Sequence record: OZ346151.1
Reading direction: 5' to 3' (one strand)
Origin: a phage
DNA: 64,000 bases
The position numbers were made by a program, and so were the translations under genes. Below, piece by piece: positions 1-64,000 of the stretch (within the stretch, counting starts at the first letter, position 1; every line of letters starts with the position of its first letter). Below the pieces are notes generated by a model that saw only the letters and a program-made list of their open reading frames with translations, had not been told where the DNA came from and did not search any database.

Positions 1-1
1 T

Positions 2-1465
2 AACTGTGGATGTGCAAACGCAGTAGATACTTTTGCAAACAATGAGAAATTTATCCGTAGCTACGGAACAGTGGTCCTTGCAATGGACAACGATGCGGCT
101 AACGAGGTAGAGAAGCAAAAACACGTTATCAAAGGTGTTGAAGCCACACATAATATTGCAGCATTTTTGATGGCTGACAACGTTTACCACGTGGAATATC
201 CTGGCGAGGTAAACGACCCTGATGGTGTAAAAGATATCCGTGACATGCTGAAGGCTAAAAAGCTGGAAGATATTGTAAACATGTTCCGGCATCCTGTTAA
301 GTATGTGCCTGATGCTGTGTCGGATTTAGAAGACTTCTCTATCGAATCTTTGCGGAAAAAGACTTCCAACGGGGTAGATATCAGCGCAGAGTTTCCAAAA
401 CTGCAAAAAATGCTAAAAGGCTTGCACAAAGGGACACTCGTAATGCTTACAGGTCCATCAGGAGGTGGTAAAACAACTGTAGCCAAAAAACTGGAACACT
501 GTATTGCAAGATACCTAATGGACCCGACATGTCCAAAGGCCGATGACTACGAAGAGGATGATCGTCTATGCATGATTCATCTTGAGGAGGACCCAGAGGA
601 AGCAATTAACTCCTTGTATGCAAACCAGTTAGGGTTTGATGTTAAAGAGTTTGTTGAAGATCCTAGCCAGTTTTTAACTGATCAAGAACATGCAGAGATT
701 CACCAATCATGGGCAAAAGCTGGAAAAATCAAAGTGTTCAAACATTTCGGGTCTATTCCAGTGGACGAGTTGATTACCAAGCTTAAGCAAATGGTTTGCC
801 TGTACCATTGTCGCTATATTGTGCTGGATCACCTGTCTATGGTAATTTCAGGGCTTAATGTTAAAGATGAGCGAAAAGAACTGGACATGGCTATGACTCA
901 GCTGGCTGCGTTTTGTAAGCAGTTTAACGTGTTTATCTTGGTGATCGCTCACCTCAAACGTACAGAGATTGTGCCTCCTAAGGACAAGGATGGTAACCCA
1001 TTACCTTTCTGGTATCCTGTGCGAAAAGAGAATTTGCGAGGATCGGCTGGGCTTGAACAGTTGAGTTGGGTAGTCATAGGTGTCGAGGCCGAAGAAATGG
1101 TGGATCGTTCTCGTGGGCGTGTCCGTCTGGTAGGTCTTAAAAACCGTCCAGCAAAAACTTTAGGTATTGCTGACACTTTAGTTATGGACCCACATACAGG
1201 TAAGTTCCATGATGCCAGTAATTGGTACTGGGACAAAGAAATGCAGATGTTTACAGACGGAGAAGGTGGGGAGGTTGTTTGGAGACCTCAGGCCATGTTT
1301 GAGGACCAAGAGCATGCAGTTGTAGAAACACCTATGGGCAAGGTTGTAGCCGATAAGGTTGTAACTCCTACTATTAAGCCTGTTGACACGCAGGAAGACC
1401 TTCAGTACGATGATCCATCCTCTGATCCGGTCCCCGGTTTTGAGGATGATGAAACACCTTTTTAA
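2..1465 (+). CDS. primase-helicase (T7 gp4-like), 5'-partial
   Basis: Frame open from window edge (no upstream stop); Toprim-like LAMDND motif; Walker A GPSGGGKTT; DnaB-type helicase region; acidic C-terminal tail ending FEDDETPF. Confidence 0.85.
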   Translation, partial: NCGCANAVDTFANNEKFIRSYGTVVLAMDNDAANEVEKQKHVIKGVEATHNIAAFLMADNVYHVEYPGEVNDPDGVKDIRDMLKAKKLEDIVNMFRHPVKYVPDAVSDLEDFSIESLRKKTSNGVDISAEFPKLQKMLKGLHKGTLVMLTGPSGGGKTTVAKKLEHCIARYLMDPTCPKADDYEEDDRLCMIHLEEDPEEAINSLYANQLGFDVKEFVEDPSQFLTDQEHAEIHQSWAKAGKIKVFKHFGSIPVDELITKLKQMVCLYHCRYIVLDHLSMVISGLNVKDERKELDMAMTQLAAFCKQFNVFILVIAHLKRTEIVPPKDKDGNPLPFWYPVRKENLRGSAGLEQLSWVVIGVEAEEMVDRSRGRVRLVGLKNRPAKTLGIADTLVMDPHTGKFHDASNWYWDKEMQMFTDGEGGEVVWRPQAMFEDQEHAVVETPMGKVVADKVVTPTIKPVDTQEDLQYDDPSSDPVPGFEDDETPF

Positions 1466-1523
1466 TGTTTAACAAAGAGTGGGAGGGGTAGTACAACCGC
1501 CTCCCCTTTAAGGAGAACTGTAT

Positions 1524-3947
1524 ATGAGCATGTGGTCGTTCGACTTTGAGTCATCCGGTTTGCTGGAAGACCCAGATCTTTATTATCACTGCGGCCTGTT
1601 TAAAGAGCTGAATAAGAACCGTTTTATGCTGTTCCTTCCTCTAAATGACCGCACACACTACTCCGAGGAGGATATAGAAAAGGCTAAGAACTTCATTCTG
1701 GCAAAGAAAACTCTTTATAAAGATTTTGAAGTTCGCATAGCAGATTTTTCAGAGTTGGAAGGTTGGCTTACAGGAAATTCTGACTGGTCACCAACAGCTT
1801 TGAACTGCCATAACTGCTACAGTTATGACTTTATGCTGATGGAAAGATTATCTGGTATTCATTTTGATATGTTCCGTGATCCTAAGTGTATGGGGACTAT
1901 CAACGATCACCAGGTTAACCTGTTTGATACGTTGGCGATGAGCCGAATCTTGTGGCCTGATCGCCCTTTACCAAAAGGTTGTCCGGACTCTGTATTCAAC
2001 CCGGTTACTAAGAAAATGCAGCCTGTTGGTCCTCACGGCCTTATGGCATGGGGCTACGCCCTTGGTAACCAGAAAGTTCAAATTGATGACTGGCGCGATC
2101 TTCCGTTATGGAAGTATGTGGATCGTGTATTTGAGGACGTTATCATCCAGGAGCTGCTCTGGAAAGAGCTGGTAGCGGAATCAAAAGGTGTATTCTACGG
2201 CAAATCTGACATGCAGAACTTTATGTACGATCCTGCCAAAGAGAAGCCGAAAGGGTTCAAGAAGATCACCTGGAAGAACGCATTACGTCGAGGCATGTTG
2301 CAGCACTTCCTGATGGAGCTGCAGGCCCGTCAGGGTGTATACTTCGACATAGATGGGGCTATTGCTTTACGTGACCGCTGCGATGCGTGGATGAAAGAGA
2401 TCGCTGATCGTGTTGAACCACAACTGCCTTTAAAAGAGCTGTCAATGTCTCAGCGGCCCAAGTTCCCTGAAAAGCCGTTTAACCAAGATGGGACAATCTC
2501 TAATAATGGTTGGAAATGGTTAAAAGATAAGCTTGGCTATCCTGTGGACATGAGTGCTTTAGAGTTCAAAGCCCCACCTAAGCGAGCATTTACCTCTACA
2601 GGAGATGTCAGTAAGATGGGGATAAAATGGTGTGAAGAGATGGGCTGCAAAGACCACGATAAGATGGCTGATTTCTTGAGAGGTTATATTAAGGGCACCT
2701 CCACACCACAACCTTTACCTAAAGAGCTGATGGATCAGGCAATAAGCGATCTGCAACAGAAGCGAATGCCTGACTGCAAGATACCTATGAAAATCAGCAA
2801 TCAGGACGACATTAAGCGATACCTGATCAGTGCTGGTTGGCTTCCGACAATGTGGAGAACTAAGGATGTAACTAAGGACAGCAAGAAGAAAGCTCTACCT
2901 GATGCAGATGTTGATGCACGAGTATATGCATACATGGACGAGCTTTTAGAGTCAGAGTATTGTGACCTAATTATCAACTTCTGGAACAAAACTGATGCTA
3001 AGTTTCAGACAACAGTGCACAAGTTCCGAAGCTTTCCTAACTCCGAAAGGATTAAAAAGGAAGTGTTCGGGAAAATACGCAGAAAAGCCAGGGCACTTAT
3101 TACTTCTCCGCAACTGAAAGATACGTTTGGACACCTATGTCCGAATCTTGAAAAATTGAACGGAGAGATGGCTAAAGATATCGTCTTGTGGTTATCATTG
3201 CGAAACCGCAGATCGGTCCTTGATCCAATCAAGGAGGATAAGGTTGATACTGGTCTTCTTAATCACCCACGTTTGAAGATTGACCATAAGCTTCCTGCTA
3301 AAAGCTCTGGATTAACAAACACTTCCCGACAGAAACACAGTATTTGTGCAAACATGCCTAAACCATCTCCTAAAGTGGTTATGGGTAAAGAGATGCGTAG
3401 CTTGTGGGGTGTTCCTCCTGGATACTTTGAGATCGGTATTGACGGGTCCAACTTAGAGCAGCTTATCGGGGCTTGGGGTGCCTTTGAGTTCGACAACGGC
3501 TTGTACTATGATGTTGTAAGTAACGGGGACGCACACCAAAACAATGCTGAGGCATATACAAAAGTAGCAGGCAGAGAGGTGTCTCGTAACGACGGTAAAC
3601 CTATCACGTATGGGGTTATGTACGGGGCACAAAAAGATAAAGTTGCAGATATGCTGGATATCTCCCCAGAGTTGGGGCAAAGGGTGATCGATGCACTTTG
3701 GGATGCCAACCCAGGTCTTAAGGGGCGCAAAGAGGATCTGGAGAAATTCTGGGAAGCAACAGGTAAGAAGTTTATCTACTCTTTTGATGGTCATGCTATC
3801 TGGACCCGATCTAAACACTCTTTACTTAATGCATACCAACAAAATGGCGGCGCATCGTTGTGTGACTTAGTTGGGATACTCATGCACCATCAAATGGTGA
3901 AGCGTGGGTGGTACGATGAAGGTGTTCGTCGTATTATCTATTACCAT
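1524..3947 (+). CDS. DNA polymerase, family A (T7 gp5-like), exon 1
   Basis: SD AAGGAG before ATG 1524; exo motif FDFESSG; pol motif A IGIDGSNLEQ; motif B KPITYGVMYG; ORF stops right after ...IIYYH, i.e. before motif C. Confidence 0.85.
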
Positions 3948-4789
3948 AAATAACATTGTGGCTTCGTGCAGTGATGCACGTCGAAAACCTCTTTAATTGA
4001 CGGGAAGGCTAAGTTGACTTTTACACCTAAACATGGTAAAAGCTCAATATGCTAATCCGCAGCGAAGACTAAAGGGGTGTAGTTAAAATGGCTAGATCAG
4101 TTGAGTATCACGGATATACCGTGTTTGATGATGGAACAATACCTTTATCGAAACGTGATCATACAACAATGTTTTGTTTTGATAATGGTCGAGGTTACCT
4201 TTGCGTAACCATGTTCATCGAGGGGAAGCAGTGCACAAAAGGTGTCCACCACTTGGTTGCTGAATGCTTTGTATCAAACCCTGATCCTGAAAGGCTCACA
4301 TGGGTGAACCATAAGGACGGAAACAAATACAACAATGCATACTGGAACCTTGAATGGACCACCCCTGGTGGAAATATCAAACACGCTTATGATAATGACC
4401 TCAGAGTAAGGCCAGTCGGTGAGTATAATGCCAACGCTGTACTGACCGAGGATGAGGTAACGGAGATTTGCGAACTGTTACAAAGTGGTTTACGACAATG
4501 CGAGATTAGGGATCTTGGGTATCCTTATGAGACGGTCAGAGCCATAAAGCAAAGAAGACAGTGGAAACATATCTCTAAAAACTACACCTGGTAGTAACGT
4601 TCAGAGACTATCGAAAGCATAGCGCCAACATAAATTGGTGCGAAGAAGCGAGTAGAGTAGACCAGCAAGTGCGGTCGAAATGGGAGGTGCCTTGGTAACA
4701 AGGTAGTGAGATAGTCCGATCCATACAGGAAACTGTATGGCTGTGCACGTAATGGTGCGGGGTAGCTTAACGACCTACCTGAACTATTG
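3948..4789 (+). mobile_element. putative group I self-splicing intron in DNA polymerase gene, carrying HNH homing endonuclease ORF
   Basis: Exon 1 ends ...YYH after a U (3947); downstream frame resumes DEYQLQV...GRNWGDCH, restoring motif C (YHDE) and the family A C-terminus; possible P1 pairing exon CCAU with intron GUGG (3958-3961); G at 4789 precedes exon 2; boundaries +/- a few nt. Confidence 0.65.
4088..4594 (+). CDS. HNH homing endonuclease (intron-encoded)
   Basis: HNH motif ...VNHKDGNKYNNAYWNLEWTTPGGNIKH; own start and stop inside the polymerase interruption. Confidence 0.8.
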   Translation: MARSVEYHGYTVFDDGTIPLSKRDHTTMFCFDNGRGYLCVTMFIEGKQCTKGVHHLVAECFVSNPDPERLTWVNHKDGNKYNNAYWNLEWTTPGGNIKHAYDNDLRVRPVGEYNANAVLTEDEVTEICELLQSGLRQCEIRDLGYPYETVRAIKQRRQWKHISKNYTW

Positions 4790-5143
4790 GATGAGTACCA
4801 ACTTCAAGTCCCTGACACACCGAAGTATAAGACTGTGTACACCTTCGACACAATCGAAGAACTGGAAGCATTTAAGGCAGAGCAGGAGGCCAAACTTCAT
4901 GTGTTCGACGGTCATAAGTACAAAAAGGCACGCAAGGATGAGGACGGAAACGAAGTGGTTGACAGAGACGGAAACACGGTGTACGATCCTATCCTGAACG
5001 ATGACGGAAAGCTTGAACTTATCTGGAGCCCTGTGGGTGAAATGGTGGTGCATTGCTTCTGGCAAGCTTCTAAAATGATGGGCGTCCCGTTCCAGATCAC
5101 GGGTGAATACCTGTGTGGTCGTAATTGGGGTGATTGTCACTAA
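4790..5143 (+). CDS. DNA polymerase, family A, exon 2 (motif C and C-terminus)
   Basis: Begins DEYQLQV; ends GRNWGDCH, resembling the T7 DNA polymerase C-terminus as remembered. Confidence 0.7.
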   Translation, partial: DEYQLQVPDTPKYKTVYTFDTIEELEAFKAEQEAKLHVFDGHKYKKARKDEDGNEVVDRDGNTVYDPILNDDGKLELIWSPVGEMVVHCFWQASKMMGVPFQITGEYLCGRNWGDCH

Positions 5144-5192
5144 TGTAAACTATCAACACATGGAAGTGTTGTTGAGCAAAGAGGAGACTTTT

Positions 5193-5477
5193 ATGGTAGT
5201 AGAACCAACAAAAACATTTACATCCATGACTATCCCTGTTATTATGCAGGTGGAGTGTGTTCAGGTATCTCAAGTGTGGCCTGGCACCAAAATCCCGACA
5301 GGGCCTGATTTCTTTCAGGTTGGCAAAGTGTACAATGTCTGGAAGGCACCAGATTGTTACCCTTTCATCAAAGATGACCGTGGGATGCTGTGGTATCTTG
5401 GAAATGATTTGACACTGCACCTTGGGAATGCTATTATTGCAGTATTCAGACTTAACAAGAAGGAGACTGATCAATGA
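5193..5477 (+). CDS. hypothetical protein
   Basis: SD GAGGAG before ATG 5193; strand-consistent ORF. Confidence 0.5.
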   Translation: MVVEPTKTFTSMTIPVIMQVECVQVSQVWPGTKIPTGPDFFQVGKVYNVWKAPDCYPFIKDDRGMLWYLGNDLTLHLGNAIIAVFRLNKKETDQ

Positions 5478-5701
5478 CGACTTTGGTTAAAGCTACCTTT
5501 GTAGAAGAAAAGATGACAGACCTGTCATTCTTTAAAGAAGGAAAGACCTACGAGGTTTATTACGATAAAGCTCGTGCAAATAAAATGATTAAAGACGAGG
5601 AAGGGGTTGCCTGGTTTATCTCCCATCTGGCAAACGGTGAGTATCATATCTACGGAACCACCCTGCTTGCCAAGTTTGTAGCTGTTGAAGAGGACCTATG
5701 A
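5474..5701 (+). CDS. hypothetical protein
   Basis: SD AGGAG before ATG; start overlaps upstream stop (ATGA). Confidence 0.55.
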   Translation: MTTLVKATFVEEKMTDLSFFKEGKTYEVYYDKARANKMIKDEEGVAWFISHLANGEYHIYGTTLLAKFVAVEEDL

Positions 5702-5892
5702 AAGTAAAGTATCTGGCTGAGGGTATGAGTAGGTATTTCACCCTTGGTGAAGAATATTGGCCATTTACAAGCAACGGCGATGTCTACGTGAAAGATAATT
5801 TCGGCACGCCATGGTTTTTGCACCCTAACGGGTTAGGGTATTCTATTTATCGCAGTGCAATGAGCGACACAACCCTTGCAGAGTTTGTATAG
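5698..5892 (+). CDS. hypothetical protein
   Basis: SD GAAGAGGA before ATG; coupled to upstream gene. Confidence 0.5.
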   Translation: MKVKYLAEGMSRYFTLGEEYWPFTSNGDVYVKDNFGTPWFLHPNGLGYSIYRSAMSDTTLAEFV

Positions 5893-5902
5893 AGGAGGTA
5901 GA

Positions 5903-6274
5903 ATGTTAGTAAAAGGTACTCACACAGTCAAACAACGTATCGAAGTTGAGATCGATGACTGCGAGCTGAAGCATATTTTACGGTCATGTTCCAACGTTTT
6001 GCTCCTTAGTATTCTCCAGGAGCGAGCGGAGAACGAGTTCTTAAATGCACTGGCAGGCCGCCCTGGTGATTTCTGTGTGCGTAAGCGTGGTGACAACAAG
6101 TCATGGCTGTGGGAGATAGACGCAGAATGGGATTACCATAAAAATGAGGGTATAGATGAACCTATTCGTGAATTGACGGACAACGAGGTTCAGATGTACA
6201 ATGAAGTTTGTCAGTGGGCAAAAAGTCAACAAACTTATCTTGATCCTTGGTGGATGATCGAAAATAGTCGTTGA
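5903..6274 (+). CDS. hypothetical protein
   Basis: SD AGAGGAGG before ATG 5903. Confidence 0.55.
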   Translation: MLVKGTHTVKQRIEVEIDDCELKHILRSCSNVLLLSILQERAENEFLNALAGRPGDFCVRKRGDNKSWLWEIDAEWDYHKNEGIDEPIRELTDNEVQMYNEVCQWAKSQQTYLDPWWMIENSR

Positions 6275-6299
6275 CAGGAAGTAAGATTAGATATAAGAT
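6271..6299 (+). promoter_or_regulatory. sigma70-like promoter
   Basis: TTGACA (6271-6276), 17-bp spacer, TAAGAT. Confidence 0.45.
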
Positions 6300-6350
6300 G
6301 CTTCACACAAACAGAGCGTTGATTGTTTAACACTTAAGGAGACCGCTAAG

Positions 6351-6605
6351 ATGAAAATTACTCTGAAGCCAGAATGCGTTGAAAATGACCGAGCTTTTAA
6401 AGATTGCACAATCGGTGCAATTTATGAAGCAGAGTTTTGTGAGAACCCTTTGGTAAAAGCCCTTCTGGAAGAAGGAGCTCCTCTATCACAGGAAGAGCTT
6501 GATGAGTTGGAAAACTCAGCACAGTGCCTTACCTTTAAAGATGATGAAGGAGACTCTGTCTGGTGCACTGTTAATGAAGTAGTTTTTGTAAAACCTGAAC
6601 ATTAA
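6351..6605 (+). CDS. hypothetical protein (paralog of 6669-6941)
   Basis: SD AAGGAG; shares DRAFKDCT.../DDEGD..C(T) pattern with next gene. Confidence 0.55.
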   Translation: MKITLKPECVENDRAFKDCTIGAIYEAEFCENPLVKALLEEGAPLSQEELDELENSAQCLTFKDDEGDSVWCTVNEVVFVKPEH

Positions 6606-6607
6606 TG

Positions 6608-6636
6608 CTTGACAACAGTCATAGGGCCTACTATAA
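6608..6636 (+). promoter_or_regulatory. sigma70 consensus promoter
   Basis: TTGACA, 17-bp spacer, TATAAT. Confidence 0.6.
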
Positions 6637-6668
6637 TGGCCCTATCAAAACGAAAGGGGACCACAGCA

Positions 6669-6941
6669 ATGACCAAACAATATCAACGAATTAAAGCCAA
6701 GGTTAAGCCAGACTATCTGGAGAAGGACTCTGCTTTTCGGGACTGCACAGCTGACAAAGTTTACACAGGGGCCGTCCTGTTGAACGATGAACTTGAAGTA
6801 GATATTCTGGGTAAAGAGGCCACTATTAAGGACGACCAAGGCGATTATGTTTGCTGCACCACACGTGAGCTAGAAATCTTAGAATACTTCGGTGAAATCT
6901 TCACCTCTCTTGATGATTACTTAGATGATGAGGAAGCGTGA
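6669..6941 (+). CDS. hypothetical protein (paralog of 6351-6605)
   Basis: SD AAAGGGGA before ATG 6669; SAFRDCTADKVY.../DDQGDYVCCT similar to upstream gene. Confidence 0.55.
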   Translation: MTKQYQRIKAKVKPDYLEKDSAFRDCTADKVYTGAVLLNDELEVDILGKEATIKDDQGDYVCCTTRELEILEYFGEIFTSLDDYLDDEEA

Positions 6942-7330
6942 TGAAAAATATTTGGGATATCGATATCTTTGAAGCCTCTAAGCTTGATGGTGCTGATGGA
7001 GTGATTATGGTGTCTGATGGCAAAGCAACACTAACTTCCGGAGATATCATCTATGCCTTGGACGAGCTGGCGCTTCTGAAATCTACCGGTAACACTTTAG
7101 AGGAGCGTCTTCAAGGCTTCGCCTTCAAAGAAGGCACAAATACCGCCATGATGTGCACCACACGGACAGTTCAAGTTGGTAACGGTGTCTATATGATCAT
7201 TGCTGTGTGTCCTAAATTCAGCAACGTCAACAAAGATGATGCTGACGCTGTCAACGATGTGGTTGTTCTCTTCGTGGGTGACGCTATGGCAGATCTGATG
7301 AATGCAGGAGAAGCAGCAAATGAAGACTGA
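6938..7330 (+). CDS. hypothetical protein
   Basis: Strand-consistent ORF, ATGA overlap with upstream stop. Confidence 0.5.
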   Translation: MMKNIWDIDIFEASKLDGADGVIMVSDGKATLTSGDIIYALDELALLKSTGNTLEERLQGFAFKEGTNTAMMCTTRTVQVGNGVYMIIAVCPKFSNVNKDDADAVNDVVVLFVGDAMADLMNAGEAANED

Positions 7331-7622
7331 AAACATCACCCCCGCAGGGTTCTTAAAAGTATACCGTGAACTGCTATATACTACAGAGGACAGTGTTCTA
7401 GAGTATCCAGAATATCTTTTGCTGTATAAGTATCTGCAGGAGGCTGGTGAAAATCTGCCAGTTAGTGCAGAAGGTGGTCCGAACTGGATATACAGCGCAT
7501 GGAGAAAGGTTGACATTCTCCCAGATCCGGGTAAAGATATGGTAGTTTGGCAGCTTATCAACAACATCGGGATTCCAATCTTTGATGAAGCTGTTAAAAT
7601 CTATTTTGAACTTGACGATTAA
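7320..7622 (+). CDS. hypothetical protein
   Basis: SD AGGAG 9 nt before ATG 7320. Confidence 0.45.
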   Translation: MKTENITPAGFLKVYRELLYTTEDSVLEYPEYLLLYKYLQEAGENLPVSAEGGPNWIYSAWRKVDILPDPGKDMVVWQLINNIGIPIFDEAVKIYFELDD

Positions 7623-7639
7623 TATCAGGAGACCTTAAG

Positions 7640-7885
7640 ATGGCTGAAGTAGTTGCTCGCGCAGGACAGAAAGTACGTTGTGTGGAAGTAGGTTTTGGTG
7701 GCAAAGGGTGTCAAAACTTGACTCAAGGTAAGGAATACGCTGTTATTTCTGGTGGTGGCGACGAGAGTATTGTGTTCGAGGGCCACATCCTGGATGCTGA
7801 AAACTTTGAAATCTTTGACGACGATGGAGATCCGATCACCTGCCTGCTGGACGGGAATTGGGGAACTTTCGAAGTGATTGGCTAA
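7640..7885 (+). CDS. hypothetical protein
   Basis: SD-like GGAGA before ATG. Confidence 0.5.
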   Translation: MAEVVARAGQKVRCVEVGFGGKGCQNLTQGKEYAVISGGGDESIVFEGHILDAENFEIFDDDGDPITCLLDGNWGTFEVIG

Positions 7886-7968
7886 CAAATACCTATTGTA
7901 ATTTACAGAAGGGGATGCTAAAATAGTGTCTCCTTCTATGTTGTTCAAATAAAATCGGAGATTCCATA

Positions 7969-8334
7969 ATGGAACAAATGAACGATCAAGCGTCGGTTGC
8001 GATGAACGAGCAAGAACAACCTCAAGAATTTTTCTTAGGGTTAAGTAAAGATCAAGTGTCTCTTCTGCTAGTGCTTTCTTCTTTCATGGGAAGACTTCAG
8101 GAGCTCACACAACAGCCAGAGGCTGAACAATTATTCCAAGCTTTGCGTGAAGAAGAAAAATATCGTCGTTTGGACTATGCCTTAGGTTGGGTAGCTCAAC
8201 AACGAGATATGCTGATGGCCCTCTCTGGGACCACAAGTTTTGCAATGGGGCTGTTGGCTCAAGTTCAGGACAAATTAATTCAAGCAGGGTTTGCACACAC
8301 GGCAAACACTAACGAAGAACAAGGAGACAAATAA
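7969..8334 (+). CDS. hypothetical protein
   Basis: SD GGAGA before ATG. Confidence 0.5.
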   Translation: MEQMNDQASVAMNEQEQPQEFFLGLSKDQVSLLLVLSSFMGRLQELTQQPEAEQLFQALREEEKYRRLDYALGWVAQQRDMLMALSGTTSFAMGLLAQVQDKLIQAGFAHTANTNEEQGDK

Positions 8335-9560
8335 TGAGCGTTATTCAACAATTCGCTAACCCGATGAATCCGCGTGAAACTGTTTTACTGGCTCACGGCA
8401 TGATTAAACGTGTCAGCATCAAGCCTATCAAAGGTGCTGATCCTACAACAGGTATTAAAACCACTGTGTGGCAAGGTAAGAAAATTGAATCCAGCCACAC
8501 CATCTCTTTACTGATTTCTGAACTGGATTCCTCTGATAACCTGCTTCAAGGTGGTGAAGAAGTTTGGATCAGCATGGGTGATAAGCTGCTTAAACCTGGT
8601 CATCAAGACTCTGTCTCTGTTAAAATTGATGACAAGTGGGAAACCGTAACGCCGGGATGGATCGTAAATATTCCTTTGAAGGCAAACGAGCATAACGGTA
8701 AGACCTATTACAAAGGCTCACTGGCTAAGATGGTCAAGCTGGGTGCAGGAGAGGCTCCAGCAGCGACTCAGCAGCAAAAACAGCAACAAGGTGCACAATC
8801 ACAAGGCCAGAAGCAGAAACCTCAGCAGAATGCCAATCAGGACGTTTTACGCATCTATGGTGATGTGACTCAGATTGTTGGCAACGTGGTTACTGTTAAT
8901 GACCACAAGATTGGCGAAGGTGCTATGGTTGTAACTGATGAGCAGCTTAAAGACCTGGTGGTAGGTGGTCGTGTTGCAGCCATTGTTGACAAAGACACCG
9001 GAAACATTATCAGTGGTTTCAAGGCCTATCCTCCTAAGGCAGAGAACGGCACTCAAGGCTCTGGTGGCAAGCGTAAATCCTCTTACGACCCTATCGGTGT
9101 GGAAACGGGGCATAGCATCAATGCGTTGCAGATCATCCTGGATCGCGGGTTTAAGGTAGACGACCCACTGGGCGTGGCTAAAACACTGCACGTAGTCACC
9201 ATTGAGCTTAAGAAAGAGTATGCTCAAGCCACCAACCGAGCTGAAGATGAAGTAGGTGCCAGTGTCGGTAATGCGGTGTTGAACGCTTGTCGCCGTATTG
9301 ACAAGAAAACGAAAGTTGATGATTTTGCAGTGGCAATTACTGCAGAAGCAAAAGATGTCTTGACTAATCTAGCTGAGCCGTTGTACGATTGGATCAAGAA
9401 CGGTGCTGAGTCCACTGACCATCAAGAACCTCAGGCTGCCAAACAGGAAGCAGCTCCACAGCAAAACACTGTAGACGCTCCTCCTGTAAATGATGCGGAA
9501 GATGACCCAATGGATCAGAATCCAGCACAGTACGTCTTTGATGATGACATCCCATTTTAA
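8334..9560 (+). CDS. putative single-stranded DNA-binding protein with E. coli SSB-type acidic C-terminal tail
   Basis: C-terminus ...DDDIPF identical to the E. coli SSB tip; Q-rich flexible linker; placement among replication genes. Confidence 0.6.
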   Translation: MSVIQQFANPMNPRETVLLAHGMIKRVSIKPIKGADPTTGIKTTVWQGKKIESSHTISLLISELDSSDNLLQGGEEVWISMGDKLLKPGHQDSVSVKIDDKWETVTPGWIVNIPLKANEHNGKTYYKGSLAKMVKLGAGEAPAATQQQKQQQGAQSQGQKQKPQQNANQDVLRIYGDVTQIVGNVVTVNDHKIGEGAMVVTDEQLKDLVVGGRVAAIVDKDTGNIISGFKAYPPKAENGTQGSGGKRKSSYDPIGVETGHSINALQIILDRGFKVDDPLGVAKTLHVVTIELKKEYAQATNRAEDEVGASVGNAVLNACRRIDKKTKVDDFAVAITAEAKDVLTNLAEPLYDWIKNGAESTDHQEPQAAKQEAAPQQNTVDAPPVNDAEDDPMDQNPAQYVFDDDIPF

Positions 9561-9622
9561 CATTTAGTTAACATAGCCCTGCCAGAAAGGGTGGGGTATT
9601 TTTGTATAAGGAGATCTAAAAA

Positions 9623-10039
9623 ATGACATTAGAAGATATCATTGTTAAACCTGAGAACTATGACCAATACAACCTGTCAACTCAATCTGTAGACCTTGGA
9701 TGCGCCACGGTCAGTGCGTGGCTGGTTAACGGAAAAGAGCTGGATAAATGCTTAGAAGCTCACATGTCTATTAACAAGTTTCTGGATGAAAATACTCACT
9801 GGCTTGAGGGTGCAGGAGTATATGCTTCATGGTTGGAAAGTATGGGATTCGACTACCAATCTGAAGAAGGGTGGTGGAGCTATTTAGCTATCTGCCCAGA
9901 GACGCTGCAATGCTTCATGAAATATTCTGAAGATTTGGAGTACCGGGCGGTGGTTGATAGTGCTATTGCCCGTTATAGCCGTAAACCTTTTTCCCACGAC
10001 ATTAAAACTGTGGAAGAGTTTGTTGAAGTTTTCTGTTGA
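9623..10039 (+). CDS. hypothetical protein
   Basis: SD AAGGAG before ATG. Confidence 0.5.
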   Translation: MTLEDIIVKPENYDQYNLSTQSVDLGCATVSAWLVNGKELDKCLEAHMSINKFLDENTHWLEGAGVYASWLESMGFDYQSEEGWWSYLAICPETLQCFMKYSEDLEYRAVVDSAIARYSRKPFSHDIKTVEEFVEVFC

Positions 10040-10135
10040 CACAGGTGGAAAGGTGTGCAATTATAACTTCATAGAACGGGAGGACGTGATGAACGAAGAA
10101 AACTGGGATGTATAACTAACAGGAGGCCACTGCCC

Positions 10136-10333
10136 ATGATTTATCGAATCCGTGTAAGAGAAGATGCACCAGGCTGTTACTTTGACTGGCGTGGGTGGTG
10201 GTTTCTCCACCCAATGGATGGACTCACAGATAGAATGCTGGATGCTGCCCTTTATACAGATACCGACATAGAATATAATCTCTATCTGAAGGACGGTATA
10301 GATAACGGCCTGTTTGAAGCAATTCCTGTGTAA
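10136..10333 (+). CDS. hypothetical protein
   Basis: SD AGGAGG before ATG. Confidence 0.45.
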   Translation: MIYRIRVREDAPGCYFDWRGWWFLHPMDGLTDRMLDAALYTDTDIEYNLYLKDGIDNGLFEAIPV

Positions 10334-10401
10334 GAGACTGTAATAGCTATGTTTTATGATCTTCCTGTAGCACCACCACCTGTTGAACCCGGAGAACTAA
10401 G

Positions 10402-10827
10402 ATGATCTATGAAATGCCAAAACTGATTCGTGACGATGCCCAAAACGCCCACACCTTTATCATGGGCAAGCGCATGGATATTATTTGTCATAAAGATTTC
10501 TGGGAAGGTAGTTACTTCACAGAATATTTTGGTAAACTGGATAATGGTCTGCTGATCCAGTTCTACACCGATGCGGAAAACAATATCTGCTGGGAGTTCG
10601 AAACTGAAGATATCCATAAACTTTTCACCTTCCTAGGTATTAAGGTTGAGGCCAAGTTTGAAGAAGGCGAGTGCGACGATTGTGGATTCTACGAGGTAAC
10701 AGATTTCTATCTCCCAAGTGGTGAGAACCTTTACTATGAAAGCCACTTCGGCAACTCAAATATGCCACAAGGTTGGGATGAGTTTTTTGAAATTGCGGAA
10801 GAGGAGCTGACATACCGTGATTATTGA
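10402..10827 (+). CDS. hypothetical protein
   Basis: SD GGAGAA before ATG. Confidence 0.5.
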   Translation: MIYEMPKLIRDDAQNAHTFIMGKRMDIICHKDFWEGSYFTEYFGKLDNGLLIQFYTDAENNICWEFETEDIHKLFTFLGIKVEAKFEEGECDDCGFYEVTDFYLPSGENLYYESHFGNSNMPQGWDEFFEIAEEELTYRDY

Positions 10828-11275
10828 TACTGTAGCGGGAGATTTAATCTCCCTTTTTAAGAGCGGTGCTGGTCACCTGATCCACGGTTGTAACTGCTTT
10901 CATACAATGGGTGCAGGCATAGCGAAAGATATTGCCCGTGAGTTCCCTCAAGCACTGGCAGCCGACAAAGAGACTGCCTATGGTAATCTGGACAAGCTGG
11001 GTATGTTTTCTTGTTGGGAGCATTTTGCCAAGAACAGGGTCGTATATGGAATCAACCTGTATACCCAGTTCTACCCAGGGCCCAATGCTGAATACTTCTC
11101 AATAATGAAAGGTTTTGAGCGAGTCAACGAGGTATTCAAAGGTGTGTCATTGCCGTTCTACATTCCTAAAATTGGATGCGGTATTGGCGGTCTAAAGTGG
11201 GAACATGTAGAAGATGTAATTAATCTTGCAACCACAGATATTGATGTGGTTGTAGTAGAGTACAAAAAGTGTTGA
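10817..11275 (+). CDS. macrodomain protein (TARG1/DarG-like ADP-ribose processing fold)
   Basis: GTG start with SD GAGGAG; motifs HGCNCFHTMGAGIAKDIA and IPKIGCGIGG match macrodomain signature. Confidence 0.6.
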   Translation: MIIDTVAGDLISLFKSGAGHLIHGCNCFHTMGAGIAKDIAREFPQALAADKETAYGNLDKLGMFSCWEHFAKNRVVYGINLYTQFYPGPNAEYFSIMKGFERVNEVFKGVSLPFYIPKIGCGIGGLKWEHVEDVINLATTDIDVVVVEYKKC

Positions 11276-11329
11276 CGACCATCTTCTGAGGTGATATAGT
11301 TTCCACAACAACTAAGAGAGGAGAGCACT

Positions 11330-11500
11330 GTGGAGACTAAAATCTTAATTCTTGCTGTGGTAGATACAACCGAAGGAGCTATATTCGAATCTGCAGGGAG
11401 GTATTTCTACCTACCATACGGAAAAAGAACTTCCGAGCCAAGTAAAGATTCAATCCTCAAGGTGTTCCCGTGTGCTTTCTGGCTGGAGATTTTGGTATAA
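11330..11500 (+). CDS. small hypothetical protein (GTG start)
   Basis: SD AGAGGAGAG before GTG; 56 codons. Confidence 0.3.
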   Translation: METKILILAVVDTTEGAIFESAGRYFYLPYGKRTSEPSKDSILKVFPCAFWLEILV

Positions 11501-11526
11501 GATTGCAGAGGATTTGGGAGAGAATT

Positions 11527-11721
11527 ATGAGAAACAAGAAAGAGCTTTACTCTGGTGAGTGGATCAACGATCAACAGGTGGGAGAGGTAACCTGCTTCCG
11601 ATGTTTTACCAGGTACAATCTTAAAACTGCACCAAAAAGTGTTCCAAAGACTGACGGTTATTACATAAAAGAACCTCATTGCCCAAAATGTAAATGCCGA
11701 TTATACTGGAGTAACCTGTAA
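11527..11721 (+). CDS. small zinc-ribbon protein
   Basis: SD GGGAGAG before ATG; CFRC...CPKCKC cysteine pairs. Confidence 0.5.
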   Translation: MRNKKELYSGEWINDQQVGEVTCFRCFTRYNLKTAPKSVPKTDGYYIKEPHCPKCKCRLYWSNL

Positions 11722-11725
11722 AAGA

Positions 11726-11753
11726 TTGACATCTGAAAACTGCAGTGTATAAT
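11726..11753 (+). promoter_or_regulatory. sigma70 consensus promoter
   Basis: TTGACA, 16-bp spacer, TATAAT. Confidence 0.55.
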
Positions 11754-11784
11754 ATATGCATAAACTAACAGAGAGTGATGTATT

Positions 11785-11976
11785 ATGGTAATTTTTAACC
11801 GGGATGGTATCATAGTTAGACAGCACCCGTTCCTTGAATACTATCAAATTGAGCAATGGTGCTACGGGGATTGCAGTCACTCCTATGGGCAAAGTTGGGG
11901 ATATCGTACAGTTTTTGAATCCACAGACCTTGACAAAGTAAAACAGAAAGTTTTAGAACTTCTTAACAACAAGTGA
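11785..11976 (+). CDS. hypothetical protein
   Basis: Follows promoter 11726-11753. Confidence 0.45.
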   Translation: MVIFNRDGIIVRQHPFLEYYQIEQWCYGDCSHSYGQSWGYRTVFESTDLDKVKQKVLELLNNK

Positions 11977-11986
11977 GTATCGTGCC

Positions 11987-12319
11987 ATGGTAACATTGGA
12001 AAGACGTAAAGCTATTGCCGCCACACTGGCAGACATCTTTTGGGATTGTAATTTAAAATCTACCCGAAATTGTGGTGCATCTGTAGATGTATTATTCCCA
12101 CGGCCTACTATTGTTGCAATGGGCAACCTGCTCGATGTGGTATATGGAGCATGGGACAAGGAAGGTGGATTCTATATCTGGCAACCTGACTACGGGACTT
12201 GGAAAGAGGTTAGTGGTTCTTCGGACTTCACTCCTGCAGTGGCTAAAATGGATGGCTGGAAAATCTATGTCGGTAACGACATGGAACTGAAAGGCGAAAT
12301 TGTTTACTGGTTACCTTAA
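11987..12319 (+). CDS. hypothetical protein
   Basis: Strand-consistent ORF. Confidence 0.5.
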   Translation: MVTLERRKAIAATLADIFWDCNLKSTRNCGASVDVLFPRPTIVAMGNLLDVVYGAWDKEGGFYIWQPDYGTWKEVSGSSDFTPAVAKMDGWKIYVGNDMELKGEIVYWLP

Positions 12320-12340
12320 GAAAGTCCAGGAGATAAAGTT

Positions 12341-12586
12341 ATGAACAAAGGGTGGACATTTGTAGACGGCGTTAAAAACATGCCTCTAGGAAAGTATATT
12401 GTAGCCATGGCAGATGAGAATGGCAAGGTTGATTTCGGAGTTTGCGAGGTTGTTCTTGCAGGATCTGGTGACTATGCTCACAAAACTGGGATAATTAACG
12501 GTCATTTCTACTTTGATTACAACCCTGTTGTGGCGTATATGGCTATGCCAGAGTTCGAGCTCCCAAAGGAAGGTGCAGATGTTTAA
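12341..12586 (+). CDS. hypothetical protein
   Basis: SD AGGAGA before ATG. Confidence 0.5.
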   Translation: MNKGWTFVDGVKNMPLGKYIVAMADENGKVDFGVCEVVLAGSGDYAHKTGIINGHFYFDYNPVVAYMAMPEFELPKEGADV

Positions 12587-12776
12587 GCTTAAATCTGCAT
12601 GGAACATCGCTGTGGGGGACGAGATCCGTATCCCAGGTGGAAAGACCATTATGAAAATATCTCGTATCGAGTACGAAGGTGATCGTGTATTTCATATCTT
12701 TGCAGAAGATGGTCGAGAGATTTATATACAGGTAGGATCTCACATCTATATTCGTAAGAAAGGGGAGGACAAATGA
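12579..12776 (+). CDS. hypothetical protein
   Basis: SD AAGGAAGGTG before ATG 12579. Confidence 0.45.
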   Translation: MFKLKSAWNIAVGDEIRIPGGKTIMKISRIEYEGDRVFHIFAEDGREIYIQVGSHIYIRKKGEDK

Positions 12777-13102
12777 CAGAGATCATCATTTCAACTGCAG
12801 GGTATGTATTCCTGACAATCATTGCACTGGCTATTTTGGTGACAGTGTATGGGTTTGTTATCCTTCCTATCCTTGAGACATTTAGTTTGTGTCGGTGTTG
12901 GAGAAAAGCTTACGGTCCACAACCATGGAAGGACTGGCCCCACCTGGTGCGCTTAGCGTTCTCTTATGCTTACGATCACTCCAGTAGTGCATGCATAACC
13001 GGATACCACGCCCACAACTGGAGCTGGGAAGGGTTGAGGAAATGGAATGTTACAAAGACCATACCTCTGCGCATGTACAAACCTAAAAACAAAGACAACT
13101 GA
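12773..13102 (+). CDS. hypothetical membrane protein
   Basis: SD GGGGAGGA; N-terminal hydrophobic helix. Confidence 0.5.
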   Translation: MTEIIISTAGYVFLTIIALAILVTVYGFVILPILETFSLCRCWRKAYGPQPWKDWPHLVRLAFSYAYDHSSSACITGYHAHNWSWEGLRKWNVTKTIPLRMYKPKNKDN

Positions 13103-14280
13103 TACTTGAAAATTCCTGGCATATCAAGTATAAGGGGGATTTCTAAAATGGATTTCCTCCTTTTGATATTTCACCGGGCTGGATATTTTAAAATTCTTAG
13201 AAAATCAGAAAATGGATCGAAAACTAAAATGGATTTTTCAGAGTAGGCGCGACAAGCTGAATAACTCATCCTATCGTTTGCACCATATTCCAGGCCACCA
13301 TTATAGATTTCCCACACATGCTAACCTCTCCCTACTAGAACTTCCTCCACTTACCCTTGACCTTCTATGGTAACAATCTAACCGCTATCTTGAAGTTGCG
13401 GTGCAGCTTTCCAGGTACTCGATCTACTTTTCATTTCAGGGCTTGGATTTTCTGAAAATTTTTCTCGATAAATTTCTCAGTACTCGATCTGTTTTTCGTT
13501 TTCTGAATCGGATTTTCTGGAAATCGTTCCGGCTCTCAACCTGAAATTTTTGGGGACGAAATCGATTTTTCGTTTTCAGAAATGGATTTTTAAAATTTCT
13601 ATATGGGAATATTTTAGTGGATACTGTTTTATAGGAAATTGTTACGGAGGGTAATTAGCATGCTAATTAAATTTATTAAATGCGAGGAGTTCTCATTTAG
13701 AATTTTGAATGATAATCATTCTCGTTTGCAGAATAACGGGCAGGCCCGGTGATTGTCTCCCGGCCCCTGTTGCCCCGGCTTGTTATTATAGTATCACACA
13801 GGACAAAGAAAGCAAGGACTTTTTGCATAAATTTTTAAATGATAATGATAACCGTTCTCATTTTATGCAGCGCCCATCCCCGGTGGTTGTCTCCCCCGTC
13901 ACCGGTGCCTGCCGTCCTTTCGATATGTATATTGTGCCACCTGGCGGGGCCGCTGTCAACACTTTTCAAAAAATTTTTCTAACCTGGTGCGCTAACCGTT
14001 GCAACCTGGCGGGGCCAGCCTGGCAGGACCTAACTGACCAGGTAGGGGAGAATGAAGGCTTGTAAACCTGGTGGGCCTATGCTACAGGATAGGTAACAAT
14101 TGAAGAGGAGGTACAAAAATGATATGATCCCCCTGGAAAATGTAGCTATTAATGACTCTGAGGCTATCGCCCTGGTTGAAAAGGCTATGGCGGGAGCGTT
14201 GGAACATAAAGAAGAGTACGAAAATGGTGGTTAACCTGGCGGGGGCGGCAGGTGGATTCTATCATAAAAATAATTTAAAA
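13103..14280. repeat. non-coding repeat-rich region (AATGGATTTT-type repeats, ~45-bp direct repeat, ACCTGGCGGGGCC repeats)
   Basis: No RBS-supported ORF; multiple short direct repeats seen by eye. Confidence 0.6.
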
Positions 14281-14286
14281 TAGTAG

Positions 14287-14315
14287 TTGACAACAAGGTT
14301 AATCATGGTATTATT
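14287..14315 (+). promoter_or_regulatory. sigma70-like promoter
   Basis: TTGACA, 17-bp spacer, ATTATT. Confidence 0.5.
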
Positions 14316-14364
14316 ACCCTACAAGGTGAACAACACCGCACTAACCAGTAAAGAGGATAAATTT

Positions 14365-14562
14365 ATGAACGCATACGGGATCAAAGTACGTCGCAACACT
14401 CGCCAGGTGGTCACCAATCAAGTGATTTGCCGGGTGGATGTAACCATCAACAACGGGCAAGGCCTTTATAAATTTCGTCGCGGTCATAGCTATACCCTGC
14501 AACAGCTTAATCGTTGCGCCCTGACAAAAGGTCAGATCAACCACTGGTTTAATAAAAAATAA
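14365..14562 (+). CDS. hypothetical small protein
   Basis: SD AAGAGGAT before ATG 14365. Confidence 0.5.
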   Translation: MNAYGIKVRRNTRQVVTNQVICRVDVTINNGQGLYKFRRGHSYTLQQLNRCALTKGQINHWFNKK

Positions 14563-14565
14563 GTA

Positions 14566-14594
14566 TTGACATACAGTCAGACACCAAATACACT
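14566..14594 (+). promoter_or_regulatory. sigma70-like promoter
   Basis: TTGACA, 17-bp spacer, TACACT. Confidence 0.5.
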
Positions 14595-14626
14595 AAAAGC
14601 ACAAAAGACACTAAGAGGATAAAATC

Positions 14627-14812
14627 ATGAAAACCACTACCTTTAATTTTGATAATGCAGACTTTTCTTTTTCTGATGTCAAGAACTGCCGCCGTGATCG
14701 TGGATTTTACAAGGCTTATAATCTGGTGGGCCTGGACGATGACAATAATTTGCACGAAGTAGCTGAGATCCAGCTTGACAGATTGGACGGGAAAGTACTA
14801 AAAACTTATTGA
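14627..14812 (+). CDS. hypothetical small protein
   Basis: SD AAGAGGAT before ATG. Confidence 0.5.
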   Translation: MKTTTFNFDNADFSFSDVKNCRRDRGFYKAYNLVGLDDDNNLHEVAEIQLDRLDGKVLKTY

Positions 14813-14813
14813 G

Positions 14814-14859
14814 TTTATTTTTAGATGGCCTTGACACCAGGGCCATCAATAAAGTAAAC
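14814..14859 (+). promoter_or_regulatory. 45-bp repeated promoter/operator element, copy 1
   Basis: TTATTTTTAGATGGCCTTGACACCAGGGCCATCAATAAAGTAAAC; dyad GATGGCC/GGCCATC flanking an embedded TTGACA. Confidence 0.55.
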
Positions 14860-14892
14860 TAACCACAGTTGAGCGGAAAAGGAGGCTTAAAG

Positions 14893-15012
14893 ATGAGCAC
14901 TACACGCCAGCACACAAAGGTAACCATCATCGTTTGCATCATTGGGTACATCCTGGCGCAAATGTTGATGGGTAGCGCCAACGGTGTCGCAAAATTTTTC
15001 TTAAACTTTTAA
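14893..15012 (+). CDS. small hydrophobic peptide (39 aa)
   Basis: SD AAAGGAGG before ATG; predicted single TM segment IIVCIIGYILAQMLMG. Confidence 0.45.
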   Translation: MSTTRQHTKVTIIVCIIGYILAQMLMGSANGVAKFFLNF

Positions 15013-15040
15013 TTGACAAGCTAACTTAAATCGATATAAT
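15013..15040 (+). promoter_or_regulatory. sigma70 consensus promoter
   Basis: TTGACA, 16-bp spacer, TATAAT; leader hairpin GGGAAAACTTCCC follows. Confidence 0.6.
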
Positions 15041-15091
15041 AAGCACATAAACGGGAAAACTTCCCAGAACACACAAAAGGAGAAAAACACC

Positions 15092-15433
15092 ATGACTACT
15101 ATGACCGCCTCAGAAAAAGCTATGCAGATCGCTGAACTGAAAAAACAGATCGCAGACCTTGAGAATAAGATCGATAACTTTGAAATCGACGAGGACAAGT
15201 ACGACGAAAACTATGATGAATGGTTAGACGAGATCTACGGCGAAATTATGATCGGAAACATTTCTTTTCTTCCGTCGCGTATCCTCAAGGAGCTAGATCC
15301 TATCGCTTACCGCTGCGGATTTAGCGACTACATCGACAGCCTGGATATTGAGGACGATGAAGAATACCAGGAATTACAGACAGAGTTAGAAGAAGCAAAA
15401 GAAGAGCTTGCGGAGCTGGAAGAAAACGAGTAA
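15092..15433 (+). CDS. hypothetical acidic protein
   Basis: SD AAAGGAG; strongly acidic, predicted helical. Confidence 0.55.
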   Translation: MTTMTASEKAMQIAELKKQIADLENKIDNFEIDEDKYDENYDEWLDEIYGEIMIGNISFLPSRILKELDPIAYRCGFSDYIDSLDIEDDEEYQELQTELEEAKEELAELEENE

Positions 15434-15480
15434 GCTTATTTTTAGATGGCCTTGACACCAGGGCCATCAATAAAGTAAAC
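15434..15480 (+). promoter_or_regulatory. 45-bp repeated promoter/operator element, copy 2
   Basis: Identical to copy 1. Confidence 0.55.
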
Positions 15481-15522
15481 TTTATACTGTTAACACTGAA
15501 CTAATGCATAGGAGTTAAAACC

Positions 15523-15768
15523 ATGGCAGCACTAATCACCAAATATTATGCCCCTACCAACACCAAAAGCGCCCGTATCATGGTAAAAGGCTTCGGACGT
15601 AAAAAGGTGTACACCTGGGATTATGCCTTAGACACGGAAGACAACTACACCAACGCAATGACCGATTTTATTAATGAACTAAATAAGCAGATCTTGACAA
15701 GTTATAAAGTGACCGATATTGCTTATATAGGTGAAGGCGGGATCTGTTTTGTAGGCATTGTGAAATAG
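15523..15768 (+). CDS. hypothetical protein
   Basis: SD AGGAG before ATG. Confidence 0.5.
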   Translation: MAALITKYYAPTNTKSARIMVKGFGRKKVYTWDYALDTEDNYTNAMTDFINELNKQILTSYKVTDIAYIGEGGICFVGIVK

Positions 15769-15769
15769 T

Positions 15770-15815
15770 TATTTTTTCGGTGGTCCTGGTTGCAGGGCCA
15801 TCTATAAAGATAATT
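15770..15815 (+). promoter_or_regulatory. diverged copy of repeated promoter/operator element
   Basis: TTATTTTTTCGGTGGTCCTGGTTGCAGGGCCATCTATAAAGATAA resembles the 45-bp element. Confidence 0.35.
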
Positions 15816-15842
15816 TATTAACACCATGAAAGGAGAAAGTAC

Positions 15843-16196
15843 ATGATCAGCGGGGCAAGTTTTATTATTGGCGCTATTGCTACGGCTTTAATTGTAAATA
15901 AGATCCAGGATAAAAAGGAAAGAGGAAGTACCGCCCTTGCAGAATATCCATTTTGGGCATTCAACGATAACGAAGATTATATTATAAAGTATAAAAATAA
16001 AGAAGGTGACCAAGTAACACCGCGACCGATCCCGGCTTACAAAATGCAGGAAACACTATACCGCCTGGAGGCGGGTGGCGCAAAAATTGTAGACTTTTGG
16101 GGATACGACCACACAGATCAGGAAGTTATAAAGCGCCGTATCCGGGCTATTCAGGCCAATATTGAAGTTAGCAAGGGGGGAATATATGAAAATTAA
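15843..16196 (+). CDS. hypothetical protein with N-terminal TM helix
   Basis: SD AAAGGAGAAAG before ATG. Confidence 0.5.
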   Translation: MISGASFIIGAIATALIVNKIQDKKERGSTALAEYPFWAFNDNEDYIIKYKNKEGDQVTPRPIPAYKMQETLYRLEAGGAKIVDFWGYDHTDQEVIKRRIRAIQANIEVSKGGIYEN

Positions 16197-16383
16197 TTTC
16201 GAGAAAATTGTAAAGCGCCCTCATGATTCCGAAGAGCTGCCAGAACGCCGCCAGCGTAACAATAAACTGAATAAGCCAAAAAGGTTTGGGAAGATCTGGC
16301 GTAATCATTATGATCGTAAATTGCCCGGCCTACTTTTGGAACGTGAACGACAGGCAGAACGATACCGCCATAAAGACAAATAA
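16186..16383 (+). CDS. hypothetical highly basic small protein
   Basis: SD AAGGGGGG before ATG 16186; K/R-rich. Confidence 0.4.
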   Translation: MKINFEKIVKRPHDSEELPERRQRNNKLNKPKRFGKIWRNHYDRKLPGLLLERERQAERYRHKDK

Positions 16384-16391
16384 CAACCAAC

Positions 16392-16420
16392 GCCCCGCCA
16401 TTGTGCGGGGCTTTTTATTT
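16392..16420 (+). terminator. rho-independent terminator
   Basis: GCCCCGC-CATTGT-GCGGGGC then TTTTTATTT. Confidence 0.65.
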
Positions 16421-16540
16421 CTATCCTACGAATAGCGCCCCTGGTTGGCCCTGTAAGCGCCAAAAAGGCCCCCACCTATGCAATCGCCCCTTTAACCTGA
16501 AAACATCGCCCAGGGCCGTTTCATGGCGTTAAAAATATCA

Positions 16541-16568
16541 TTGACATCGTCAACAGGTTAGCTATACT
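16541..16568 (+). promoter_or_regulatory. sigma70-like promoter
   Basis: TTGACA, 16-bp spacer, TATACT. Confidence 0.55.
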
Positions 16569-16600
16569 AACCACATCAAAGAGAGAAAGGAGTAAACGCC

Positions 16601-16861
16601 ATGCGTAAATTAAAAAATTTTGATAAAGTTGATGTTATCCTGAATAATTTTTACTACTGCAACAACAAGGCTATTTGGTGGCGTGATAGTTCCACCGATA
16701 AAGTCAGGGCGCGCTTTCTTCAGGGGCACTGGCAAGGCCGCCCAGTGATTAAAATCATGGGGCAATCGGTAGCGTTTAAAAATTGCCGCCGTGTTGATGA
16801 CGTTGAGGAGATTTTAAACATTTTGCGCCACAATAATTTAAAAAATAGTGTTGACAAGTAA
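16601..16861 (+). CDS. hypothetical protein
   Basis: SD AAAGGAG before ATG. Confidence 0.5.
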   Translation: MRKLKNFDKVDVILNNFYYCNNKAIWWRDSSTDKVRARFLQGHWQGRPVIKIMGQSVAFKNCRRVDDVEEILNILRHNNLKNSVDK

Positions 16862-16878
16862 GCCTCAATAAGTATACT
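16851..16878 (+). promoter_or_regulatory. sigma70-like promoter
   Basis: TTGACA, 16-bp spacer, TATACT; leader hairpin GGCGGGAAAACTTCCCGCC (16888-16906). Confidence 0.55.
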
Positions 16879-16935
16879 TAAACACACAGGCGGGAAAACT
16901 TCCCGCCACTAACAAAGAAAATAGGAGAAAATATC

Positions 16936-17559
16936 ATGACCACCGTTAACATTACCGCAGGTTACAATTTATCTTTCGACGTGCTGACCGACGAACAAAA
17001 AGAAAAAGCCGTTGAAATGGTCCGCGAAAGAGAAGAACACAGCGGGGATAACTTTTTTGCAGAAAGTGTAATTGAATACTATAAAGAATATGTTTTTCCA
17101 GAGTATGGCCTTGAAGATACCGAAGTACATTGGTCAGGCTTTTGGTGCCAGGGTGACGGCGCGTCAATCAGTGCTGAAAACGTGGATTTAGAAAAATTTT
17201 TACGTAAAGTAAAGGCCCTGACCAAGTTCCGATCAATTCGTCACTTGTTCGGCACAATGCACGATGGCGAGTTATCAGCCAGTGTTGAACGCGACAAGTA
17301 CAGCCATTACAGCCATGAAAACACTGTAAGCGGGTACATTGATACCACTTGGCTAGATCTGACCGCCAAACAAGAAAACAAAGTGGAAGACCTGGAAGAA
17401 CTGATCACCGAGACGGTACGGGAGCTATCCCGCAAGGTTTACGTAGACCTGGAGGAGGCCTATCTAGAACAGTTCACCGCAGAAAACCTGATCGGCCTTA
17501 TCGAGGCCAATGATTGGCGGTTTGATGTCGATGAATATGGTGAGATGACTTTTTCATAA
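16936..17559 (+). CDS. hypothetical protein
   Basis: SD AGGAGAA before ATG; 207 aa. Confidence 0.55.
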   Translation: MTTVNITAGYNLSFDVLTDEQKEKAVEMVREREEHSGDNFFAESVIEYYKEYVFPEYGLEDTEVHWSGFWCQGDGASISAENVDLEKFLRKVKALTKFRSIRHLFGTMHDGELSASVERDKYSHYSHENTVSGYIDTTWLDLTAKQENKVEDLEELITETVRELSRKVYVDLEEAYLEQFTAENLIGLIEANDWRFDVDEYGEMTFS

Positions 17560-17567
17560 ATAAAGTG

Positions 17568-17595
17568 TTGCAATAACCTAAAAACCTGCTATATT
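17568..17595 (+). promoter_or_regulatory. sigma70-like promoter
   Basis: TTGCAA, 16-bp spacer, TATATT; leader hairpin 17605-17624. Confidence 0.5.
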
Positions 17596-17649
17596 AAAAC
17601 TCAAGGGGGCAAGACGTTTGCCCCAACACAAAACAAAGAGGATAACATC

Positions 17650-18030
17650 ATGAAAAACACTACCAAGGCTATTGACACCGTTATGTTTAACCTGGTTACA
17701 TTCCGTGAAGATATGAAAGATCTTCCTCGTGAAACAGTGTGCGACCATATCGAAAACTATCGCAAACTAATCAAAGAGTTGCCTTTAAAACGTGATCAAT
17801 ATGCGGCTAACGCCATGCTTAATGCCATGATCAAAAAGATGATCCAGTGTGATTTAACCCTGGCCTATGATTATGCAGGCGGTCGTTTTGCAGTATACAA
17901 TCAGCCCGTGCCCGGTATGAGCACCACCGAAGAATTGCACGCGCTCAATCTAAAACAAGACGTGTGGGATAGTATGCCTCGCGTGGTGGTATGGGTAGAA
18001 AGCGGAAAGATTTACGGCGATAATTTTTAA
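17650..18030 (+). CDS. hypothetical protein
   Basis: SD AAGAGGA before ATG. Confidence 0.55.
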   Translation: MKNTTKAIDTVMFNLVTFREDMKDLPRETVCDHIENYRKLIKELPLKRDQYAANAMLNAMIKKMIQCDLTLAYDYAGGRFAVYNQPVPGMSTTEELHALNLKQDVWDSMPRVVVWVESGKIYGDNF

Positions 18031-18039
18031 TCAGGTAGC

Positions 18040-18066
18040 AGGCGGCATATTTGCCGCCTTATTGTT
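18040..18066 (+). terminator. putative rho-independent terminator
   Basis: AGGCGGCATATTTGCCGCCT then TATTGTT. Confidence 0.5.
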
Positions 18067-18094
18067 AATCAGAACTGTAAAAGAGGTACATAGA

Positions 18095-18466
18095 ATGGAA
18101 TTTATTATTTTGGCTGTATTGGTTGCCTTGTTTAACGCCTGGATCGCTGGCAAGATGGGAAGATCCGCCTTTTTATGGTTTATTATATCTATTTTCCTGG
18201 GGGTGGTTGCAACTATTGTATTGGTTATCCTTGCAATTGTTGACAAGGGGAATAATAGAAAGGGTAAAGTATTTTCAGACCTGTACGACGCTCAAACGTT
18301 TGTCAACGCCTATTATAGTGATCTTCCAGTCTCCCTACGTTGCAGCCTTGCACAACAGGTTTTCGATGAAGCTAAAACCAGAGATCACGCCCATGAGATT
18401 TGTTTAACTGAGGCGGATCGCCTATTTGAGAGGAATAGAAAATATGTGGACCAGCCGTTTAAATAA
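18095..18466 (+). CDS. hypothetical membrane protein
   Basis: SD AAGAGG before ATG 18095; two predicted N-terminal TM helices. Confidence 0.5.
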   Translation: MEFIILAVLVALFNAWIAGKMGRSAFLWFIISIFLGVVATIVLVILAIVDKGNNRKGKVFSDLYDAQTFVNAYYSDLPVSLRCSLAQQVFDEAKTRDHAHEICLTEADRLFERNRKYVDQPFK

Positions 18467-18576
18467 TGCCACGTTAATTAACCCCTTTAGTAAAGATTTG
18501 AAGCCAGCCGCCTGGCGGGATGGATTCAATAACGAACGCTTTATTTTCAGGCCTGATCTTGAGGAATTTTATAACA

Positions 18577-18804
18577 ATGGATCGAACAACAGCGGAGATA
18601 ATTTTTCTTGTGGTGTGTGTCGTGATAGGACTCCTGGGGGCCATTGTAGATCGCGTCACTACTACCAGAAGGAAAGGGGAGACGATGACAACCAAGGATA
18701 AGCCCCGCACCGATAAGGTGCGCCGTGTTATGGTATGGCTTGAGATCATCGCCCTTGAAATATTGTTAGGCGTAGGGATGTATTTTATCTCTGTAAGTAA
18801 CTGA
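18577..18804 (+). CDS. hypothetical small membrane protein (alternative: 18444-18701 in another frame)
   Basis: Hydrophobic segments; ends just before terminator; frame choice uncertain. Confidence 0.35.
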   Translation: MDRTTAEIIFLVVCVVIGLLGAIVDRVTTTRRKGETMTTKDKPRTDKVRRVMVWLEIIALEILLGVGMYFISVSN

Positions 18805-18808
18805 TAAC

Positions 18809-18840
18809 GGCCCCCGATCCCTGGGGGGCCTAACTTTTTT
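18809..18840 (+). terminator. rho-independent terminator
   Basis: GGCCCCC-GATCCCT-GGGGGCC then TAACTTTTTT. Confidence 0.6.
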
Positions 18841-18863
18841 CAAAAAATTTTTCTTCCGGGGTG

Positions 18864-18891
18864 TTGCAATCCGGTCCTGAATATGGATAAT
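18864..18891 (+). promoter_or_regulatory. sigma70-like promoter
   Basis: TTGCAA, 16-bp spacer, GATAAT; leader hairpin GGGGAAACATCCCC. Confidence 0.5.
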
Positions 18892-18947
18892 AACAATCAA
18901 CGGGGAAACATCCCCACCAACACAAAAACCAGAAAGGAGAAACAAAA

Positions 18948-19148
18948 ATGAGCAACAATATCCGCGTTATTAACTTCAAAAAAGAAGAAAAAATTGCCGT
19001 GCTGATTGACGGTCAAGAAATCTTCAAGGGCGACTATGAAGATCATCAAACGGCGATTAGTATCACTCGCGTGATTGGTTACCATAATTTTTACCCCCAA
19101 GGCGCTGAGGCGGCGGTTAAACGAATCAAAGAGATTGTAGGCCTGTAA
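18948..19148 (+). CDS. hypothetical small protein
   Basis: SD AAAGGAG before ATG. Confidence 0.5.
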   Translation: MSNNIRVINFKKEEKIAVLIDGQEIFKGDYEDHQTAISITRVIGYHNFYPQGAEAAVKRIKEIVGL

Positions 19149-19150
19149 AA

Positions 19151-19196
19151 TTTATTTTTAGATGGCCTTGACTCTAGGGCCATCAATAAAGTAAAT
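19151..19196 (+). promoter_or_regulatory. 45-bp repeated promoter/operator element, copy 3
   Basis: Same element with TTGACT variant. Confidence 0.5.
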
Positions 19197-19241
19197 TTAA
19201 ACCCTGTTAAAATACCACGCAGTTAACAAGGAGTAATGATC

Positions 19242-19541
19242 ATGTTTATCCAGGCTAATAATCTTTATTTCTTTGATGGTCAGATCGTAGATGGTGTGGA
19301 AGTGGAGATCACTGGGTGCCCTGGTGGTCAGGCTATGACTTTTCGGAATAATGCCTTTGATGATTCTCATATCGTTATGAGAATGGAAGTTACAAAGCTG
19401 GACGACAAGAAAACGCTCATTGACTATTCCGTGAAAGATCATCCAGACTACCACATGATCTATGGTGATTTGTGCATTGTTGACCGTGACAAGGTGGGCG
19501 GCATTGTGATCGCTATTGTGAACGATGTTTTCTCTGTATAG
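19242..19541 (+). CDS. hypothetical protein
   Basis: SD AAGGAG 8 nt before ATG 19242. Confidence 0.5.
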   Translation: MFIQANNLYFFDGQIVDGVEVEITGCPGGQAMTFRNNAFDDSHIVMRMEVTKLDDKKTLIDYSVKDHPDYHMIYGDLCIVDRDKVGGIVIAIVNDVFSV

Positions 19542-19599
19542 TTCCGGCAAATGATGCAAAATAAGGCCCCTAGCAGGGCCTACAGCGATATAATCACAT

Positions 19600-19633
19600 A
19601 AAGGCCATGCAACCGCATGGCCTTTATTATTTT
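19600..19633 (+). terminator. rho-independent terminator
   Basis: AAAGGCCATGC-AACC-GCATGGCCTTT then ATTATTTT. Confidence 0.6.
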
Positions 19634-19680
19634 GGCGTTACAGCGGCCCCAAGGCGCTTAAAAATTTTTTAAAGAAGTAC

Positions 19681-19708
19681 TTGCATCAAGCCCTACAATA
19701 TGGATAAT
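19681..19708 (+). promoter_or_regulatory. sigma70-like promoter
   Basis: TTGCAT, 16-bp spacer, GATAAT. Confidence 0.5.
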
Positions 19709-19766
19709 AGGACGTGTCAGGGGGGGGAGGCCCCAATCATTAACCGGATAGATAGGAGTTAAAACC

Positions 19767-20051
19767 ATGGCTATTGTTACCGCTGGCGATGTAGTAGAAA
19801 TGGAAGCAAAATACTTAAAAGCGGGTATGCATATCCTACGCAACGATCTTGAACTGGTCCTGACAATGGTTGACTATAACCCAGGGCAAGATTATCCAAG
19901 TGTTGACTACTTTTTTGAGTATGTTGATGAAGAGTTGAAAGAGGATGAGGCCTATTGCGGTGAGTTCTGCAACTTCTTTTGTCCTGATGAGGTTGTAAAG
20001 GTTATCTATCAACCTGGCGTAGCTTTCCCGCTGCACGCTATCAATAAATAA
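19767..20051 (+). CDS. hypothetical protein
   Basis: SD AGGAG before ATG. Confidence 0.5.
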   Translation: MAIVTAGDVVEMEAKYLKAGMHILRNDLELVLTMVDYNPGQDYPSVDYFFEYVDEELKEDEAYCGEFCNFFCPDEVVKVIYQPGVAFPLHAINK

Positions 20052-20055
20052 ACCT

Positions 20056-20080
20056 GGCGGGGGCCTTTTCGGCCCCCGCC
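20056..20080 (+). terminator. GC-rich perfect hairpin (terminator-like, no clear U-tract)
   Basis: GGCGGGGGCC-TTTTC-GGCCCCCGCC. Confidence 0.4.
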
Positions 20081-20114
20081 TGAAATTATGAAAAATAAAA
20101 AGAGGCAAACTATC

Positions 20115-20348
20115 ATGATGGAACAAATTAAACGCGCTGAGGCTATTAATGGCAATGTAATCTATTTTGTCAGCAAAAACGAAAAAGGCGTACCCTATGC
20201 GGCGGTAATAGTACAGCCTGACGGCGATTATTGGTGCACTGTGTACGGCGCTTATTCTTTTGGGCGTCCAGTGCATGATAAAATTTTGAAAGTAGCGAAC
20301 CCTACCGGGAAAAATATTACAGCAGAAAAATTTTTTGAAAAAAGTTGA
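20115..20348 (+). CDS. hypothetical protein
   Basis: SD AAGAGG 9 nt before ATG 20115. Confidence 0.5.
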   Translation: MMEQIKRAEAINGNVIYFVSKNEKGVPYAAVIVQPDGDYWCTVYGAYSFGRPVHDKILKVANPTGKNITAEKFFEKS

Positions 20349-20375
20349 CATGACCATATAAAACTGTAGTATATA
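20345..20375 (+). promoter_or_regulatory. sigma70-like promoter
   Basis: TTGACA, ~17-bp spacer, TAGTAT/TATATA; leader hairpin 20383-20398. Confidence 0.5.
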
Positions 20376-20424
20376 AATCAAAGGGGGCAACAAGCCCCAC
20401 CAACCACAAAGAGGATAAAAAATC

Positions 20425-20604
20425 ATGGCTATTATTGCAAAGACCGAGATCGTAGGCTTAGATTCTATTCTCCTCGCATATGAGGAAGCTATAGAAATGT
20501 ATGTGGTTTCCTATGGTGAGTATATCCGTGAATATGAATCTATTGATCTAGCTTTTGAATGTTATATTCGCCAGGTTAATAAAGCGTACGATGATTATCG
20601 TTAA
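20425..20604 (+). CDS. hypothetical small protein (59 aa)
   Basis: SD AAGAGGAT before ATG 20425; below the 60-aa ORF-track threshold. Confidence 0.45.
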   Translation: MAIIAKTEIVGLDSILLAYEEAIEMYVVSYGEYIREYESIDLAFECYIRQVNKAYDDYR

Positions 20605-20610
20605 AATAGT

Positions 20611-20643
20611 TTGACAACAAACAACCATCTAACAAAGCATAAT
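20611..20643 (+). promoter_or_regulatory. possible promoter (weak -10)
   Basis: TTGACA at 20611; -10 assignment ambiguous; leader hairpin 20651-20671. Confidence 0.35.
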
Positions 20644-20695
20644 ACATAAGGTGGTAGAATGATCCGCCACCCGGAACAAAGAAGAGGTAAACACC

Positions 20696-20941
20696 ATGAA
20701 AAGCAATAAAGGTTATAACGGTTACAAAAACAAAACTCATTGGAATGTAAGCCTTTGGATTAATAACGATGAGTCATTGTACCGGTTGGCCCAAGGATTT
20801 ATTAACGCTAATGCTAATCGTAATGATGCGGCGCGGGATATGATGCTTTTTCTGGAGCTAACCGGACAAGATAAGACCCCGGACGGCTTCAAGTACAGCA
20901 CTACGGCGATCCGTGCCGCGATGGTTGGAATGAAACACTAA
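20696..20941 (+). CDS. hypothetical protein
   Basis: SD GAAGAGG before ATG. Confidence 0.5.
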   Translation: MKSNKGYNGYKNKTHWNVSLWINNDESLYRLAQGFINANANRNDAARDMMLFLELTGQDKTPDGFKYSTTAIRAAMVGMKH

Positions 20942-20949
20942 AAGCACAT

Positions 20950-22980
20950 AGCCGCCAGATCTCAGAATTTACGTACGCTCACCAGTCTATAGCCTGCTAA
21001 GTATTTATTCCAACCATAGAATAACGGAATAGTCAATACCTGCATAAAATAATTATTCGTGTAAACTGCATAACATAAATCGGCTAGGATGTCAACATTT
21101 TTCGTAAACAGCTCGAAATTATAACGGTGAGTTATAATAAACAGAGAAATCTTTAGTCGTCTAATGTTTACTGTACATTACTATACTGACTGGAATCATT
21201 AGATGACTAAGAGAAAGATAAGAAATCATTAACAATGCAATTGTTTTATTCGTAACAATAAGGCAACTATGCAAACGGATGGCATGGCGCGACGGAGTCG
21301 CGACATAATATAAAAGCAGTAACCATCACCCCCGTGATAGTTTGTCTGCAAACTATTAATCAGATCATAGTTGCCTTGTATTTAGTTAATCATGACATAA
21401 CAAGCAAGGCAACTATAGATCTGCTAATAGTTGCCCTGCTTTTATATTATGTCATAGATTATTAGCCTGTTAATTGTTAGTCAGTCAAATCAACAACGTT
21501 ATCATTTCAGTCTTTATTGTTGTTGATCGTTATTGTTATCATGCAAACGAATGGCATGGCTTATCATTTTTGAGTAAACAATCTATACGTGAACAGTGAG
21601 GCATGCAATAGTAAGGGCGGGAATAATGAGAGTGTAAACTGTCAAGGGTAATGTCAATTATATCAATCGTGTCAGTTATGTCACCATTATGTCAGCAGAG
21701 TTTTTCTCCTCTTTGTCAAGTGCTGCATGCCCACACAAATAGTAAGAAATATAATTGTTATGTGCGTAAACAGTAACTCATGTTATCAATCCCTGTATGT
21801 ATCGCCAGTGGTGCGCATAATGGGTATTATGTTAAATTGCCCGTAATGATAATGGTTCTCACAATGATAGGTATTCTCATTCCCCCACACAAAATAGATT
21901 GCAAATGTTGTGCCACTATGTGAACGGCCTCACCTATTAATTTGCCTCACTGCCTCGATATTTGAGAATTATCATAAGAATGAGAAGTATTCCCATTTCG
22001 TCCGCCTGGCAGCACTCCAGTCGCTACGGCTCAGAACAGGGCAGAATTGTGTCCATTCAGATATTTCTGTCTGGCTCTTCAGGTCTGTGTGGGAAAAGTC
22101 CACCTCTCTGGCGGGGCATGGGGTCATGACGGGAAAATTGCAGGTCAATTAAAAAATTTACGTGGTGTATGAAGCGCTCTTCAGGTAAGGCATGTATTAT
22201 GGGATGAAACCCTCTTCAGGCAATGATATTTGTGGGTGTGATATTTGCTGGAAAGCCAGATATGACGGGACTCCCGGCGGGGCAGGGGTAGTACAGACAG
22301 GGGAAATATGGAGGATGTGGTTAGGTGAATTGATCAGACAGGTAGAGTATGGAATATGTTACAGGTATGTTAAATAGGGCGGCTGAATATCTGTAGGATT
22401 TGTGTGTAAAATCAAAGACTTAAGTGGTGTTGTGGTATTTTCTATAAATAATTCAAGTTTAATAGGTAATATTTGTCTCTATTCGCTTTGTGTGGTAAAC
22501 AGATTCAGATGAGATTGGTTTACAAGCGTATACATAATATACAAATTAAAGATACAAGAAACCCCCCTCCCCCTTCGGCTACCATTCACCTTTTCCTCTG
22601 ACTGGTACTTAAACACTTATTCAGACTCTTCAGGTTATCACCCATATATCATATGGCAGTGACTGGTGTCCTCCGGCCCCTCTTTCGTCACCCGTCCGCT
22701 TCGCCATGCTAATGCCATAGCCAATGGTTCGGTTGTTCACCCTGTTCACTCAGGTGTATCTCCATACCCCTTCAAAACGAAGAGAACAGAAAACCCGAAT
22801 TACTCGGTAAAAGAAAAGAGAAGAACTTAATTTTATCAGGATAGGCAAGAATGTCAAGGCATGACTGCTCACTAAACAAGCAAACAGTCATGTGTGGGAG
22901 GTAAGTGATTGTGGTGGTAGGAAATTTAGTTGAAAGATGTGTTATAGGTGCTTCCAGCACTTTAGCCGGGCAGCTAATTG
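20950..22980. repeat. ~2 kb non-coding, repeat-rich zone at the convergence of the plus and minus transcription blocks
   Basis: No RBS-supported ORFs; 20-bp near-identical repeat ATGCAAACG(G/A)ATGGCATGGC at 21268 and 21540; AAGGCAACTAT/ATAGTTGCC inverted copies 21258-21440; clustered TGTCA and CTCTTCAGG repeats. Confidence 0.6.
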
Positions 22981-22984
22981 TGTG

Positions 22985-23200
22985 TCAGTCCAGCGGTTCA
23001 TCCTCTACTTCACTGAAATCAATGTTCATGGTCTCTTCCCAACCATCGATCTCAGCACAAGAGTGGAGTTCTTTAGGGTTTACTCCTAAAGCCTCAGCAA
23101 CAGAGTCTATATTTAACACCTCTGGCAGGTATGATTCATCAAATTCAAGGTAAATCAGGCCACGAGTGTTGTCAGCTCCACCAAATATTTCTATCTTCAT
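22985..23200 (-). CDS. hypothetical acidic small protein
   Basis: Strand-consistent ORF, last gene of the minus block. Confidence 0.45.
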   Translation of the reverse strand: MKIEIFGGADNTRGLIYLEFDESYLPEVLNIDSVAEALGVNPKELHSCAEIDGWEETMNIDFSEVEDEPLD

Positions 23201-23321
23201 AAAATCTCCTCTGGAAATGAGAGTGTGAACAGGGTTTTATACGTCCCAATGCACAGGAATTATGCACGTTTTCCTCTTCAGGCCATGCTTTAGCATGAGG
23301 AACCTGTGTGGGCTCGGTGCT

Positions 23322-23534
23322 TCATAGTCTACCACCTCTGAACTCTTCGTGCTCAGGCATAATAGAGAACCAGATATCTACGATGTCCTCCCACGTCAGG
23401 TCATCAGCCTCAGGATCTGTCTGGGACGAAGATGAAGAGTCCTCAGAATCTAAGTTTTCCTCTTTAACTGGCTCATCCAAGGGACATATGGTCACTCCTT
23501 CGGATGTCTCTTCAGATGCATGTGTGTTGATCAT
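23322..23534 (-). CDS. hypothetical acidic small protein
   Basis: Strand-consistent ORF. Confidence 0.45.
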   Translation of the reverse strand: MINTHASEETSEGVTICPLDEPVKEENLDSEDSSSSSQTDPEADDLTWEDIVDIWFSIMPEHEEFRGGRL

Positions 23535-23894
23535 GTTCCACCCGTGAGTATTCCGGCAACAGCTGCTATGGACGTAATGATCATCAGGATCACCACTAAA
23601 ACTTCGGACAATGTTCTCATTGTGTACTCCATATTCTACAAACTATGTGTGGATACTATCACTGGATCGGTAATGTGTCAACAGAAACGCCGCGAGGGTT
23701 TGGTTAAAATCCGAGCGTATGGTGATTTGGGTCAAAACGGACGTGCGTTCTCGCTACGCTCGAAAGAGAGATTTGTTTGTAGGAAGCTCTTAAACGCTCT
23801 GTAATGAGATTATCTGTCCAAGGTATGCAATCGTGCACCAGATAAAGAAAAGGACGCCACAGAGCGTCCTAGGTGTCTTAAATTTGATATTTTG

Positions 23895-24206
23895 CTATAC
23901 CCATGAGGGCTTATCAAGGTTGGAGTAGCTGAAAGGTGTCAAAAGGTGACTGTCAAAATCTCTCAAACTATCTAAATCTTTTTCCTCGTCCTGACACCAT
24001 CTGTGCCTACATTTATTGTTGTAGTGCATAGAATGCATAGCGTTCTGCAACTTAACAGGTACAAGTGATTCAGGAGTAGATAGTATTGTTGGGTATGCCA
24101 GAATCACCTCAAACAGTGGAAACACATCGAAACTAAAGTCTACCTCTGCAGAGGTTGATGGCATATAGGAGTATTTAGCCGCCTTTGTAGACATAATCCA
24201 CCTCAC
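23895..24206 (-). CDS. hypothetical protein
   Basis: Strand-consistent ORF. Confidence 0.5.
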   Translation of the reverse strand: MRWIMSTKAAKYSYMPSTSAEVDFSFDVFPLFEVILAYPTILSTPESLVPVKLQNAMHSMHYNNKCRHRWCQDEEKDLDSLRDFDSHLLTPFSYSNLDKPSWV

Positions 24207-24529
24207 ACAGGTTTGATAATACCTTTACCGAATAATTCTTCGTATCTAATCTTATCCGGATCCCACTCTTGGATAATTTCGAAGACAATATCCAACCCAG
24301 GGATAATCACTTCTCCAGTGTCAAGTTTGGCAAGAACAAAACCAGAAGGCTGAATGGTTTCCCAGTTGCGCCGATTGGAATAGAAGACCTCGAAAATATC
24401 GCCGACCTTTATCTGTTGATCAAGATGTTCAAGATTCTCTTTCATATAGACGCAGCGGATTTTTCGTGCAGGCCATAGACCACCTGCATCACGTTCATTT
24501 AGCTCTTTTACAGTAATCGGTATACCCAT
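24203..24529 (-). CDS. hypothetical protein
   Basis: Coupled to downstream gene (overlap). Confidence 0.5.
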   Translation of the reverse strand: MGIPITVKELNERDAGGLWPARKIRCVYMKENLEHLDQQIKVGDIFEVFYSNRRNWETIQPSGFVLAKLDTGEVIIPGLDIVFEIIQEWDPDKIRYEELFGKGIIKPV

Positions 24530-24550
24530 CTCAAATCTCCTTCATAGATA

Positions 24551-24580
24551 GTAAAAAGAGGGGCCCAAGCCCCCCTCTTT
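24551..24580 (-). terminator. rho-independent terminator (minus strand)
   Basis: AGAGGGGGGC-TTGG-GCCCCTCT followed by TTTTT on minus strand. Confidence 0.6.
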
Positions 24581-24584
24581 GTCA

Positions 24585-24890
24585 TCATTCTACAGAGCGT
24601 TTGAACAGAATGTCTGCCTCAGACATGTGCTCAACCTCTTCTTCGATTTTAGCGCGACGTTTTTCAGCCTCATAGCGAATATCGAACTCGGTAGCCACCA
24701 GAGATTTGATGAATTTAGGAGAATACAGGTGATCCTGCTTCTCAACGAGAATGATATCCTTAATGGCATCTTTCAGATCTTTAATCTGAAGTTGGAGTTC
24801 TACCAGTTCTTCGATTGTTTTGCGAAGGCGATCACGCTCTGCAGTGTCAGAAGGAAGAGAGGTGAACAGTTCAACTTTAGATTTAGCCAT
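24585..24890 (-). CDS. hypothetical protein (helical, charged)
   Basis: Strand-consistent ORF followed by terminator. Confidence 0.5.
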   Translation of the reverse strand: MAKSKVELFTSLPSDTAERDRLRKTIEELVELQLQIKDLKDAIKDIILVEKQDHLYSPKFIKSLVATEFDIRYEAEKRRAKIEEEVEHMSEADILFKRSVE

Positions 24891-24918
24891 AGTAAGAGTC
24901 TCCTTATGTTGTTTTAAA

Positions 24919-25236
24919 TTAACGTTCTACAAAAATACCGTTCAGTTCAATAACCAGGAATTTCTGGTCTTCACTATCGTCTCGTGCCAGCACCTCACAG
25001 ACGTATCGGTCATCCCCATCATCATCGCAGTCAAATACAAGACTGAGGACTTTATCATGGTAAACCTTCGCCACTACCGCCTCGTAAGTATTGCCGATTG
25101 TGAATCCAAGATAATCTCCGATGCATTTGACAACAACATGGTCTCCAGCATTTAAGTCAATCTTCGTCATTACTGCGCTCCTTGGGTAATAATACTGTAT
25201 GTAAAACTTTAACCAGAGATGTGAATAACGCCCCAA
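24919..25236 (-). CDS. hypothetical protein
   Basis: Strand-consistent ORF. Confidence 0.5.
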   Translation of the reverse strand: MGRYSHLWLKFYIQYYYPRSAVMTKIDLNAGDHVVVKCIGDYLGFTIGNTYEAVVAKVYHDKVLSLVFDCDDDGDDRYVCEVLARDDSEDQKFLVIELNGIFVER

Positions 25237-25325
25237 AACACACCGATAGCGCTAAAACAGACAAGGCCATCATTAAAGCTTCAGTAAAATCAGTCATTCC
25301 TCACCTCTTGTTAGCCACTATACTA

Positions 25326-25589
25326 TCATTTATCCTTTTCGTCAAGAACTTTTTTAAATCTTTCAGGGATATCTCCCGTTCTTAGATAGTTCATGACCTC
25401 GCAAGGTTCCCACTTGAATTTCTTACAGAGCAGGGCGGCTGAGATTGTTTCATTGCGAAAAGAAAGGATATTAATATCCCACTCTGAGAACCCCAACTTC
25501 CGAAGGGTAGCTACAGAAATCCTCACCGCAACCCAGCAGCAAAAACATGCAACAAACGCCACTGCTACAACCCACATCAGGATGTTCAT
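25326..25589 (-). CDS. hypothetical membrane protein
   Basis: N-terminal TM helix WVVAVAFVACFCCWVAV. Confidence 0.5.
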   Translation of the reverse strand: MNILMWVVAVAFVACFCCWVAVRISVATLRKLGFSEWDINILSFRNETISAALLCKKFKWEPCEVMNYLRTGDIPERFKKVLDEKDK

Positions 25590-25678
25590 ATAAGCACCTT
25601 ACTGAAATACAAGACACAGTGTTAAGGTTACTGACCAGCAAATAATTAGCAGGACCATTGCAACCTTGGCAAGATTTA

Positions 25679-25966
25679 TCATAGTGCCTCTAAGATTTCA
25701 TATCCTTCAGGTCGAAATACAAGCCACTCCGTGGCTCCGTTTGGTCGATACGCTTTATACAGAACAACCTGATCTCGGCACATGCACATGGCTACATAGT
25801 TTTCATCCACACCTGCAGCCTGCATTGCATCTTCTTCTCCGGCAACTGCTTTGCTTACAACTTCCTTGGTAGGTAGGTGTGCGATCAGCTCGTCACCATC
25901 ATTAATTCCAAAATGACTGAGTTCTCCATTGGTATCTTTAATCTTAATCTTAACCAGATCTTTCAT
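25679..25966 (-). CDS. small acidic protein, distant member of tandem paralog family
   Basis: MK..KIKIKD start; ends YEILEAL like family members. Confidence 0.5.
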   Translation of the reverse strand: MKDLVKIKIKDTNGELSHFGINDGDELIAHLPTKEVVSKAVAGEEDAMQAAGVDENYVAMCMCRDQVVLYKAYRPNGATEWLVFRPEGYEILEAL

Positions 25967-26295
25967 TAGTCTTTCTCCAGGTTCAAAGGTCCTAAGATTT
26001 CATATGCCAGATTAGAAGTTACCAGAGGGTCTTCTGCATCTTTAGTATTGTACCACCCGTGAATAACCAGAGTCCCACTTTGTTTCATATCCAACTGGAA
26101 CTGTTCTGCAGTTTCCTCATCCAGCTCCAAGATTTCCATAAGGTATTTGATGTTAGGAAGGTATGCAGCTGTTACAGTTCCCTCCACCAAACCTTCGGGC
26201 CAACCTACATCCGGATGACAAGTAGGAACCAGGTTGGTCAACTTAATGGTGTACGCTTTTTCTGCACGAGCCTTCAGTAACGGGTCAATCTTCAT
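25966..26295 (-). CDS. hypothetical protein
   Basis: Strand-consistent ORF. Confidence 0.5.
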   Translation of the reverse strand: MKIDPLLKARAEKAYTIKLTNLVPTCHPDVGWPEGLVEGTVTAAYLPNIKYLMEILELDEETAEQFQLDMKQSGTLVIHGWYNTKDAEDPLVTSNLAYEILGPLNLEKD

Positions 26296-26645
26296 TATTC
26301 GTCCTCCTCTTCGGTGCCTGCTTCCAGTAATAAGTTAAGAATATCTTCTGCACAAGGCTCATAGAACTCTTGGCCTTCATTATCGATGATTTTGTAGTCA
26401 TCTCCACGAATAATCAGGGGATCACTCTCAAAATTATCGAGACCTTTAACAACGACAACACGATCGATTGCCATCATTGTAAGAACTTTATCGACATCTT
26501 CCTCTGCTACACCATACTGCAGCAGAATGTCTTTGGTAGGAGGAACAGCATCCACCACAACGCCGTTACCAAAACCTTCTGGAAGTTTAGCTAAAATATC
26601 TTCCGGAACCACATTCACATCAAAACCGGTAATTTCTACTTTCAT
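26295..26645 (-). CDS. small acidic protein, distant member of tandem paralog family
   Basis: MKVEITG start; acidic C-terminus. Confidence 0.5.
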   Translation of the reverse strand: MKVEITGFDVNVVPEDILAKLPEGFGNGVVVDAVPPTKDILLQYGVAEEDVDKVLTMMAIDRVVVVKGLDNFESDPLIIRGDDYKIIDNEGQEFYEPCAEDILNLLLEAGTEEEDE

Positions 26646-26906
26646 TTACAGCACCTCTTCGTCAACTACTTCATAAAAATGGCCTGGGATTGCAATAGCG
26701 TTCTCACCTTCACCTGCAAACACAGTTCCGTCAAGAATCAACATCATAAGAATTTCTGTAATATCCTCTTCCGGAACGTTGCCAAAACCTTTAATCAGCT
26801 CGTAGGTTGGAATATTTACATCTAAGATGTCACCATCTTTAGAACGGAAATCAACACCGTCCTGAATCTCTGCCGTTTCAAGGTTTTTCAATTTAATCTT
26901 CATCAA
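26646..26906 (-). CDS. small acidic protein, tandem paralog family
   Basis: MMKIKLKNLE start; C-terminus FYEVVDEEVL; own promoter upstream. Confidence 0.55.
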   Translation of the reverse strand: MMKIKLKNLETAEIQDGVDFRSKDGDILDVNIPTYELIKGFGNVPEEDITEILMMLILDGTVFAGEGENAIAIPGHFYEVVDEEVL

Positions 26907-26934
26907 TCGGTCTCCTGTCTTGTTAAGATGAAGG

Positions 26935-26963
26935 TATTATTTCACACAGGGTTGGCGTTGTCA
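26935..26963 (-). promoter_or_regulatory. sigma70-like promoter (minus strand)
   Basis: Minus-strand TTGACA, 18-bp spacer, ATAATA. Confidence 0.45.
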
Positions 26964-26982
26964 ACACCTGTGTGCAAGAAAA

Positions 26983-27378
26983 TTACTGAAACAGTGCGGA
27001 TAAATTACCTTCTGGTGGGAACTTATCTGCCAAAAACGGTGTTAGCACAGTAGCCTTCTGAAGATCTGGGGTCCACTCGTTGTTCAGAACATCCCAGTAG
27101 TACGCAATGTTGCTGTGTGGGTGCCGCATTACGAACTTTTTCCCTTCGTAGTCGTCTGAAACCTCTACAGAAGAAATAACAACAGAATCTTCAAGGGTTT
27201 CTTCATAGAAAGATCCCCCTTCAAATTTCCAACGAGATGCAAGAGCCCCTGCCTTGAACGCTGCAGATAACGGACTGTCGGCAAGAACATACATTTCTTG
27301 CACTCTGTCGCTGCGATCTTTGCTTCTTACGTTGTATACAGTATCTGAGCTATACTCAACACGGTATAGGCTTACCAT
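26983..27378 (-). CDS. hypothetical protein (paralog of 29190-29588)
   Basis: Shares HP(H/D)S...YYW(D/N)...W(T)P...TPF(L/A)(A/D) with 29190-29588. Confidence 0.55.
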   Translation of the reverse strand: MVSLYRVEYSSDTVYNVRSKDRSDRVQEMYVLADSPLSAAFKAGALASRWKFEGGSFYEETLEDSVVISSVEVSDDYEGKKFVMRHPHSNIAYYWDVLNNEWTPDLQKATVLTPFLADKFPPEGNLSALFQ

Positions 27379-27710
27379 TACCGCACCTCCTCAATAACTT
27401 CCACATCTGAACCTACCACAAATGCAAAAGGACAGGTTTCATGAAAGACATCTGGATCGCCGCCAAGCTTGCTAACAATCTCTCCACCACTAATAAACAC
27501 AAGCTCACCGATATTCATCAGATTGCTGAAATAGTACCCATAATGATTAAAGAATGCAGCAGGGTCAGGTAGACTGGTAGCCTCAAGCACTACATCGGTT
27601 GAGGTTACTTTCTTATCATAACCTCTCGCCTTTTGAGATGCAAGATCTGCAGAATCCTCAGGAGACCGGAGATGCACAGGAATTGTTTCACCAATAAAGC
27701 GTACTTTCAT
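27378..27710 (-). CDS. small acidic protein, tandem paralog family
   Basis: Start moved to internal MKVRFIGE (avoids overlap); C-terminus VEVIEEVR. Confidence 0.5.
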   Translation of the reverse strand: MKVRFIGETIPVHLRSPEDSADLASQKARGYDKKVTSTDVVLEATSLPDPAAFFNHYGYYFSNLMNIGELVFISGGEIVSKLGGDPDVFHETCPFAFVVGSDVEVIEEVR

Positions 27711-27714
27711 ATTA

Positions 27715-27978
27715 TCACCCAACAACCATAGCTTCAAAAGGAGTCATGAACGAATAAACGGCATCATCATCTGCTTCAGGGAATGCTCCCAAAGACTTCA
27801 TATCTGAACCCTTGACAAATACAAGGTTTTGATCAAAGGCTTCTTGGGGGTCAATCCGATACATATTTCGTAGAATATCGCTTACCTCCTCATCAAGAGG
27901 TGAGTATGCTGTGCACGTTTTTCCGATCAAGCTTTGAGAATCAGGGTATCCACCTGAAGTTTTAAAATAAACAATCAT
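27715..27978 (-). CDS. small acidic protein, tandem paralog family
   Basis: Contains LVFVKGSDMKSLGAF core shared with paralogs. Confidence 0.55.
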   Translation of the reverse strand: MIVYFKTSGGYPDSQSLIGKTCTAYSPLDEEVSDILRNMYRIDPQEAFDQNLVFVKGSDMKSLGAFPEADDDAVYSFMTPFEAMVVG

Positions 27979-28069
27979 ATAGTATCACCTCTGGTAAGAG
28001 ATTGGGATTCCTTTCCCACAAATAATTACAAATCTTCCTTATCGAGGAAGTATGCTAATCCAAGCAGGA

Positions 28070-28339
28070 TTATTCCTCTACAATCTCATACACATCAGGA
28101 GTTACAATCAACTCTTCTCCGTTACCCGGTGCAACAAACACCACCAAACCTTCAGGTGTGTGCTTTTTAGCCATCTCGATAACATCTTCTCGCAGAGCTG
28201 GCTCCATCAGATCAAAACCTTCACCCAGGGCATCACGAACCACCTTCATATAGTCAACTGGTTGTGCTTCAACAATCATGCCTTCAACCAGTCCACAGTT
28301 TTTGTCTGCCAGCTCAGTTTTGAATAATTTAATTTTCAT
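28070..28339 (-). CDS. small acidic protein, tandem paralog family
   Basis: MKIKLFKTEL start; C-terminus YEIVEE. Confidence 0.55.
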   Translation of the reverse strand: MKIKLFKTELADKNCGLVEGMIVEAQPVDYMKVVRDALGEGFDLMEPALREDVIEMAKKHTPEGLVVFVAPGNGEELIVTPDVYEIVEE

Positions 28340-28476
28340 TTAGAGGTCTCCTCAATTATTTGATATTAATAGCCGTAACCTAACACATTAACTACAACTG
28401 CGATTGCAAACATAATTTCAAAGCATGCAATCTCTACATTTGGGACTAATTTCTTAATCACACCCATTGTAGCACC

Positions 28477-28797
28477 TCATTCTCCAAAGTCAATCTTTAC
28501 TTTGCCTTTCCCCTTACCTTTCTTTCCACCGCATTTAGCCAGCTGACGTGCTGCAACATCTACCATACGGTCAGTTGCCTCGTAAGCATCACTGCCTTTA
28601 GCCTTGGCAATAACTTCTTTTCCAGAATTGTCAAAAATGAACGCCATAACTTCCTGGTGATCATTTTCAACTTTTACACTTACACGTGCATAGTTAACAG
28701 AGGGATGTAAACGCTCCAGCTTGGACATTTTGCGGGAAATAAAAGATACCATACCTTCTGTGATTTCTACATTGTTGCCAGTGATTTCAATTTGCAT
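28477..28797 (-). CDS. hpf: ribosome hibernation promoting factor / YfiA (RaiA) family homolog
   Basis: N-terminus MQIEITGNNVEITEGM... closely matches E. coli HPF MQLNITGNNVEITEAL (from memory); size ~106 aa; basic C-terminal tail. Confidence 0.7.
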   Translation of the reverse strand: MQIEITGNNVEITEGMVSFISRKMSKLERLHPSVNYARVSVKVENDHQEVMAFIFDNSGKEVIAKAKGSDAYEATDRMVDVAARQLAKCGGKKGKGKGKVKIDFGE

Positions 28798-28845
28798 AAC
28801 GTGTTCCTTTTAAGGAAGAGGGAATAACTATCTCTCTTTGAAAAC

Positions 28846-28875
28846 AATGATACTAAATCTGAAGCGTTGTGTCAA
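28846..28875 (-). promoter_or_regulatory. possible sigma70-like promoter (minus strand) upstream of hpf
   Basis: Minus-strand TTGACA; -10 assignment weak. Confidence 0.35.
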
Positions 28876-28881
28876 CAGTTT

Positions 28882-29172
28882 TTACAGCTTGTTGTCGATA
28901 GTTTTTAAAATATCCACAGCAAGATCTGCCATTTTTCGAACATACTCTGCAAACTCAACAGGATCCTTGATCAAAGAATTCACAGGGTCGTACCCTAGAG
29001 CGTTTAAAATGGCTGCAGCATCTACAACCTTCTCATCATTTGCGAAGATCTCTCCGTCAAACTTGTAGGTCCATTTTGAGTCAACCTTAGCAGAGCAGGG
29101 TTTGTCCATGCTTGTTACACCATCGTCTTTAAACTCTCCTGCGTTATCAATATTTAGAATTAAATCCATCAT
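28882..29172 (-). CDS. hypothetical protein
   Basis: Strand-consistent ORF. Confidence 0.5.
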   Translation of the reverse strand: MMDLILNIDNAGEFKDDGVTSMDKPCSAKVDSKWTYKFDGEIFANDEKVVDAAAILNALGYDPVNSLIKDPVEFAEYVRKMADLAVDILKTIDNKL

Positions 29173-29189
29173 GGTGACACCTCACTGTT

Positions 29190-29588
29190 TCAGTTTAGCT
29201 TTTCTTCAACAACCCCATAACTTGGGGCAGAGTCAAGAGCTTTCTGGTTTAAAAGTGGCGTAGCAGAATCTGCAAACGGTGTCCAAGTTTTTGTTCTGGA
29301 ATTCCAGTAATGCTTCACTCTGGAATCTGGATGCACTATAACAAAAACTTTTTCACTTGTCAACACATTAATTTCTTCTACACCCTTGCTGATAATTTCT
29401 CCGTCATAGCCCCCAGTCTGGTATCCTTCGTACCAGGTTCTTGCATAGGCATAGCCAGCCTGCCAGCATGCAGCCTCCTCCGAGGTGGAGACTACGTAGA
29501 AGTCTTTCTCAAATTCCGGAATACGCCCTTGCTTTACGCTCCAAGCTCCGCGAATTTTCATTGTTACTTTGAAAAGCTTGTTCTTCAT
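29190..29588 (-). CDS. hypothetical protein (paralog of 26983-27378)
   Basis: KVFVIVHPDSRVKHYWNSRTKTWTPF similar to KKFVMRHPHSNIAYYWDVLNNEWTP. Confidence 0.55.
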   Translation of the reverse strand: MKNKLFKVTMKIRGAWSVKQGRIPEFEKDFYVVSTSEEAACWQAGYAYARTWYEGYQTGGYDGEIISKGVEEINVLTSEKVFVIVHPDSRVKHYWNSRTKTWTPFADSATPLLNQKALDSAPSYGVVEEKLN

Positions 29589-29589
29589 A

Positions 29590-29844
29590 CTACCGCTCTA
29601 CAATCTCTACGTCTGTTCCTACACCGAAGGCATAGTAATGTTCTTCCCCAAAGTAATACTTGGGGACACCCGCTTTGATCAGATCTAACCCGCGAATAAA
29701 TACCACACCGTGTGATACAGTGGAATGCTTCTGACGCACAGGATCGTTGTCAGGCAACCATTCAAAGTACACCGCAGGTACAACCTTTCCCTTCAGGAAG
29801 GATTGTCCCAAGTAGACGTTAGAATCAAGAATTTTAACCTTCAT
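29590..29844 (-). CDS. small acidic protein, tandem paralog family
   Basis: MKVKILDSNVYLGQ...GKVV...IRGLDLIKAG...VEIVER. Confidence 0.6.
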   Translation of the reverse strand: MKVKILDSNVYLGQSFLKGKVVPAVYFEWLPDNDPVRQKHSTVSHGVVFIRGLDLIKAGVPKYYFGEEHYYAFGVGTDVEIVER

Positions 29845-30061
29845 TCTCGTCCTCCACTATCTCTGCATCCTCACCAAGGGCAAAGTTGTAGGTCCACTGG
29901 CTGTCAAAGCAGTCCTGAGATGCACCAGCGGCAATAAGATCTGCACCTTTTATTTTTAAAAGGTCAGGATAATCTTCGTTAGGGATAGCGGTAAACACTT
30001 TCCCCACTAAGGGCTCCTGACCAATATAGAAGCTTGAATCTAAAACTTTAACTTTCATCAA
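29834..30061 (-). CDS. small acidic protein, tandem paralog family
   Basis: MMKVKVLDSSFYIGQ...GKVF...IKGADLIAAG...AEIVEDENEG. Confidence 0.6.
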   Translation of the reverse strand: MMKVKVLDSSFYIGQEPLVGKVFTAIPNEDYPDLLKIKGADLIAAGASQDCFDSQWTYNFALGEDAEIVEDENEG

Positions 30062-30345
30062 CGGTCTCCCTCAGGCGGTTGTGGGACGTAAACACTGTTA
30101 CGAATATCGTCAGCAGTGTAGTAATAAGTGGTTCCAACCCTATCTCGGGCTGCAATGTACTCTGCTATACCAACAAGTGCCATTGATTTGGTGGCGTATC
30201 TTCCCCACTCGTTAGCTCCCCAGTAGAATTTAGACCAGTAGGGAATAAGACCGAACAAATATACCTTTTGACGAACTTCCCAGTAAGTGCCTTTTCCGAC
30301 AAGTTTAAACTCTACTTCACTACTGTTAATCTTTTTCATTATCAA
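30058..30345 (-). CDS. hypothetical protein
   Basis: Strand-consistent ORF. Confidence 0.5.
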   Translation of the reverse strand: MIMKKINSSEVEFKLVGKGTYWEVRQKVYLFGLIPYWSKFYWGANEWGRYATKSMALVGIAEYIAARDRVGTTYYYTADDIRNSVYVPQPPEGDR

Positions 30346-30638
30346 TCTCCCTCTACCGTGGTCGGATTGTCAGTAAGAAATTGAGCATTGGCTGGAGGCA
30401 CGCCTGACATTTTCCACACAACCATAAGTTTATAACCAGGCACTCTATTAAGTGCAGATCGAGTAGAGTTTGTGCACGTATACTTTCGCTTTCCAAACCC
30501 GTTCTCCATCATAATCCAGTACCCAGTATCTTTGTCACCAGGTATCGGTAGACCACCTTCATCAACCCACTGAATTGACCACGGCACGATGGCTACAGCT
30601 TTATATTTAAACTTTTTAAACCACTCAAAAAGTTTCAT
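30342..30638 (-). CDS. hypothetical protein
   Basis: Strand-consistent ORF. Confidence 0.5.
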   Translation of the reverse strand: MKLFEWFKKFKYKAVAIVPWSIQWVDEGGLPIPGDKDTGYWIMMENGFGKRKYTCTNSTRSALNRVPGYKLMVVWKMSGVPPANAQFLTDNPTTVEGD

Positions 30639-30938
30639 AATTCAGCCCCGCATAGACATAATCACTATAAATAGGCAAACAATGAATCCGAATGCCACGC
30701 CACCCATAAACGTTAATATTGATGCAATCATAGTCAATCAGCCTCGCCTGGCAACTCTTCTACCTTAACATGCCGAAAAGTGTTACCGTAATGGTTGATC
30801 CATGACATCAGCTCACTTTCTTGCTCTTCCTCTGGGATGAACTCTCGAATACTGACAAGTTTTAAGAAAACCTAATCACAATCTGCACCCATTCTACCAG
30901 ACAGACAATAGTGCTTCATAAAAACCCTCCCGCCCGGT

Positions 30939-31133
30939 TTAGAATATTGCTTCTTCCATTGCGCCTGAGAGCAACAAAGAGGTGATCTGGCTAACATTCA
31001 TCTCAGACTCTACTTCCTCCCCTTTGAAAGGTTCGCGGCAGAATAGGACTGTTTCAGGACTTTTACTTCGAACAATATAATACAAATCATTCAATGTGTT
31101 GTAGTAATAAGTGTTAAAACGTAAGTTTTTCAT
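30939..31133 (-). CDS. hypothetical protein
   Basis: Strand-consistent ORF. Confidence 0.45.
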   Translation of the reverse strand: MKNLRFNTYYYNTLNDLYYIVRSKSPETVLFCREPFKGEEVESEMNVSQITSLLLSGAMEEAIF

Positions 31134-31417
31134 TTTCTAGTCCTCTTCTTAGATTTTTGGGGAGAAACGCTTTCTGCAATACGAGACAGACGTTCTTCTG
31201 AAGCCTTACCTACTCCAGGTTTTTTGAGTGGATTATCTTTATGACCACAATCCAACTGGATATTGGATACCTCTCCAACTTTGTAAGTCAATTCTAGCAA
31301 AAGGTTGTCGTCCTTGTCAAATGTTTTTACGATAAATTTTTTATCGTTCTCCTGAACTTCATATCTGGTACCTGCAGTATACAGCATGGTGCCATCAGCA
31401 TAGGATATCCAGATCAT
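31130..31417 (-). CDS. hypothetical protein
   Basis: Strand-consistent ORF. Confidence 0.5.
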   Translation of the reverse strand: MIWISYADGTMLYTAGTRYEVQENDKKFIVKTFDKDDNLLLELTYKVGEVSNIQLDCGHKDNPLKKPGVGKASEERLSRIAESVSPQKSKKRTRK

Positions 31418-31761
31418 TGAGCCTCCTTTTGCTGCAACAGCATTAACTCTTTGTTAGAGATCTTTACTGCTGTTTTTATTGTTCCATCTTCACGAAACCA
31501 CGACCAGAACTCTACAGTGTCACCACTATCAAGTAAAGCATGCCCATGGTAAAAATCTTTGTCCTTAGACAGTTTCTCATCTATATCTGCATCAACACAT
31601 TCGTGATCCAGAGCATTTTGCCTGAACGCATCGGTTATGCCAATGCACGCCTTGCTCTCAAGACTGGTATATCCGATATCTTTTAATTCAGTTTCCCAAG
31701 TCCAGTACCCTATAAAAGCTAAAACAGCTACCCACAGTAATAACGTTTTAATCTTTGGCAT
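31414..31761 (-). CDS. hypothetical protein with N-terminal signal/TM segment
   Basis: N-terminus MPKIKTLLLWVAVLAFIGYWTW hydrophobic. Confidence 0.5.
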   Translation of the reverse strand: MPKIKTLLLWVAVLAFIGYWTWETELKDIGYTSLESKACIGITDAFRQNALDHECVDADIDEKLSKDKDFYHGHALLDSGDTVEFWSWFREDGTIKTAVKISNKELMLLQQKEAQ

Positions 31762-31823
31762 TCTCTCTACCTCTTTCTTAGTTTATTTCACTATGGCACA
31801 TCCTTTGTGCCATATCTCAACTA

Positions 31824-32294
31824 CTACTTAAATAGTAGTTCAAAATAGTGCAAAATTAACAGAAGTTGAACTACACCTAGTGCAACGGCGAGTATGTTAA
31901 TCTTAGAATCGAAAAACTTCTTAACTTTTACTCTAAAAGGTTCCTTAATGTCCTTTACGATCCTATCTATAGATGACCTCATATCTCTGATTACCATCCT
32001 GAACATTAAAGACGGATGCTCCCCCATCTCCGTAACGGAATCGAAAACATACTCTCTTCGGTCATAAGGGCCGCCAGCTCTGCGTATTAACCTCTCCACA
32101 GAGACCTCGAACGTCACACCTGTAACGTAATCATCTATAACAAGTCGTGACGGGTCTTTACCTTTACTATCAAGAGGTATCAAAGTTATCTTTCCAGATT
32201 TTGTTAAAATTTCCCCTTTTTCAAGCAAGGTGTACCAATGCTCTCTGCCAAGACTGTTGAGGCACGTTTTTACATATTTAACAAACATCGTCAC
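31824..32294 (-). CDS. hypothetical protein with C-terminal TM segment
   Basis: C-terminal LAVALGVVQLLLILHYF hydrophobic. Confidence 0.5.
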   Translation of the reverse strand: MTMFVKYVKTCLNSLGREHWYTLLEKGEILTKSGKITLIPLDSKGKDPSRLVIDDYVTGVTFEVSVERLIRRAGGPYDRREYVFDSVTEMGEHPSLMFRMVIRDMRSSIDRIVKDIKEPFRVKVKKFFDSKINILAVALGVVQLLLILHYFELLFK

Positions 32295-32494
32295 CCCTCA
32301 TCGCACGTCTGATATAACCACTCTATAAAATCTTGATACCATTCGCCCTCTGAGCGCTCCGTAGGCCAATAATCTTCACCCTCTCGTGCATTAAAATCTG
32401 AGTATTCAACTTTCCACTCCTTTACCAGCTCGTGGAGAAGGTTTTCAGCCTGCTCTAAAGATTTATTTTTTACCATTGCTGTCTCCTTTTTCAA
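32291..32494 (-). CDS. hypothetical protein
   Basis: Strand-consistent ORF. Confidence 0.45.
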   Translation of the reverse strand: MKKETAMVKNKSLEQAENLLHELVKEWKVEYSDFNAREGEDYWPTERSEGEWYQDFIEWLYQTCDEG

Positions 32495-32695
32495 GATAGT
32501 TATACATCAGAACTGCACCACCTAAGATGGCTACCAGTAACAATATCCCAGATAGCATCTCAATAAACATGGCTTGAAACACTGGAAGGTCTCCCTAAAT
32601 TAACGCACCATTTTAAATACATGCTCTTTTCCCATAAAGGTGCCTGGCTAAGATCTGCGTAGAACGCAATCTCTTTAAGAACAGTATAGATAGTT

Positions 32696-32923
32696 TTAGG
32701 TGCGGTCTCCATCCCTACTCTCCTTCCTGATATTCTTGTAGTAATCAACTAGGCACATTATTACGATGAAGATAACAACAGGCCAAAAAGGTGCAGCAGT
32801 GATGATGGTGATAAAATCATCAAACTTCACCCTTCGTCTGGACACGATGCATACACCTGTCAAGAATACCGCTGTTATAACGGACATTACCAGGTAACCT
32901 ATTAGCACAACATTTATACTCAT
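32696..32923 (-). CDS. hypothetical small membrane protein (two TM helices)
   Basis: Two hydrophobic stretches, charged C-terminus (holin-like topology, unproven). Confidence 0.5.
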   Translation of the reverse strand: MSINVVLIGYLVMSVITAVFLTGVCIVSRRRVKFDDFITIITAAPFWPVVIFIVIMCLVDYYKNIRKESRDGDRT

Positions 32924-32953
32924 TGGTCCTCCCTTTGTAGGTTAAATTGTATA

Positions 32954-33487
32954 CTACAAATGGTCGCTGAGGGTGTCAAGAAAATTATCCCGTTCTTTCT
33001 CAGAGTTTTCATGTGTGTAGCTGAAAAACATATCGAGAATAACCTTATTGATATATTCCAGCTCCTCTGTGTTCAGATGCTTAGCAGGATCTACAATGAC
33101 ATCCCAAATATCATACAGACCGCACTCATGATACCCATAACGCCACTCAATTGTCAAGCTGAGCGGCAAATCTTTACCTTCACAAACAACCTTCCATCTA
33201 CATATGTTGGTATCTGGTCGTACCTGTGCACGGTACACCTGCACAAAATCCAATTTGAATTTGAGGTACTCGTCATACAATTTAAGCACAAAGCTCTCGA
33301 TTTGTGGAGACACTTTTGCAGCAAACTGTGCGTATTCGTACTTGCACTGGATGATCTTTCTGCGTTTTGCAGTTAAATTTTTTGCCGCCAGTTGTTCTTC
33401 AGTGTATCTCCACCTACGATCAACAAACGCAACAGGGTCTTTGTCCCCATAGAGGTCTTCCCAGTTAATCAGAAGCATACCTGTCAC
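32954..33487 (-). CDS. hypothetical protein
   Basis: Strand-consistent ORF. Confidence 0.5.
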   Translation of the reverse strand: MTGMLLINWEDLYGDKDPVAFVDRRWRYTEEQLAAKNLTAKRRKIIQCKYEYAQFAAKVSPQIESFVLKLYDEYLKFKLDFVQVYRAQVRPDTNICRWKVVCEGKDLPLSLTIEWRYGYHECGLYDIWDVIVDPAKHLNTEELEYINKVILDMFFSYTHENSEKERDNFLDTLSDHL

Positions 33488-33717
33488 TCCTCCACAACTT
33501 CAAGGCCTTTACCGCCTCGCTCTGGCAGATTACTTAAAGATAGGTAATACATATAATCAGGAGAGATCCTGCCAGACTCTGCACCTGCAGCTAGTAAATC
33601 CTTCCCTTTAACCAGGACAACATTCTCGTTTGCAGATAGCCGTTTTGCTTCCACAATTTTACCAACACAGTCAACCAAGGAAGGGTACCCTAAATCTGTA
33701 AGAAATTTAACTTTCAT
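33484..33717 (-). CDS. small acidic protein, tandem paralog family
   Basis: MKVKFLTDLGYP...GKIV...VKGKDLLAAG...LEVVEE. Confidence 0.6.
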   Translation of the reverse strand: MKVKFLTDLGYPSLVDCVGKIVEAKRLSANENVVLVKGKDLLAAGAESGRISPDYMYYLSLSNLPERGGKGLEVVEE

Positions 33718-33754
33718 GCTACCTCCTACCTACCGTCCCTGGTAAGATAAATTA

Positions 33755-34153
33755 TTACTGAACAGAGCGCGGTGCTGGGAAGGATAACTCTTCTAAAGAG
33801 AAGATTTCATTTCCTACCACCCAAGTTGCTGGGTCATCTGGATCAACAGGTTGGATAATCATTACCTCATCCGCCTCGCACACACGTTTCCCACCCATAG
33901 TAGCGTCAGCCACTAACATACGCGGCTCTTCAGAAATGCACAGGTAGCCACCTCGGCCCACTGTTCCTTCCACGGGATCCTGCCCTTTGACCACAATGAA
34001 TACCTTCTCTCCTGTGGCGATATTACTTTTCACACTAACAGTTTGACCAACTTTAGATGTACCGATCTTGGTGGCTTCAAACATTAAATCCCGAATTACT
34101 GTTGCATAGTTGCCGGACACTTTCTTACCTTCTTTAGTAATCTCAATCTTCAT
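33755..34153 (-). CDS. hypothetical protein (possible distant family member)
   Basis: MKIEITKEG start; VVKGQD core. Confidence 0.45.
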   Translation of the reverse strand: MKIEITKEGKKVSGNYATVIRDLMFEATKIGTSKVGQTVSVKSNIATGEKVFIVVKGQDPVEGTVGRGGYLCISEEPRMLVADATMGGKRVCEADEVMIIQPVDPDDPATWVVGNEIFSLEELSFPAPRSVQ

Positions 34154-34422
34154 AACCTAGGCTCCTTAAATGAATCTATGTAATCAATTAAATCCCAAGC
34201 ATCGCGATGGGCTGTCAGAGGGTATACTTCTCCGAGAGGGATCATAGCAATAAGTCTATCAAAAACCCAGTCTGGACGCAACATTTTATGGTGATATTCC
34301 CACTCACCTTCCACAGATTTTTTCTGAGTGATCAGGATCTCTGTGTAGTGTTTCGCCTGTCTTGAGTAGATTGAAAATGACTTGTACATAAAGACCCCCT
34401 CTTGTTGAAAACAACAATACAC
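34150..34422 (-). CDS. hypothetical protein
   Basis: Strand-consistent ORF. Confidence 0.5.
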   Translation of the reverse strand: MYCCFQQEGVFMYKSFSIYSRQAKHYTEILITQKKSVEGEWEYHHKMLRPDWVFDRLIAMIPLGEVYPLTAHRDAWDLIDYIDSFKEPRL

Positions 34423-34424
34423 AA

Positions 34425-34709
34425 CTACCAGGTTACTGTCAAGTAGGCAACCGTATTATTTTTCTCTGGGGAGATGCCAACAACATCTACCTGCAGACCT
34501 CCTGCCCTTAAATCTCCAACAATGTGCGGGAAGTAATCTGAGAGATGCGAGGGTAGATTTATCGAAAATCCGCACCCCAGAAAGCCTGCTAACGCTTTAT
34601 TTTGTATCTCCCCTACAATCGCATCATAAATGGAGTTAAGCTCGTCAGGGAGCGTTACAGGACGTTTTAGCGCTAACTGGTGTAATTTGTCCTTAGCACT
34701 CATTTTCAT
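34425..34709 (-). CDS. hypothetical protein
   Basis: Start set at internal Met near upstream stop. Confidence 0.45.
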   Translation of the reverse strand: MKMSAKDKLHQLALKRPVTLPDELNSIYDAIVGEIQNKALAGFLGCGFSINLPSHLSDYFPHIVGDLRAGGLQVDVVGISPEKNNTVAYLTVTW

Positions 34710-35239
34710 TTCAGGTCTACCTCTGGTGGTGCCAACCACATAAATGGCGGCAAGCCTAAACGGTTTTTCTTATCCCACACAAAATATGCATATGCTTGCC
34801 CGTCAGTTCTGCCATTTGATTGAAAAGATGGACGCTTAGATATTGTGATCACAGTGGTAGGTGCATTATCAAGCCACCATTCAAATCTGGCTTTGCTTTC
34901 CAGAAAATTAAGACGCAAAAGCATAATAACTACGTCAGCATCTTTCAACGCCTTGTCTACAAACTCACGAGCCAAACTGTATGGTGGGTTGGTGATAATA
35001 CAGTCAACATGGTTGTATTCTGTATTCAGATAGTCAACACCTTCTTGGATTTCTCCCCATGCAGATCCTAACGGCATACGGGAGTAGAACACACCTGAGG
35101 CACTATTCCTGCAAGGCTCTAAGTAGGTCCAGTCTTCTGGGAACGGAATAAGGTCATACAGCCCTTCTGCACACCACTCCGGTGTCACATACTCATCGTA
35201 GGCGTTACGTTGTTCATCAGGTTTTCGAGCACAAGTCAT
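34706..35239 (-). CDS. DNA methyltransferase (amino-methyltransferase, NPPY motif)
   Basis: Motif IV IITNPPYS; motif I-like LEPCRNSASGVFY; 177 aa. Confidence 0.65.
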   Translation of the reverse strand: MTCARKPDEQRNAYDEYVTPEWCAEGLYDLIPFPEDWTYLEPCRNSASGVFYSRMPLGSAWGEIQEGVDYLNTEYNHVDCIITNPPYSLAREFVDKALKDADVVIMLLRLNFLESKARFEWWLDNAPTTVITISKRPSFQSNGRTDGQAYAYFVWDKKNRLGLPPFMWLAPPEVDLK

Positions 35240-35249
35240 GCAAATCTCC

Positions 35250-35280
35250 AGATCATAAAAGCCCTCCGAAGAGGGCTTTA
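35250..35280 (-). terminator. rho-independent terminator (bidirectional hairpin)
   Basis: AAAGCCCTC-CGAA-GAGGGCTTT with flanking T/A runs. Confidence 0.6.
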
Positions 35281-35290
35281 GAATTAATGT

Positions 35291-36340
35291 TTAAGCTTCT
35301 TCGACAATTCCTGCACCCAGGATTTTTTCATTGAGCTCTTTTGCTGTTTTAATAATATTGTCCACCAGACGCTTGCGAGTCTTATCTTTTACCTTAACCT
35401 CTTCACCGCCGTTCAGGGTTGTCTTCAATTGGGACAGAATGTCTTGAAGTTCAACGACAGAGAATCGCTGCAGATCTTCTGAGGTAATCTCGCCTAAGGC
35501 AATCTTAACGGTCTCACCACTTTCCATCTGCAGGTTCAGGAACACAGTGTGAACATCACCTTTCGAACCACCCGCTTTTGCAGATTCAACAGCATGAACT
35601 AGCTCATCTAAAGAGGTGCACTGGTGAATCTCCGGAAGACCTGCTTCACCTAGCACACCTTCTTCATCACCTTTTGCCAAAAGCTTTTTAGGTTTTTGTC
35701 CGTTCTGGATGCGTTGTATGTTGCCTTCATCCAGAATGATAGCTCCAGTTCGAGCTGCCAGCTCCTCTCCGTCCAACCACACTTCGCCACCCGCTGTGAT
35801 GGATGCGATCTCATCTTCTGTCAGCACCCAACCGTAGTATTTTTCGATCAGGCGTTCGAAACGTTTTTTCCAGTAGCTGACCTGAGTATTCATGTTCACA
35901 CCATTGCCATAAGTGCCGCCTTGATAGTAGTGGAACATAAACTCTGTGTCCGGAGCCACAGTGCGTTCTTTGCAACCCAGCCATAGGATTGTTCCAGCAG
36001 AGCAGCACATCCCTTCAGCATGTGCAACAACGCTTGCCTGAGACTCGCGGAATGCCTGTAGATAAGCCATTGCAATGTGCACGCAACCCCCAGGGCTATT
36101 GATGATCACACGAATGCTTTCTTCCGGCTGAGCCATACGGATCGTCTGCAGACGAGACATATGATCCTGCAGGTCCTCCAAATCGTCGATATAAAGAACG
36201 TGGTCAACAACAGGTGTTGGGTAGCTGTATGTTTCCATAATACCACCCGGCATACCAAACATTTTATTACTCATAGGTTCGAAACCGTTCTGTTTTTCTT
36301 TCATGCCGTGTACCATGGTTCTGCGAGGTGTTAAATTCAT
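35291..36340 (-). CDS. ClpP-family serine peptidase with C-terminal extension
   Basis: INSPGG motif; Ser in GMCCSAG and His in MFHYYQGG at ClpP-equivalent positions. Confidence 0.65.
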   Translation of the reverse strand: MNLTPRRTMVHGMKEKQNGFEPMSNKMFGMPGGIMETYSYPTPVVDHVLYIDDLEDLQDHMSRLQTIRMAQPEESIRVIINSPGGCVHIAMAYLQAFRESQASVVAHAEGMCCSAGTILWLGCKERTVAPDTEFMFHYYQGGTYGNGVNMNTQVSYWKKRFERLIEKYYGWVLTEDEIASITAGGEVWLDGEELAARTGAIILDEGNIQRIQNGQKPKKLLAKGDEEGVLGEAGLPEIHQCTSLDELVHAVESAKAGGSKGDVHTVFLNLQMESGETVKIALGEITSEDLQRFSVVELQDILSQLKTTLNGGEEVKVKDKTRKRLVDNIIKTAKELNEKILGAGIVEEA

Positions 36341-36400
36341 GAGAAATCCTTAATATTGGAAGTTGAAAGCTATTTATTTAAACCTGATTCACATTTACCT

Positions 36401-36712
36401 TTATTTAGCAATCACTATGGAATACTTACGATTGTCAGAAGCATCACAACTCAATGATTGCCAGTCTACCACATACCACGTATCATTGTCAACAATTACT
36501 TTATCGCCTGTTCTGTAGCAAGTGCTGCTTTCAATAATTCGAGACTCGATAAAGAATCTGTGTCGGCGCTCACGTAGCAACGCTAAGTTAATTATATTAC
36601 CACCGCTGTCCTTGGTCCACACATTCTTGGATCCCTTATTTGCCAAAATTGTCTCGCCGTTATAGACAAACAGGCAGTATATTTTATTCAGTTTCTCTTG
36701 TATTGTAGCCAT
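36401..36712 (-). CDS. hypothetical protein
   Basis: Follows minus-strand promoter 36731-36759. Confidence 0.5.
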   Translation of the reverse strand: MATIQEKLNKIYCLFVYNGETILANKGSKNVWTKDSGGNIINLALLRERRHRFFIESRIIESSTCYRTGDKVIVDNDTWYVVDWQSLSCDASDNRKYSIVIAK

Positions 36713-36730
36713 ACTGTCCTTCTCTCTGTT

Positions 36731-36759
36731 TTGTCCGATAATAATATCTAAAGCTTACC
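36731..36759 (-). promoter_or_regulatory. sigma70 consensus promoter (minus strand)
   Basis: Minus-strand TTGACA, 17-bp spacer, TATTAT. Confidence 0.55.
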
Positions 36760-36787
36760 TATTTGTCAACAACTGTTTTAGATATTT

Positions 36788-36808
36788 AAGGGTGGAATAA
36801 CCACCCTT
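36788..36808 (-). terminator. stem-loop after phoH (no clear U-tract)
   Basis: AAGGGTGG-AATAA-CCACCCTT. Confidence 0.35.
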
Positions 36809-36813
36809 CTGTA

Positions 36814-37602
36814 TTACTCGGAAACAGGGGTCCAAATATGATTTGCACGATCCTCAATAAGATTGAGTGCGATCTGACGACCCAACCCAGAACGAACGAC
36901 ATCGTCTGGACTATCAAAGCTGATCATTCCAACCTCAGGATCTGGATGACGAGTAAAGAAATCCGTCACCCATGCAAGGCCAGATTTACCAGGGATGTCA
37001 CGTTGGCTATTATCACCCATAATTACAAGGGTGGCTTGATCAGAGATCCTTGTGATAATTGACAACATTTCTTCAGGGTTAGTTTGCTGTGCCTCGTCAA
37101 TCAGGACAAAGCATCGCTCATCGAAACTACGACCACGAATGCTTTCAACTTCACAAATCTCGATACGGCTGTTCTGACCGTCTCCCAGCATTGCGGCAAA
37201 AGCACCTTTGCCAACACGACGACAAATCGTGTCCATCATGCTTCGAAGATAGGGCCACAGTTTCTGCATTGCATTTCCAGGTTTAAATCCTGAAGTCTTT
37301 CCTGTCTGAACGTAAGGACGTGCAACAATAATCTTATCAATCTCGTTCTTACGCAGAAGATCACCTGCATATGCAGATGCCATGAATGTCTTACCGGATC
37401 CAAACACACCGTTTACAATAATAATCTTACGTGACCCTAGATAATCAAGATACTTTTGCTGCTTCTTATTCATTGGTCTGAGAGCTGGAGCGGTGTGCTC
37501 TCTTTCGTCAGCAAATTTCTCAGCAGCCTTACGCAGGCGATCAGATTTGCGAGCCTCTCTAGCTTCATCACGCATGCGTTTTGTTTCTTTAGCTCGACCC
37601 AT
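36814..37602 (-). CDS. phoH: PhoH-like ATPase
   Basis: Walker A GVFGSGKTF; length and layout typical of phage PhoH. Confidence 0.8.
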   Translation of the reverse strand: MGRAKETKRMRDEAREARKSDRLRKAAEKFADEREHTAPALRPMNKKQQKYLDYLGSRKIIIVNGVFGSGKTFMASAYAGDLLRKNEIDKIIVARPYVQTGKTSGFKPGNAMQKLWPYLRSMMDTICRRVGKGAFAAMLGDGQNSRIEICEVESIRGRSFDERCFVLIDEAQQTNPEEMLSIITRISDQATLVIMGDNSQRDIPGKSGLAWVTDFFTRHPDPEVGMISFDSPDDVVRSGLGRQIALNLIEDRANHIWTPVSE

Positions 37603-37640
37603 GTTGGGACTCCTTTCAGATTGAGATGTGCCAAGTACTT

Positions 37641-37991
37641 TTACTGCAACAGTTTTTCAATAGCCGCTTCCATGCTGCTTGCAACAGCCTGAACTCGGAT
37701 ATTCATCTCTTCTTGGTGGATCAGCTCCTTAAGCTCTTTAATGGTAAATTCTTTAGAGAAACCTTCCACCATAATCTTGTGCAAGGCTTCTTGCGTGTCT
37801 ACTTGCAAGAACTTTTCCAGTTTGTTGGCAGAGGCTTCTAAATCAGCCCGAATACGAGGGTCATCTGTGCGATTCAGCATTAGGCGTAAGCCATCAAGAT
37901 TAGTAGAAATAGCATCTGCATGTTGAGTAACTAACCGTGGCAAAATGAGATCTACAAACTTATTAGCCAAATCGATACGTTCTTGTGTCAC
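37641..37991 (-). CDS. hypothetical protein
   Basis: GTG start overlapping upstream stop. Confidence 0.45.
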   Translation of the reverse strand: MTQERIDLANKFVDLILPRLVTQHADAISTNLDGLRLMLNRTDDPRIRADLEASANKLEKFLQVDTQEALHKIMVEGFSKEFTIKELKELIHQEEMNIRVQAVASSMEAAIEKLLQ

Positions 37992-38101
37992 TGTTGCACC
38001 CCCTCTTCATCTTCATGATGTTTCTTTTCACGCTTGTGTTTTTTCTTAAGCTCAAGCGCAATCTCTTTCTTGTACGCCTTCTTCAAGGCTTTTTTAGCCA
38101 T
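37988..38101 (-). CDS. small lysine-rich peptide (37 aa)
   Basis: SD GAGGAGGTG before ATG; MAKKALKKAYKKEIALELKKKHKREKK...; follows promoter 38131-38160. Confidence 0.35.
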   Translation of the reverse strand: MAKKALKKAYKKEIALELKKKHKREKKHHEDEEGVQQ

Positions 38102-38130
38102 TTGGCACCTCCTCTGCTTTCATTACGGCA

Positions 38131-38160
38131 ATTATAACCAACTCAACAAAGCTTTGTCAA
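38131..38160 (-). promoter_or_regulatory. sigma70 consensus promoter (minus strand)
   Basis: Minus-strand TTGACA, 18-bp spacer, TATAAT. Confidence 0.55.
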
Positions 38161-38163
38161 CAA

Positions 38164-38637
38164 CTAGTCTACCTGAACCCAACCGCCTGATACTTTTTTA
38201 AACATTCTTTGGTTATCACTGCCTCGGAACGGTTTCTTGGTTGGTAAATCTTTTACATACTTACCGTCAATGATGATATCAGCCAGTTTAATAACATCAC
38301 TAGAGATATGGTCAAATGTGAACCCAGTATATACAAGAATAGTTTTCTTGTCACCAAATTTTTCCTTAATTTTCTCCATCAGGCTAATAATATCTGGCTC
38401 ATTATAGTATGCTAAGGGTTCTCCACCCAGTAGAGAGATACCGCACACAGACGGGTTATCTAAATCTGACAAGATTTTTTGCAAGTCTTCTTCAGTGAAC
38501 TTCCTCCCCTTATCTTTTGACCAAAATGCCTGATTAAAGCAACCAGGGCAAGCGTGTGGGCACCCAGATACCCACAAGGCAGTTCTAATACCTGGTCCTT
38601 CGGTGTAAGATATTTCTGTGTATCCAGCAATGTTCAT
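38164..38637 (-). CDS. nrdG: anaerobic ribonucleotide reductase activating protein (radical SAM)
   Basis: CxxxCxxC cluster GCPHACPGC; adjacent to nrdD. Confidence 0.8.
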   Translation of the reverse strand: MNIAGYTEISYTEGPGIRTALWVSGCPHACPGCFNQAFWSKDKGRKFTEEDLQKILSDLDNPSVCGISLLGGEPLAYYNEPDIISLMEKIKEKFGDKKTILVYTGFTFDHISSDVIKLADIIIDGKYVKDLPTKKPFRGSDNQRMFKKVSGGWVQVD

Positions 38638-38750
38638 AGATACTCCGCATCACATTTAGGGCAATGCCAAATAAAATCGTCTAGTGCCTTGCACCAACGA
38701 AGATTACAACTACAGCCGCACTTGCAAATTTTATAAATACCTGATGACAT
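38634..38750 (-). CDS. small Cys-rich peptide (38 aa) translationally coupled to nrdG
   Basis: SD AGGAGG before ATG; CKCGCSC...HCPKCD; stop overlaps nrdG start (ATGA). Confidence 0.4.
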   Translation of the reverse strand: MSSGIYKICKCGCSCNLRWCKALDDFIWHCPKCDAEYL

Positions 38751-38813
38751 ACTGCACCTCCTAGCTCACTGTGTGTCAATAATATGCCACATCCTTGTGG
38801 CTTTTGTCAAGAA

Positions 38814-40085
38814 TCAGCAACCACAACTTCCGTAGTGCTTAACTCGCTCGATAACTTCCGCTTGCTTACCTTTATTGTAAGGACGGGAGTTAGGACTGGA
38901 AAGGTATCCAGACACACGTCGAATTACACTGATCGTTCCCTCTTCATGGTTTCCACACTCTGGGCATACAAAGCCTTTAGCTGTTGCACTGAACTCACCA
39001 GAGAAACCACACTTGAGACATTTATCCACAGGTTGGTTAATACCAAAATACATAATGTGTTTATACCCGAAGTCAACAAGAGCCTCTAAAGCATCCAGGT
39101 TGTTTTTCAGGTTAGGTGTTTCTACGTATCCGATGTTGCCACCAGAGGATATCATAGCAAAACCTTCTTCATACTCCCACTTATCAAAAGGAGAGCTATT
39201 GATCCATACTGGCTGATGGAAACTGTTGGTGAGATATTCATGCTCGTGCTTCAACACTTCAGGATATTCACGATCCAGACAGGTTGCAGCTTTATAGCAT
39301 AGACTCTCAGAAGGGGTGCCGTACAAACTAAACGCTAGTCTACTTTTCTTCTTGTATCGCTCACAAGCATCTCTCATGTGCTGAAGTATTCCAAGAGCTA
39401 AAGCCTTGTCACCCTCTCTGCCCAAAATCTGACAGGTTTCATACACACCAATATACCCAATACTGATGGAAGCGTACCCGTCATAGAAGAGTTTATCAAT
39501 ACTCTCTTCAGGATCCAGGCGAGCAAGAGCGCCTTCACACCACATGATAGGGTTCTGCCCTGCCTTAGTGCCTTTCAGACGGTTAACCCTTACAAGGTGA
39601 GCTTCATATGCCAAATCCAGATACTCGTCAAGAACGGAAAAGAAATCAACACCTTCCGTCTTAGCTTTTGCCGCAATCATTGGCAGGTTAAGACTAACAA
39701 CACCCAAGTTGAATCTGCCGAGGTATTTCTCCTCACCTGTTTCCAAGTCATTGTATTTGCTAAGAAAACTCCGGCAACCCATGCTCGTTACTTTACCATC
39801 TGTCGAGCCTGTCACTTTACGATTTAGTGGAACAGAAACAAAGTCAGGATAAATCCGCTCTGCAGAGCATTCCAGAGCTAATCGTTTCAAATCATAGTTA
39901 GGATCTCCAGGGTTCATGTTGACACCCTCTTCTAGGAAGAACAACACTTTAGGGAACACAGGTGTGATACGTTCTTCACCAAGACCCATTTTGTGGACTT
40001 TCAAGTAGTTTTTGGTAATCATTCTACCAAAGACTGAGGTGTCCAGACCTAAACTTAATGTGATGAATGGAGTCTGCTGTCTCCT
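38814..40085 (-). CDS. nrdD: anaerobic ribonucleotide reductase NrdD, exon 2 (C-terminal part)
   Basis: Glycyl-radical motif RRVSGYL; zinc ribbon CLKCGF...CPECG; similarity to remembered E. coli NrdD (QTPF..LG.DTS) begins upstream of first ATG, implying splicing. Confidence 0.8.
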   Translation of the reverse strand, partial: RRQQTPFITLSLGLDTSVFGRMITKNYLKVHKMGLGEERITPVFPKVLFFLEEGVNMNPGDPNYDLKRLALECSAERIYPDFVSVPLNRKVTGSTDGKVTSMGCRSFLSKYNDLETGEEKYLGRFNLGVVSLNLPMIAAKAKTEGVDFFSVLDEYLDLAYEAHLVRVNRLKGTKAGQNPIMWCEGALARLDPEESIDKLFYDGYASISIGYIGVYETCQILGREGDKALALGILQHMRDACERYKKKSRLAFSLYGTPSESLCYKAATCLDREYPEVLKHEHEYLTNSFHQPVWINSSPFDKWEYEEGFAMISSGGNIGYVETPNLKNNLDALEALVDFGYKHIMYFGINQPVDKCLKCGFSGEFSATAKGFVCPECGNHEEGTISVIRRVSGYLSSPNSRPYNKGKQAEVIERVKHYGSCGC

Positions 40086-40882
40086 CCCTGTGTTTCCACA
40101 GGGCCAGACTATCTCTTACTCTACTTCAATAAGATAATAACCCTTTATTGTGAGATGCTTACCTTCGGCATTTCCTTCGATAGCCCTATGAACGTTACCT
40201 ACGTTCAAATTTAAGGCTTTTGCACAGGCATAGAGTGAAGGATATTCACCCACCAAGGTTTTACCTTTGTATGCCTGCACTTTCCTATAGCACTTACCTG
40301 GACAAAGTCCTGTTCGGAAAGCATGTCTCTTATTATCTTCCGGCAAAACCCACTCTAGGTTAGACGGATGATCATTCAATGTATTGCCATCTTTATGATT
40401 CACTTCCCAGTTTTCAGGGTCTTCTGGGACATCCGGCAAACAATACAAGGCAACAATCCTTGAGGTTTGGATTCGAATCTTTTTACCTTTGTGGTTGAAA
40501 GAGTACATATAACGGCGTTTAACATGCTTGTTACCTTTTCCATAACCTCCCCACAATATTGGGTGTAGCATTCCACGTTTTCCGTATACGTTTCCAACCT
40601 CATCAATCACATAGTTTGATTCTTCACCATTAAGAATGATCTTTTTCATAGAGCCTCTCCATTTCGAAGTTAGTATTTCAACTAACCCCTACACTACTTG
40701 GTTCAGAAATGTTTGTCAAGCATTTCTGCCTTTCGTTAGTCGTTACAACCGTTCCAACTCCTGTAAGAACTAGTCACGGGATTGGCATAGCTTTCGCCTT
40801 AGCGTTCCCCGTTAGCCGGATTTACCGACCCCTCTTATGAGGTTAGGAGAGTTTTACAACGGCCAGTTTGTTAACCGTTGAC
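40086..40882 (-). mobile_element. putative group I intron in nrdD with 3'-located HNH ORF
   Basis: nrdD reading frame broken between ...INTLTS and RRQQTPF...; HNH ORF in the gap ends ~30 nt before exon 2 (ORF-at-3'-end layout as recalled for the T4 nrdD intron); boundaries approximate. Confidence 0.6.
40116..40649 (-). CDS. HNH homing endonuclease (intron-encoded)
   Basis: HNH motif VNHKDGNTLNDHPSNLEWV; paralogous to 4088-4594. Confidence 0.8.
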   Translation of the reverse strand: MKKIILNGEESNYVIDEVGNVYGKRGMLHPILWGGYGKGNKHVKRRYMYSFNHKGKKIRIQTSRIVALYCLPDVPEDPENWEVNHKDGNTLNDHPSNLEWVLPEDNKRHAFRTGLCPGKCYRKVQAYKGKTLVGEYPSLYACAKALNLNVGNVHRAIEGNAEGKHLTIKGYYLIEVE

Positions 40883-41734
40883 AGAAGTTAACGTGTTGAT
40901 TTGATAGAGCAAAGTCTGCATGCTGTCAAATACGTCTTTATCTGTCATTTGCATTGCAACAGTTTCAGCATCCGGCAACCAATGTTCCTGGCAAAATTTA
41001 AGGTTCTTCTCATAGGTTGCTTCAGCATACTGTGCCAGATAATGATCAATATGGCTCATAGTCTGACCACCATATTGAGCACTAGCTACCGCACTAGAGA
41101 TTTGGCTAAGGATTGTTGTTGCAACCCCTATTGACTTCGGCTTACTGACATGGGCGTTACCAATGTTGAATCCGTTTTCCAACATATCTGGATAATTTAC
41201 CAAACAACAGTTTGTTAACGGACTGATCAAGTAGTCAAGATCATGCACATGGATGAATCCTTTATTGTGCTCTTCGGAGACACGGTCTGGCAGGATCTGT
41301 GTTGATGCAAGGTGTTTGCTAAGAATACCTGCAAGCAGGTCGCGATGAGTGTGTACATGATTAGTAGGCTTATTTGCGTTTTCTTTTGTAAATTCATCAC
41401 AAGTTCGATCCAAGAAGCCACTAATATCTGCAAGCAGTTTTCCACCTGCCTCTCTGTTATTATCTCTTGTCTGTCTATACTGGATGTATTCTCTGGCTGC
41501 ACATTTTAAACCCATATCCATAAGAGCATCTTCAACAAGGATATGGATATTTTTTACAGAGATCGTGCACTGGTCGGTTGGTAGATTGTTAGCAACAACT
41601 TCATTAACCGCGCAGGCGATCCGGTAAGCTTCTTCTTCAGTATGTCCAGACTCAAGTAAGGCGGACTCTGCCGCCTTGATCACCTTAATTCCGTTATAGA
41701 ACTCTTCTCTACCGTCCCGTTTTACAACTTTCAC
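40883..41734 (-). CDS. nrdD: anaerobic ribonucleotide reductase NrdD, exon 1 (ATP-cone and N-terminal part)
   Basis: ATP-cone-like N-terminus VVKRDGREEF; ORF stops shortly after ...INTLTS. Confidence 0.75.
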
Positions 41735-42009
41735 TTTTTCTCTCCAAAACCATTCTTAACAAAAGAGATGAAATCGTCGGCACCGCCTATATGGACACTG
41801 TCAAGATCGCTTTCTAAGAAGATCTGCGGCAACGTTCTGGGGACAATTGGACTGCACTTCTCAATAAGCTCTTCTTTTGTGTAGCCCTCGCCAAGTGTCT
41901 TATATACAAAAGGCAGACCTTTGCTGATTGCAAATTCTTTTGCTCTGACACAATGTGGGCAGTTATCATTACCGTAAATGATGATGAAAAAAGATTTTTC
42001 GCAGCTCAT
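41731..42009 (-). CDS. glutaredoxin/thioredoxin-like protein (RNR reductant)
   Basis: CPHC active site; between nrdB and nrdD. Confidence 0.75.
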   Translation of the reverse strand: MSCEKSFFIIIYGNDNCPHCVRAKEFAISKGLPFVYKTLGEGYTKEELIEKCSPIVPRTLPQIFLESDLDSVHIGGADDFISFVKNGFGEKK

Positions 42010-42012
42010 ATA

Positions 42013-43101
42013 TTAAAACTCCCAAATTTCTTCTTCAGCGTCGTTAACAGTTGTGTTGACGCGGTAGTCAGTGTTCGACATTTCTTGGTTCGCCGTCTGT
42101 TGTAATGAAGGTTTCATCCACACCTGCATAAACGGTAGCGGGTCCTTTGTTGGCGGCACAAAGTCTTTGTCGATGTCGTAGTAATCATAAATCGGTGAGC
42201 AGTTATAGTCAACCCACTCTTTAAGCAACGGTGAGTTAAGACCTATAATCGCTCTTCCTTCGCTGAAAATATAGTCACTCCAACCGTACTCTTTGGTTCG
42301 TACTTCATCAAGAATCTCTTTTAACTCCCCCTTTATCTCAAGGAAGCTTTTCTCCCATGCGGGATCATTAAGCAAGATATCAATGATGGCAAAATCACCT
42401 TTCGAATGTAGCATTTCGTCAAGCATGATTTTTTGAACAAGCTGCGCCACCTGAACAAAGATACCCTGTTCAGCTACTGCGAAAGTGCATGCAAAACTTG
42501 CAATAAACTCAATACTTTCCAGAGCTAAAAGTGCAAAAAGCGCTCTAAGAATGCATTTCCGCACAACATCTTCTTCAACACTAGAAGGATCCAGTCGGTA
42601 TTTTGCACCAATAACCTCAAGCTCTTGCATGTATTTGACAATAACGCCAGATCTGCTCAGAACGTTTTGGTTTTCCTGAATCTCTTCTATAATCTCACGG
42701 GCATTGGGGAGGCATTGTCTAACAATCTCTGAGTAAGTTAGTGCGTGAAGAACTTCAATCTCTGACTGTTTCATCAATAGAGTGAAAAGCTCACTATTAG
42801 TGATGAATGGTGAAAAGAGGCAGATGATCGATCTTGCCGCAACGCTATCAGCCTCCCATTGCCACATCAAGGTCTGCACCATCACGTCATAAGTTGACTT
42901 TGAGCATGTTACAAAATCTGAAATAGATTGCGACAAATCCACTTCATCCTCTGCCCAATCTTGCTCTTTTTGTTTTTTGTATAGTTCAAACAGTTGTGGA
43001 TATTTTTTGTTGATAGAGTCGTACATACCCATTTGCTGTCCCAGAAACAGCGGATAGTCACCAGTTTTATGAGCGGTGTTCTCAGCATTAAATACAGCCA
43101 T
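42013..43101 (-). CDS. nrdB: ribonucleotide reductase class I small subunit
   Basis: Size and position downstream of nrdA; start set at MAVFNAENT (SD-like AGGTAG). Confidence 0.75.
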   Translation of the reverse strand: MAVFNAENTAHKTGDYPLFLGQQMGMYDSINKKYPQLFELYKKQKEQDWAEDEVDLSQSISDFVTCSKSTYDVMVQTLMWQWEADSVAARSIICLFSPFITNSELFTLLMKQSEIEVLHALTYSEIVRQCLPNAREIIEEIQENQNVLSRSGVIVKYMQELEVIGAKYRLDPSSVEEDVVRKCILRALFALLALESIEFIASFACTFAVAEQGIFVQVAQLVQKIMLDEMLHSKGDFAIIDILLNDPAWEKSFLEIKGELKEILDEVRTKEYGWSDYIFSEGRAIIGLNSPLLKEWVDYNCSPIYDYYDIDKDFVPPTKDPLPFMQVWMKPSLQQTANQEMSNTDYRVNTTVNDAEEEIWEF

Positions 43102-43118
43102 TATTCTACCTCTAAAAT

Positions 43119-43132
43119 GGGGCCGAAGCCCC
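43119..43132 (-). promoter_or_regulatory. intercistronic stem-loop between nrdA and nrdB
   Basis: GGGGC-TTCG-GCCCC followed by ATTTTA on minus strand. Confidence 0.4.
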
Positions 43133-43139
43133 TTTAAAA

Positions 43140-45455
43140 TTATAGTGCACAGCTTTCGCAATACGGATCTTCAACTGAACTATCTGCAATCAAAGGATAG
43201 TTCTTTCTGGTTTCATCTTCAGCCTGTTTCTTGGCATGGAGTTCCTCTGCCAAGGAGTCACCAGCACCAACCCTAGAGTTTAAATAATACCATGTCTTCA
43301 TCCCGAATTTAGTGGCACGGATAAGGTACCCTAGCTGCTCCTTCATTGAAATTTTACCATCTTTCAACTTGGTGTAGTCTATGTATAAATCCGCGCTGAT
43401 TGCCTGACCTGTGAATTTTTGAATCACAGCATACATATCGATCATGTCGTTAGTATCAACGTCCCAAGCCGAAGTGTAATACTCTTTCAACTCATCGTAT
43501 TCAGGAACGATAAACAGCACCTGCCCTTGTGGCGACTTTTTAAAGATAATGTGCTCACGGACAGGATAAACCCCGTTAGTGGTGTTTGTTGCCAGCGAAG
43601 AGCTTTCATTAGGCATATATGCTTCAAGAACGCTATTACGTAGCCCACCATTTTCAATGATTTCTTTACGTAACCCTTCCCAATCCTGTTTAAGAGAAGG
43701 ATCTTTCACCACACTATCGACCTCTTTGTTATAAGTGTCGATTGGTAACCAACCTTCTGGATATTTTGTTTTATACATCCACTCGCAGACACCACGCTCT
43801 TTTGCCAACCGTAAACTTGCCTTATGCAAGCTGTAGCTGTGAAGTTCTGCAAGATCGTGAACAAGCTGTTTACTTTCAGGAGATCCGTAAGTAACCTTGT
43901 GGCTGGCAATAAAATGTGCAACATTGGTAAGGCCAACCCCGATGGATCTGCGTTTTTTAACAGTACTCTCCATGTTTTCATACGGATATGCCATGATTTC
44001 CATAACATTGTCAATCATAAGCACCGTGTAGTATGCAACATCCTCATACTCCTCTGGGGTAACCCTTCCAGCTACAAGAGATGACAGGAAGCACAATGCA
44101 ACCTCACCATCATCAACATCGTACTTGAAGATATTACGCATATCTGAATAGCCTTTTGTCGGGAGGGCTATTTCTGCACACAGGTTGCTTGAATAGATCA
44201 CATCTTTAAAAGGTGTATGTCTATTCATCTCATCTGTCCAGTATACGTACAGCCTTCCCACCTCAGTACGCTGCGTGATCAGCTCAACAGCAAGATCTCT
44301 AGCCCGGATCCATGTCTTAGGAATACTGTCATCTTTAGCAATACGCTCAACCTCTGCATCGAACTCCTCCATAGACATGGTGAAGATACCCTCATACAGT
44401 TGAGGAGCGTGCTTATAAGAAACAAGCATCCAATCTAAATTCTTAGCCACACGGTTGATAAACGACCTATTAATACCGATGGAGTAGTCCATGGTGTTGA
44501 TTCTTTTTGAAGCAACAGTCATAGGGTTTCTCAAACGGATTAGCTCATCAATCTGCGGGTCCAGTGCAAGGAATGATACTGTTGCAGAACCGCCACGTGA
44601 TTGTTGTCTGTTCTCCTTAACACCAGCATCAATACCTCGATAATATGGAATCTTACCCATGTGTTTAATAGTGTTACCGCGAACACCATCACCTGCAGAT
44701 CTTGATGATAAATAGTAGCCGATACCTGCTTGGTTAACCGTCATTGTGTACGCAACTTCACGTGCCACACCAATAGATTTTGCTGTATCGTCAGCTTTTA
44801 TTACACAACAAGATGCATACCCTGTCTTACCTGTGCGCAGCCCGTTTAAGTACGGTGTCGGGGCATTGATCTTTAAGTCGGACAGATAAGTGTATAATTT
44901 TACAACATCGTTGATACGACGTTCTTTCGGCATATTCTTCATGACAGCCATTGCTATCCCCATAAACATCATCTGGGGAGATTCAAACAAGGTGTCTTTA
45001 AGAGTATCCTTGATCCCGTATTTGTCGCGAAACTGTTTAAGGACTGCATAGCCATAGCCGAGATCTTTACTGTGGTCAATAACAGCGTCTAAAGTGTTTA
45101 GCTCGGTAAAGCTATATCCCATATCCTCCCAATACCCTTTCTCAACCATGTCGTTGTAAAATGATGGTAAGGAAGGGATCTTTGTAAACCCTCCAAAAGC
45201 CTCTTTATAAATCTGACCAATAAGAACACGACCAGCCATACGGGAATGTGCTTCGTCTTTACGGCTAACACAGGAGTCTATGATAGCTTGGTTAACTTCT
45301 TTGGTTGTACATCCATCATACAGTCGTTTGTATGCATCCAGTGCAATATGTGACCAATTGCCGTTACCGTCGTCACCGAAAATAGCTGCCTTATTTAAAC
45401 GTTCTGGATCGAATGCCACTTCACATCCGTTGCTTTTAATTACCTTGGTGATCAA
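43140..45455 (-). CDS. nrdA: ribonucleotide reductase class I large subunit
   Basis: ATP-cone N-terminus; active-site SNLCAEIALPT; TTG start with SD GGAGGA; C-terminal CESCAL. Confidence 0.9.
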   Translation of the reverse strand: MITKVIKSNGCEVAFDPERLNKAAIFGDDGNGNWSHIALDAYKRLYDGCTTKEVNQAIIDSCVSRKDEAHSRMAGRVLIGQIYKEAFGGFTKIPSLPSFYNDMVEKGYWEDMGYSFTELNTLDAVIDHSKDLGYGYAVLKQFRDKYGIKDTLKDTLFESPQMMFMGIAMAVMKNMPKERRINDVVKLYTYLSDLKINAPTPYLNGLRTGKTGYASCCVIKADDTAKSIGVAREVAYTMTVNQAGIGYYLSSRSAGDGVRGNTIKHMGKIPYYRGIDAGVKENRQQSRGGSATVSFLALDPQIDELIRLRNPMTVASKRINTMDYSIGINRSFINRVAKNLDWMLVSYKHAPQLYEGIFTMSMEEFDAEVERIAKDDSIPKTWIRARDLAVELITQRTEVGRLYVYWTDEMNRHTPFKDVIYSSNLCAEIALPTKGYSDMRNIFKYDVDDGEVALCFLSSLVAGRVTPEEYEDVAYYTVLMIDNVMEIMAYPYENMESTVKKRRSIGVGLTNVAHFIASHKVTYGSPESKQLVHDLAELHSYSLHKASLRLAKERGVCEWMYKTKYPEGWLPIDTYNKEVDSVVKDPSLKQDWEGLRKEIIENGGLRNSVLEAYMPNESSSLATNTTNGVYPVREHIIFKKSPQGQVLFIVPEYDELKEYYTSAWDVDTNDMIDMYAVIQKFTGQAISADLYIDYTKLKDGKISMKEQLGYLIRATKFGMKTWYYLNSRVGAGDSLAEELHAKKQAEDETRKNYPLIADSSVEDPYCESCAL

Positions 45456-45682
45456 TTTGCTTCCTCCACTTCATCAACGTATTTATCAAGGCAGGTATCA
45501 GTATCTTGCTGGATAAAGGTATCCTCTTCTACAGAGATATTTATAATTTTGCCTGTATACTCGTCATAATAAACATCATCATACATTTTAATATCGTTTG
45601 TCAGGCCGTTGAACCAAAGCCAACCAACATACTCTGACCGACTTGCAAAACCAAGATCCTTCCACTTGGAGTTATGACTCAT
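45452..45682 (-). CDS. hypothetical protein
   Basis: Start set at internal Met with SD AGGTGG. Confidence 0.45.
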   Translation of the reverse strand: MSHNSKWKDLGFASRSEYVGWLWFNGLTNDIKMYDDVYYDEYTGKIINISVEEDTFIQQDTDTCLDKYVDEVEEAN

Positions 45683-45692
45683 CTTCACCACC

Positions 45693-46193
45693 TTAGCTTT
45701 CAATACCGAATAATTTTTCCAGGCGATGCAGATCTTCAAAATTGAAAGGTTCATCAACAATATGAATATCTTCAGCCTTTTCAGATTGTTTTGTATACTT
45801 TCTTACATTAACACGATCCTCTACAGGAATATCATACGGAAGATCTTGAACAAGCATTGCCTCACCAGGTGCTTTATCCACATCTAAAATATCTACACCG
45901 TTATACATTTGCGGGTATCTAAAGTCTGCACGCATGACACCAGCAAATACATCTGCCTTTCGATAATGTGTTGGCTTATTTTTGCATCGAACGTTTTTTC
46001 CACGAAGAACATCAATACTTTTTAAATCAAACCCTACGGCAAAGAGTGCAGCTCGGAGACCGTTTCGTGTGCGAACGTTAAACCCGGGAACGGTAGATAG
46101 GAAATCCAAAGTAACTGAAATAAATGTCTTTTTAGGAATCATAACATTACTCATATCTGTCTCCATTTCTGGCTCACCAACAAAGTGAGCCAT
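45693..46193 (-). CDS. hypothetical protein (start uncertain)
   Basis: Promoter -10 lies 1 nt from first ATG, so real start may be an internal Met. Confidence 0.45.
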   Translation of the reverse strand: MAHFVGEPEMETDMSNVMIPKKTFISVTLDFLSTVPGFNVRTRNGLRAALFAVGFDLKSIDVLRGKNVRCKNKPTHYRKADVFAGVMRADFRYPQMYNGVDILDVDKAPGEAMLVQDLPYDIPVEDRVNVRKYTKQSEKAEDIHIVDEPFNFEDLHRLEKLFGIES

Positions 46194-46194
46194 T

Positions 46195-46223
46195 ATTATA
46201 GATTATCTAATACTATTAGTCAA
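46195..46223 (-). promoter_or_regulatory. sigma70-like promoter (minus strand)
   Basis: Minus-strand TTGACT, 17-bp spacer, TATAAT. Confidence 0.5.
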
Positions 46224-46252
46224 CACAAAAGTTACCTATCGCTGTGATAGGA

Positions 46253-47236
46253 TTAACCTTTCACGAAGTGGTTATTAAGCAGTTGTCTGTGCTGAACCCA
46301 CCCACAAAAGTTGGCAGACCAGAATTTACCATCACGGTCTTGATGGGTTACACCTTCCTGCCAAGTACTGATGTCTTGTGTGATTTCACATGAAGACAGG
46401 TAGTAGTTTAAACGTTCCATTGCGTTATCGTGATCCATAGGTGTTGCCTGGTGCTCGTAAGGGCTTGCATGAATACGATCCCCACCAATCAATTTTTTAG
46501 CCACACTGTCTGCCTTTTCAAACGTGCTGTCAATATTTCGATAAGATACTTGTGCACAGCAACTAGCACTGATAGACAGAGCTTCTTTAGTATCGAGAAT
46601 GCAGAGCTTTCCTTCTGTGTCACGTACAGCGTAGTTAAACTCCCCGTCCAAATAAACGTGCTCTACATATGGAGTGTGCCATTGACCCGGTTTAAGGATT
46701 TCAGGAGTGCTATTCACAAGAGCCTCCCACATACAATTAGCTAACATCTGAATCGTAGGATCCGCATCGTGCCAGCAACGGAGGTGGAAAAAATTATTCC
46801 ACTCGGTGCTTGTTACAACTGTTTTCATGCGCTGAAAAGGCTCCACTAAGCGGTTACATACTTGCTTATGGTAACCAGCAAGGGCAAACTTCTCTGCATG
46901 CCAAGCGGCGTTTTTTGCAGCTTCTTTCCAAAACTCTTCCGGAGTTAGCTCCATATCAGTGTACTCTACACGGATCTTTTGATCGTGTTCCCCACCATCT
47001 TCCATTCCTCGCTTATTTACACCGAAGCGAACTGGCATTGCCGGATTCTCCACAATCTGTTGCAGCATCTTTCCGACAGGCACTGCACGGGAAGACATGG
47101 CGTTTCGGCTGAACACTCGGTGCGTCATAAGCTCTGAGTGAATAATTCGAGGATACTCTAGCTCAAAAGTGGTGATGCGCTTACCTTTCTCGGAAATGCT
47201 GTCAGCAATGATCTTTGCAGTGCACAGTTTTAGCAT
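46253..47236 (-). CDS. thyX: flavin-dependent thymidylate synthase
   Basis: ThyX-like motif THRVFSRNAMSSRA (RHR...S...SxR pattern). Confidence 0.7.
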   Translation of the reverse strand: MLKLCTAKIIADSISEKGKRITTFELEYPRIIHSELMTHRVFSRNAMSSRAVPVGKMLQQIVENPAMPVRFGVNKRGMEDGGEHDQKIRVEYTDMELTPEEFWKEAAKNAAWHAEKFALAGYHKQVCNRLVEPFQRMKTVVTSTEWNNFFHLRCWHDADPTIQMLANCMWEALVNSTPEILKPGQWHTPYVEHVYLDGEFNYAVRDTEGKLCILDTKEALSISASCCAQVSYRNIDSTFEKADSVAKKLIGGDRIHASPYEHQATPMDHDNAMERLNYYLSSCEITQDISTWQEGVTHQDRDGKFWSANFCGWVQHRQLLNNHFVKG

Positions 47237-47436
47237 TATTTAGCTCTCCTTGTTTTAATTTTGGAAATTTCGTCTGGGTTTATGTTGGCCTTAAATGCAA
47301 GGTATCTGTTGAACATATCGGAGCACATGTCTTGGGTGATCCTGGAGGCATACACCAGCTTACCTCCCAGATCATACACCTCTAGCCAGTCACCGTATCT
47401 GACTACAGGATCGCCACCTTTAGAACATCTGCCCAT
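47236..47436 (-). CDS. hypothetical protein
   Basis: Strand-consistent ORF. Confidence 0.45.
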   Translation of the reverse strand: MGRCSKGGDPVVRYGDWLEVYDLGGKLVYASRITQDMCSDMFNRYLAFKANINPDEISKIKTRRAK

Positions 47437-47437
47437 T

Positions 47438-48031
47438 TCAAATACCTTCTAAAAACTTTCCTATTTTATACCAGCTATTAGCGGTATAGTCAACACTGAC
47501 CTTTAACTCCTCAAATTGCTCATAAGGCGTATCTTTTAGGATTTTAATAACTTCAGGGCGTGAAGCGAATTGGTTCAGGTATTCATGCCTGTCGTCAATT
47601 ATAACATCTACAGCCACATTTCCCTTGAAATGCGTGGCGTAGAAGCCGTGACCCTGGGTGTGATCGTCCAGATCCATAAAATCACTAGTCCAACGCTTTA
47701 AGAACCTTGATTTAGATGCAAGGTGACCTTTCTTGCATACCGAGATAAATGCAAGCTTGTGACCACGAGCCACCAAATCTTTCATAACCTCAATAGCCCC
47801 CTCTTCAGGCTTAAGAAAGTCGTAGAGGAACGGGTCACTCCAGAAATCAAAAGGCCCTATGATGTTTTCTTTGGGGCGATCAGGCCAATACTTTGACAGA
47901 TCGTAATACATTAACCCATTAGAAGGTTTAGTGACTGTCTTACTGGCTGGACCATATAAACGCTCCAACCACTCCCACCATGCTGTTCCTGAATCTACCA
48001 GTGTCAAATCTACATCAATACCGATTAACAT
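47438..48031 (-). CDS. HAD-superfamily hydrolase (putative nucleotidase)
   Basis: Motif I GIDVDLTLVDS (DxDxT); motif IIDD; sits in nucleotide-metabolism cluster. Confidence 0.6.
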   Translation of the reverse strand: MLIGIDVDLTLVDSGTAWWEWLERLYGPASKTVTKPSNGLMYYDLSKYWPDRPKENIIGPFDFWSDPFLYDFLKPEEGAIEVMKDLVARGHKLAFISVCKKGHLASKSRFLKRWTSDFMDLDDHTQGHGFYATHFKGNVAVDVIIDDRHEYLNQFASRPEVIKILKDTPYEQFEELKVSVDYTANSWYKIGKFLEGI

Positions 48032-48642
48032 TCTTCTTGGGCCTCTTTAGCATCAATATACTTGCACACAATCTCCGATGCACATTCCCAAGGTGCACCT
48101 TCAGGGTTTACAACATCGAACTCAATTCCTTTTATTCCGTTCTTTTCCAGACTTAGATAGGTTCTGGAATCATTTCCCCAGTCATATCCGACACGGTGAA
48201 TACGGAACAACAACAGATCTCCACCTGTGCTGTACGCGTACTCGCTAAGGCATGCCAGCTCCTCTTTGAATCCACCATCGGAGTAAACAACAACCCCTTT
48301 ACCTTTAGGGAAATCTTTCTTCAAAGATGCGACTGCGGCTTTACCGAAAGCATCTTCACCAAAGATAGGTTTAATCAGATTTTCACTACAATGGATCATC
48401 CATTCTCGCGGAGAAACATGCTTGCCGTCTATCATTAAGAAAGGGCAAGGCTCTTCTTTGTAGTGGCGGTCATAAAGTGCATTCCAGAGTTGAGGAGTTA
48501 CACCAGCTGCCTTAATTGCCACACTGAAGAGCATCTCCTTAACCTCACGGTGGTGTGAGTTAGGAATAGCTTCCAACAAGAGATCTGCAATGTGATCCTT
48601 ACCACTGCTGGGTGGGGCGTTAAGAACAATAATATCCATCAA
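48025..48642 (-). CDS. deoxynucleoside monophosphate kinase (T4 gp1-like)
   Basis: P-loop LNAPPSSGKDHIADLL resembles T4 gp1 SGKDT..ADF as remembered. Confidence 0.6.
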   Translation of the reverse strand: MMDIIVLNAPPSSGKDHIADLLLEAIPNSHHREVKEMLFSVAIKAAGVTPQLWNALYDRHYKEEPCPFLMIDGKHVSPREWMIHCSENLIKPIFGEDAFGKAAVASLKKDFPKGKGVVVYSDGGFKEELACLSEYAYSTGGDLLLFRIHRVGYDWGNDSRTYLSLEKNGIKGIEFDVVNPEGAPWECASEIVCKYIDAKEAQEEC

Positions 48643-48842
48643 AAACCTCCGTGGTATTCTTCAACTGCATCAATAATACTTTTACACTTATCTACCAGCT
48701 CGTTAGCCACTACAGCATCGTCTTCCCAAACAGCTTCCTCGATCTGATCAAGCAATGATCGCATCTTACCCATCATTTCTGGGATAAAGTCTTCTGAAAA
48801 GCTGTCTGGAATTGTTAACTTTAGTGTCATTGCGTTCTCCAA
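48639..48842 (-). CDS. hypothetical protein
   Basis: Strand-consistent ORF. Confidence 0.45.
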   Translation of the reverse strand: MENAMTLKLTIPDSFSEDFIPEMMGKMRSLLDQIEEAVWEDDAVVANELVDKCKSIIDAVEEYHGGF

Positions 48843-48857
48843 TCATACTATGCGTTA

Positions 48858-49316
48858 TTAGAAGTTTGTTTTTACACGTCCCTTTTCATCAACCTCGTTG
48901 TTGGCTAGAAGCGTTACAAAGTCTGTGAAACGGACATGAAGAACTCTTTTCTTATCAAGGTATCCTAAAGCCACCCCTGAGAAATTTAGCATCAAAGGGG
49001 CTAAAGAAGCTCTGGCACTGAAATGCTGTTGTTCTACCCTTCCAACACCCTTAGTGTAGGATGGGTTAAGATTGTAAGTTCTGAATCCCAGTTTTGTTGG
49101 AGCTTTAGAATTAAAAACAACTTTATAGCGTTTCTTACTCAACTTATGCTCCAGGATAAGCATTCCCTTATCACCCTTGATAAGTTGAAAATCTGTAAAG
49201 TGCTCTTTTAATACGAAAGGTAGTGCCAGTCCCATCGCCTGCCCCCTTTGTACCGCTGTCTCACCAAAAGCTTTTGCATCAGTAAGTTCTTTGGTCAAGT
49301 CTATGCTTTTGATCAT
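48858..49316 (-). CDS. hypothetical protein
   Basis: Strand-consistent ORF. Confidence 0.5.
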   Translation of the reverse strand: MIKSIDLTKELTDAKAFGETAVQRGQAMGLALPFVLKEHFTDFQLIKGDKGMLILEHKLSKKRYKVVFNSKAPTKLGFRTYNLNPSYTKGVGRVEQQHFSARASLAPLMLNFSGVALGYLDKKRVLHVRFTDFVTLLANNEVDEKGRVKTNF

Positions 49317-50127
49317 ACCTAGTCTCCAAAATGTATTGTAGTTCTTTCTTACCTATACTCTTCATTCCGGCAGTCTTACCTGCTTCTTCTTGAAAAGAAG
49401 AATAGCATTCAGCAAACACTCTGTCAACACCGTCAACTAAAGATTTTATGAAATATGTTGATTCTTCAGATTTTGGGTCATCCTCCCCCAATACTTTTCC
49501 AGCATTATACCCAACACGTCTTACACAGAAGTCGTAGTCATCTGGAGTGCTAAAAGAAAATAACTTATTCTCCCCAATCTCTACAGGATCCCTGTTGCAC
49601 GCCTTTTTCTCCCAAATTTGGAAAACACACGGCACGTCATAAGGTTTGCCATTAAGTAGAAACGAGTTCTTAGGGCACCTTTCACTGTAGACAAGGTGCA
49701 TCGACATGTCCAGTTTGTTTGCAAAAAATATTTTTTCAAATGTCCGTGGCAAGATGAAGGCTATAGCCCCTCCAAGCTCTAGCAATGATGCACAATGGTT
49801 AAAGAATTTGCAAGCTAAAGATGAATTCTTGCCAAATGGTGGGTTACCTATGAAGACATCTGCCTTGGGATGCACCTCCAAGAAGTTTGCCTGAATGCAC
49901 GGTGTTGGTCCTTCAAATTCAGGATCTGGTACTAGATCGTAAGACAGTATCTCTGAAAATAGTTTTGAAAAAGAACCCCTTCCAGCAGAAGGCTCAACGT
50001 ATGCACAATTTCCATACTTATCTTTTACTTTACCAACAAGATATTCTGCATACTCAGGGTTTGTGTAATATTTGTCGTTGGACTCTTTCTTGCTCAAAGT
50101 GCCTCCAAAAGGAAAAGGGAGGCGCAA
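49279..50127 (-). CDS. DNA N6-adenine methyltransferase-like protein
   Basis: Motif I VEPSAGRGSF; motif IV FIGNPPFG. Confidence 0.65.
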   Translation of the reverse strand: MRLPFPFGGTLSKKESNDKYYTNPEYAEYLVGKVKDKYGNCAYVEPSAGRGSFSKLFSEILSYDLVPDPEFEGPTPCIQANFLEVHPKADVFIGNPPFGKNSSLACKFFNHCASLLELGGAIAFILPRTFEKIFFANKLDMSMHLVYSERCPKNSFLLNGKPYDVPCVFQIWEKKACNRDPVEIGENKLFSFSTPDDYDFCVRRVGYNAGKVLGEDDPKSEESTYFIKSLVDGVDRVFAECYSSFQEEAGKTAGMKSIGKKELQYILETRYDQKHRLDQRTY

Positions 50128-50143
50128 GCCTCCCTATACTTGA

Positions 50144-51133
50144 TTAGATTATCTGAATCAGGGTGTTTTTCATTTCTTCTCTGGTACGGATGTTGTTACG
50201 GTCACGAACAACAGATCCACAACCTTCGCAGCGATATGTTTTAAATGCACTCAGTTGAGTATACGCCAAAGCTTCTTCCTCGTGAAGGTGTTCTCCACCG
50301 CAGCGTGGGCAACGAACTTTTGGCTCCTCATCCTGGTAGTACAATGACATATTGGGGTGCTGCTTAGCAAACGGGCGTGCCAGCAAATACAGGCCTTCCA
50401 GAGATAGGATATCACCAACATTGTACTCCCGCATCTGTTTAAACGCCTCAAGATCACCATGAACACACTTGATCCACATTTCAAATGTGTGGTCAATCAG
50501 TTTCTGTCGGGCAAGTTGGAAGTATTTGCATGCATACTCCAAAGTGTTTGCATTCAAACGGAATGCCTTCTTGATCATTTTAAGGGTGTCAACCTCTTTG
50601 TATGGGCTTGTTGGAGGCAACCCGTGAAATGCAAATCGTTGGTTTGCCCACCCACAGTCAAAACCTGAATTGTGGGCTACTGCGACATCACATTTATCCA
50701 GATAATACCACAAGTCCTGAATCAATTCGAGGTCATTGTGAATATCCTCATCCCACATTTTGTAATCGGGAAGAGCGCAGTCAACCACACTAGGACTGTC
50801 TAACCACTTACCTGCGAAAGTTAGCATATAGGGCATAATTTCAATACCGCAGGTTTGAATGTTGGTCTTATAGTGCCCAAAGAACCAGCCGTTTGTTGGT
50901 GATGTTTCTGTATCATACACCCAAACTTTAGCTCCTTTGTGTTCTTCAAGGAAGCGCTCAGTTGCTTCTCCTACAATCTCTGACATATTCTCTTGTGCAC
51001 GTTTAAGCTGTAGTCGGATCCAACTCTCACGTGACTCACGGCCTAAAAATTCACGAGCAATTTGTCTATTAGTGTATCCCTGCTGCTTTAGTGTTAAAAT
51101 TTGCTCAAGAGTTAACTTTGTCATCATCGTCAA
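50144..51133 (-). CDS. DEDD-family 3'-5' exonuclease with N-terminal HTH and C-terminal zinc ribbon
   Basis: Exo I VYDTETS; Exo II VAHNSGFD; Exo III YNVGD; CPRCGG...CEGCG. Confidence 0.65.
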   Translation of the reverse strand: MTMMTKLTLEQILTLKQQGYTNRQIAREFLGRESRESWIRLQLKRAQENMSEIVGEATERFLEEHKGAKVWVYDTETSPTNGWFFGHYKTNIQTCGIEIMPYMLTFAGKWLDSPSVVDCALPDYKMWDEDIHNDLELIQDLWYYLDKCDVAVAHNSGFDCGWANQRFAFHGLPPTSPYKEVDTLKMIKKAFRLNANTLEYACKYFQLARQKLIDHTFEMWIKCVHGDLEAFKQMREYNVGDILSLEGLYLLARPFAKQHPNMSLYYQDEEPKVRCPRCGGEHLHEEEALAYTQLSAFKTYRCEGCGSVVRDRNNIRTREEMKNTLIQII

Positions 51134-51139
51134 AATTCC

Positions 51140-51361
51140 TTAGTAAAACTGAAGAATGTCTTTTAAAGCGAAGTCACGATATTCGCCCTTGTCTACATCA
51201 AAGGCATGCATCAACCACTGCTCTTCTTTATGATACTCTGTAGAGCCAAACCATAAATTAGGCTCAGTAACGCAGCGATCTGCAACAACACCTTTCCAGT
51301 TACGGTATTTCATCCTGATCAGGACTGAGTCGCAAGGATTGAATACCTTTTTCATCCCCAT
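51140..51361 (-). CDS. hypothetical protein
   Basis: Overlaps the upstream gene; start uncertain. Confidence 0.4.
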   Translation of the reverse strand: MGMKKVFNPCDSVLIRMKYRNWKGVVADRCVTEPNLWFGSTEYHKEEQWLMHAFDVDKGEYRDFALKDILQFY

Positions 51362-51905
51362 AGAAATCTCTCTCCTCAGTTTTCTTTATAAACTCCTGCA
51401 TGTAGGACTCAATAGCCTCATGCTTGGTGCACTCTGGATTAATGACAAGATTGAGATCTGATTCTGCTCGTGCAATAATCGTAGCTTTAGAGCATCTCCT
51501 CAAGAACTTTGTCATATCATCTCTGTAGTTTTTGTGGAGCGGGAAGTCGCTGTAGTCTTTCTCCAGATAGTCAGCCATCCGGCGCAACGCCTCTGATAAA
51601 CTGCAATCTGTATACTCGTTACAGTATTTCATCCAGTATTTAAGCACATACCCCTCAAAGGTATTAGTGCACTGAGACAAAACACCCCTGCAACGACCAG
51701 TCAGATGATCATGATCTAAACAAGGCTTACGAAGTGGCTCGCACAAGATCGGATCAAGACCATCCTGCTCCTCTGACAATTCTTTTCGAAAGTTGGCTAT
51801 GTCCTTAGAATCTTTTAGCCACCCGCTATGAACGGGGGCTTTGACAGCTTTCTTTCTTATTTTACGCTTTGCGATAACCCCTCCAGATGCGCCCTGCCTA
51901 TCCAA
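51300..51905 (-). CDS. endonuclease VII-like (T4 gp49-type) junction-resolving nuclease
   Basis: CLDHDHLTGRCRGVLSQCTN matches Endo VII signature as remembered; N-terminal extent uncertain. Confidence 0.6.
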   Translation of the reverse strand: MDRQGASGGVIAKRKIRKKAVKAPVHSGWLKDSKDIANFRKELSEEQDGLDPILCEPLRKPCLDHDHLTGRCRGVLSQCTNTFEGYVLKYWMKYCNEYTDCSLSEALRRMADYLEKDYSDFPLHKNYRDDMTKFLRRCSKATIIARAESDLNLVINPECTKHEAIESYMQEFIKKTEERDFYGDEKGIQSLRLSPDQDEIP

Positions 51906-52486
51906 TAAGCATCTGCGAGATCGGCCTTACCTTGTACCAAATTGATCCCATCTAGGAACCCAGGTTCAGATACTTCGCAGGCCTTAACCATCAACTTTTT
52001 ATCCATCGTAACAGGTTTCTTCACAGTATGCTCTTTACCTGTCTTTTTGTCAAGCTTTTTCTTCTCCTCAAAAGCAAGTTCCTCAGGAAGATGACTACGA
52101 GCAAACTTTTTGGCAGTTGTTGGTGTCACAGTGTGGACCTTAAACAGGCCGTCATTTTCACAATCAGCTAAAGCATCCCAAAGCATAACTTCAAGACCGT
52201 AAAACAACCCAGCCAGTTCGCGTGTGGCATCCCCGCGTGATCCAAAGGAAAGCCCTTCCATAACCACGGTGTCAACGCCGTGCGTGTGGATGTAATATCT
52301 GACCTGTTTGCAGATCCAGTCAATACGCTCAGCAGCTGTTGCAAAAGAAACCGTCCCTGGTTTCTTCTCTTTTGCAGATGAGCTTTGAGTTCGTAACACA
52401 ACCTTATGAACAGGCTTTCCATCGTCCCATACAACGCAAGCTGTGTGTGTCAACGACTGGTCTATGGATAATAGACGCTCTCTCAT
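51857..52486 (-). CDS. RuvC-like Holliday junction resolvase
   Basis: N-terminal LSIDQS, central VVMEGLSFG, C-terminal DLADAYWIG resemble RuvC catalytic motifs. Confidence 0.6.
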   Translation of the reverse strand: MRERLLSIDQSLTHTACVVWDDGKPVHKVVLRTQSSSAKEKKPGTVSFATAAERIDWICKQVRYYIHTHGVDTVVMEGLSFGSRGDATRELAGLFYGLEVMLWDALADCENDGLFKVHTVTPTTAKKFARSHLPEELAFEEKKKLDKKTGKEHTVKKPVTMDKKLMVKACEVSEPGFLDGINLVQGKADLADAYWIGRAHLEGLSQSVK

Positions 52487-52815
52487 GCTTCCTCGTCCTC
52501 CTCTCCTTCATCAGGAGCATAAGCCTTATCTTTGAACAAGACGAGAGAGCAAAGCTTAACATCTGTTTCCACACTGGTGAACATGCATAACCGCTCGCCC
52601 TCAATCAGCTCACAATCCTCTTTTAAAACAGCAGACCATACACGGTCATCTGCGTAATCATCCGTGTACAGGATGTATGAAATGGTGTCATCTTCATACA
52701 ACCGCCACATACCTGTGGCAACAACGAATGTATTTTTTGTTTTAAGTGTCCCTGTTGTGTGATCATCCTCAAAAACAGCTTCCATAATTGCGTTATCTAC
52801 AGCATTTTTAGTCAT
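52483..52815 (-). CDS. hypothetical protein
   Basis: Strand-consistent ORF. Confidence 0.5.
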   Translation of the reverse strand: MTKNAVDNAIMEAVFEDDHTTGTLKTKNTFVVATGMWRLYEDDTISYILYTDDYADDRVWSAVLKEDCELIEGERLCMFTSVETDVKLCSLVLFKDKAYAPDEGEEDEEA

Positions 52816-53954
52816 CAGATTGCTCCAACATTTCTAAGAACGTTAACAAGTTTTGTCTGGTCATTAAATGTCCGCTTCATATACAAACAGTCAAAAATTA
52901 TACTCATCCATTGACCTACGGAAATTCTACGATCAATACCATTGAAGTCAGTATACTTAACAACACCTTTCGGGAACCACTTCTTGTACTGATCAATAAT
53001 AGCCACCCACATCTCCTTTGGAGTGCTGCACTGAGACAGTAGGTAGAATGCTGAGGCATCCCCGAACTTACCCTTACCGATAAGTCCTTGATACGGCTTG
53101 ATGTTGTCAGCAGAGTCACCACACAGCATTTGGTATCCGAAGAACAGCATCCCGTAACCGCCAACCTCTCCATTGGGCTTCATGAAGATGTTCCCCATAC
53201 CGTTATCGATCAGCATAGGGGTTTCCCTTACAAAATCTCCCTTATCGTTTCGCATGGGATCGAACACAAGCCCCGGTAGTGTTCTTTGGTCCTTATCAAT
53301 AGAGATAATAAACTTGTTGAACTTACCTGTTTTTTGGTAGTGGTTCCAACCTTCAAATTGCTGGATAGCTAACCAGTCGTCAGCCTCGATACCGTTGATC
53401 ACTTGAGCATTATACTGCTTTTGGAGATACTGTCTTGCATCTCCAAGCAGCAGTGGTCGAAGAGTATTGTTACGGTTGGCTTTATATCTTTCCGGCATGG
53501 GAAGATCTAGTCTGAAATTACCTGTGCCTCCAAGTACCCCCACGCACCGATCTTCCGGAATACCGAGATAATTAAGGACTGCATTAGCTTTACACTTAAT
53601 TGTGTGCAAGCAGTTCTCTACAGGATCAGGGGTTTGGATATCCAAGACATCGAAATCTTCTCGTGTCCACGGAATAAACTCCTTGCCAGCCTTTTTACAT
53701 GCAGCTTCACGGTTGGTATTCTCAGCTTTTAACCAACCACCAACGGTGTTCTTCTGCCGCCCCCAGAACTCTGTTCGTGTTTTAAACATCTTCTTACGTC
53801 CGGAGGCTTTGTGTGTTACCTCAATTGTCCTTTTTTCACAACTTGCTGCAGCTTGATATGCAACCTGATCGAAGTCATAATAAACTATAGCGTCAGGTTC
53901 AAGAAGATCAGCCAGACAATCTATGGACTCAATAAGTGGATATTCTCTACTCAA
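52815..53954 (-). CDS. flap endonuclease / 5'-3' exonuclease (FEN family)
   Basis: GIEADDWLAI and LCGDSADNI motifs. Confidence 0.75.
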   Translation of the reverse strand: MSREYPLIESIDCLADLLEPDAIVYYDFDQVAYQAAASCEKRTIEVTHKASGRKKMFKTRTEFWGRQKNTVGGWLKAENTNREAACKKAGKEFIPWTREDFDVLDIQTPDPVENCLHTIKCKANAVLNYLGIPEDRCVGVLGGTGNFRLDLPMPERYKANRNNTLRPLLLGDARQYLQKQYNAQVINGIEADDWLAIQQFEGWNHYQKTGKFNKFIISIDKDQRTLPGLVFDPMRNDKGDFVRETPMLIDNGMGNIFMKPNGEVGGYGMLFFGYQMLCGDSADNIKPYQGLIGKGKFGDASAFYLLSQCSTPKEMWVAIIDQYKKWFPKGVVKYTDFNGIDRRISVGQWMSIIFDCLYMKRTFNDQTKLVNVLRNVGAI

Positions 53955-54255
53955 AGACCCTCCTGTTAGTTATTCTGCAAGATGGTTGGATGCTGTAATG
54001 GAATGCATCATCACTCTCTGCAATAAGTGACTCAACATCCCAATACTTTTCAAAAAGGAACGGATTAGACCCCCAGTGGTGGGTTATTTTCATCAAGGAG
54101 TCTGGTATCATATAACCACAGATCTTAATTACATCGCCAGGTTGAATTGTGTTTTCATGAAGGTTGCTTGCCTTCTTCAGAATCATACCTTTATGATTCT
54201 CGTTTGCATACAACTGGACAATATCTTTATCTTCAACAATAAAAATTTTAAGCAT
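53947..54255 (-). CDS. hypothetical protein
   Basis: Strand-consistent ORF. Confidence 0.5.
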   Translation of the reverse strand: MLKIFIVEDKDIVQLYANENHKGMILKKASNLHENTIQPGDVIKICGYMIPDSLMKITHHWGSNPFLFEKYWDVESLIAESDDAFHYSIQPSCRITNRRVFE

Positions 54256-54314
54256 ATCTAGTTCTCCTAGTTTATAGATATCTGACCGATAATATCAGAT
54301 TAATAACACTTTTG

Positions 54315-54608
54315 TCAAGACTTTTTAGTCTTTCTTGGAGAGCTTTTTGTTGATCTTTTCCTTTTGTGGTAGATTCCAAGTGCAGCGTTTTCTTGGGCGC
54401 ACGTTTTAACAGTTCTCAGAGAAGAACTTTCAGCTTTAGGCAGGTTTAACTCCCACCAACCGAGCCAGTAAAGTTCTGATTCCGACAGCTGCTCAGATTC
54501 AGCCTTCCGATACAATGATTGCATACCTCTAATGATGTCGTCCAGAGGTGTATCGAATACAAAAGCTGTCTTATCGAATTTCTCTTTTACAGGTCTCTTA
54601 GCCATCAA
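54315..54608 (-). CDS. hypothetical protein with basic C-terminus
   Basis: Strand-consistent ORF. Confidence 0.5.
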   Translation of the reverse strand: MMAKRPVKEKFDKTAFVFDTPLDDIIRGMQSLYRKAESEQLSESELYWLGWWELNLPKAESSSLRTVKTCAQENAALGIYHKRKRSTKSSPRKTKKS

Positions 54609-55044
54609 GGTAACCCTCTATCCACGAAAAGTCAGTCTTCCATTCTGGAACTTTACTAAGCTCACGCCACTCTGCAAAGCAGTCTCGGTAATACGCCTCT
54701 GCCATACTCTTGGTGATCTTATTCACCTTAGCCAACTGATTAACTGCCTGAGCATACTTTCCACGGATATTTGCTAACCCAGGATGCACCGATGTGTGAC
54801 AATCCGGGCACAGTGCTATCAGTCCGACAAGCCGGATCACTCCCTCTTCGAAAGTGTAAAGTTCATGACACTCCACTGGGTGTTTGCTGCCTTTACCGCC
54901 GCACACCTCACAAGTGTAGTTGGCTTCTCTATAGCACTTCTTACGTATCTTATCCCACTCACTCTTCTTCACAGCGTTTCGGAGGTTATTATACCAAGCT
55001 GTTTCTGGGATCAGTTGCACAATAAGCCTGCGTTCAGACTTCAT
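54598..55044 (-). CDS. hypothetical zinc-binding protein
   Basis: CEVCG...CHE...CPDCH; start set at internal Met to avoid overlap. Confidence 0.45.
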   Translation of the reverse strand: MKSERRLIVQLIPETAWYNNLRNAVKKSEWDKIRKKCYREANYTCEVCGGKGSKHPVECHELYTFEEGVIRLVGLIALCPDCHTSVHPGLANIRGKYAQAVNQLAKVNKITKSMAEAYYRDCFAEWRELSKVPEWKTDFSWIEGYLDG

Positions 55045-55072
55045 TAAACGTCCGTCTTCCACGTGTTCTCCC

Positions 55073-55279
55073 TCATTCAAAGAAATGGGTGCGAGGGCAG
55101 GAACCTGCCTCACCTTGTTTCACAAGCTCGTAGAGCTCACCTTGACTTGTCTCATAAAGGCAAATACGTTTACCATTGTCCCGATATACATCGACAAGAT
55201 ACGCTGTTTCACCTGCAAACACGACACCACAGGCCAGACATGCTACCATGAACAAAATTGCCAATAGAAAATCTTTCAT
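55073..55279 (-). CDS. small lipoprotein (signal peptide with lipobox)
   Basis: N-terminus MKDFLLAILFMVACLAC with L-A-C lipobox; immediately downstream of endolysin. Confidence 0.55.
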   Translation of the reverse strand: MKDFLLAILFMVACLACGVVFAGETAYLVDVYRDNGKRICLYETSQGELYELVKQGEAGSCPRTHFFE

Positions 55280-55342
55280 GGTTAAGCCCTCCTAAACATT
55301 TTATGAGGTAACAATACCACGTCCGTGTGGTTATGTCAATGA

Positions 55343-55813
55343 TCAATCAAGGACAACACCGCCTGCCTTTTTAAACACCTCGATCAACTTCTCGATCTTC
55401 TGTTCATGCTGACCATATCCAGCACCAGGTAACGAAGCCCAGCGGGAACGGCATTTATGGATAGCCTCGTGGATACGCCCTTCGTCAATGTCGGCGAGAG
55501 CCTTGCACTCACGGATCAGTTGCAACGCAATCTTGTCCTGACTGGCGGGGCCAAAATCTGGCAATCCTAACTGTTCCATGTAGTGTTTAGCAAACTTCTC
55601 CAAAACCTGGTAACGACCAGCAGCGGAGGAGGTAAGTTTAGCATTTAGCTTAACGTACACACCTGGATGCTTGCTGTAATCGCTAAACAGCTTGCCACCA
55701 ACTATGACATCGTATCCCCGATCCTTAGTGGGTTGCCTACCATTATCTGTGCCTTCCGAATATGCGATCATGTCCAAGAAAGCTTTTCGTTGAACATTTT
55801 TATCAAGTTTCAT
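55343..55813 (-). CDS. endolysin, lambda R-like lytic transglycosylase
   Basis: QRKAFLDMIAYSEGTDNGRQPTKDRGYDVIVGG and WASLPGAGYGQ closely resemble lambda R as remembered. Confidence 0.85.
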   Translation of the reverse strand: MKLDKNVQRKAFLDMIAYSEGTDNGRQPTKDRGYDVIVGGKLFSDYSKHPGVYVKLNAKLTSSAAGRYQVLEKFAKHYMEQLGLPDFGPASQDKIALQLIRECKALADIDEGRIHEAIHKCRSRWASLPGAGYGQHEQKIEKLIEVFKKAGGVVLD

Positions 55814-55936
55814 TTTTCATACTCTCCAGTTTACTCATAACTAACACGATCAACAACACTACACAGTGTGGTTATGTAGGTGCCGATTGAAAACCATCAT
55901 TCAATTGGCTACCGTTACCTACTGAACCTTCCTACA

Positions 55937-57220
55937 TCATTCAAGCACCTCCCAAGTGTCTGGGTTAACATTTCGGACGCAGATACCGACAGGGAATTGG
56001 TAATTGTTGTCTTCTGTCCTTGCTTGGTATTTGAAGGTGACAAACTTGCCGATCATTTCCTGCATCCTGTCATAGCTACGCTCCTCGTGCGTGCCTTTCA
56101 TCTTCATTTTAACAACAACACCTTCCTTGTCAACACAGATAAGAACACCTTCATCATTCTTATCTTTCTCAACGTCAATAACTTTCACCTCTGCGTCGTT
56201 GAACTTTTTCCATTTCAATGCTTCAGATGTTCGCTGACCATACTCATATTTACCGCAGAAATTACGCATGATAGTACCTTCATATCCTTCGGACATGAAT
56301 ATACCAACAGATTCTTCGCAATGATCAACTGTGTACGCAAGCTCTGCGTCAACAACCTTGATATGATCAAGCATCAGAGTGGTAACGGTATCCTCTGCAT
56401 CCATAAGATCCTTGCAGCGTCCAGACTCTGTTTCTGGATCCCACCACACCTTGTCGCTAGGAATATCAAAAATGTGATACTCCAGATCGTAGCTACAGTA
56501 TCCACCGTAACGCAAATCATCACGAACAGGCTCAACATCGACAGGAATATCTACCTTGTTGAAGTTTTTGTATGTTGATAAGCCTGCCTTAATTGCTGCA
56601 TGACGGCGTTTTTTATCTGCCTCATAGTCTTTATCGATCTCGGCCTGAATCTCTTCCTGTGTGCGCCACCGTTTAGCAAGAGACACTATTTTCTGCAAAG
56701 GAAGACCATGAATGTATAGTTCCCCATCAAGTTGTTTAATCCCAGTGGTAGAATGGAAAGAACGAAGTTGCTCTAAAAGCTTTCCTTGAATAGGGTAGGA
56801 CTTATTACCACGGGAAATAAATTTAGGCTCACCATTTTGGAAAACAACAAGCAGACGAAGGCCATCTAACTTACGCAAGATCCAGCAAGGTAATTTAAGT
56901 GCCTTGCCACGCTTCAGGTAGTCATGCACCAGCATAGGTAAAAGATCAACACCCTGCTCGCAATCTTCCATGTTTTCAACATACCCCAGACGGACTTGTT
57001 TTTCCCACTTGCTGATAGCCTCAAGCTCGGCCTGTTGCTCAGCTGTAGTCTCGTTGGCACGACCTACGTTTTTAGGTGTACATACCGTCTCTTTGTACTG
57101 CAATTTACCGTCAAGCTTGCCAAACTCTACGATAACCTTTTCGCCATCAGTGAATACTTTCCACTGTTGGTAGCTGCCATCTTTGTTCAGTGCGTACAGT
57201 GTTGTTTTGATTTGATGCAT
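55937..57220 (-). CDS. ATP-dependent DNA ligase
   Basis: Nucleotidyltransferase motif I RKLDGLR; 427 aa. Confidence 0.75.
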   Translation of the reverse strand: MHQIKTTLYALNKDGSYQQWKVFTDGEKVIVEFGKLDGKLQYKETVCTPKNVGRANETTAEQQAELEAISKWEKQVRLGYVENMEDCEQGVDLLPMLVHDYLKRGKALKLPCWILRKLDGLRLLVVFQNGEPKFISRGNKSYPIQGKLLEQLRSFHSTTGIKQLDGELYIHGLPLQKIVSLAKRWRTQEEIQAEIDKDYEADKKRRHAAIKAGLSTYKNFNKVDIPVDVEPVRDDLRYGGYCSYDLEYHIFDIPSDKVWWDPETESGRCKDLMDAEDTVTTLMLDHIKVVDAELAYTVDHCEESVGIFMSEGYEGTIMRNFCGKYEYGQRTSEALKWKKFNDAEVKVIDVEKDKNDEGVLICVDKEGVVVKMKMKGTHEERSYDRMQEMIGKFVTFKYQARTEDNNYQFPVGICVRNVNPDTWEVLE

Positions 57221-57489
57221 TACTCGGCCTCTTCCTTAAAAATTTTAAACATCTCTTCTTTACTCATTACCAACCAGTCTCCCATAAAGTCAACTAACCA
57301 ATCTCCCTGGTACAAAACCAAGTTGCCAAACGGCTCAACAAGCTCACACATGCGACGAATATCTCTGGTCCGAACAGGTGACGATGTAAACACACCTGTA
57401 TCAATCCACCGTTGCAGATCAGATACTGATGAAGAGCTTCCATCAAACTGGTGTGCTTCTACAGGTTTAGCAAGATTAAATAACGGCAT
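57220..57489 (-). CDS. hypothetical protein
   Basis: Strand-consistent ORF. Confidence 0.5.
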   Translation of the reverse strand: MPLFNLAKPVEAHQFDGSSSSVSDLQRWIDTGVFTSSPVRTRDIRRMCELVEPFGNLVLYQGDWLVDFMGDWLVMSKEEMFKIFKEEAE

Positions 57490-57784
57490 TGCAGTCCTCC
57501 TTCTGTAGTAGGTCTTTTATAGGATAAACAAGTAAGTGTGGATCGGAATAACGTATAGTCCTATTCTGCCACACTATGAACTTTATTACAACCAAATTTA
57601 CAATATCTTTATCACCATGTAGCCCAACACACACATTTGTCCATATTTTGTGGTTGAAGATCTTGCTATCGATGTAGATTTTAGTGTCAAACTTATCTTC
57701 CATTCTACCTATAAGTTTGATCAGCTCCTTCATCTGGTCGCCAAACACAGCATCTTTTTCAAGATCTCTGGAATGCTTGTACAT
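57476..57784 (-). CDS. hypothetical protein
   Basis: Strand-consistent ORF. Confidence 0.5.
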   Translation of the reverse strand: MYKHSRDLEKDAVFGDQMKELIKLIGRMEDKFDTKIYIDSKIFNHKIWTNVCVGLHGDKDIVNLVVIKFIVWQNRTIRYSDPHLLVYPIKDLLQKEDCNAVI

Positions 57785-57846
57785 AACTAACTACCTCACT
57801 GCATACTTTCCATAATAAGTAAAGCCGGGTAATCCCGGCTATGTTG

Positions 57847-58560
57847 TTAAATATACTCTGTTACATCCTTGAAGCTCGAAGGCTTCATAATCTTACCTTT
57901 ACTGTCAAGGAATATAATAACTTTATTACCGTTGTAGAACTCCTCTTTAGCAACGAAACCTTCGTAGCGACCACCAAAACGACGCTCAAGATCTTCAATC
58001 TCTAACTCTATGAGCAATTCAGTAGACATATCTGCACTGGCACCGTGAGAATATCGTAGATGGTTGATCCGTGCAAACTTGCTGTCATTAGATTTGAGAA
58101 CCTTCCGCATCATCCCACACACATCGCCGCGAAGCTGGAACAGCAAAGCTGTTGACAACTCCGCTAAGCGGTAAGCTGACGCTCTTTGCTTGGATGTGTT
58201 TTTCGCAGCGATCAGTGTATCATAGAACTCACCGATCTTGAACTTAAGACCTCGTGGATTATCAAACAGGTTTGACCACTTTTCGTGATTATCATTAACA
58301 AGATAAGCGGCATAACTTGTGACAACGTGAAGATCGCAGGCCTCTTTTAGCAGGTGATCTCCACCATCACCTTTCTCCAGCTCTTCCAAAACCTCATTGA
58401 ACTCTTCCTCAATGAAGCTAAGCTGTAATTCGAATGGTGTGTATGATTTTTTCACTTTAGCTGCCACACGGTTCCAGTTTTCCACCCAGTTGGCAGACCA
58501 AAGGTAGTTTTCAGGCTGAGACAGTTTTTCCAGGTTGTCGATCAGTTTAGTATTCAGCAT
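57847..58560 (-). CDS. hypothetical protein, possible MazG-like nucleotide pyrophosphohydrolase
   Basis: FIEEEFNEVLEELEKGD...EACD weakly resembles MazG EExxE...E..D motif. Confidence 0.35.
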   Translation of the reverse strand: MLNTKLIDNLEKLSQPENYLWSANWVENWNRVAAKVKKSYTPFELQLSFIEEEFNEVLEELEKGDGGDHLLKEACDLHVVTSYAAYLVNDNHEKWSNLFDNPRGLKFKIGEFYDTLIAAKNTSKQRASAYRLAELSTALLFQLRGDVCGMMRKVLKSNDSKFARINHLRYSHGASADMSTELLIELEIEDLERRFGGRYEGFVAKEEFYNGNKVIIFLDSKGKIMKPSSFKDVTEYI

Positions 58561-58573
58561 TAAAGGTCTCCTT

Positions 58574-59335
58574 TTAAAGTTCCATAAAGTTTTCTACAGT
58601 TTCAATAAATGCTTTATCAGAGAAAGCGTCAACAGCACCGTTAAACCATACAGGGATCCCGCGATCCTCATATTGATAAAGGTCGCTACGTGAAATGCCA
58701 CTCCCATCTGCACTCTGCGAGTCATACTTGTTTACAATCAGCAGTTTTGTGCCTTTACAAGTAGCAGGAAACAATTCCCAGTTAAAATTAATAACTGTGT
58801 TAGAACAACCTACTAGGATCACCATATCATTGCTTGTGAGAGATGTCAACAGGTCATACATGTCTGTATACTTAGGAGCAACCTCACCGAAGAACACTAC
58901 ATTGGGCTTAACCCAGGTATACTTGCCTGTATCTACCTCCGTGTATCCGATATTTTTAATTACATCATTACCTTCAGCATCTTCGTAGGTGATTTCAGGC
59001 AAATACCCGTGGACATGTAAAATATCTTCATGTTTTACACCAGCACGCTCCAGCAAATCATCTACATTGGTGGTAAGGTTGATCACACGACCAGACCAGC
59101 GGGAATACCACTCAGCGATCCGAAGATGTGCAAGGTTAGGATCAACACTGCCCAGAGCTACACGACGTGCATTGTAAAAGTCATGCACCTTATAGTAGTT
59201 CTTGGCAAAGGTGTGGATGTTGCACACCTCATCGATGCTGAAATTCTCCCACATTGCAGTGCTACCAGATCGGAAAGTGGGAATACCAGATTCAGCGCTC
59301 AAACCAGCACCGGAGATAATAATCAGTCGTCGCAT
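58574..59335 (-). CDS. Sir2-family (sirtuin-like) NAD-dependent protein, no zinc-ribbon module
   Basis: SGAGLSAESGIPTFRS, TTNVDDLLERAG and HG motifs; no CxxC pairs. Confidence 0.7.
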   Translation of the reverse strand: MRRLIIISGAGLSAESGIPTFRSGSTAMWENFSIDEVCNIHTFAKNYYKVHDFYNARRVALGSVDPNLAHLRIAEWYSRWSGRVINLTTNVDDLLERAGVKHEDILHVHGYLPEITYEDAEGNDVIKNIGYTEVDTGKYTWVKPNVVFFGEVAPKYTDMYDLLTSLTSNDMVILVGCSNTVINFNWELFPATCKGTKLLIVNKYDSQSADGSGISRSDLYQYEDRGIPVWFNGAVDAFSDKAFIETVENFMEL

Positions 59336-59343
59336 AAGTGTCC

Positions 59344-59694
59344 TCAGTAGATGTTTTGTTTAATCTCTATTCCAAACTTCTTGAATGAGTCAGCAGCAAG
59401 CATAAATTTACGAGCTGCCGATGGATTAGAAGTATGCACGAAAATAATCACGTTGTCAATAAGTGGTGGCTTTCCGAATACAAGTTTCTCCTCTAGCGCA
59501 GAGAAGCAGTCGTACCCTTCAAGCACTTCACCTAGATCATTGTCAAAATACCACTCAGATACGCGTCTGTAGAGCTTTCTCTTATCATTAAGAAAATCCA
59601 TAAACTCAGAAGAATTCTTTAGCCACAGAGCGTCTGGGAGTCCATAATCTGACGGATCTCTAAAATCATCAAGCCACACAATCCACTTCTTCAT
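59344..59694 (-). CDS. hypothetical protein
   Basis: Strand-consistent ORF. Confidence 0.5.
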   Translation of the reverse strand: MKKWIVWLDDFRDPSDYGLPDALWLKNSSEFMDFLNDKRKLYRRVSEWYFDNDLGEVLEGYDCFSALEEKLVFGKPPLIDNVIIFVHTSNPSAARKFMLAADSFKKFGIEIKQNIY

Positions 59695-60626
59695 TGCATA
59701 TAGTCCTCGTTGTGGAAATAGTAGTCCAGTATCTCACGACGCTCCTGCTCTAATAAGCAATTCCACACATCTTCTGTATAGTTGCTACGAATAAATTTTA
59801 CCATACCGTAAAACTCTTCGTCAACACGTTTAAAGATATCATCATCCCAAATCTTCCAAGCTTTACCCCTCATTACTGCCTTCCGTGCCAGATAGTATGG
59901 AGACTTGATCTTCAGCTGCAGATCATAAGGGTAGTAAGGCTTACGAATCATATACCCTTCACCTCTTGTTTCTGCAGCTAATTCTTTTGCATAGCTGAAC
60001 GGAATTTCACGCACAGTGTTAGGACGTTTTGCACCAAGGTATTTGGCAATCCCATCTAAAGCTGCTTCTGGTAGCATTATTCCAGAATCATTATATCTGC
60101 AACCTATCAAATATGCGCCATGGTCTTCTTGAACAATATGCGGATCTGAAGGGTGACAAATTTCAAACATGAATGTCATGTTTTCATTGCCCATAACCTT
60201 CTTGATAAGATCTAAATTACCACATTGCTCTTGGATGGTTTCCTTTGCAAGGTTACAATATGGAGAATCAAGAGACCCGGTTGTTGAGAACAATAGGTCA
60301 CCTTTATGAGATGATACCACACCAAGGAATCCGTTCTTTTTCTCTACCGCAGTCACAAGCTTATTGTCAGGCAGGTTGGTGGAGTTTTCTCCCAAGTTAA
60401 ACACTTTTGTGAAGGGCCATGCCACAACATTTCCTTCATTACCTACAACAATGCCTCGGCACTCCAGTAAACGAGGGGACAAATGCCATAAATTGTTGTA
60501 AAATACTTTTCTAGCATATTTATAGATCTTTAACCCGAGATCTGGGTAATACCTACTGGTTACAAGACCTTTGTCAACTAGGTCGTCTGCATTAAAATAC
60601 TTCATTATATGTTCCTCATTTGTCAT
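59691..60626 (-). CDS. RNA ligase (T4 Rnl1-like)
   Basis: LLECRGIVVG resembles T4 Rnl1 ALECRGIMF; motif I EKKNGF (KxDG/KxNG); divergent from pnk. Confidence 0.7.
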   Translation of the reverse strand: MTNEEHIMKYFNADDLVDKGLVTSRYYPDLGLKIYKYARKVFYNNLWHLSPRLLECRGIVVGNEGNVVAWPFTKVFNLGENSTNLPDNKLVTAVEKKNGFLGVVSSHKGDLLFSTTGSLDSPYCNLAKETIQEQCGNLDLIKKVMGNENMTFMFEICHPSDPHIVQEDHGAYLIGCRYNDSGIMLPEAALDGIAKYLGAKRPNTVREIPFSYAKELAAETRGEGYMIRKPYYPYDLQLKIKSPYYLARKAVMRGKAWKIWDDDIFKRVDEEFYGMVKFIRSNYTEDVWNCLLEQERREILDYYFHNEDYMQ

Positions 60627-60669
60627 TTTGTCAGTCTATCCTGCCACACAAATAACCTAGTGTCAACAC

Positions 60670-60698
60670 TTGAAATTAACAAAACAGTTAGGTATACT
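60670..60698 (+). promoter_or_regulatory. sigma70-like promoter in divergent intergenic region
   Basis: TTGAAA, 17-bp spacer, TATACT. Confidence 0.5.
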
Positions 60699-60726
60699 AC
60701 CGTTGAAATTAAAACGGAGGGTCGCT

Positions 60727-61137
60727 ATGTCTAAAATGCTATATATCGTGCGTGGTCTACCAGGGTCTGGCAAATCAACACTGGCAAATGAGCTATCTTT
60801 AGAGGGTCTGTATCCACATTTTGAGAACGACATGTTCTGGTATGACGATGACGGCAATTACAACTGGGATGCAAGTAAAGTAACACTCGCAGCAAAATGG
60901 TGCAAAGATAACGTAGAAGATATGATGCGTATGGGATACGACCGTATCGTGGTAAGTAATACGTTTACAAAAGAAAAACATGTGCAGGAATATGTTGACA
61001 TGGCAATCACTCACGGGTATAGTTATACCGTGATCGTGGTTGAAAACCGCCACGGTAATAAAAGCATTCATGATGTTCCAGACAAGGTTGTGGATCGTAT
61101 GGAACGCCAGCTTAAAAACTGCATTAAACTTAAATGA
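60727..61137 (+). CDS. polynucleotide 5'-kinase (P-loop kinase, T4 Pnk kinase-domain-like)
   Basis: SD GGAGGG; Walker A GLPGSGKST; ~136 aa; next to RNA ligase and phosphatase. Confidence 0.65.
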   Translation: MSKMLYIVRGLPGSGKSTLANELSLEGLYPHFENDMFWYDDDGNYNWDASKVTLAAKWCKDNVEDMMRMGYDRIVVSNTFTKEKHVQEYVDMAITHGYSYTVIVVENRHGNKSIHDVPDKVVDRMERQLKNCIKLK

Positions 61138-61144
61138 GGAATGT

Positions 61145-61699
61145 ATGAAATACTTTGTAACAAGCGACACACACTTTCTCCACCAGCGGGTCATGGAGTT
61201 TGATTCATGTCAAAAACACAGATCTCAGTATGATCACAATCTTGACAGTATGAATGCAGGAATCATCGCCGAGTGGAACTCTGTTGTGTCACCTGCAGAC
61301 ACTGTGTTCCACTTGGGAGATATTGCGTGCACTAATGATAAGAATATCAACAACTTACTTCCAGATATTCTAAATATGTTGAACGGACATATTATTCTTG
61401 TTCGTGGCAACCATGACACAAGGACGACTGTCAGAATTATGAAAGAGTTCGGTCATGAGGTTGTAGATTATTACGAGCTTCGCCACAACAAGAATTTGAT
61501 CTGTATGAGCCATTACCAGTTTGCAAAGTGGAACAGAAAGCCTCACGGATCAGTCCAACTGTTCGGTCATGCTCACGGAACCACACAACAGTTGTTTGGC
61601 AGGCAGCTTGATGTCGGTTGGGATGTGTGGGGGAGACTCTTACCATTAGAAGAGGCATACCGTATTGCAATGAGTTTTGATATTGACAGCAGGGAGTAA
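61145..61699 (+). CDS. calcineurin-like metallophosphoesterase (putative 2',3'/3'-phosphatase)
   Basis: SD GAGGA; motifs SDTHF, GDIAC, GNHD, HAHG. Confidence 0.65.
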   Translation: MKYFVTSDTHFLHQRVMEFDSCQKHRSQYDHNLDSMNAGIIAEWNSVVSPADTVFHLGDIACTNDKNINNLLPDILNMLNGHIILVRGNHDTRTTVRIMKEFGHEVVDYYELRHNKNLICMSHYQFAKWNRKPHGSVQLFGHAHGTTQQLFGRQLDVGWDVWGRLLPLEEAYRIAMSFDIDSRE

Positions 61700-61746
61700 T
61701 CCCTGCTATTTTAAAGAAAATTGCCACACAAGGAGAATCAGGAGAT

Positions 61747-62097
61747 ATGAAAGATGGGGATAAGCTGCTATATCTTAAAGTCCCCCTTGAAATACTATCT
61801 ATGTCAAAAGTTTTGAATGACACAACTGGGGAGGTTGTTGTTCTTGACTTGTATGACAAGATCGTATACTGCTACCTGCACAACTGGTATAAGCTTGGAG
61901 GAAATTCACGCTTCACACCAAGCACAAGGAAAATTGCAGCAGATGTTGGGATAAAGAAAACAAAAGCAGCAGCGTGCGTTAAAACTTTAGAATGTGCAGG
62001 AGTGGTTGAAACATCCACACAAGGGAGAGGTAAAAGATGCACATTTTCCAAAGTTTTGCCACCAGAAGAAGTTATTCGGATGTCAACAACTGGTTAG
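61747..62097 (+). CDS. putative winged-helix DNA-binding protein (initiator or repressor)
   Basis: SD AGGAGA; wHTH-like segment RKIAADVGIKKTKAAACVKTLECAGVVE; followed directly by palindrome array. Confidence 0.5.
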   Translation: MKDGDKLLYLKVPLEILSMSKVLNDTTGEVVVLDLYDKIVYCYLHNWYKLGGNSRFTPSTRKIAADVGIKKTKAAACVKTLECAGVVETSTQGRGKRCTFSKVLPPEEVIRMSTTG

Positions 62098-62173
62098 ACC
62101 AGTAAAAACTTAAATATCTGTACTATAAGGATTCGTATGTTTTATGTTCGCCATGGAACGGATACTATTAACT

Positions 62174-62252
62174 GTCCGTGATACGGACACTACTGTCCGT
62201 CACGCGGACACATCTGCCCGTAATACGGACACTAACTGTCCGTGATACGGAC
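62174..62252. repeat. four phased 15-bp palindromes (iteron/operator array)
   Basis: GTCCGTGATACGGAC (62174), GTCCGTCACGCGGAC (62195), GCCCGTAATACGGAC (62216), GTCCGTGATACGGAC (62238); spacing 21-22 bp. Confidence 0.75.
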
Positions 62253-62261
62253 ACATAAAGA

Positions 62262-62385
62262 ATATAACTAAAATAACTAAATAATAAAAAATAAAAGATC
62301 TAGTACTTATGGTACTAAGTACATATACTTAACTTATGTAGAATATACTAGATCCTAAGTACCATGTTTTAAATTTATTACTTAC
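62262..62385. repeat. AT-rich region with large imperfect palindrome
   Basis: AGATCTAGTACTTATGGTACTAAGTAC...TACTAGATCCTAAGTACCATG inverted symmetry. Confidence 0.55.
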
Positions 62386-62660
62386 TATGGGCAGTGTCGG
62401 CCCTTCATTGGCACTCGCCTACGAGGGGGCGAGATGCCGGGCCTCCTTGGCGCACACAATAACAGAAGTTCATACATGCAGGTCTGTTAACATGTGTGGG
62501 AGCGAAGCGATAGCGCAGGCCAAAGGCCGAGCACTGATGTGGACCACCGACGAAAGCTTGCCAGCGCCGTAAGGAGTCGGTTGAGAGTCTCCCGCGCGAG
62601 CTTGGATGAAGTTTATGTGTGGAAACTGACAAGAAGGCCCCTAAATCGCTCCACAGCTAT
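62386..62660 (+). ncRNA. candidate structured non-coding RNA (GC-rich, ORF-poor)
   Basis: Visibly GC-richer than flanks; several short stems (e.g. CTCGCC...GGCGAG); no RBS-supported ORF; strand undetermined. Confidence 0.3.
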
Positions 62661-62758
62661 ATAAACTATACCAGGTAATGCAATCGCACCAGTTTGATAG
62701 AAAAGCTCGTTACAAAGCGATACAGTGAGTTTTTCTATAACTTGAAGAGGAGGCAGCT

Positions 62759-63337
62759 ATGGGTTCACGCAAAGATGACCGTGAAAAGATTGCAAAACGT
62801 TATCAGAATGAAGAACAGATGGAGAAAACTTTCAAGTGGAAGCCAGGTTTCCAGCGTAATCATTCTAACGCTCGTGATCGTAAGCATCCGGATAAGTGGC
62901 TAACACCGCCAAATGATGGCATGCAGGTTGGGGATGAGAAGGAGATGTCGCCTGGAAAAGATGGCAACTACATTCGCACTAAGGACGCTGGTCCAAAGGA
63001 TGACAGCTATCTTGTAGATAAGGTTCTTGATGGTATCAATGTAGATGTTGACACTGCACGAAACCTTTTTCTTGGGTGGTATCGCACAGGTTTTTTCGAC
63101 ATCAAGGCTATTCGTCGTGTTTGTGATATTAAAAAGTCTGCATATGATGACGACTCGTTACATCGCACCCTGAGACAATATTCAGAAAGATATGGTCATC
63201 CGGTTATCACTCTTGACGATGTTAACGAAGTGATGTATCATGCAGAGGTTGTTGCAGGAAGATTCGGTGATGCATATCTTGATATCCTTTCTGCAAAGGA
63301 TGAGGTAATGTTAAATAAGATTTACTATGAACGCTGA
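62759..63337 (+). CDS. hypothetical protein
   Basis: SD GAAGAGGAGG before ATG. Confidence 0.55.
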   Translation: MGSRKDDREKIAKRYQNEEQMEKTFKWKPGFQRNHSNARDRKHPDKWLTPPNDGMQVGDEKEMSPGKDGNYIRTKDAGPKDDSYLVDKVLDGINVDVDTARNLFLGWYRTGFFDIKAIRRVCDIKKSAYDDDSLHRTLRQYSERYGHPVITLDDVNEVMYHAEVVAGRFGDAYLDILSAKDEVMLNKIYYER

Positions 63338-63536
63338 GGAGCGCTTAATGAACAACCCGGTAGCAAAGAACTGTAATAAGTTCAACAAGTCTGCAATTCA
63401 CACTGACAGGAAAAAGAGCTGGTCTCCTGACATTGACGAGGAGCTTGAGAGTTACTTTGAAGACCTGGTCACTAATGCAGATGAGGTTGCGATTAAAGAA
63501 TACGCAGACAGGAAGGATAAGGCCGGAATCTGTTGA
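63327..63536 (+). CDS. hypothetical protein
   Basis: Overlapping start (coupled). Confidence 0.45.
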   Translation: MNAEERLMNNPVAKNCNKFNKSAIHTDRKKSWSPDIDEELESYFEDLVTNADEVAIKEYADRKDKAGIC

Positions 63537-63612
63537 CAAAAATAGTGTTACCTGATAAGATCTGCAATATGATGTGATGCAATTTTAACTTACGAGGTCT
63601 ACAGGTAATGCT

Positions 63613-63855
63613 ATGTTTAAGGTTAAGCTCGTTTTTCGTTCCATGAATGAGGATTATTTAGAAGATGAAGGTGAATTTCGTGCACTGGATGATGCAATAG
63701 ATTTTGCCAACGACTTAGCTTGTATGAATACGGGTTATGGGCTATGCTGTTGGGATGGTGGTGTTCAGATCGGTGATAGCAAGATCTTCTACTTCTACCC
63801 TGAACCTGATAACAAACAAATTAAGTATGTTTTATTTATTTGTGCTTTACAATGA
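63613..63855 (+). CDS. hypothetical protein
   Basis: Strand-consistent ORF. Confidence 0.45.
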   Translation: MFKVKLVFRSMNEDYLEDEGEFRALDDAIDFANDLACMNTGYGLCCWDGGVQIGDSKIFYFYPEPDNKQIKYVLFICALQ

Positions 63856-64000
63856 GGTTGTTTTCGTGTATCATGATGAATATCCAATTTAAAGATGAAT
63901 TTGATGGCTTTATCTCCGGATGCTTTGAAACAGGGTTCGGAGAAGGCTGAGTTCCCCTTAGAGGGCTTGATAGTGCACCACACTTAAAATGGTAGGGGCA

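Follow-up and report, generated by a model that had tools for sequence, protein, structure and literature searches.

Our analysis suggests that the small genes located between positions 14,287 and 20,941 of the window, i.e., the whole 64,000-nt stretch of OZ346151.1 that was analyzed (one strand, 5′ to 3′), are controlled by composite cassettes, compact and of the PeSL (promoter-early stem-loop) type, a reading to which we give a probability of about 0.6. PeSLs were described in 2010 as cassettes of T4-like phages that combine a region rich in A/T, a consensus promoter for sigma70, a polyG-polyC stem-loop and an SD; they mediate indels and adjoin the ORFans of hyperplastic regions (PMC2839356, PMC4122927). 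Cassettes of this type have so far been described only in T4-like phages and would be found here in an rV5-like phage. Promoters of rV5 had already been predicted in 2013; for the hairpin leader, no description was found in the literature searched. The initial annotation of this DNA mentioned neither the 2013 promoters nor the 2010 cassettes.

The window is about 94% identical to the Vequintavirus (rV5-like E. coli phage) genomes AlexBoehm and Murica and, judged from its sequence, the region is a variable small-gene module of an rV5-like phage. The ORF list and SD inspection (14365-20941) gave 19 small ORFs of 39-207 aa in 6.7 kb, all of them on the + strand:

ORFs 1 to 7, + strand, starting at 14365, 14627, 14893, 15092, 15523, 15843 and 16186
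ORFs 8 to 13, + strand, starting at 16601, 16936, 17650, 18095, 18444 and 18685
ORFs 14 to 19, + strand, starting at 18948, 19242, 19767, 20115, 20425 and 20696

All 19 match a PHROG family, and annotated orthologues of the module ORFs are present in Murica, isim, Gotham, rV5 and AlexBoehm. The previous statement that the products belong to no assignable family was nearly right: 17 ORFs match PHROGs of unknown function, the two exceptions being 16186-16383 (Pfam Phage_1_1, T7 gp1.1, E = 2.6e-11) and 20696-20941 (DUF7249, E = 7e-13). The T7 gp1.1 homologue, whose function is unknown, is the only basic protein of the module.

About 18 genes had been proposed to lie each behind a near-consensus promoter, which was overstated, although the architecture itself is well above chance. 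The clear unit, called here class A (sigma70 promoter, hairpin, A/C-rich leader and SD), precedes five of the 19 genes:

15013-15094, + strand: clear class-A unit with promoter 15013-15040 (rV5 P192), hairpin 15053-15065, A/C-rich leader, SD and ATG 15092
16851-16938, + strand: clear class-A unit with promoter 16851-16878 (rV5 P185; −35 within the end of the preceding gene), hairpin 16889-16907 (8 bp), leader and ATG 16936; z = −4.5
17568-17652, + strand: clear class-A unit with promoter 17568-17595 (TTGCAA-16-TATATT, TGc in front), hairpin 17605-17624, pure A/C leader and ATG 17650; z = −3.3
18864-18950, + strand: clear class-A unit with promoter 18864-18891 (TTGCAA-16-GATAAT), hairpin 18902-18915, pure A/C leader and ATG 18948; z = −2.7
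20345-20427, + strand: clear class-A unit with promoter 20345-20372 (rV5 P174; its TTGACA includes the TGA that ends the preceding gene), hairpin 20383-20398, pure A/C leader and ATG 20425; z = −2.75

Three other genes follow weak or degenerate class-A units (14287, 19681 and 20611), and two follow a promoter devoid of hairpin (14566 and 16541):

14287-14367, + strand: weak class-A unit with promoter 14287-14314 (TTGACA-16-TATTAT, TG extension), weak 4-bp hairpin 14325-14337, SD and ATG 14365; leader z = −0.85
19681-19769, + strand: degenerate class-A unit with TTGCAT-16-GATAAT, 4-bp GC hairpin 19724-19734 and ATG 19767
20611-20698, + strand: degenerate class-A unit with TTGACA/CATAAT (spacer of 21 nt, versus 17 nt in AlexBoehm), irregular hairpin 20650-20671 and ATG 20696; z = −1.95
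14566-14594, + strand: promoter only (TTGACA-17-TACACT, rV5 P195), unstructured A-rich leader, ATG 14627
16541-16568, + strand: promoter only (TTGACA-16-TATACT, rV5 P186), for gene 16601

A separate 49-nt repeat, D1, which together with the role of cassettes as recombination junctions was absent from the initial annotation, lies ahead of four genes:

14812-14860, + strand: D1 copy 1, directly behind the stop of 14627-14812, before gene 14893
15433-15481, + strand: D1 copy 2, ahead of gene 15523; it forms the left arm of the D1-D1 junction of 241Ecol014PP
15767-15815, + strand: D1 copy 3, before gene 15843, right arm of the same junction
19149-19197, + strand: D1 copy 4, before gene 19242

Finally, two genes (18095 and 20115) have upstream a terminator-like hairpin without promoter and three ORFs (16186, 18444 and 18685) overlap their neighbor. 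As the promoters at 14566 and 16541 and some orthologous leaders (L009) do without it, the hairpin would be dispensable for expression.

Most of the initial description of the class-A leader held. The promoter 15013-15040 (TTGACA-16-TATAAT) matches the consensus at 12/12 positions, and the five hairpins were recovered at the sites given, except that one start shifts from 16888 to 16889; as had been stated, they lie right behind the predicted transcription start, all five beginning 10-12 nt past the −10. In the five clear leaders, whose folding z-scores range from −1.7 to −4.5, the hairpin is the sole predicted RNA structure, the SD and AUG being unpaired. The CA-rich tract is real (A+C fraction 0.71-0.88 in these leaders, with pure A/C runs, 12 nt or longer, adjoining the SD in three of five) but unremarkable alone, since the window contains 29 such runs. 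Compared with 300 dinucleotide shuffles of the + strand of 14201-20941, promoters matching at least 10/12 positions are in large excess (9 versus 1.24 ± 1.15, maximum 5), as are those matching at least 11/12 (4 versus 0.09). Composite matches (a promoter matching 9/12 or more, a hairpin 8-14 nt past the −10 and SD-ATG within at most 50 nt) number six on both strands of the 64-kb window, five of them within the module, versus 0.43 ± 0.67 (maximum 2) in 60 shuffles. Class-A stems show no strand asymmetry (10 G.U versus 9 A.C), so that for this class the count does not favor a role at the RNA level over one at the DNA level.

The proposal of a module made of promoters of the sigma70 type, with a leader whose architecture is conserved, is supported. 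This architecture recurs in related and even unrelated coliphages, where the hairpin sequence is replaced while its place is maintained, which argues for function. Ahead of the same gene, orthologous leaders carry GGGGGCAAGACGTTTGCCCC, GGCGGGAAATGGTTTCCCGCC or ACGGGGGAAACGCTCCCGT, and a GGGGG/CCCCC stem in one leader stands against GGAGG/CCTCC in its orthologue; the L007 orthologue of cassette 19681 has such a compensated stem (GGAGG/CCTCC). Seven of the ten composite matches of a complete vequintavirus genome lie in 8.5 kb of 135 kb, the architecture being concentrated in this single module. In phi92-like phages (Justusliebigvirus) and in the jumbo phage 121Q, the equivalent module is filled by this architecture and its homologous cassettes; in 121Q, class-A-type units precede many small genes. 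In the Justusliebigvirus ESCO32, the coding strand of one module of about 10 kb has 13 composite matches, and the whole 50 kb contains 18 on both strands versus 0.17 expected; GGCGGGAAATGGTTTCCCGCC precedes six of its genes, and a GGGAA-N3-TTCCC core recurs in three phage lineages. Of 29 unique cassettes, 25 have a gap of 9-12 nt between −10 and hairpin, 28 carry the G-rich arm on the 5′ side, and 24 have a predicted unpaired 5′ extension of 2-5 nt, which fits a 5′-terminal protective stem-loop, although some leaders of ESCO32 and 121Q have 7-8 predicted unpaired nucleotides, which is long for such a structure.

The comparison of genomes further shows, at the level of sequence, that the repeated cassettes are points of gene deletion, insertion and exchange, including between phage subfamilies. 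Relative to relatives, indel ends fall on cassettes: (i) from D1 to D1, (ii) from promoter to promoter, (iii) at the −35, and (iv) at the SD/ATG. Gene 15523-15768, located between two D1 copies, is missing in 241Ecol014PP, which carries one hybrid D1 at this place. Where the window has a single chimeric promoter (16541-16568), the IMG/VR locus L007 has two promoters separated by three additional genes. Within cassette 20345-20427, 241Ecol014PP diverges exactly past the −35, at 20350, and its leader beyond this point is 81-83% identical to Justusliebigvirus cassettes. In rV5, the leader 20611-20695 is kept with a different ORF behind the ATG. These junctions match the indel behavior reported for the PeSL cassettes of T4-like phages.

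A class-A unit would begin with an A/T-rich stretch holding or adjoining the upstream stop, followed by a sigma70 promoter presumably read by unmodified host RNA polymerase and by a C-A start context 7-8 nt past the −10, the putative 5′ end. The hairpin would start about 3 nt into the transcript, G-rich arm first and C-rich arm second, and precede a G/U-poor unpaired leader, a strong SD and the AUG. Each promoter would give a short mRNA that begins its structure with the hairpin, which would most likely shield the 5′ end from 5′-end-dependent decay by RppH/RNase E; in read-through transcripts, it may form a structured boundary behind the upstream cistron. Initiation would be efficient regardless of the downstream ORF, owing to the open leader and SD. 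In class B (D1), a 20-bp interrupted hairpin behind the stop encloses the −35, with a −10-like hexamer in its 3′ arm. Early timing, mRNA stabilization and enhancement of translation by the leader are plausible, and the role in host take-over proposed initially would be hypothetical; no report of TSS mapping, half-life, reporter or time-course analysis of these phages was found in the literature searched. Similar sigma70 promoters are spread genome-wide, hence promoters are not sufficient to define an early class. According to references given in PMC3997798, 5′-terminal stem-loops stabilize the E. coli mRNAs ompA and papA. The RB49 intergenic regions that we inspected have the PeSL architecture, but their stem-loops lie inside the promoter, whereas class-A hairpins of the window are predicted at the 5′ end of the transcript; 5′ protection therefore cannot be the function common to all PeSLs.

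For D1, it is possible, if tentative, that the repeat is a putative site of RNase III processing like those separating the T7 early genes, the hexamers being secondary. Its geometry (10-bp upper stem, internal loop of 2+3 nt, 10-bp lower stem), which presumably resembles that of T7 R-sites, points in this direction, as does the position of all copies right behind a stop codon. The 20-bp interrupted hairpin enclosing the −35 folds better on the + strand (−25.1 kcal/mol) than on the − strand (−17.2); 98.4% of cells are paired, with compensatory changes in four pairs and G.U-only variation in four, both + strand-specific, whereas none of 500 shuffles matches this and slid controls do not exceed 58%. 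Furthermore, copy 3 has a degenerate −35 and retains its hairpin via G.U changes. D1 might then, equally tentatively, cut read-through RNA into monocistronic mRNAs with a stabilizing 3′ hairpin. However, most copies conserve TTGAC and a −10-like hexamer, copy 1 (−25.1 kcal/mol, z = −7.8) has TTGACA in its upper stem/loop and TAAACT 18 nt downstream, the same TAAACT is the −10 of rV5 P194, and the hybrid D1 of 241Ecol014PP is a good promoter (TTGACA-17-GATAAT).

The discoverers of PeSLs assigned their stem-loops an attenuator/terminator role for upstream transcripts (PMC2839356), which, if true of the class-A hairpins, would insulate each gene and prevent a build-up of expression along the array. 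We consider this rather unlikely here. A PeSL stem-loop that Arbiol et al. placed between a strong promoter and lacZ reportedly reduced expression to about the same extent as rrnB T1 (PMC2839356), class-A hairpins lie at most about 60 nt from the upstream stop codon, and related genomes label D1 (Murica) or cassette matches (Paula and ASO2A) as terminators. However, class-A hairpins have no U-tract, their 3′ flanks are A/C-rich, and a terminator scan detects them on the − strand only, with weak T tails. They also lie downstream of the predicted start of their own promoter, whose transcript an efficient terminator would also kill. Moreover, the module has separate canonical U-tract terminators (16392, 18809 and 19598); the scan found these and 18040 on the + strand, in agreement with the intrinsic terminators initially noticed:

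16392-16411, + strand: canonical intrinsic terminator, 7-bp GC stem then TTTTTATTT
18040-18059, + strand: terminator-like hairpin, AGGCGGC..GCCGCCT then TATTGTT (rV5 t184); gene 18095, which follows, lacks its own promoter
18809-18830, + strand: intrinsic terminator behind gene 18685-18804 (rV5 t181)
19598-19627, + strand: intrinsic terminator, 13-bp stem and T-rich tail (rV5 t177)
20056-20080, no strand assigned: the module's strongest hairpin (10 GC pairs, −25.9 kcal/mol), with a T-rich tail on the − strand only; the next gene, 20115, has no promoter

That the hairpin or palindrome is a putative protein recognition site, operator-like DNA or an RNA tag, appears improbable, whether as a DNA site over +1 to +25 for shut-off of the module or as a boxB/nut-like, nuclease or translation-factor RNA target. 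Such a site would be consistent with the fixed position relative to the promoter, the homogeneity of hairpins within one genome (such as the six identical ones of ESCO32), the core shared by three lineages and the arm orientation. However, stems and loops in the window vary by cassette with no half-site common to all, unrelated stems occupy orthologous positions, and recombination or gene conversion between cassettes explains within-genome similarity equally; no candidate binding protein was identified, the only basic protein being the T7 gp1.1 homologue.

As compared with the composite cassettes that we favor, cassettes without any role in expression beyond the promoter, whose hairpins hitch-hike on a recombination-promoting or mobile-element-like repeat, are very improbable: the junctions, the homologous cassettes in unrelated phage families and the lack of hairpin in some orthologous leaders would agree with them, but the place kept while the sequence is replaced or compensated, the narrow spacing from the −10, the arm bias and the always unpaired downstream SD argue for selection on a structure in the transcript or promoter context.

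The best-match taxonomy of the window is Vequintavirinae, not T4-like phages. The 6.65-kb region that carries the small-gene module shares ~94% identity along its whole length with Vequintavirus (rV5-like) genomes, e.g., those of AlexBoehm, isim and Murica, matches 278 phage records and corresponds to ~ORF196 to ORF174 in rV5 numbering. In the complete genome of AlexBoehm, the equivalent stretch (80.0-87.7 kb) shares the strand of rIIA/B, primase-helicase and DNA polymerase and is located downstream of them. It is embedded in a run of small hypothetical genes that stops at a ~2.5-kb non-coding region opposite a convergent transcription unit.

On the + strand of 14201-20941, nine sites match the promoter consensus at 10/12 positions or more, compared to 1.24 ± 1.15 in 300 dinucleotide shuffles, and four do so at 11/12 or more, compared to 0.09 in dinucleotide shuffles. 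The TTGACA-16-TATAAT promoter that the initial annotation had placed at 15013-15040 is present there, as are the five hairpins that it had located, one of them shifted by a single base. The composite signal (promoter of at least 9/12, GC hairpin starting 8-14 nt after the -10, SD and ATG within 50 nt) occurs six times in the 64-kb window, both strands counted, with five of the six inside the region, whereas 60 shuffles gave 0.43 ± 0.67. Folding of the predicted leaders gives a single 5′-proximal hairpin that leaves the SD and AUG unpaired (z-scores of -1.7 to -4.5). Because promoters and composite signals are enriched over shuffles and because the leaders fold in this way, the core observation of promoter-hairpin-leader units, called class-A cassettes here, is real. 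An A/T-rich stretch with the stop codon of the upstream gene precedes their -35 (in the cassettes at 15013, 16851, 17568, 20345 and 20611, the stop codon is located between 11 nt within the -35 region and 8 nt ahead of it), their hairpins have 5-8 bp with the G-rich arm first, and the SD and start codon form the 3′ end of the unit. Such a unit, headed by a near-consensus promoter, had been proposed before each of about 18 genes. It is complete before 5 of the 19 ORFs of the region, and the remaining 14 ORFs are arranged otherwise.

Genes of the module (start coordinate, + strand) and the element found before each of them
15092, 16936, 17650, 18948 and 20425, +: full class-A unit with clear promoter, hairpin, leader and SD
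14365, +: degenerate class-A unit, 4-bp stem
19767, +: degenerate class-A unit, TTGCAT as -35 and 4-bp stem
20696, +: degenerate class-A unit, spacer of 21 nt in the window compared to 17 nt in AlexBoehm
14893, 15523, 15843 and 19242, +: gene behind the 49-nt D1 repeat, a different element from class A
14627 and 16601, +: promoter without hairpin
18095 and 20115, +: terminator-like hairpin without promoter
16186, 18444 and 18685, +: gene overlapping its neighbor

The tract previously described as CA-rich exists (A+C of 0.71-0.88, with pure A/C runs adjoining the SD in three leaders). It is unremarkable alone, since pure A/C 12-mers occur 29 times in the window, and counts only together with the other parts of the unit. 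Four + strand intrinsic terminators were found, in agreement with the earlier view that several genes end in such structures. Two other strong hairpins inside this + strand module (20056-20080 and 19564-19581) have their T-rich tails on the - strand and may stop antisense read-through from the convergent unit. A search of 12500-24000 with the Rfam covariance models gave a single match, at chance level (E = 0.97, 30 bits compared to a gathering score of 94). The evidence for class A comes from a rule-based scan with shuffles and from orthologous comparisons, not from a covariance model: stems and loops vary in length, and the MAFFT alignment of 28 paralogous cassettes was therefore inconsistent with the structure. 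Since G.U pairs and A.C mismatches are balanced in 32 unique class-A hairpins (10 vs. 9, no asymmetry), the structure may be carried by RNA or by DNA.

A comparison with related phages had been suggested, and it supports the units: the promoter-hairpin-leader design recurs in ESCO32 (Justusliebigvirus, phi92-like) and in the jumbo phage 121Q, and the hairpin is kept at orthologous positions. In ESCO32, ~14-16 small genes within 10 kb of the equivalent module are preceded by the same design in a more regular form: after a TTGACA-16/17-TAnnnT promoter come ..CACATAG, a hairpin (e.g., GGCGGGAAATGGTTTCCCGCC, GGGCGGCAATAGTGCCGCTC or GCGGGAATAGTTCCCGC) and an A-rich leader, SD and ATG. Scanning 50 kb of this phage retrieved 18 composite matches compared to 0.17 expected. 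An 85-nt ESCO32 cassette matches 119 phage records, in several places each, all of them phi92-like. In 121Q, the same units precede many small genes, some of which are orthologous to genes of the window. The confinement of the units to one module is also seen in the complete genome of AlexBoehm, where seven of the ten composite matches lie in the module at 80.7-89.3 kb (~8.5 kb). Of 29 unique cassettes from three lineages, 25 have 9-12 nt between the -10 and the hairpin and 28 carry the G-rich arm on the 5′ side, and a pyrimidine-purine step, mostly C-A, is located 7-8 nt after the -10. If transcription starts at this C-A step (the 5′ ends being predicted, not mapped), the unpaired 5′ extension would be 2-5 nt in 24 of the 29 cassettes (mode 3) and 6-8 nt in the other five.

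Furthermore, the orthologous leaders argue that the hairpin is under selection. Before the gene of the 126-aa protein (17650), vequintaviruses have GGGG(G)CAAGACGTTTGCCCC(C), with G/C runs of varying length, whereas ESCO32 and the comparison locus L010 have GGCGGGAAATGGTTTCCCGCC, the locus L008 has GGGCGGCGGAATACTTCCCCGCC and 121Q has ACGGGGGAAACGCTCCCGT. All the hairpins before these orthologues occupy the same place, and one relative (locus L009) is devoid of hairpin. Before 19767, GGGGG..CCCCC in rV5 is replaced by GGAGG..CCTCC in the IMG/VR locus L007, which is a compensated pair. Before 16936, a C-to-U change in L007 preserves a G.U pair, and before 18948 variation affects only the loop.

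The D1 repeat (AGTTTATTTTTAGATGGCCTTGACACCAGGGCCATCAATAAAGTAAACT) has copies at 14812, 15433, 15767 (diverged) and 19149, and a stop codon lies at or immediately before the start of each copy. The + strand fold has two stems of 10 bp, a lower one of A-U pairs and an upper one of G-C pairs, separated by a 2+3-nt internal loop and capped by a tetraloop (-21 to -25 kcal/mol, z of -5.2 to -7.8), compared to only -17.2 kcal/mol on the - strand. In a set of 16 distinct copies, drawn from the window and seven relatives (eight genomes in all), paired cells amount to 98.4%, compensatory double changes are found at four pairs and four more pairs vary only to G.U. None of 500 shuffles matched the pairing or covariation value, and slid controls did not exceed 58%. 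The structure is clearly specific to the + strand. Only Vequintavirus genomes carry D1, usually three copies each. The repeat has TTGAC(N) in its upper stem and loop, with TAAACT 18 nt downstream, and the latter is identical to the -10 of promoter P194 predicted in rV5; the diverged copy has kept the hairpin and lost the -35. A rival explanation, for D1 only, is an RNase III processing site. The geometry of such sites in the T7 early region, i.e., a sense-strand hairpin of ~20 bp interrupted by an internal loop and located between cistrons, is also that of D1, and the module here encodes in addition a homologue of T7 gp1.1. Unlike the T7 hairpins, with which it shares no sequence similarity, D1 also has promoter hexamers, and its cleavage is putative.

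Indels between the window and seven relatives, a small sample, were called by chaining blastn matches. The gene 15523-15768, between the second and third D1 copies, is absent from 241Ecol014PP (locus L011), which has a single hybrid D1 whose left half is that of copy 2 and whose right half is that of copy 3. In L007, 585 nt with three small genes are found between two promoters; the window has one promoter there (16541-16568), in which the upstream flank and -35 correspond to the first promoter of L007, the -10 and leader to the second. Directly after the -35 at 20350, 241Ecol014PP departs from the window: its leader there is 81-83% identical to Justusliebigvirus cassettes, and the ORF behind it is a different one. 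This Justusliebigvirus-type leader (..CACGTAGGGCGGCAATGGTGCCGCTC..; 8934-9019 of L011), carried by a vequintavirus and followed by an ORF that has no match in the other loci, is direct evidence of cassette exchange between subfamilies. The leader 20611-20695 is retained in rV5, where the ORF differs from the fourth codon on. A 161-nt segment holding a 44-aa ORF (14072-14232) is missing from Murica and is bounded by copies of AACCTGGCGGGG (a variant at ~14065 and a copy at 14233). Copies of the motif AACCTGGCGGGG(G/C)C are found at 13938, 14003, 14233 and 20051, each time at a stop codon or just behind one.

Two other indels, at 14765-14771 and 19534-19554, are not located at cassettes. The former is intragenic, with 7 nt of microhomology: compared to rV5 and Murica, the window is devoid of ~690 nt inside the gene 14627-14812, which leaves a chimeric 61-aa ORF. 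With respect to the same two phages, a 364-nt gene is missing after 19534 (the latter of the two indels). A third stretch that the window lacks relative to these phages is ~3 kb of small genes (rV5 ORF173-164) after 20948. Taken together, junctions occur at D1-D1, promoter-promoter, -35 and SD/ATG positions, and about half of the junction ends in this small sample fall on cassette elements. Since these elements make up roughly 15% of the region, the bias is suggestive. The recombination seen involves ordinary direct repeats and nothing attC-like is apparent, so that an integron-like cassette array was set aside.

Among the encoded proteins, the ORF 18577-18804 overlaps the ORF 18444-18701 by 125 nt in a different frame, and the latter exceeds the length of its family by 12 aa. 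Judging from PHROG coverage, the gene listed as 18577-18804 most likely starts at the ATG at 18685 (39 aa, GGGGAG as SD). The initial annotation could not assign any product to a family; this has to be amended for 16186-16383, a T7 gp1.1 homologue (Pfam PF08200), and for 20696-20941, a DUF7249 protein, whereas the others have only PHROGs of unknown function. PADLOC gave no match among ten proteins tested, nor did PDB sequence searches with the proteins of 207 and 126 aa. Phi92-like phages and 121Q share the 126-aa gene (17650) and the DUF7249 gene as well as their cassette type; in 121Q, the segment concerned is 4977-5673 of locus L013.

Promoter-early stem-loop (PeSL) cassettes are known from RB49/phi1, T4/PST and KVP40/nt-1, where they adjoin ORFans in hyperplastic regions and mediate indels and mini-circles (Arbiol et al. 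2010, PMC2839356; Comeau et al. 2014, PMC4122927). The cassettes described here resemble them by: (i) an A/T-rich stretch with an upstream stop codon, a sigma70 consensus promoter and a polyG-then-polyC stem-loop, (ii) a G-poor leader and a strong SD, the whole unit being within 65-90 nt, (iii) their position before small ORFs of unknown function clustered in a variable module, and (iv) indels between close relatives that are bounded by cassettes. Since every sequence-level feature of PeSLs is found, we assign the cassettes to this kind and not to a new one, and consider with a probability of about 0.8 that the module is a PeSL-type cassette array. Differences concern hosts, stem-loop position and type of evidence. 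PeSL hosts are T4-like phages (Straboviridae), whereas the cassettes here belong to Vequintavirinae, with relatives in Stephanstirmvirinae and Asteriusvirus. Five PeSL subclasses are distinguished by stem-loop position, one overlapping the -35 and one downstream of the -10 (PMC2839356; PMC4122927). In the RB49 units that we inspected directly (..GTTGTTGACAGGGGATCACCGATCCCCTATAAT.., with an A/C-rich leader before GGAGAATCAAA-ATG), the stem-loop lies within the promoter, and in RB49 it mostly fills the -35/-10 spacer or overlaps the -10. This commonest placement is not matched by class A, whose stems start 9-12 nt after the -10: the stem-loop lies in the transcribed leader, ~3 nt after the predicted start, as in a minor PeSL subclass. 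D1 overlaps the -35, a listed but uncommon placement. Promoter, terminator and mini-circle assays were made with RB49/phi1, and the cassettes here are described from their sequence.

Part of these signals had been published: the paper on the genome of rV5 lists predicted sigma70 promoters and terminators (Kropinski et al. 2013, PMC3606486, Table S4), and P174, P185, P186, P192, P194 and P195 as well as t177, t181 and t184 of rV5 are orthologues of promoters and terminators of the region. Only hexamers are given there, with no mention of a hairpin downstream of the -10, of the leader, of D1 or of the junction behavior. Our literature search found neither a transcriptome or TSS study for rV5-like, phi92-like or 121Q-like phages nor a description of the hairpin leader. 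The finding is genuine but less uniform than earlier described, with promoters already predicted and an overall logic that has published precedent. Three points appear to be undescribed so far: the dominance of the form with a transcribed hairpin leader, D1 itself, and homologous cassettes common to Vequintavirinae, Stephanstirmvirinae and Asteriusvirus. The units also resemble lambdoid morons, which are autonomous one-gene expression units gained and lost between relatives; morons differ as isolated insertions, not arrays, in late operons of temperate phages, without a shared repeated promoter-hairpin leader.

Our working explanation is that host sigma70 polymerase would start at the C-A after each -10, so that the hairpin would be a 5′-terminal mRNA structure slowing RppH/RNase E 5′-end-dependent decay. 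Such structures, in which a short stable hairpin a few nt from the 5′ end (here predicted) is followed by an open ribosome-binding region, include the leader of T7 gene 10, a 5′-terminal stem-loop that stabilizes mRNA. They also include the 5′ UTRs of ompA and papA, whose 5′-terminal stem-loops stabilize E. coli mRNA (according to references listed in PMC3997798). For such a role the hairpin is expected to leave no more than about 4 nt unpaired at the 5′ end, and the predicted extension here is mostly 2-5 nt. The cassettes have no sequence similarity to any of the three, and stabilization by them is putative: the 5′-protective role of the hairpin is a tentative proposal drawn from these parallels. 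The open, G/U-poor leader and SD would free translation from dependence on the cargo ORF, and the 50-90-nt repeats would provide enough homology for phage recombination to shuffle the cargo. In read-through transcripts, the hairpin and D1 would mark the end of the upstream cistron as an attenuator, a processing site or a 3′ barrier. Taken as a whole, this explanation seems to us reasonably likely.

Other roles of the class-A hairpin are weakened by its structure and position. As an attenuator or terminator, it would lie downstream of its own start site; furthermore, the 3′ flanks are A/C-rich and no U-tract follows, so that intrinsic termination was rejected. A terminator scan lists class-A hairpins only on the - strand, with weak tails. 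A protein-recognition site accords poorly with the variability of stems and loops. An antitermination RNA similar to HK022 put or lambda nut was kept only within this improbable protein- or polymerase-recognition alternative, as the class-A element is a single short variable hairpin without conserved boxB-type loop and HK022 put is far larger. The constraints on the position and orientation of the hairpin weaken the case for a purely recombinational or selfish repeat. A last reading combines three proposals: (i) unrelated coliphage families (Vequintavirinae, Stephanstirmvirinae, the jumbo Asteriusvirus and perhaps RB49-like phages) exchange the unit as a horizontally mobile expression cassette, (ii) the conserved G-arm-first hairpin (core GGGAA-N3-TTCCC) is a specific signal, i.e., a recombination or mini-circle resolution site or a binding site for a host or phage factor, and (iii) the array captures accessory genes as cargo without integrase. 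Taken jointly, these proposals are unlikely.

A PeSL-type array in this module would mean that such cassettes, described from T4-like phages, also occur in at least three other coliphage groups, and would show that cassette units travel between those groups. This range and this travel would together provide a concrete mechanism for gain, loss and swap of small accessory genes, many of which probably serve anti-defence or host take-over, in large virulent phages, with core operons left undisturbed. Annotation would also benefit, several genomes now labelling these hairpins "terminator". Each ORF has a defined, compact and probably very strong expression unit, and these units could be used for early-transcript mapping, ORF cloning and synthetic biology parts. 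PeSL promoters were toxic in plasmids, which calls for caution when ORFs are cloned with their units.

Several features of the surroundings should also be mentioned. Upstream of the module, ~1 kb without credible ORFs (13103-14100), 97% conserved in Murica, contains iterated repeats with a spacing of 65-81 nt and the core TTTCTGAAATGGATTTT (copies at 13140, 13221, 13405, 13470 and 13544) that look iteron-like. Downstream, 20942-~23000 is non-coding and A/T-rich (GC 0.38), lies between convergent transcription units, corresponds to a "non-coding" box on the rV5 map and is conserved in 122 records. It carries a perfect 18-nt inverted repeat (21302-21319 / 21436-21453), direct repeats 60 nt apart (21351 / 21411) and several - strand promoter-like sites, and may be an origin, terminus or packaging region. 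Between - strand ORFs, a 12-bp palindromic hairpin at 24553-24580 with A- and T-runs on either side (AAAGAGGGGGGCTTGGGCCCCTCTTTTT) looks like a bidirectional terminator. Finally, ~20 GenBank records titled "Campylobacter phage" (e.g., A135, A13b and C14) match this E. coli vequintavirus region at 94-97% identity and are probably mislabelled or contaminant assemblies.

Follow-up and report, generated by a model that had tools for sequence, protein, structure and literature searches.

A conserved intercistronic hairpin overlapping a promoter-like sequence in the early genes of an rV5-like phage: a probable PeSL-type cassette and candidate RNase III substrate

In the early region of an rV5-like E. 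coli phage (Vequintavirus), genes are punctuated by a repeated 49-nt element that very probably functions as a structure in the sense-strand RNA, and that we consider likely to be a composite of the PeSL (promoter-early stem-loop) type. Our overall reading, a PeSL-type intercistronic cassette in which an RNase III-processed hairpin is overlapped by a sigma70 promoter, is held tentatively, with slightly less than even confidence. The window analyzed here is a stretch of 64,000 nt from record OZ346151.1.

A repeated element behind stop codons of early genes

Three copies of the element share 92-100% identity, and a fourth has diverged to 71% (34-35 of 49 positions identical). The 45-mer TTATTTTTAGATGGCCTTGACACCAGGGCCATCAATAAAGTAAAC is present without mismatch at 14815-14859 and 15436-15480, and its TTGACT variant at 19152-19195. 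A preliminary description of this DNA had reported three near-identical dyads and a diverged copy, each following a stop codon and preceding a gene; the repeat and its placement are borne out and the sites are right, but the start positions were 1-2 nt off. Searches with a 24-nt core (≤3 mismatches) gave 3 matches, compared to 0.00 expected from 100 shuffles, and a covariance model run along the whole window gave strong scores at the four copies only, all on the plus strand.

14812..14860, plus strand: copy 1, beginning on the last base of stop codon TGA 14810-12; next ATG at 14893
14812-14821/14851-14860: copy 1, lower stem, with internal loop 14822-23/14848-50
14824-14833/14838-14847: copy 1, upper stem, with tetraloop ACAC 14834-37
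14831-14836 and 14855-14860: copy 1, promoter-like TTGACA and TAAACT, spacer 18 bp
15433..15481, plus strand: copy 2, 48/49 identical to copy 1, same hairpin, beginning on the last base of stop codon TAA 15431-33; next ATG at 15523
15452-15457 and 15476-15481: copy 2, promoter-like TTGACA and TAAACT
15767..15815, plus strand: copy 3, the diverged copy, overlapping stop codon TAG 15766-68; next ATG at 15843
19149..19197, plus strand: copy 4, 45/49 identical, hairpin loop ACUC, after stop codon TAA 19146-48; next start ATG 19236 (19242 if the isim annotation is followed)
19168-19173 and 19192-19197: copy 4, promoter-like TTGACT and TAAATT

The first base of each copy is the final base of the preceding stop codon or the base after it, and all four end 27-44 nt short of the next start codon. 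All are sense-oriented and directly adjoin the stop codon, in units with strong promoters upstream and terminators at their ends (16392 or 19598).

14287..14314, plus strand: strong sigma70-like promoter (11/12), whose read-through transcripts would include copies 1-3
14566-14594 and 15013-15040 (12/12): further promoters
16392..16411, plus strand: canonical intrinsic terminator (7 GC pairs, then TTTTTATTT) at the end of the unit with copies 1-3
19598-19627: matching terminator, closing the unit of copy 4

Conservation of a sense-strand hairpin

Read as sense-strand RNA, the element follows a single plan, comprising a 10-bp AU-rich lower stem, a 2x3 internal loop, a 10-bp GC-rich upper stem and a tetraloop, about two helical turns in all. 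The inverted repeat GATGGCC/GGCCATC noted earlier is real, and as RNA its arms extend to 10 bp around a 4-nt loop; the accompanying statement that TTGACA lies in the loop is only partly right, because TTG is paired in the stem and ACA(C) forms the loop. Predicted fold energies for the plus-strand RNA of the four copies are -25.1, -21.1, -22.4 and -21.5 kcal/mol (z = -5.2 to -7.8), compared with only -17.2 and -8.1 kcal/mol for the minus strand of copies 1 and 3; sense and antisense energies are -23.4 and -14.7 kcal/mol, respectively.

Across 40 copies (30 distinct, from 12 sources), pairing was found in 98.5% of cells, as against 34-57% when the partners were slid. Double changes occur at four pairs, all one-sided changes in the upper stem go via G·U, and departures from symmetry are strand-specific (77 G·U versus 6 A·C cells). 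In copy 3, G·U pairs and two compensatory double changes in the lower stem preserve the full hairpin. The unpaired positions are also strongly conserved, namely the internal loop and, in copies 1, 2 and 4, the loop AC. Because these three copies are nearly identical within and between genomes, part of the conservation of the element is shared ancestry. We infer that the RNA forms in vivo.

The preliminary description had favored a double-stranded DNA operator, at which a dimeric repressor or activator would overlap the -35 and co-regulate the downstream genes, with the wHTH protein encoded at 61747-62097 as a candidate binder. Such a site would be consistent with the perfect 7-bp arms that flank a -35-like hexamer in three copies and with high conservation over 45 bp, but the wobble is strand-asymmetric and the stem changes are compensatory, the half-site centers are 17 bp apart, the symmetry runs to a 20-bp interrupted helix, far beyond operator length, and copy 3 retains the structure with no -35. 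As for the proposed binder, it matches a PHROG annotated as a replication initiation protein and adjoins its own four iterons. We thus give the operator hardly any credence.

A probable sigma70-type promoter over the hairpin

In copies 1, 2 and 4 the hairpin is overlapped by TTGAC(A)-N18-TAAACT, a 10/12 sigma70 match and a plausible promoter by that measure. Of the 23 distinct copies of types 1, 2 and 4, 22 keep TTGAC unchanged, and the two loop bases behind it vary (all four bases at the first, C or T at the second). Copy 3 lacks the -35, having CTGGTT there. An 18-bp spacer and a TAAACT -10 are sub-optimal for a promoter, and constraint on the -10 is inseparable from constraint on lower-stem pairing. 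Activity of the promoter in copies 1, 2 and 4 appears reasonably probable. Co-regulation of the downstream genes, as suggested earlier, is plausible insofar as they share a promoter type, but the analysis lends no support to a dedicated regulator.

Relatives in other genera and the PeSL class

The window also contains two other relatives:

31771..31826, minus strand: distant hairpin-only relative, TAG-TTGAGATATGGCACA-AAGGA-TGTGCCATAGTGAAATAAACT, sense-oriented in a minus-strand gene cluster, beginning at the stop codon of ORF 31824-32294 and upstream of ORF 31414-31761
6603..6666, plus strand: class A, PeSL-like cassette with a perfect TTGACA-N17-TATAAT, just upstream of ATG 6670; its 8-bp stem, ATAGGGCC/GGCCCTAT, brackets the -10 hexamer

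The former matches a later covariance model weakly and has a weak lower stem. Further relatives, found in Avunavirus, a Salmonella Vequintavirinae phage and Klebsiella Stephanstirmvirinae phages, have a hairpin of 19-22 bp that surrounds TTGAC-N16-TATAAT and places the -10 in its loop. Among 13 such cassettes across Av-05, SSBI34, 05F01 and KP13-26, 10 of 19 pairs are compensatory, one U·G pair is invariant, and G·U cells outnumber A·C cells 29:3. The link to the window element consists of reciprocal covariance-model top hits, weak but in register, and of a 3' flank, AAAG(T/A)AAACTAACCAC, that the element and the wider family have in common. Class A relatives and RB49 PeSLs, in turn, have the common frame AAGTTGTTGAC...TATAAT...GAAAC.

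In the related genera, the stems of a single genome's copies diverge widely in sequence while the structure stays the same, so that one sequence-specific DNA-binding protein could not read the sites, a further argument against an operator. The same variability speaks against a site for a phage-encoded RNA-binding protein, be it a nut/put-type processive antiterminator, a translational regulator or a phage endoribonuclease. Such a site could account for the strongly conserved unpaired positions and for copies placed upstream of terminators within early units; however, no candidate protein was found, the flanking ORFs lack a family assignment, the hairpin stays clear of the ribosome-binding site downstream, and transcripts starting at the promoter within the cassette would not contain the hairpin. 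We regard this possibility as very improbable.

PeSLs were described in RB49, phi1 and other T4-like phages (Arbiol et al. 2010, PMC2839356; Comeau et al. 2014, PMC4122927), and the window element likely belongs to this known class of large lytic phages; no description of a PeSL in Vequintavirinae or Stephanstirmvirinae was found in the literature searched. Like the window element, PeSLs lie among small genes of unknown function, and their repeats are recombination sites at which cassettes are deleted or exchanged. Unlike the short G(n)/C(n) stem-loops of RB49 (7-8 bp), the helices here are interrupted, span two turns (19-22 bp) and covary heavily. Vequintavirus copies have also lost the ancestral -35 and -10 positions, one copy having no promoter, and number only 4 per genome with little shuffling. 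The 'conserved early promoter' of Certrevirus, AAAA(N3)TGTTGAC(N17-19)TATAAT (Buttimer et al. 2020, PMC7344957), has the consensus of the class A relatives in SSBI34, 05F01, KP13-26 and Av-05, and is likewise clustered among short early ORFs. That paper describes the promoter only and does not mention a stem-loop; the 45-bp window element has lost this promoter from that register.

Termination, protection or cleavage of the transcript

A combined terminator-promoter punctuation element, which had been offered as an equal alternative to the operator, comes near to the reading favored here, given the plausible promoter and the PeSL anatomy (PMC2839356), but the element lacks the U-tract of an intrinsic terminator. 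The element resembles such Rho-independent terminators in being a stable GC-rich hairpin straight after a gene; it differs in that U-tracts are missing behind both the upper stem (AAUAAAGU) and the complete hairpin, and its A-rich tail instead pairs with the U-rich leader, lengthening the helix. Terminator calling found no terminator-like site at the copies, although others were called in the same region, where canonical hairpins with U-tracts occur at 16392, 18040, 18809 and 19598. An attenuator or terminator acting on polymerase from upstream, and insulating promoter-gene modules that the promoter restarts with no RNase involved, would nonetheless share the PeSL anatomy exactly and suit the stable upper stem. 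In the sole experiment on such a cassette, the RB49 PeSL211/210 stem-loop, likewise without a U-tract, cut downstream lacZ as strongly as rrnB T1, which its authors read as termination or attenuation (PMC2839356). Termination and RNA cleavage are, however, indistinguishable in that reporter result, and termination would need neither a covarying 10-bp AU-rich lower stem nor a constant length of ~20-22 bp. This account is therefore unlikely, if still credible.

A very stable, sense-strand-specific intercistronic hairpin right behind a stop codon could also be a REP-like barrier to 3'-to-5' exonucleases, prolonging the life of the upstream cistron without an endonucleolytic cut. A short GC stem would suffice for this, and the interrupted two-turn architecture and conserved internal loop would be unexplained; we consider such a barrier improbable.

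We tentatively prefer RNase III as the effector over attenuation or an exonuclease block, at somewhat less than even odds. Two helical turns and an internal loop are reactivity epitopes of the E. coli enzyme (PMC1540722, PMC3867540). The T7 RNase III sites R0.3, R0.5, R1, R1.1 and R1.3 have the same predicted fold plan, with a GC upper stem of 9-10 bp (13 in R1.3) that is capped by a terminal loop of 3 to 5 nt and followed below by an internal loop and lower stem. In T7, too, similar hairpins of about two helical turns are repeated between cistrons of a polycistronic early transcript, and promoters adjoin them. The pairs below the loop-closing pair of the element, U-A and U-G, are the canonical distal box, as in R1.1 (PMC1540722), and the pb2 position is A-U; this match may be due to chance, because the element departs at proximal-box pb1 and pb3 from what is optimal in the minimal T7 substrate, and the UA/UG box is not conserved in class A relatives. 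Further differences are that the element has no sequence homology to the T7 sites and is a candidate for cleavage only, its internal loop is smaller (2x3), host polymerase transcribes the window region throughout, and the hairpin is superimposed on the promoter. A search of the literature found no transcript mapping or RNase III data for these phages.

Stability of the copies and proposed role in the early region

The element is kept in 121 phage records (about 120 Vequintavirus genomes), mostly at 3 near-identical sites in each genome. A repeat that is mobile or recombinogenic but regulates nothing, maintained only by spread or gene conversion, would explain such near-identity within a genome and is consistent with one clean deletion between copies: phage ECP26 has a single chimeric copy, with the upstream flank of copy 1 and the downstream flank of copy 2, and the two intervening genes are gone. 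Judging from these flanks, that loss is a recombination within the repeat. Nevertheless, copy number and positions are constant at 3 (+1) with no expansions, nearby indels such as a ~690-bp deletion at 14764-14771 are not bounded by copies, and the covariation shows selection on structure, which makes a repeat without function most improbable.

Under the PeSL-type reading, the hairpin would be made only within read-through mRNA from upstream early promoters and would punctuate the polycistronic transcript right behind the stop codon, most likely as a substrate of host RNase III, like the early R sites of T7. Cleavage within or close to the internal loop would give the upstream message a stabilizing 3' hairpin and uncouple the cistron that follows. 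At the DNA level, copies 1, 2 and 4 would place a -35 (TTGAC) at the stem top and loop and, after the 18-bp spacer, a -10 (TAAAYT) in the 3' lower arm, and this promoter would restart transcription for the next gene about 6-8 nt beyond the hairpin, copy 3 being hairpin-only. Being direct repeats, the copies also serve as recombination sites at which gene cassettes are deleted.

A repeated intergenic element in the early region

The 45-bp repeat set out in the preliminary description is real: an exact 45-mer occurs at 14815-14859 and 15436-15480, its TTGACT variant was located at 19152-19195, and the diverged copy lies at 15767-15815. The 24-nt core had three matches in the window and none in 100 shuffles, and a covariance model scored over every window position recovered just these four copies, each on the + strand (14812-14860, 15433-15481, 15767-15815 and 19149-19197; copies 1 to 4). 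All four begin at -1 to +1 relative to the end of a stop codon and then read TTTATTTTT, with an AT-rich stretch; the Shine-Dalgarno sequence of the next gene (GGAGG or AGGAG), followed by ATG, lies 27-44 nt past the hairpin described below. The element is present in 121 phage records, nearly all of which carry it in three near-identical places. Little diversity was gained from a pattern scan of IMG/VR, since its 67 loci were real only in two contigs (L023/L035 and L034). The flanking 81-aa protein was discarded as a guide to distant contexts, its homologues occurring in unrelated phages without the element. A literature search on the motif itself matched unrelated primers only, and Rfam covariance models run over 12000-22000 with E up to 1 gave no match at the copies.

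Positions 14000-20000 share 93-95% identity with over 110 complete rV5-like E. coli myovirus genomes (Vequintavirus; genome size about 137 kb). The host labels of seventeen GenBank records (MG0656xx) named 'Campylobacter phage' look doubtful, as these records are about 95% identical to the same region of this E. coli Vequintavirus. The 12-21 kb segment is a series of small + strand ORFs, labelled hypothetical in all records, for which no Pfam family was found; those flanking the copies encode 39-117 aa, and their PHROG matches are all of 'unknown function'. Near-consensus sigma70 promoters are abundant in the segment (49 seen versus 28.6 expected). The early region of rV5 has been proposed to be transcribed by host RNA polymerase (PMC3606486), and the 12-21 kb segment looks like an early region of this kind. 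The promoter and terminator scans gave the following landmarks:

15013: promoter with a 12/12 sigma70 match
16392, + strand: canonical hairpin-plus-U-tract terminator
18040, + strand: canonical hairpin-plus-U-tract terminator
18809, + strand: canonical hairpin-plus-U-tract terminator
19598, + strand: canonical hairpin-plus-U-tract terminator

One unit, with promoters at 14287 and 14566 and its terminator at 16392, has copies 1-3 between its cistrons, and copy 4 separates the two genes of a unit delimited by the terminators at 18809 and 19598. Two further structures were seen in the vicinity: three tandem 65-74 bp repeats at 13405-13590, in a gene-poor part of the early region, and a long near-perfect hairpin or palindrome (about 25 bp, -28 kcal/mol) at 21360-21423, near a switch in gene orientation. 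A triple repeat in phage Av-05 (7949-8153) is similar to the former, with a CTCGATC core common to both.

The conserved feature is a sense-strand RNA hairpin

Folded as RNA, the + strand forms a single long hairpin, AGUUUAUUUU / UA / GAUGGCCUUG / ACAC / CAGGGCCAUC / AAU / AAAGUAAACU, which overlaps the -35 and has energies of -21 to -25 kcal/mol and z-scores of -5.2 to -7.8; the - strand folds are weaker (-17.2 kcal/mol for copy 1 and -8.1 for copy 3). Copy 3 retains all 20 pairs despite changes at 14 of 49 positions: three changes in the upper stem convert A-U to G·U, C-G to U·G and U·G to C-G, and in the lower stem two neighbouring pairs are exchanged on both sides. The window, eight GenBank Vequintaviruses and the two IMG/VR contigs together supplied 40 copies for comparison, of which 30 are distinct. 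Bases paired in 98.5% of the pairing cells, as opposed to 34-57% when the partners were slid, and double changes occurred at four pairs, with a covariation score that was reached by none of 500 shuffles. Wobble pairs in the Vequintavirus copies were strand-biased (77 G·U versus 6 A·C), and the mean energy was -23.4 kcal/mol for the sense strand against -14.7 for the antisense strand, the sense fold being stronger in 29 of the 30 sequences. The element is thus a sense-strand RNA structure rather than a DNA dyad. A minus-strand promoter and a minus-strand RNA structure were also considered, and both were weak.

These results leave the repeat biologically meaningful but its interpretation as a shared, dyad-symmetric operator unsupported, because neither a duplex-reading protein nor a cruciform would give such a wobble bias, which recurs in more distant relatives (29:3; see below). 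The wHTH protein encoded at 61747-62097, the one candidate binder considered, seems unlikely in that role: it matches phrog_12838 at 5e-80, a replication-initiator family ('replication initiation protein'), and four iterons of its own lie next to it. These are tandem 21-22 bp repeats at 62169-62254, after the ORF, each with a GTCCGT..ACGGAC dyad; judged from its sequence, 61747-62254 looks like an initiator-plus-iteron replication origin module.

A predicted promoter in three of the four copies

A sequence scan found TTGACA-N18-TAAACT in copies 1 and 2 (10/12 sigma70 match) and TTGACT/TAAATT in copy 4 (9/12); the scan of copy 3 found no -35 and no sigma70-like promoter. Across genomes, TTGAC is constant in 22 of 23 distinct copies of types 1, 2 and 4, and the bases that follow it (loop positions 3 and 4) vary among A/C/G/T and C/T, respectively. 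Since TTG is held in the stem, it is the conserved AC of the loop that constitutes the informative promoter signal, and its conservation agrees with a -35 hexamer in which the sixth position is free. Given this constancy, we consider the predicted promoter probable in copies 1, 2 and 4. The hairpin clearly persists without a promoter. The promoter/terminator table of the rV5 genome paper omits the element, these promoter sites being left out because only spacers of 15-17 bp were allowed there.

Related cassettes in other phages

The Vequintavirus model made a weak, in-register match in Av-05 (Avunavirus; 10338-10398), and the matching sequence occurs a second time in Av-05, with related sequences in Stephanstirmvirinae Klebsiella phages and in Salmonella phage SSBI34. 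Such hairpin/promoter cassettes, which we call class A, are numerous in Av-05, SSBI34 and the Klebsiella phages and read (A/T)GTTGAC(T/G)TTT..GTTATGnnnnn-TATAAT-nnnnnCATAGAnAAnAGAAAC. Their promoter is TTGAC-N16-TATAAT, with the -35 placed in the lower stem and the -10 hexamer in the loop of a 10-12 bp upper stem formed by the 3' half of the spacer and the initial transcribed region. Its consensus is that of the Certrevirus 'conserved early promoter', for which the stem-loop was not noted (PMC7344957). RNAalifold on 13 class A copies gave 19 pairs, ten of them with compensatory double changes and one an invariant U·G pair; G·U outnumbered A·C by 29 to 3, and the total helix measured 20-22 bp in each of Av-05, 05F01, SSBI34 and KP13-26.

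A second covariance model, built from the class A cassettes of these four phages, had copy 1 as its best match in the window, again in register, and the 3' flank is common to both (05F01, AAAGAAACTAACCAC; copy 1, AAAGTAAACTAACCAC). On the strength of these reciprocal matches and the common flank, the Vequintavirus element is a derived member of the family, one that has lost the ancestral -35 (GTTGAC, now GTTTAT) and -10 loop (TATAAT, now a tetraloop) and now has a TTGAC at the stem top. What stays constant in the family is the structure, with the register of promoter overlap differing among members. The class A model found two other sites in the window:

31771-31826, - strand: hairpin-only diverged relative between two minus-strand ORFs, sense-oriented and likewise beginning at a stop codon
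6603-6666: perfect TTGACA-N17-TATAAT whose -10 is flanked by the two arms of an 8-bp stem, ATAGGGCC/GGCCCTAT

No promoter-like hexamers were found in the former; the latter resembles class A and the T4-type cassettes discussed below and lies outside the early cluster under study. Weaker matches at 28439-28499 and 26629-26671 were dropped, as they do not fold into a hairpin. A second promoter type was seen at 15013-15077 and 16851-16916, with the consensus TTGACA-N16-TATAAT/TATACT and, after it, a GC-rich hairpin in the 5' UTR (CGGGAAAACTTCCCG); it is also found in Av-05, SSBI34 and KP13-26.

Comparison with promoter-early stem-loops

The promoter-early stem-loop cassettes (PeSLs) of RB49, phi1 and other T4-like phages comprise, in order, a stop codon in an AT-rich stretch, a sigma70-like early promoter, a stem-loop, a Shine-Dalgarno sequence and a start codon; the stem-loop, which includes G-T pairs, can take any of five positions, among them on top of the -35 or -10, and the cassettes are surrounded by small ORFs without known function and serve as recombination sites (PMC2839356, PMC4122927). 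Every anatomical trait of a PeSL is found in the window element, its promoter being a predicted match: the start at a stop codon, the overlapping stable stem-loop, the downstream Shine-Dalgarno sequence and ATG, and the setting in a variable region, surrounded by small early ORFs without known function. Folding of the RB49 intergenic regions showed the frame AAAAGTTGTTGAC - stem-loop - TATAAT - CATACCGAAACGA, which the class A cassettes also have, and the weak RB49 matches of the class A model land on those regions. The element is probably a member of this known class of promoter/stem-loop cassette, new for Vequintavirinae. Stem-loops of RB49 are short, at 7-8 bp; the RNA helix of the window element spans about two turns and covaries, a feature that it adds to the class and that suggests RNA processing.

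As for recombination, ECP26 has a single chimeric copy, joining the upstream flank of copy 1 to the downstream flank of copy 2, and lacks the 39-aa and 113-aa genes that lie between them; this gene cassette is present in 115 records, compared with 121-124 that hold the element or the region. Copy-to-copy recombination removes gene cassettes here as it does in PeSLs, with one case among about 120 genomes. Other indels between related genomes are not bounded by copies. Some 690 bp present in rV5 and isim are absent here, a loss peculiar to this window, which fuses the N-terminus of a phrog_7028 protein to the C-terminus of a phrog_13245 protein in a 61-aa ORF (14627-14812); an element-mediated origin was rejected for this deletion, its breakpoint (14764-14771) lying within coding sequence about 45 bp upstream of copy 1. 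The rV5-derived phage rV5_ev146 (LR699804.1, 131.9 kb) has copies 2 and 3 only, the regions of copies 1 and 4 being deleted or replaced. A mobile-element reading was dismissed, as copy number and positions are fixed.

Possible function of the hairpin

The alternative first offered to an operator, a combined terminator-promoter punctuation element, came close, except that the canonical terminator part did not hold. Neither the upper stem nor the hairpin as a whole has a U-tract behind it on either strand, which excludes an intrinsic terminator; the tails 3' of the four copies are AACCACAG, TTATACTG, TATTAACA and TAAACCCT. A terminator scan called 22 sites in the region, among them the four canonical + strand ones nearby, and none at any copy. 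The only experiment on cassettes of this class, with PeSL211/210 of RB49, showed lowered downstream expression, which was interpreted as termination (PMC2839356). The stem-loop termed a terminator in that experiment (RB49 23222-23308, GGGGATCACGTATCCCC) likewise has no U-tract after it, and the experiment thus cannot discriminate between mechanisms. That the hairpin acts as an attenuator seems unlikely to us, and a role as a pure exonuclease block quite improbable.

Ranked above both is processing or stabilisation by RNase III. The E. coli enzyme requires a double helix of about two turns, or about 20-22 bp; an internal loop or bulge around the middle of the helix confines cutting to a single strand, and single-strand cuts leave protective 3' hairpins (PMC1540722, PMC3867540). 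The window copies offer 10 + 10 bp, with a 2x3 internal loop between the two stems, and the helices of their relatives 20-22 bp. Five T7 early RNase III sites, folded alike, have the same plan: a GC upper stem of 9-10 bp (13 in R1.3), a terminal loop of 3 to 5 nt, an internal loop and a lower stem. In copies 1, 2 and 4, the U-A and U-G pairs below the loop-closing pair correspond to the canonical distal box, and pb2 is A-U. This match is only suggestive, because the proximal box of the same copies is non-optimal at pb1 (U-A) and pb3 (G-C) and the distal box is absent from the class A relatives; it is absent from copy 3 as well. A literature search for transcriptome, TSS or cleavage data on these phages found none. 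By analogy with the T7 sites, we tentatively favour an RNase III processing/stabilisation element as a possible function of the hairpin. More speculative, and in our view doubtful as a whole, is a general model in which polycistronic early mRNAs of Vequintavirinae and Stephanstirmvirinae would carry a conserved set of two-turn RNase III hairpins superimposed on next-gene promoters, so that processed and newly initiated transcripts would share a near-identical 5' UTR and the 'terminator' effect of PeSLs would be processing.

Implications

A tempting but wrong model of a shared repressor operator gives way to a testable one, and promoter/stem-loop cassettes, previously described only in T4-like phages, are extended to two further subfamilies, which comprise therapeutic-type phages of E. 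coli, Klebsiella and Salmonella. The conserved core of the cassette is a covarying sense-strand RNA helix and not the promoter, which calls the published 'terminator' reading into question. For practical purposes, the repeats offer natural sites for deletions and insertions when rV5-like phages are engineered, and they mark transcript boundaries for annotation. If the general model is true, the expression of each gene would be independent of its upstream context, and large lytic phages dependent on host polymerase would have a parallel to T7 punctuation.

Follow-up and report, generated by a model that had tools for sequence, protein, structure and literature searches.

The zone between two converging gene blocks

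We analysed a 64-kb window (the whole stretch of DNA studied, 64,000 nt of record OZ346151.1) from a Vequintavirus, an rV5-like myovirus of E. coli with a 137-kb genome; 273 phage records match the window, rV5 among them. Two gene blocks converge on a zone of 2043 nt (20942–22984). The original prediction, made from the letters of the window, had placed the block ends at 20941 and 22985, which is correct: the last plus-strand ORF spans 20696–20941, the last minus-strand ORF 22985–23200, and each is a member of a genuine phage protein family (phrog_871/DUF7249 and phrog_12108). These flanking genes encode small proteins with no function assigned, and no initiator gene lies next to the zone. From 20948 onward, the DNA is homologous to that of all relatives. 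A comparison across related phages, proposed earlier as a check, showed that the zone is kept in about 120 deposited genomes and is a conserved feature of the genus. It had been regarded as an unusual non-coding region; it is unusual relative to the remainder of the genome only, being common to the whole genus and already drawn as a "non-coding" box, with no function given, in the rV5 paper (Kropinski et al. 2013, PMC3606486). In rV5, its counterpart lies at 103798–106277, between gp158 and gp159. The features of the zone are as follows.

20942–21252, no strand: AT-rich conserved spacer after the last plus-strand gene (conservation 0.88–0.99 in 19 phages)
21269–21288 and 21541–21560, plus strand: pair of the 20-mer ATGCAAACGRATGGCATGGC (2 copies, 0.00 expected)
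21302–21453, no strand: extended palindrome of ~150 nt (fold −78 kcal/mol; z −4.4 to −7.3 on both strands)
21455–21535, no strand: mosaic variable segment (conservation 0.47–0.61)
21565–21694, plus strand: hypervariable short-repeat arrays, GTAAACA-type units with a ~15-nt period, then (A/G)TGTCA units with a ~9–11-nt period
21695–22006, no strand: equivalent of a direct terminal repeat (DTR), 312 bp here, 458–460 bp in all relatives
22007–22150, no strand: indel-rich variable stretch directly outside the right DTR boundary
22151–22450, plus strand: G-rich, C-poor conserved stretch with the highest GC skew of the window
22400–22561, no strand: AT-rich trough (GC 0.28) with the sharpest GC-skew flip of the window, at ~22520
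22562–22573, plus strand: C6TC5 run, unique in the window (1 copy, 0.02 expected)
22562–22925, minus strand: nearly invariant non-coding core of ~360 nt (about 5 changes in 360 nt)
22830–22857, minus strand: predicted sigma70 consensus promoter, TTGACA-16-TGnTAAAAT (11/12 match plus TG)
22860–22892, minus strand: conserved hairpin CATGACTG...CAGTCATG, between the last minus-strand gene and the promoter

The zone is non-coding

The zone is genuinely non-coding by three tests (indel lengths, ORF breakage and codon-position bias). Its longest complete ORF, of 80 aa, is at chance level (80.6 ± 19.8 in shuffles), in agreement with the ORF-free interval of about 2 kb originally described. Among 19 aligned phages, indel lengths leave remainders of 1, 2 and 0 in 46, 26 and 20 cases, with no bias to multiples of three. 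Most ORFs of the zone are disrupted in relatives, the 80-aa ORF being intact in 2 of 18 and a 61-aa ORF in 0 of 18. In the ORFs that persist, which lie in invariant DNA, changes fall evenly over the codon positions (4/4/3, for example), whereas flanking-gene controls gave 6/2/22 and 14/10/60. These tests answer the objection, foreseen at the outset, that homologous regions might prove to be protein-coding. It is extremely unlikely that genes are hidden here, missed through frameshifts or sequencing errors: a few short ORFs do persist in most relatives, and the pipeline-annotated records of PMBT16, Mangalyan and NHEP1 carry 11–15 tiny hypothetical CDSs in the zone, but curated records leave it empty.

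Palindrome and short repeats in the left half

The spacer that follows the last plus-strand gene contains a 14-bp inverted repeat, TTAGTCGTCTAATG (21153–21166) and CATTAGATGACTAA (21197–21210), whose hairpin has a modest z of −2.9. Beyond it lies the extended palindrome, with a perfect outer stem of 18 bp (21302–21319 and 21436–21453), an inner hairpin (21321–21342) and long inner arms. GGCAACTAT occurs in both orientations, as had been noticed, at 21262(+), 21367(−), 21408(+) and 21427(−), with 5 copies in the whole window where 0.47 would be expected. Three of the four half-sites sit in the inner arms of the palindrome and the fourth, at 21262, just outside. In rV5, A135 and LL12, the apical loop carries a 33-nt insertion. 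The palindrome yields terminator-like matches, and the record of phage Alma annotates a terminator there; it is probably a bidirectional terminator or a cruciform. The FV3 record is without 21328–21608, and the palindrome is dispensable if that deletion is real.

The two 20-mers, 272 nt apart, bracket the palindrome and the mosaic segment, and both are kept in relatives; this repeat is real, with original coordinates one base off (21268 and 21540 for 21269 and 21541). In most relatives, three GC-rich hairpins stand in place of the mosaic segment. The TGTCA run also proved real: its 6 copies at 21640–21718 lie closer together than in any other 100 nt of the 64 kb, and only 0.17 would be expected in such a length. 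The array segment measures 106–228 nt depending on the phage, with 1–6 TGTCA and 1–9 GTRAAY units, and both the number and the sequence of units differ between phages that are ~95% identical. The arrays end in ...TGTCA at the DTR boundary in 19/19 phages, and this last TGTCA is invariant. The repeats had been described as iteron-like, which does not fit arrays that vary between near-identical phages, nor GGCAACTAT copies that are arms of one palindrome. The zone does not look like an iteron-type origin with conserved ~17–22-bp direct repeats at regular spacing: the units are hypervariable 5–7-nt cores with a 9–15-nt period, the 20-mer occurs just twice, some ~700 nt separate the AT-rich trough from the repeats, and no initiator gene is a neighbour. 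A type III antitoxin mimic (tandem ~36-nt ToxI-like repeats) was also discarded, as the sole tandem array returned by a tandem-repeat search has a period of 9.

The terminal repeat of relatives maps to the zone

The Gotham record (MT682716) annotates a 459-bp repeat_region at both ends, in identical copies, which map to 22006→21730 and 21729→21695 of the window. Exact repeats are likewise found at both record ends of YN3 (PV763136; 458 bp) and EdH4 (MK327930; 459 bp), beginning and ending on the same bases as in Gotham. Segments 21730–22006 and 21695–21729 align to these three repeats at 93–98% identity. In the virion DNA of relatives, the start corresponds to the complement of 22006 (GGCGGACG...) and the end of the repeat to 21695. 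The DTR segment is present twice in 7 of 120 records. The ECP2309 record also begins at the equivalent of 22006, and those of Pr121LW and ECP2303 begin or end at the equivalent of 21695. Assembly break points are mixed evidence, and the records with the DTR at both ends were verified directly. The break point of 241Ecol014PP was rejected as a terminus, being merely an assembler overlap of ~97 nt, and so were the features labelled "repeat_region" in navn, isim and Alma, which are small tandem repeats. DTRs in these phages have been treated in the literature (PMC6563267, PMC7471380), as has the generic DTR mechanism (PMC5557969). Judging by deposited sequences, an exact short DTR with fixed ends holds for the close relatives, and Klebsiella phage KPP-1 has likewise been called T7-type, with a 514-bp DTR, by PhageTerm plus 2x coverage (PMC9862379).

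The window holds a single, collapsed copy of the repeat, in which 147 nt are absent between 21729 and 21730, in this phage alone. The right edge, ...TTTCGTCCGCC/TGGCAGC (slash at the boundary), is the same as in relatives, whereas the left edge reads TGTCA/GCAGAG here and TGTCA/GACAAG in 18/18 relatives. Because of the missing 147 nt and the one different boundary, repeat length and cut sites are extrapolated from relatives: the repeat of this phage would be 312 bp, cut at 21695 and 22006. The packaging site offered as one option by the original prediction holds in the form of physical chromosome ends, the DTR of relatives mapping to 21695–22006 and the TGTCA run adjoining its boundary. Outside the right boundary, the first ~15 nt of 22007–22150 (TGGCAGCRCTCC) are conserved and are followed in relatives by repeated units of the CTCCTGTAGGTC type; identity over this stretch is 51–60%, with the exception of IMG4 (85.5%).

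A nearly invariant core with a predicted promoter

The right half opens with the G-rich stretch, which is 93–97% identical even to the divergent IMG5 and contains CTCTTCAGG motifs at 22177 and 22212, with others at 22075 and 22626. A promoter scan and inspection gave no convincing plus-strand promoter for 22151–22450. The adjoining AT-rich trough has diverged strongly in one lineage (L035, 47.9% identity). It is followed by the C6TC5 run, which all vequintavirus loci contain and which recurs as C6TTC5 in the zone of KPP-1; on a minus-strand transcript it would read G5AG6 and then a U-rich tail. The run marks the left edge of the nearly invariant core, an edge that is sharp in L035. The core is nearly invariant even in lineages whose flanking genes are 63–86% identical, a constraint 5–10x tighter than that on neighbouring genes, and the invariance also spans 70 nt upstream of the promoter. 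Scans of IMG/VR and metagenomes for more divergent copies returned only 2 and 5 loci, L035 being informative. No E. coli genome matches the core, which rules out a host origin. We also dismissed an 18-aa ORF in the core that has a Shine-Dalgarno-like sequence: ev147 and A51.2 no longer have its start codon, and WM has a deletion of 1 nt.

The predicted promoter (−35 at 22857–22852, −10 at 22835–22830, predicted start at ~22826–22821) reads toward the DTR. IMGVR5 retains the hexamers and the TG, with 8 substitutions and a 2-nt insertion in the spacer and an altered discriminator. Conserved hexamers with a free spacer are a functional-type pattern, which suggests that a transcript is made. We looked for structured products with Rfam at two thresholds, a search for tRNAs, folds of segments chosen by hand, a z-score scan in sliding windows, and alifold followed by counts of the pairs. 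ARAGORN found 0 tRNA genes in the zone, where the original prediction had seen no T-loop signatures, and Rfam gave 0 matches at the gathering threshold and, with E up to 10, spurious hairpin-type miRNA rows alone. In the sliding scan of both strands, the palindrome alone scored, and it did so on both strands. The fold of the invariant core does not stand out from shuffles (z −1.1 and −0.1), and the pair counts from alifold revealed no compensatory covariation in it, most changes in predicted pairs breaking them; on the minus strand, 22830–22979, which includes the conserved hairpin, has a fold z of −3.7 to −3.9. In the literature searched, nothing relevant on vequintavirus transcriptomics turned up. 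Of the untranslated RNAs once suggested for the zone, tRNAs, Rfam families and supported structures have dropped out, and the conserved promoter leaves a putative transcript.

Discussion

The zone is very probably the terminal region (concatemer junction) of a phage with fixed virion ends, a short exact DTR and T7-type packaging. Both gene blocks would run into it because the chromosome ends meet there in a circularised or collapsed assembly. Directly in favour are the homology to repeats that relatives carry at both record ends with identical boundaries, the recurrence of this layout in a second genus, and the absence of coding capacity from the zone. On concatemers made by replication, we expect nicks by the terminase at the fixed boundaries TGTCA/G... 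and ...GTCCGCC/TGG; 3' extension would then duplicate the repeat, giving a copy at each virion end. For the other elements we infer roles by analogy, with confidence that falls from the arrays to the palindrome and then to the invariant core. The TGTCA/GTAAACA arrays would be the counterpart of the short-repeat arrays of T7, either binding proteins or setting positions during end formation, or arising as slippage-prone by-products of it. The 150-nt palindrome may halt converging transcription before the ends. The core and its sigma70 promoter might send transcription toward and across the junction, like T7 phiOR, and be needed in cis for replication or maturation. The biology of the zone is mostly known for rV5-like phages, the invariant core being the one well-defined exception.

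Some observations count against a concatemer junction: the repeat makes up only 312 of the 2043 nt, this phage is unique in being without 147 nt and in one boundary (GCAGAG vs GACAAG), and there are circularly permuted or headful reports for rV5, bov10K2 and BpE1AUH (the latter two by PhageTerm). Very unlikely, however, is headful packaging of a circularly permuted genome, with the zone as a transcription-convergence buffer that possibly holds a pac site. The palindrome and the terminator-like hairpins would suit such a buffer. It is opposed by the exact 458–459-bp repeats with the same boundaries in three separately reported phages (from Germany, Portugal and China) and by KPP-1, which belongs to a different genus; moreover, the rV5 statement goes back to 3.6x Sanger data that assembled into a circle, the ends not being mapped, and PhageTerm misses termini in transposase-made libraries. 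The zone could instead be, or also hold, a replication origin, which we consider rather unlikely. On sequence features, it is a candidate either for an iteron-based origin (arrays, 20-mers and GGCAACTAT sites) or for a transcription-primed one (promoter at 22857, G-rich transcript, G5AG6, AT-rich unwinding region). The repeats are far above chance, the AT-rich trough coincides with the sharpest skew flip of the window and a conserved promoter lies upstream of the unique G-run. T7 keeps secondary origins, phiOL and phiOR, in a zone of this type. At mitochondrial CSB II, the primer for replication is formed by a G-run that lies downstream of a promoter (PMC3488243). On the other hand, arrays that are hypervariable between ~95% identical phages are unlike initiator-matched iterons, no initiator gene adjoins the zone, and the C-run of KPP-1 has the opposite orientation. 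Furthermore, the sign of the skew flip indicates convergence and not divergence, and the rV5 authors ascribed skew changes to transcription direction (PMC3606486).

What the core does can be read in two further ways. It is possible, if unlikely, that it encodes a trans-acting minus-strand ncRNA that starts at ~22823 and extends to the G-run (~22565) or past it, a length of at least ~260 nt. The promoter pattern, the tight constraint, the invariance from the promoter region to G5AG6 and the U-rich tail with its sharp left edge in L035, and the failure of the core ORFs in coding tests, the 18-aa ORF included, all favour such an RNA, whereas the core has no Rfam match, no fold better than shuffles, no compensatory covariation and no canonical terminator, and the 70 invariant nt upstream of the promoter are not explained by an RNA product. 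Distinctly doubtful, but specific, is the proposal that the core acts in cis and depends on transcription, as a type of element for which there is no description in myoviruses. The sigma70 promoter would fire toward the chromosome end, and the nascent G-rich RNA would stall or terminate at G5AG6 by the AT-rich stretch and form an R-loop or a hybrid G-quadruplex. This structure might prime the T7-type replisome (a CSB II-like origin, with a PIF1-like helicase resolving it) or mark the concatemer junction for the terminase, as polymerase pausing does in T7.

Relation to known systems

The homologous DTR (93–98%), the right boundary, the flanking arrays, the palindrome and the invariant core are all common to this phage and to Gotham, EdH4 and YN3, which differ in having a repeat of 458–460 bp with a GACAAG left boundary, against a predicted 312 bp and GCAGAG here. 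The rV5 box is the same locus; the rV5 paper treated the genome as circularly permuted, and the box is here tied to physical ends and dissected. The result accounts for a box that has been labelled "non-coding" for 13 years; rV5 is the type phage of a subfamily with wide use in E. coli O157 biocontrol and therapy. Vequintavirus genomes should open at the repeat and not at arbitrary points, and the 11–15 pipeline "hypothetical proteins" in the zone are spurious. The analysis also provides exact candidate cut sites, along with cis elements, that could serve to engineer or reboot these phages, and isolates one tightly constrained non-coding element (promoter plus G-run).

In T7, we checked that CCTAAAG heptamer arrays adjoin the 160-bp repeat, that the gene-free junction is ~1.2 kb and that phiOR reads toward the end. 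The likeness to T7/T3 comprises a short exact repeat in a gene-free junction of ~1–2 kb; arrays of 5–7-nt motifs with a ~10–15-nt period that adjoin the repeat, with copies inside it; a promoter ~0.7–0.8 kb from the repeat, reading toward it; and a T7-type replisome, encoded in this window. The arrays are analogous, not homologous, with no sequence homology. Here, in contrast, the phage is a 137-kb myovirus with a predicted host sigma70 promoter instead of a phage-polymerase promoter, and the flanking genes converge on the junction, while the early genes of T7 leave from the left end. At the T7 junction, RNA polymerase pausing initiates maturation (PMC3276506).

In KPP-1 (Mydovirus, Vequintavirinae), too, gene blocks converge on a gene-poor zone that contains the DTR. 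Its ends are related (G[GA]CGGAC[GA]G at the start and CTTGACAA.GAG.AGA..TGT at the end), an internal block and a unit outside the end (AGTGTAAACTGTCAAG or GTAAACTGTCAAG) are common to both, and the C6TTC5 run of KPP-1 is nearby. It differs in showing no overall blastn-level similarity and no counterpart of the invariant core or the skew flip, and its oppositely oriented C-run is much closer to the DTR.

The core bears a pure resemblance to mitochondrial CSB II (promoter, G5-6AG7-8, R-loop primer) in its promoter, its G5AG6 with U-rich tail and its AT-rich DNA; a T7-like replisome is also common to the two, and rV5 encodes a PIF1-like helicase (PMC3606486). The polymerase is different, and the element here would lie ~0.55 kb from a chromosome end. 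The pseudo-ToxI ncRNA of PhiTE, an rV5-like Pectobacterium phage, is likewise a non-coding repeat locus in a related phage, with a unit of 36 nt against 9–15 nt here. We rejected it as the equivalent locus: its map coordinate is similar, but it lies in a co-directional block of tRNAs and terminase.

A non-coding zone shared by vequintaviruses

Database matches assign the window to the rV5-like myoviruses of the genus Vequintavirus. As originally predicted, its plus-strand genes stop at 20941 and its minus-strand genes at 22985. The terminal ORFs of both blocks are members of real phage protein families, while the longest complete ORF inside the zone between them (20942-22984) encodes 80 aa, against 80.6 ± 19.8 in shuffles of the same sequence. 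Conservation across related phages, proposed as a check, was confirmed: the zone alone matches ∼120 deposited genomes, every one Vequintavirus. Its rV5 counterpart, a 2.6-kb gap that separates gp158 from gp159, was drawn in the rV5 paper as a grey "non-coding" box and left unexplained, with a change of skew remarked at the gap (PMC3606486). Curated records leave the zone empty; automatic annotation gives it 11-15 CDSs of 30-60 aa, each a 'hypothetical protein' (PMBT16, Mangalyan, NHEP1). These tiny CDSs differ from record to record and do not pass coding tests. In an alignment of the zone from 19 phages, indel lengths have no multiple-of-3 bias (46/26/20), the window's ORFs are mostly broken in relatives, and the conserved ones, which sit in nearly invariant DNA, lack third-codon-position bias; the flanking genes, taken as a control, gave codon-position counts of 6/2/22 and 14/10/60. 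These indel lengths, broken ORFs and absent third-position bias show that the zone is truly non-coding. It holds no tRNA, in agreement with the earlier search for T-loop signatures, and no Rfam family.

About 19 records titled 'Campylobacter phage' (MG0656xx) belong to the vequintaviruses, both in sequence and according to the taxonomy line that each carries. None of those listed is annotated, A135, the one inspected, is marked UNVERIFIED, and the phages are probably coliphages carried along in Campylobacter-phage preparations.

A probable fixed terminal repeat within the zone

Break points of several relatives' assemblies fall in the zone. In YN3 an exact 458-bp stretch stands at either end of the record, Gotham has a 459-bp repeat_region annotated at both ends with identical copies, and EdH4 an exact 459-bp repeat. 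All three repeats start GGCGGACG and finish AAAAACTTGTC, and phages from three separate reports (Germany, Portugal, China) therefore have identical boundaries. The segment is present twice in 7 of the 120 records, further records start or end at either boundary, and 458-bp terminal redundancies have been described in EdH4 and HdK5 (PMC6563267). Some other breaks in the zone are assembler artefacts rather than termini. The zone belongs to the Vequintavirus terminal-repeat region and, judged from sequence, we conclude that it is most probably the concatemer junction of a phage with fixed ends and a short direct terminal repeat (DTR). On weaker evidence, rV5, bov10K2 and BpE1AUH were earlier called circularly permuted. 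For bov10K2 and BpE1AUH this rests on PhageTerm calls, but PhageTerm loses termini in transposase-made libraries (PMC5557969), and the rV5 statement came from a 3.6x Sanger assembly without end mapping. In the established DTR mechanism, nicking occurs at fixed positions and the repeat is then duplicated by 3' extension (PMC5557969); homology suggests that the same nicking and extension would operate at a fixed-end junction in the window.

Projected onto the window, the DTR spans 21695-22006. A 147-nt piece present in 18 of 18 aligned relatives is missing between 21729 and 21730, a deletion shared by none of the 120 deposited records, and the repeat of this phage would therefore be 312 bp long. 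At the left boundary (21695-21700) the window reads GCAGAG, against GACAAG in every aligned relative. The deletion could be natural variation in repeat length, or it could have arisen in assembly.

Sequence elements around the repeat

The zone was divided into parts from its conservation profile. Its features, and others of the window, are:

20948-21252, conserved AT-rich spacer (conservation profile)
21302-21453, extended palindrome of ∼150 nt (-78 kcal/mol fold)
21565-21694, hypervariable arrays: GTAAACA-type units, ∼15-nt period; TGTCA units, ∼10-nt period
22007-22150, second indel-rich stretch, just past the other DTR boundary
22857-22830, minus strand, consensus sigma70 promoter TTGACA-16-TGnTAAAAT (predicted), within the invariant core
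where core invariance ends, C6TC5 run (in RNA, G5AG6 and a U-rich tail)
22075, 22177, 22212, 22626, 23274, 39504 and 47801, plus strand, CTCTTCAGG copies
71-3953 and 35291-60626, helicase, polymerase, protease, RNR and ligase genes

All the repeats of the original prediction are present, each far above chance. The 20-mer does occur twice, one base away from where it had been placed, at 21269 and 21541; GGCAACTAT occurs four times, in both orientations, within 21262-21435 (5 in the window, 0.47 expected); and the six TGTCA at 21640-21718 form the densest such cluster in the 64 kb. CTCTTCAGG is also over-represented (7 copies in the window against 0.52 expected, always on the plus strand), with four copies within 560 nt right of the DTR.

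The arrays at 21565-21694 measure 106 to 228 nt across the 19 phages, and copy numbers vary among phages otherwise ∼95% identical; the final TGTCA is invariant and stops exactly at the DTR boundary in 19/19. By analogy, the arrays may provide sites for positioning or binding when the ends are formed. The palindrome holds three of the four GGCAACTAT copies, the fourth lying just outside at 21262, and a 33-nt insertion falls exactly in its apical loop (∼21397) in rV5, A135 and LL12. It is the zone's only strong structure signal, on both strands (z -4.4 to -7.3), as would be expected of either a palindrome in the DNA or a bidirectional terminator. The rV5 authors expected a bidirectional terminator here (PMC3606486), the Alma record annotates a terminator, and analogy likewise suggests this function. 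FV3 lacks 21328-21608; the palindrome may be dispensable, or the deletion may be a cloning or assembly artefact. Next to the palindrome, most relatives have three GC-rich hairpins in a row (CACCCGAAGGGGTG, GTGACCAAAGGTCAC, CTGGCATAGCCAG) in place of 21455-21535, and this segment is a small mosaic cassette.

All relatives share DNA homology with the window from 20948 on, 7 nt past the stop of the last plus-strand gene. This gene (20696 onward; 81 aa, phrog_871/DUF7249) matches only positions 8-86 of the 140 in its profile; in rV5, gp159 has 139 aa and the spacer is ∼340 nt longer. The gene may be truncated at this edge (20696-20948), or the edge may be a mosaic joint.

An invariant core with a predicted promoter

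From ∼22151 to ∼22925, 3-6% of columns are variable, against 12-60% in the neighbouring genes. In the divergent lineage IMG5 this stretch is 93-98% identical, the genes 63-83% and the DTR 83%. With a second divergent lineage, L035, the invariant core shrinks to ∼22562-22925: some 5 changes occur in its 360 nt, its left edge is sharp, and the adjoining AT-rich DNA of L035 is only 48% identical. At the promoter, IMGVR5 retains both hexamers and the TG, with 8 substitutions and a 2-nt insertion in the spacer and an altered discriminator, a pattern that would be expected of a working promoter. Transcription from it would run toward the DTR. The C6TC5 run, found in every vequintavirus locus, is a single copy in the 64 kb (0.02 expected), and the AT-rich trough next to it (GC 0.28) lies at the window's sharpest GC-skew flip (0.91, ∼22520). 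Adjoining the trough, within 22231-22560 and ahead of this flip, GC skew reaches its maximum for the 64 kb (+0.59 over 200 nt).

Structured RNA is not supported as the identity of the core: fold z-scores are -1.1 and -0.1, no compensatory covariation was found, and an Rfam search gave 0 matches. A search for a host homologue of the core found none, and its short ORFs fail coding tests as genes. Possible roles are junction-directed transcription, by analogy with T7 phiOR; an origin primed by transcription and reminiscent of mitochondrial CSB II (PMC3488243), beside which we note that rV5 encodes a PIF1-like helicase (PMC3606486); and a putative trans-acting RNA.

Comparison with T7 and KPP-1

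After the 160-bp terminal repeat of T7 come eight CCTAAAG heptamers (175-332); further copies lie ahead of the right repeat and three within the repeat; the junction is gene-free for ∼1.2 kb, and phiOR lies ∼700 bp from the end, directed toward it. By analogy, T7 and the zone would share the same design. The Mydovirus KPP-1 has a 514-bp DTR, called T7-type by PhageTerm with 2x coverage (PMC9862379). It lies at 2817-3330 of our KPP-1 locus within a ∼1.8-kb gene-poor zone on which the gene blocks converge, as in the window, although the two zones have no blastn-level similarity. The KPP-1 and Vequintavirus DTRs have related starts (G[GA]CGGAC[GA]G), related ends (CTTGACAA.GAG.AGA) and a 30-nt internal block in common (E = 4e-4); both groups carry a AGTGTAAACTGTCAAG unit just outside the DTR end and share GAATGAGAAT motifs in the DTR and flanks. 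The common end motifs are candidates for the sites that terminase recognises or cuts across the subfamily. The C-run also occurs in the KPP-1 zone, as C6TTC5, though in the opposite orientation. KPP-1 lacks the window's extreme GC skew and skew flip. The pseudo-ToxI of PhiTE, a known ncRNA of an rV5-like phage, was rejected as an equivalent of the zone.

Since earlier publications contain both the "non-coding" box and the 458-459-bp repeats, our central finding is known biology for this group. Added here are the explicit link between the two, the arrays abutting the boundary and the end motifs across genera, the 147-nt repeat-length variant, and an invariant element with sharp limits, comprising promoter and G-run, that deserves experiment.

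The replisome encoded in the window is of T7 type: genes of the plus block include a gp4-like DnaB helicase and a family A DNA polymerase. Those of the minus block include a ClpP-like protease, NrdD, class I RNR subunits, a DNA ligase and an RNA ligase.
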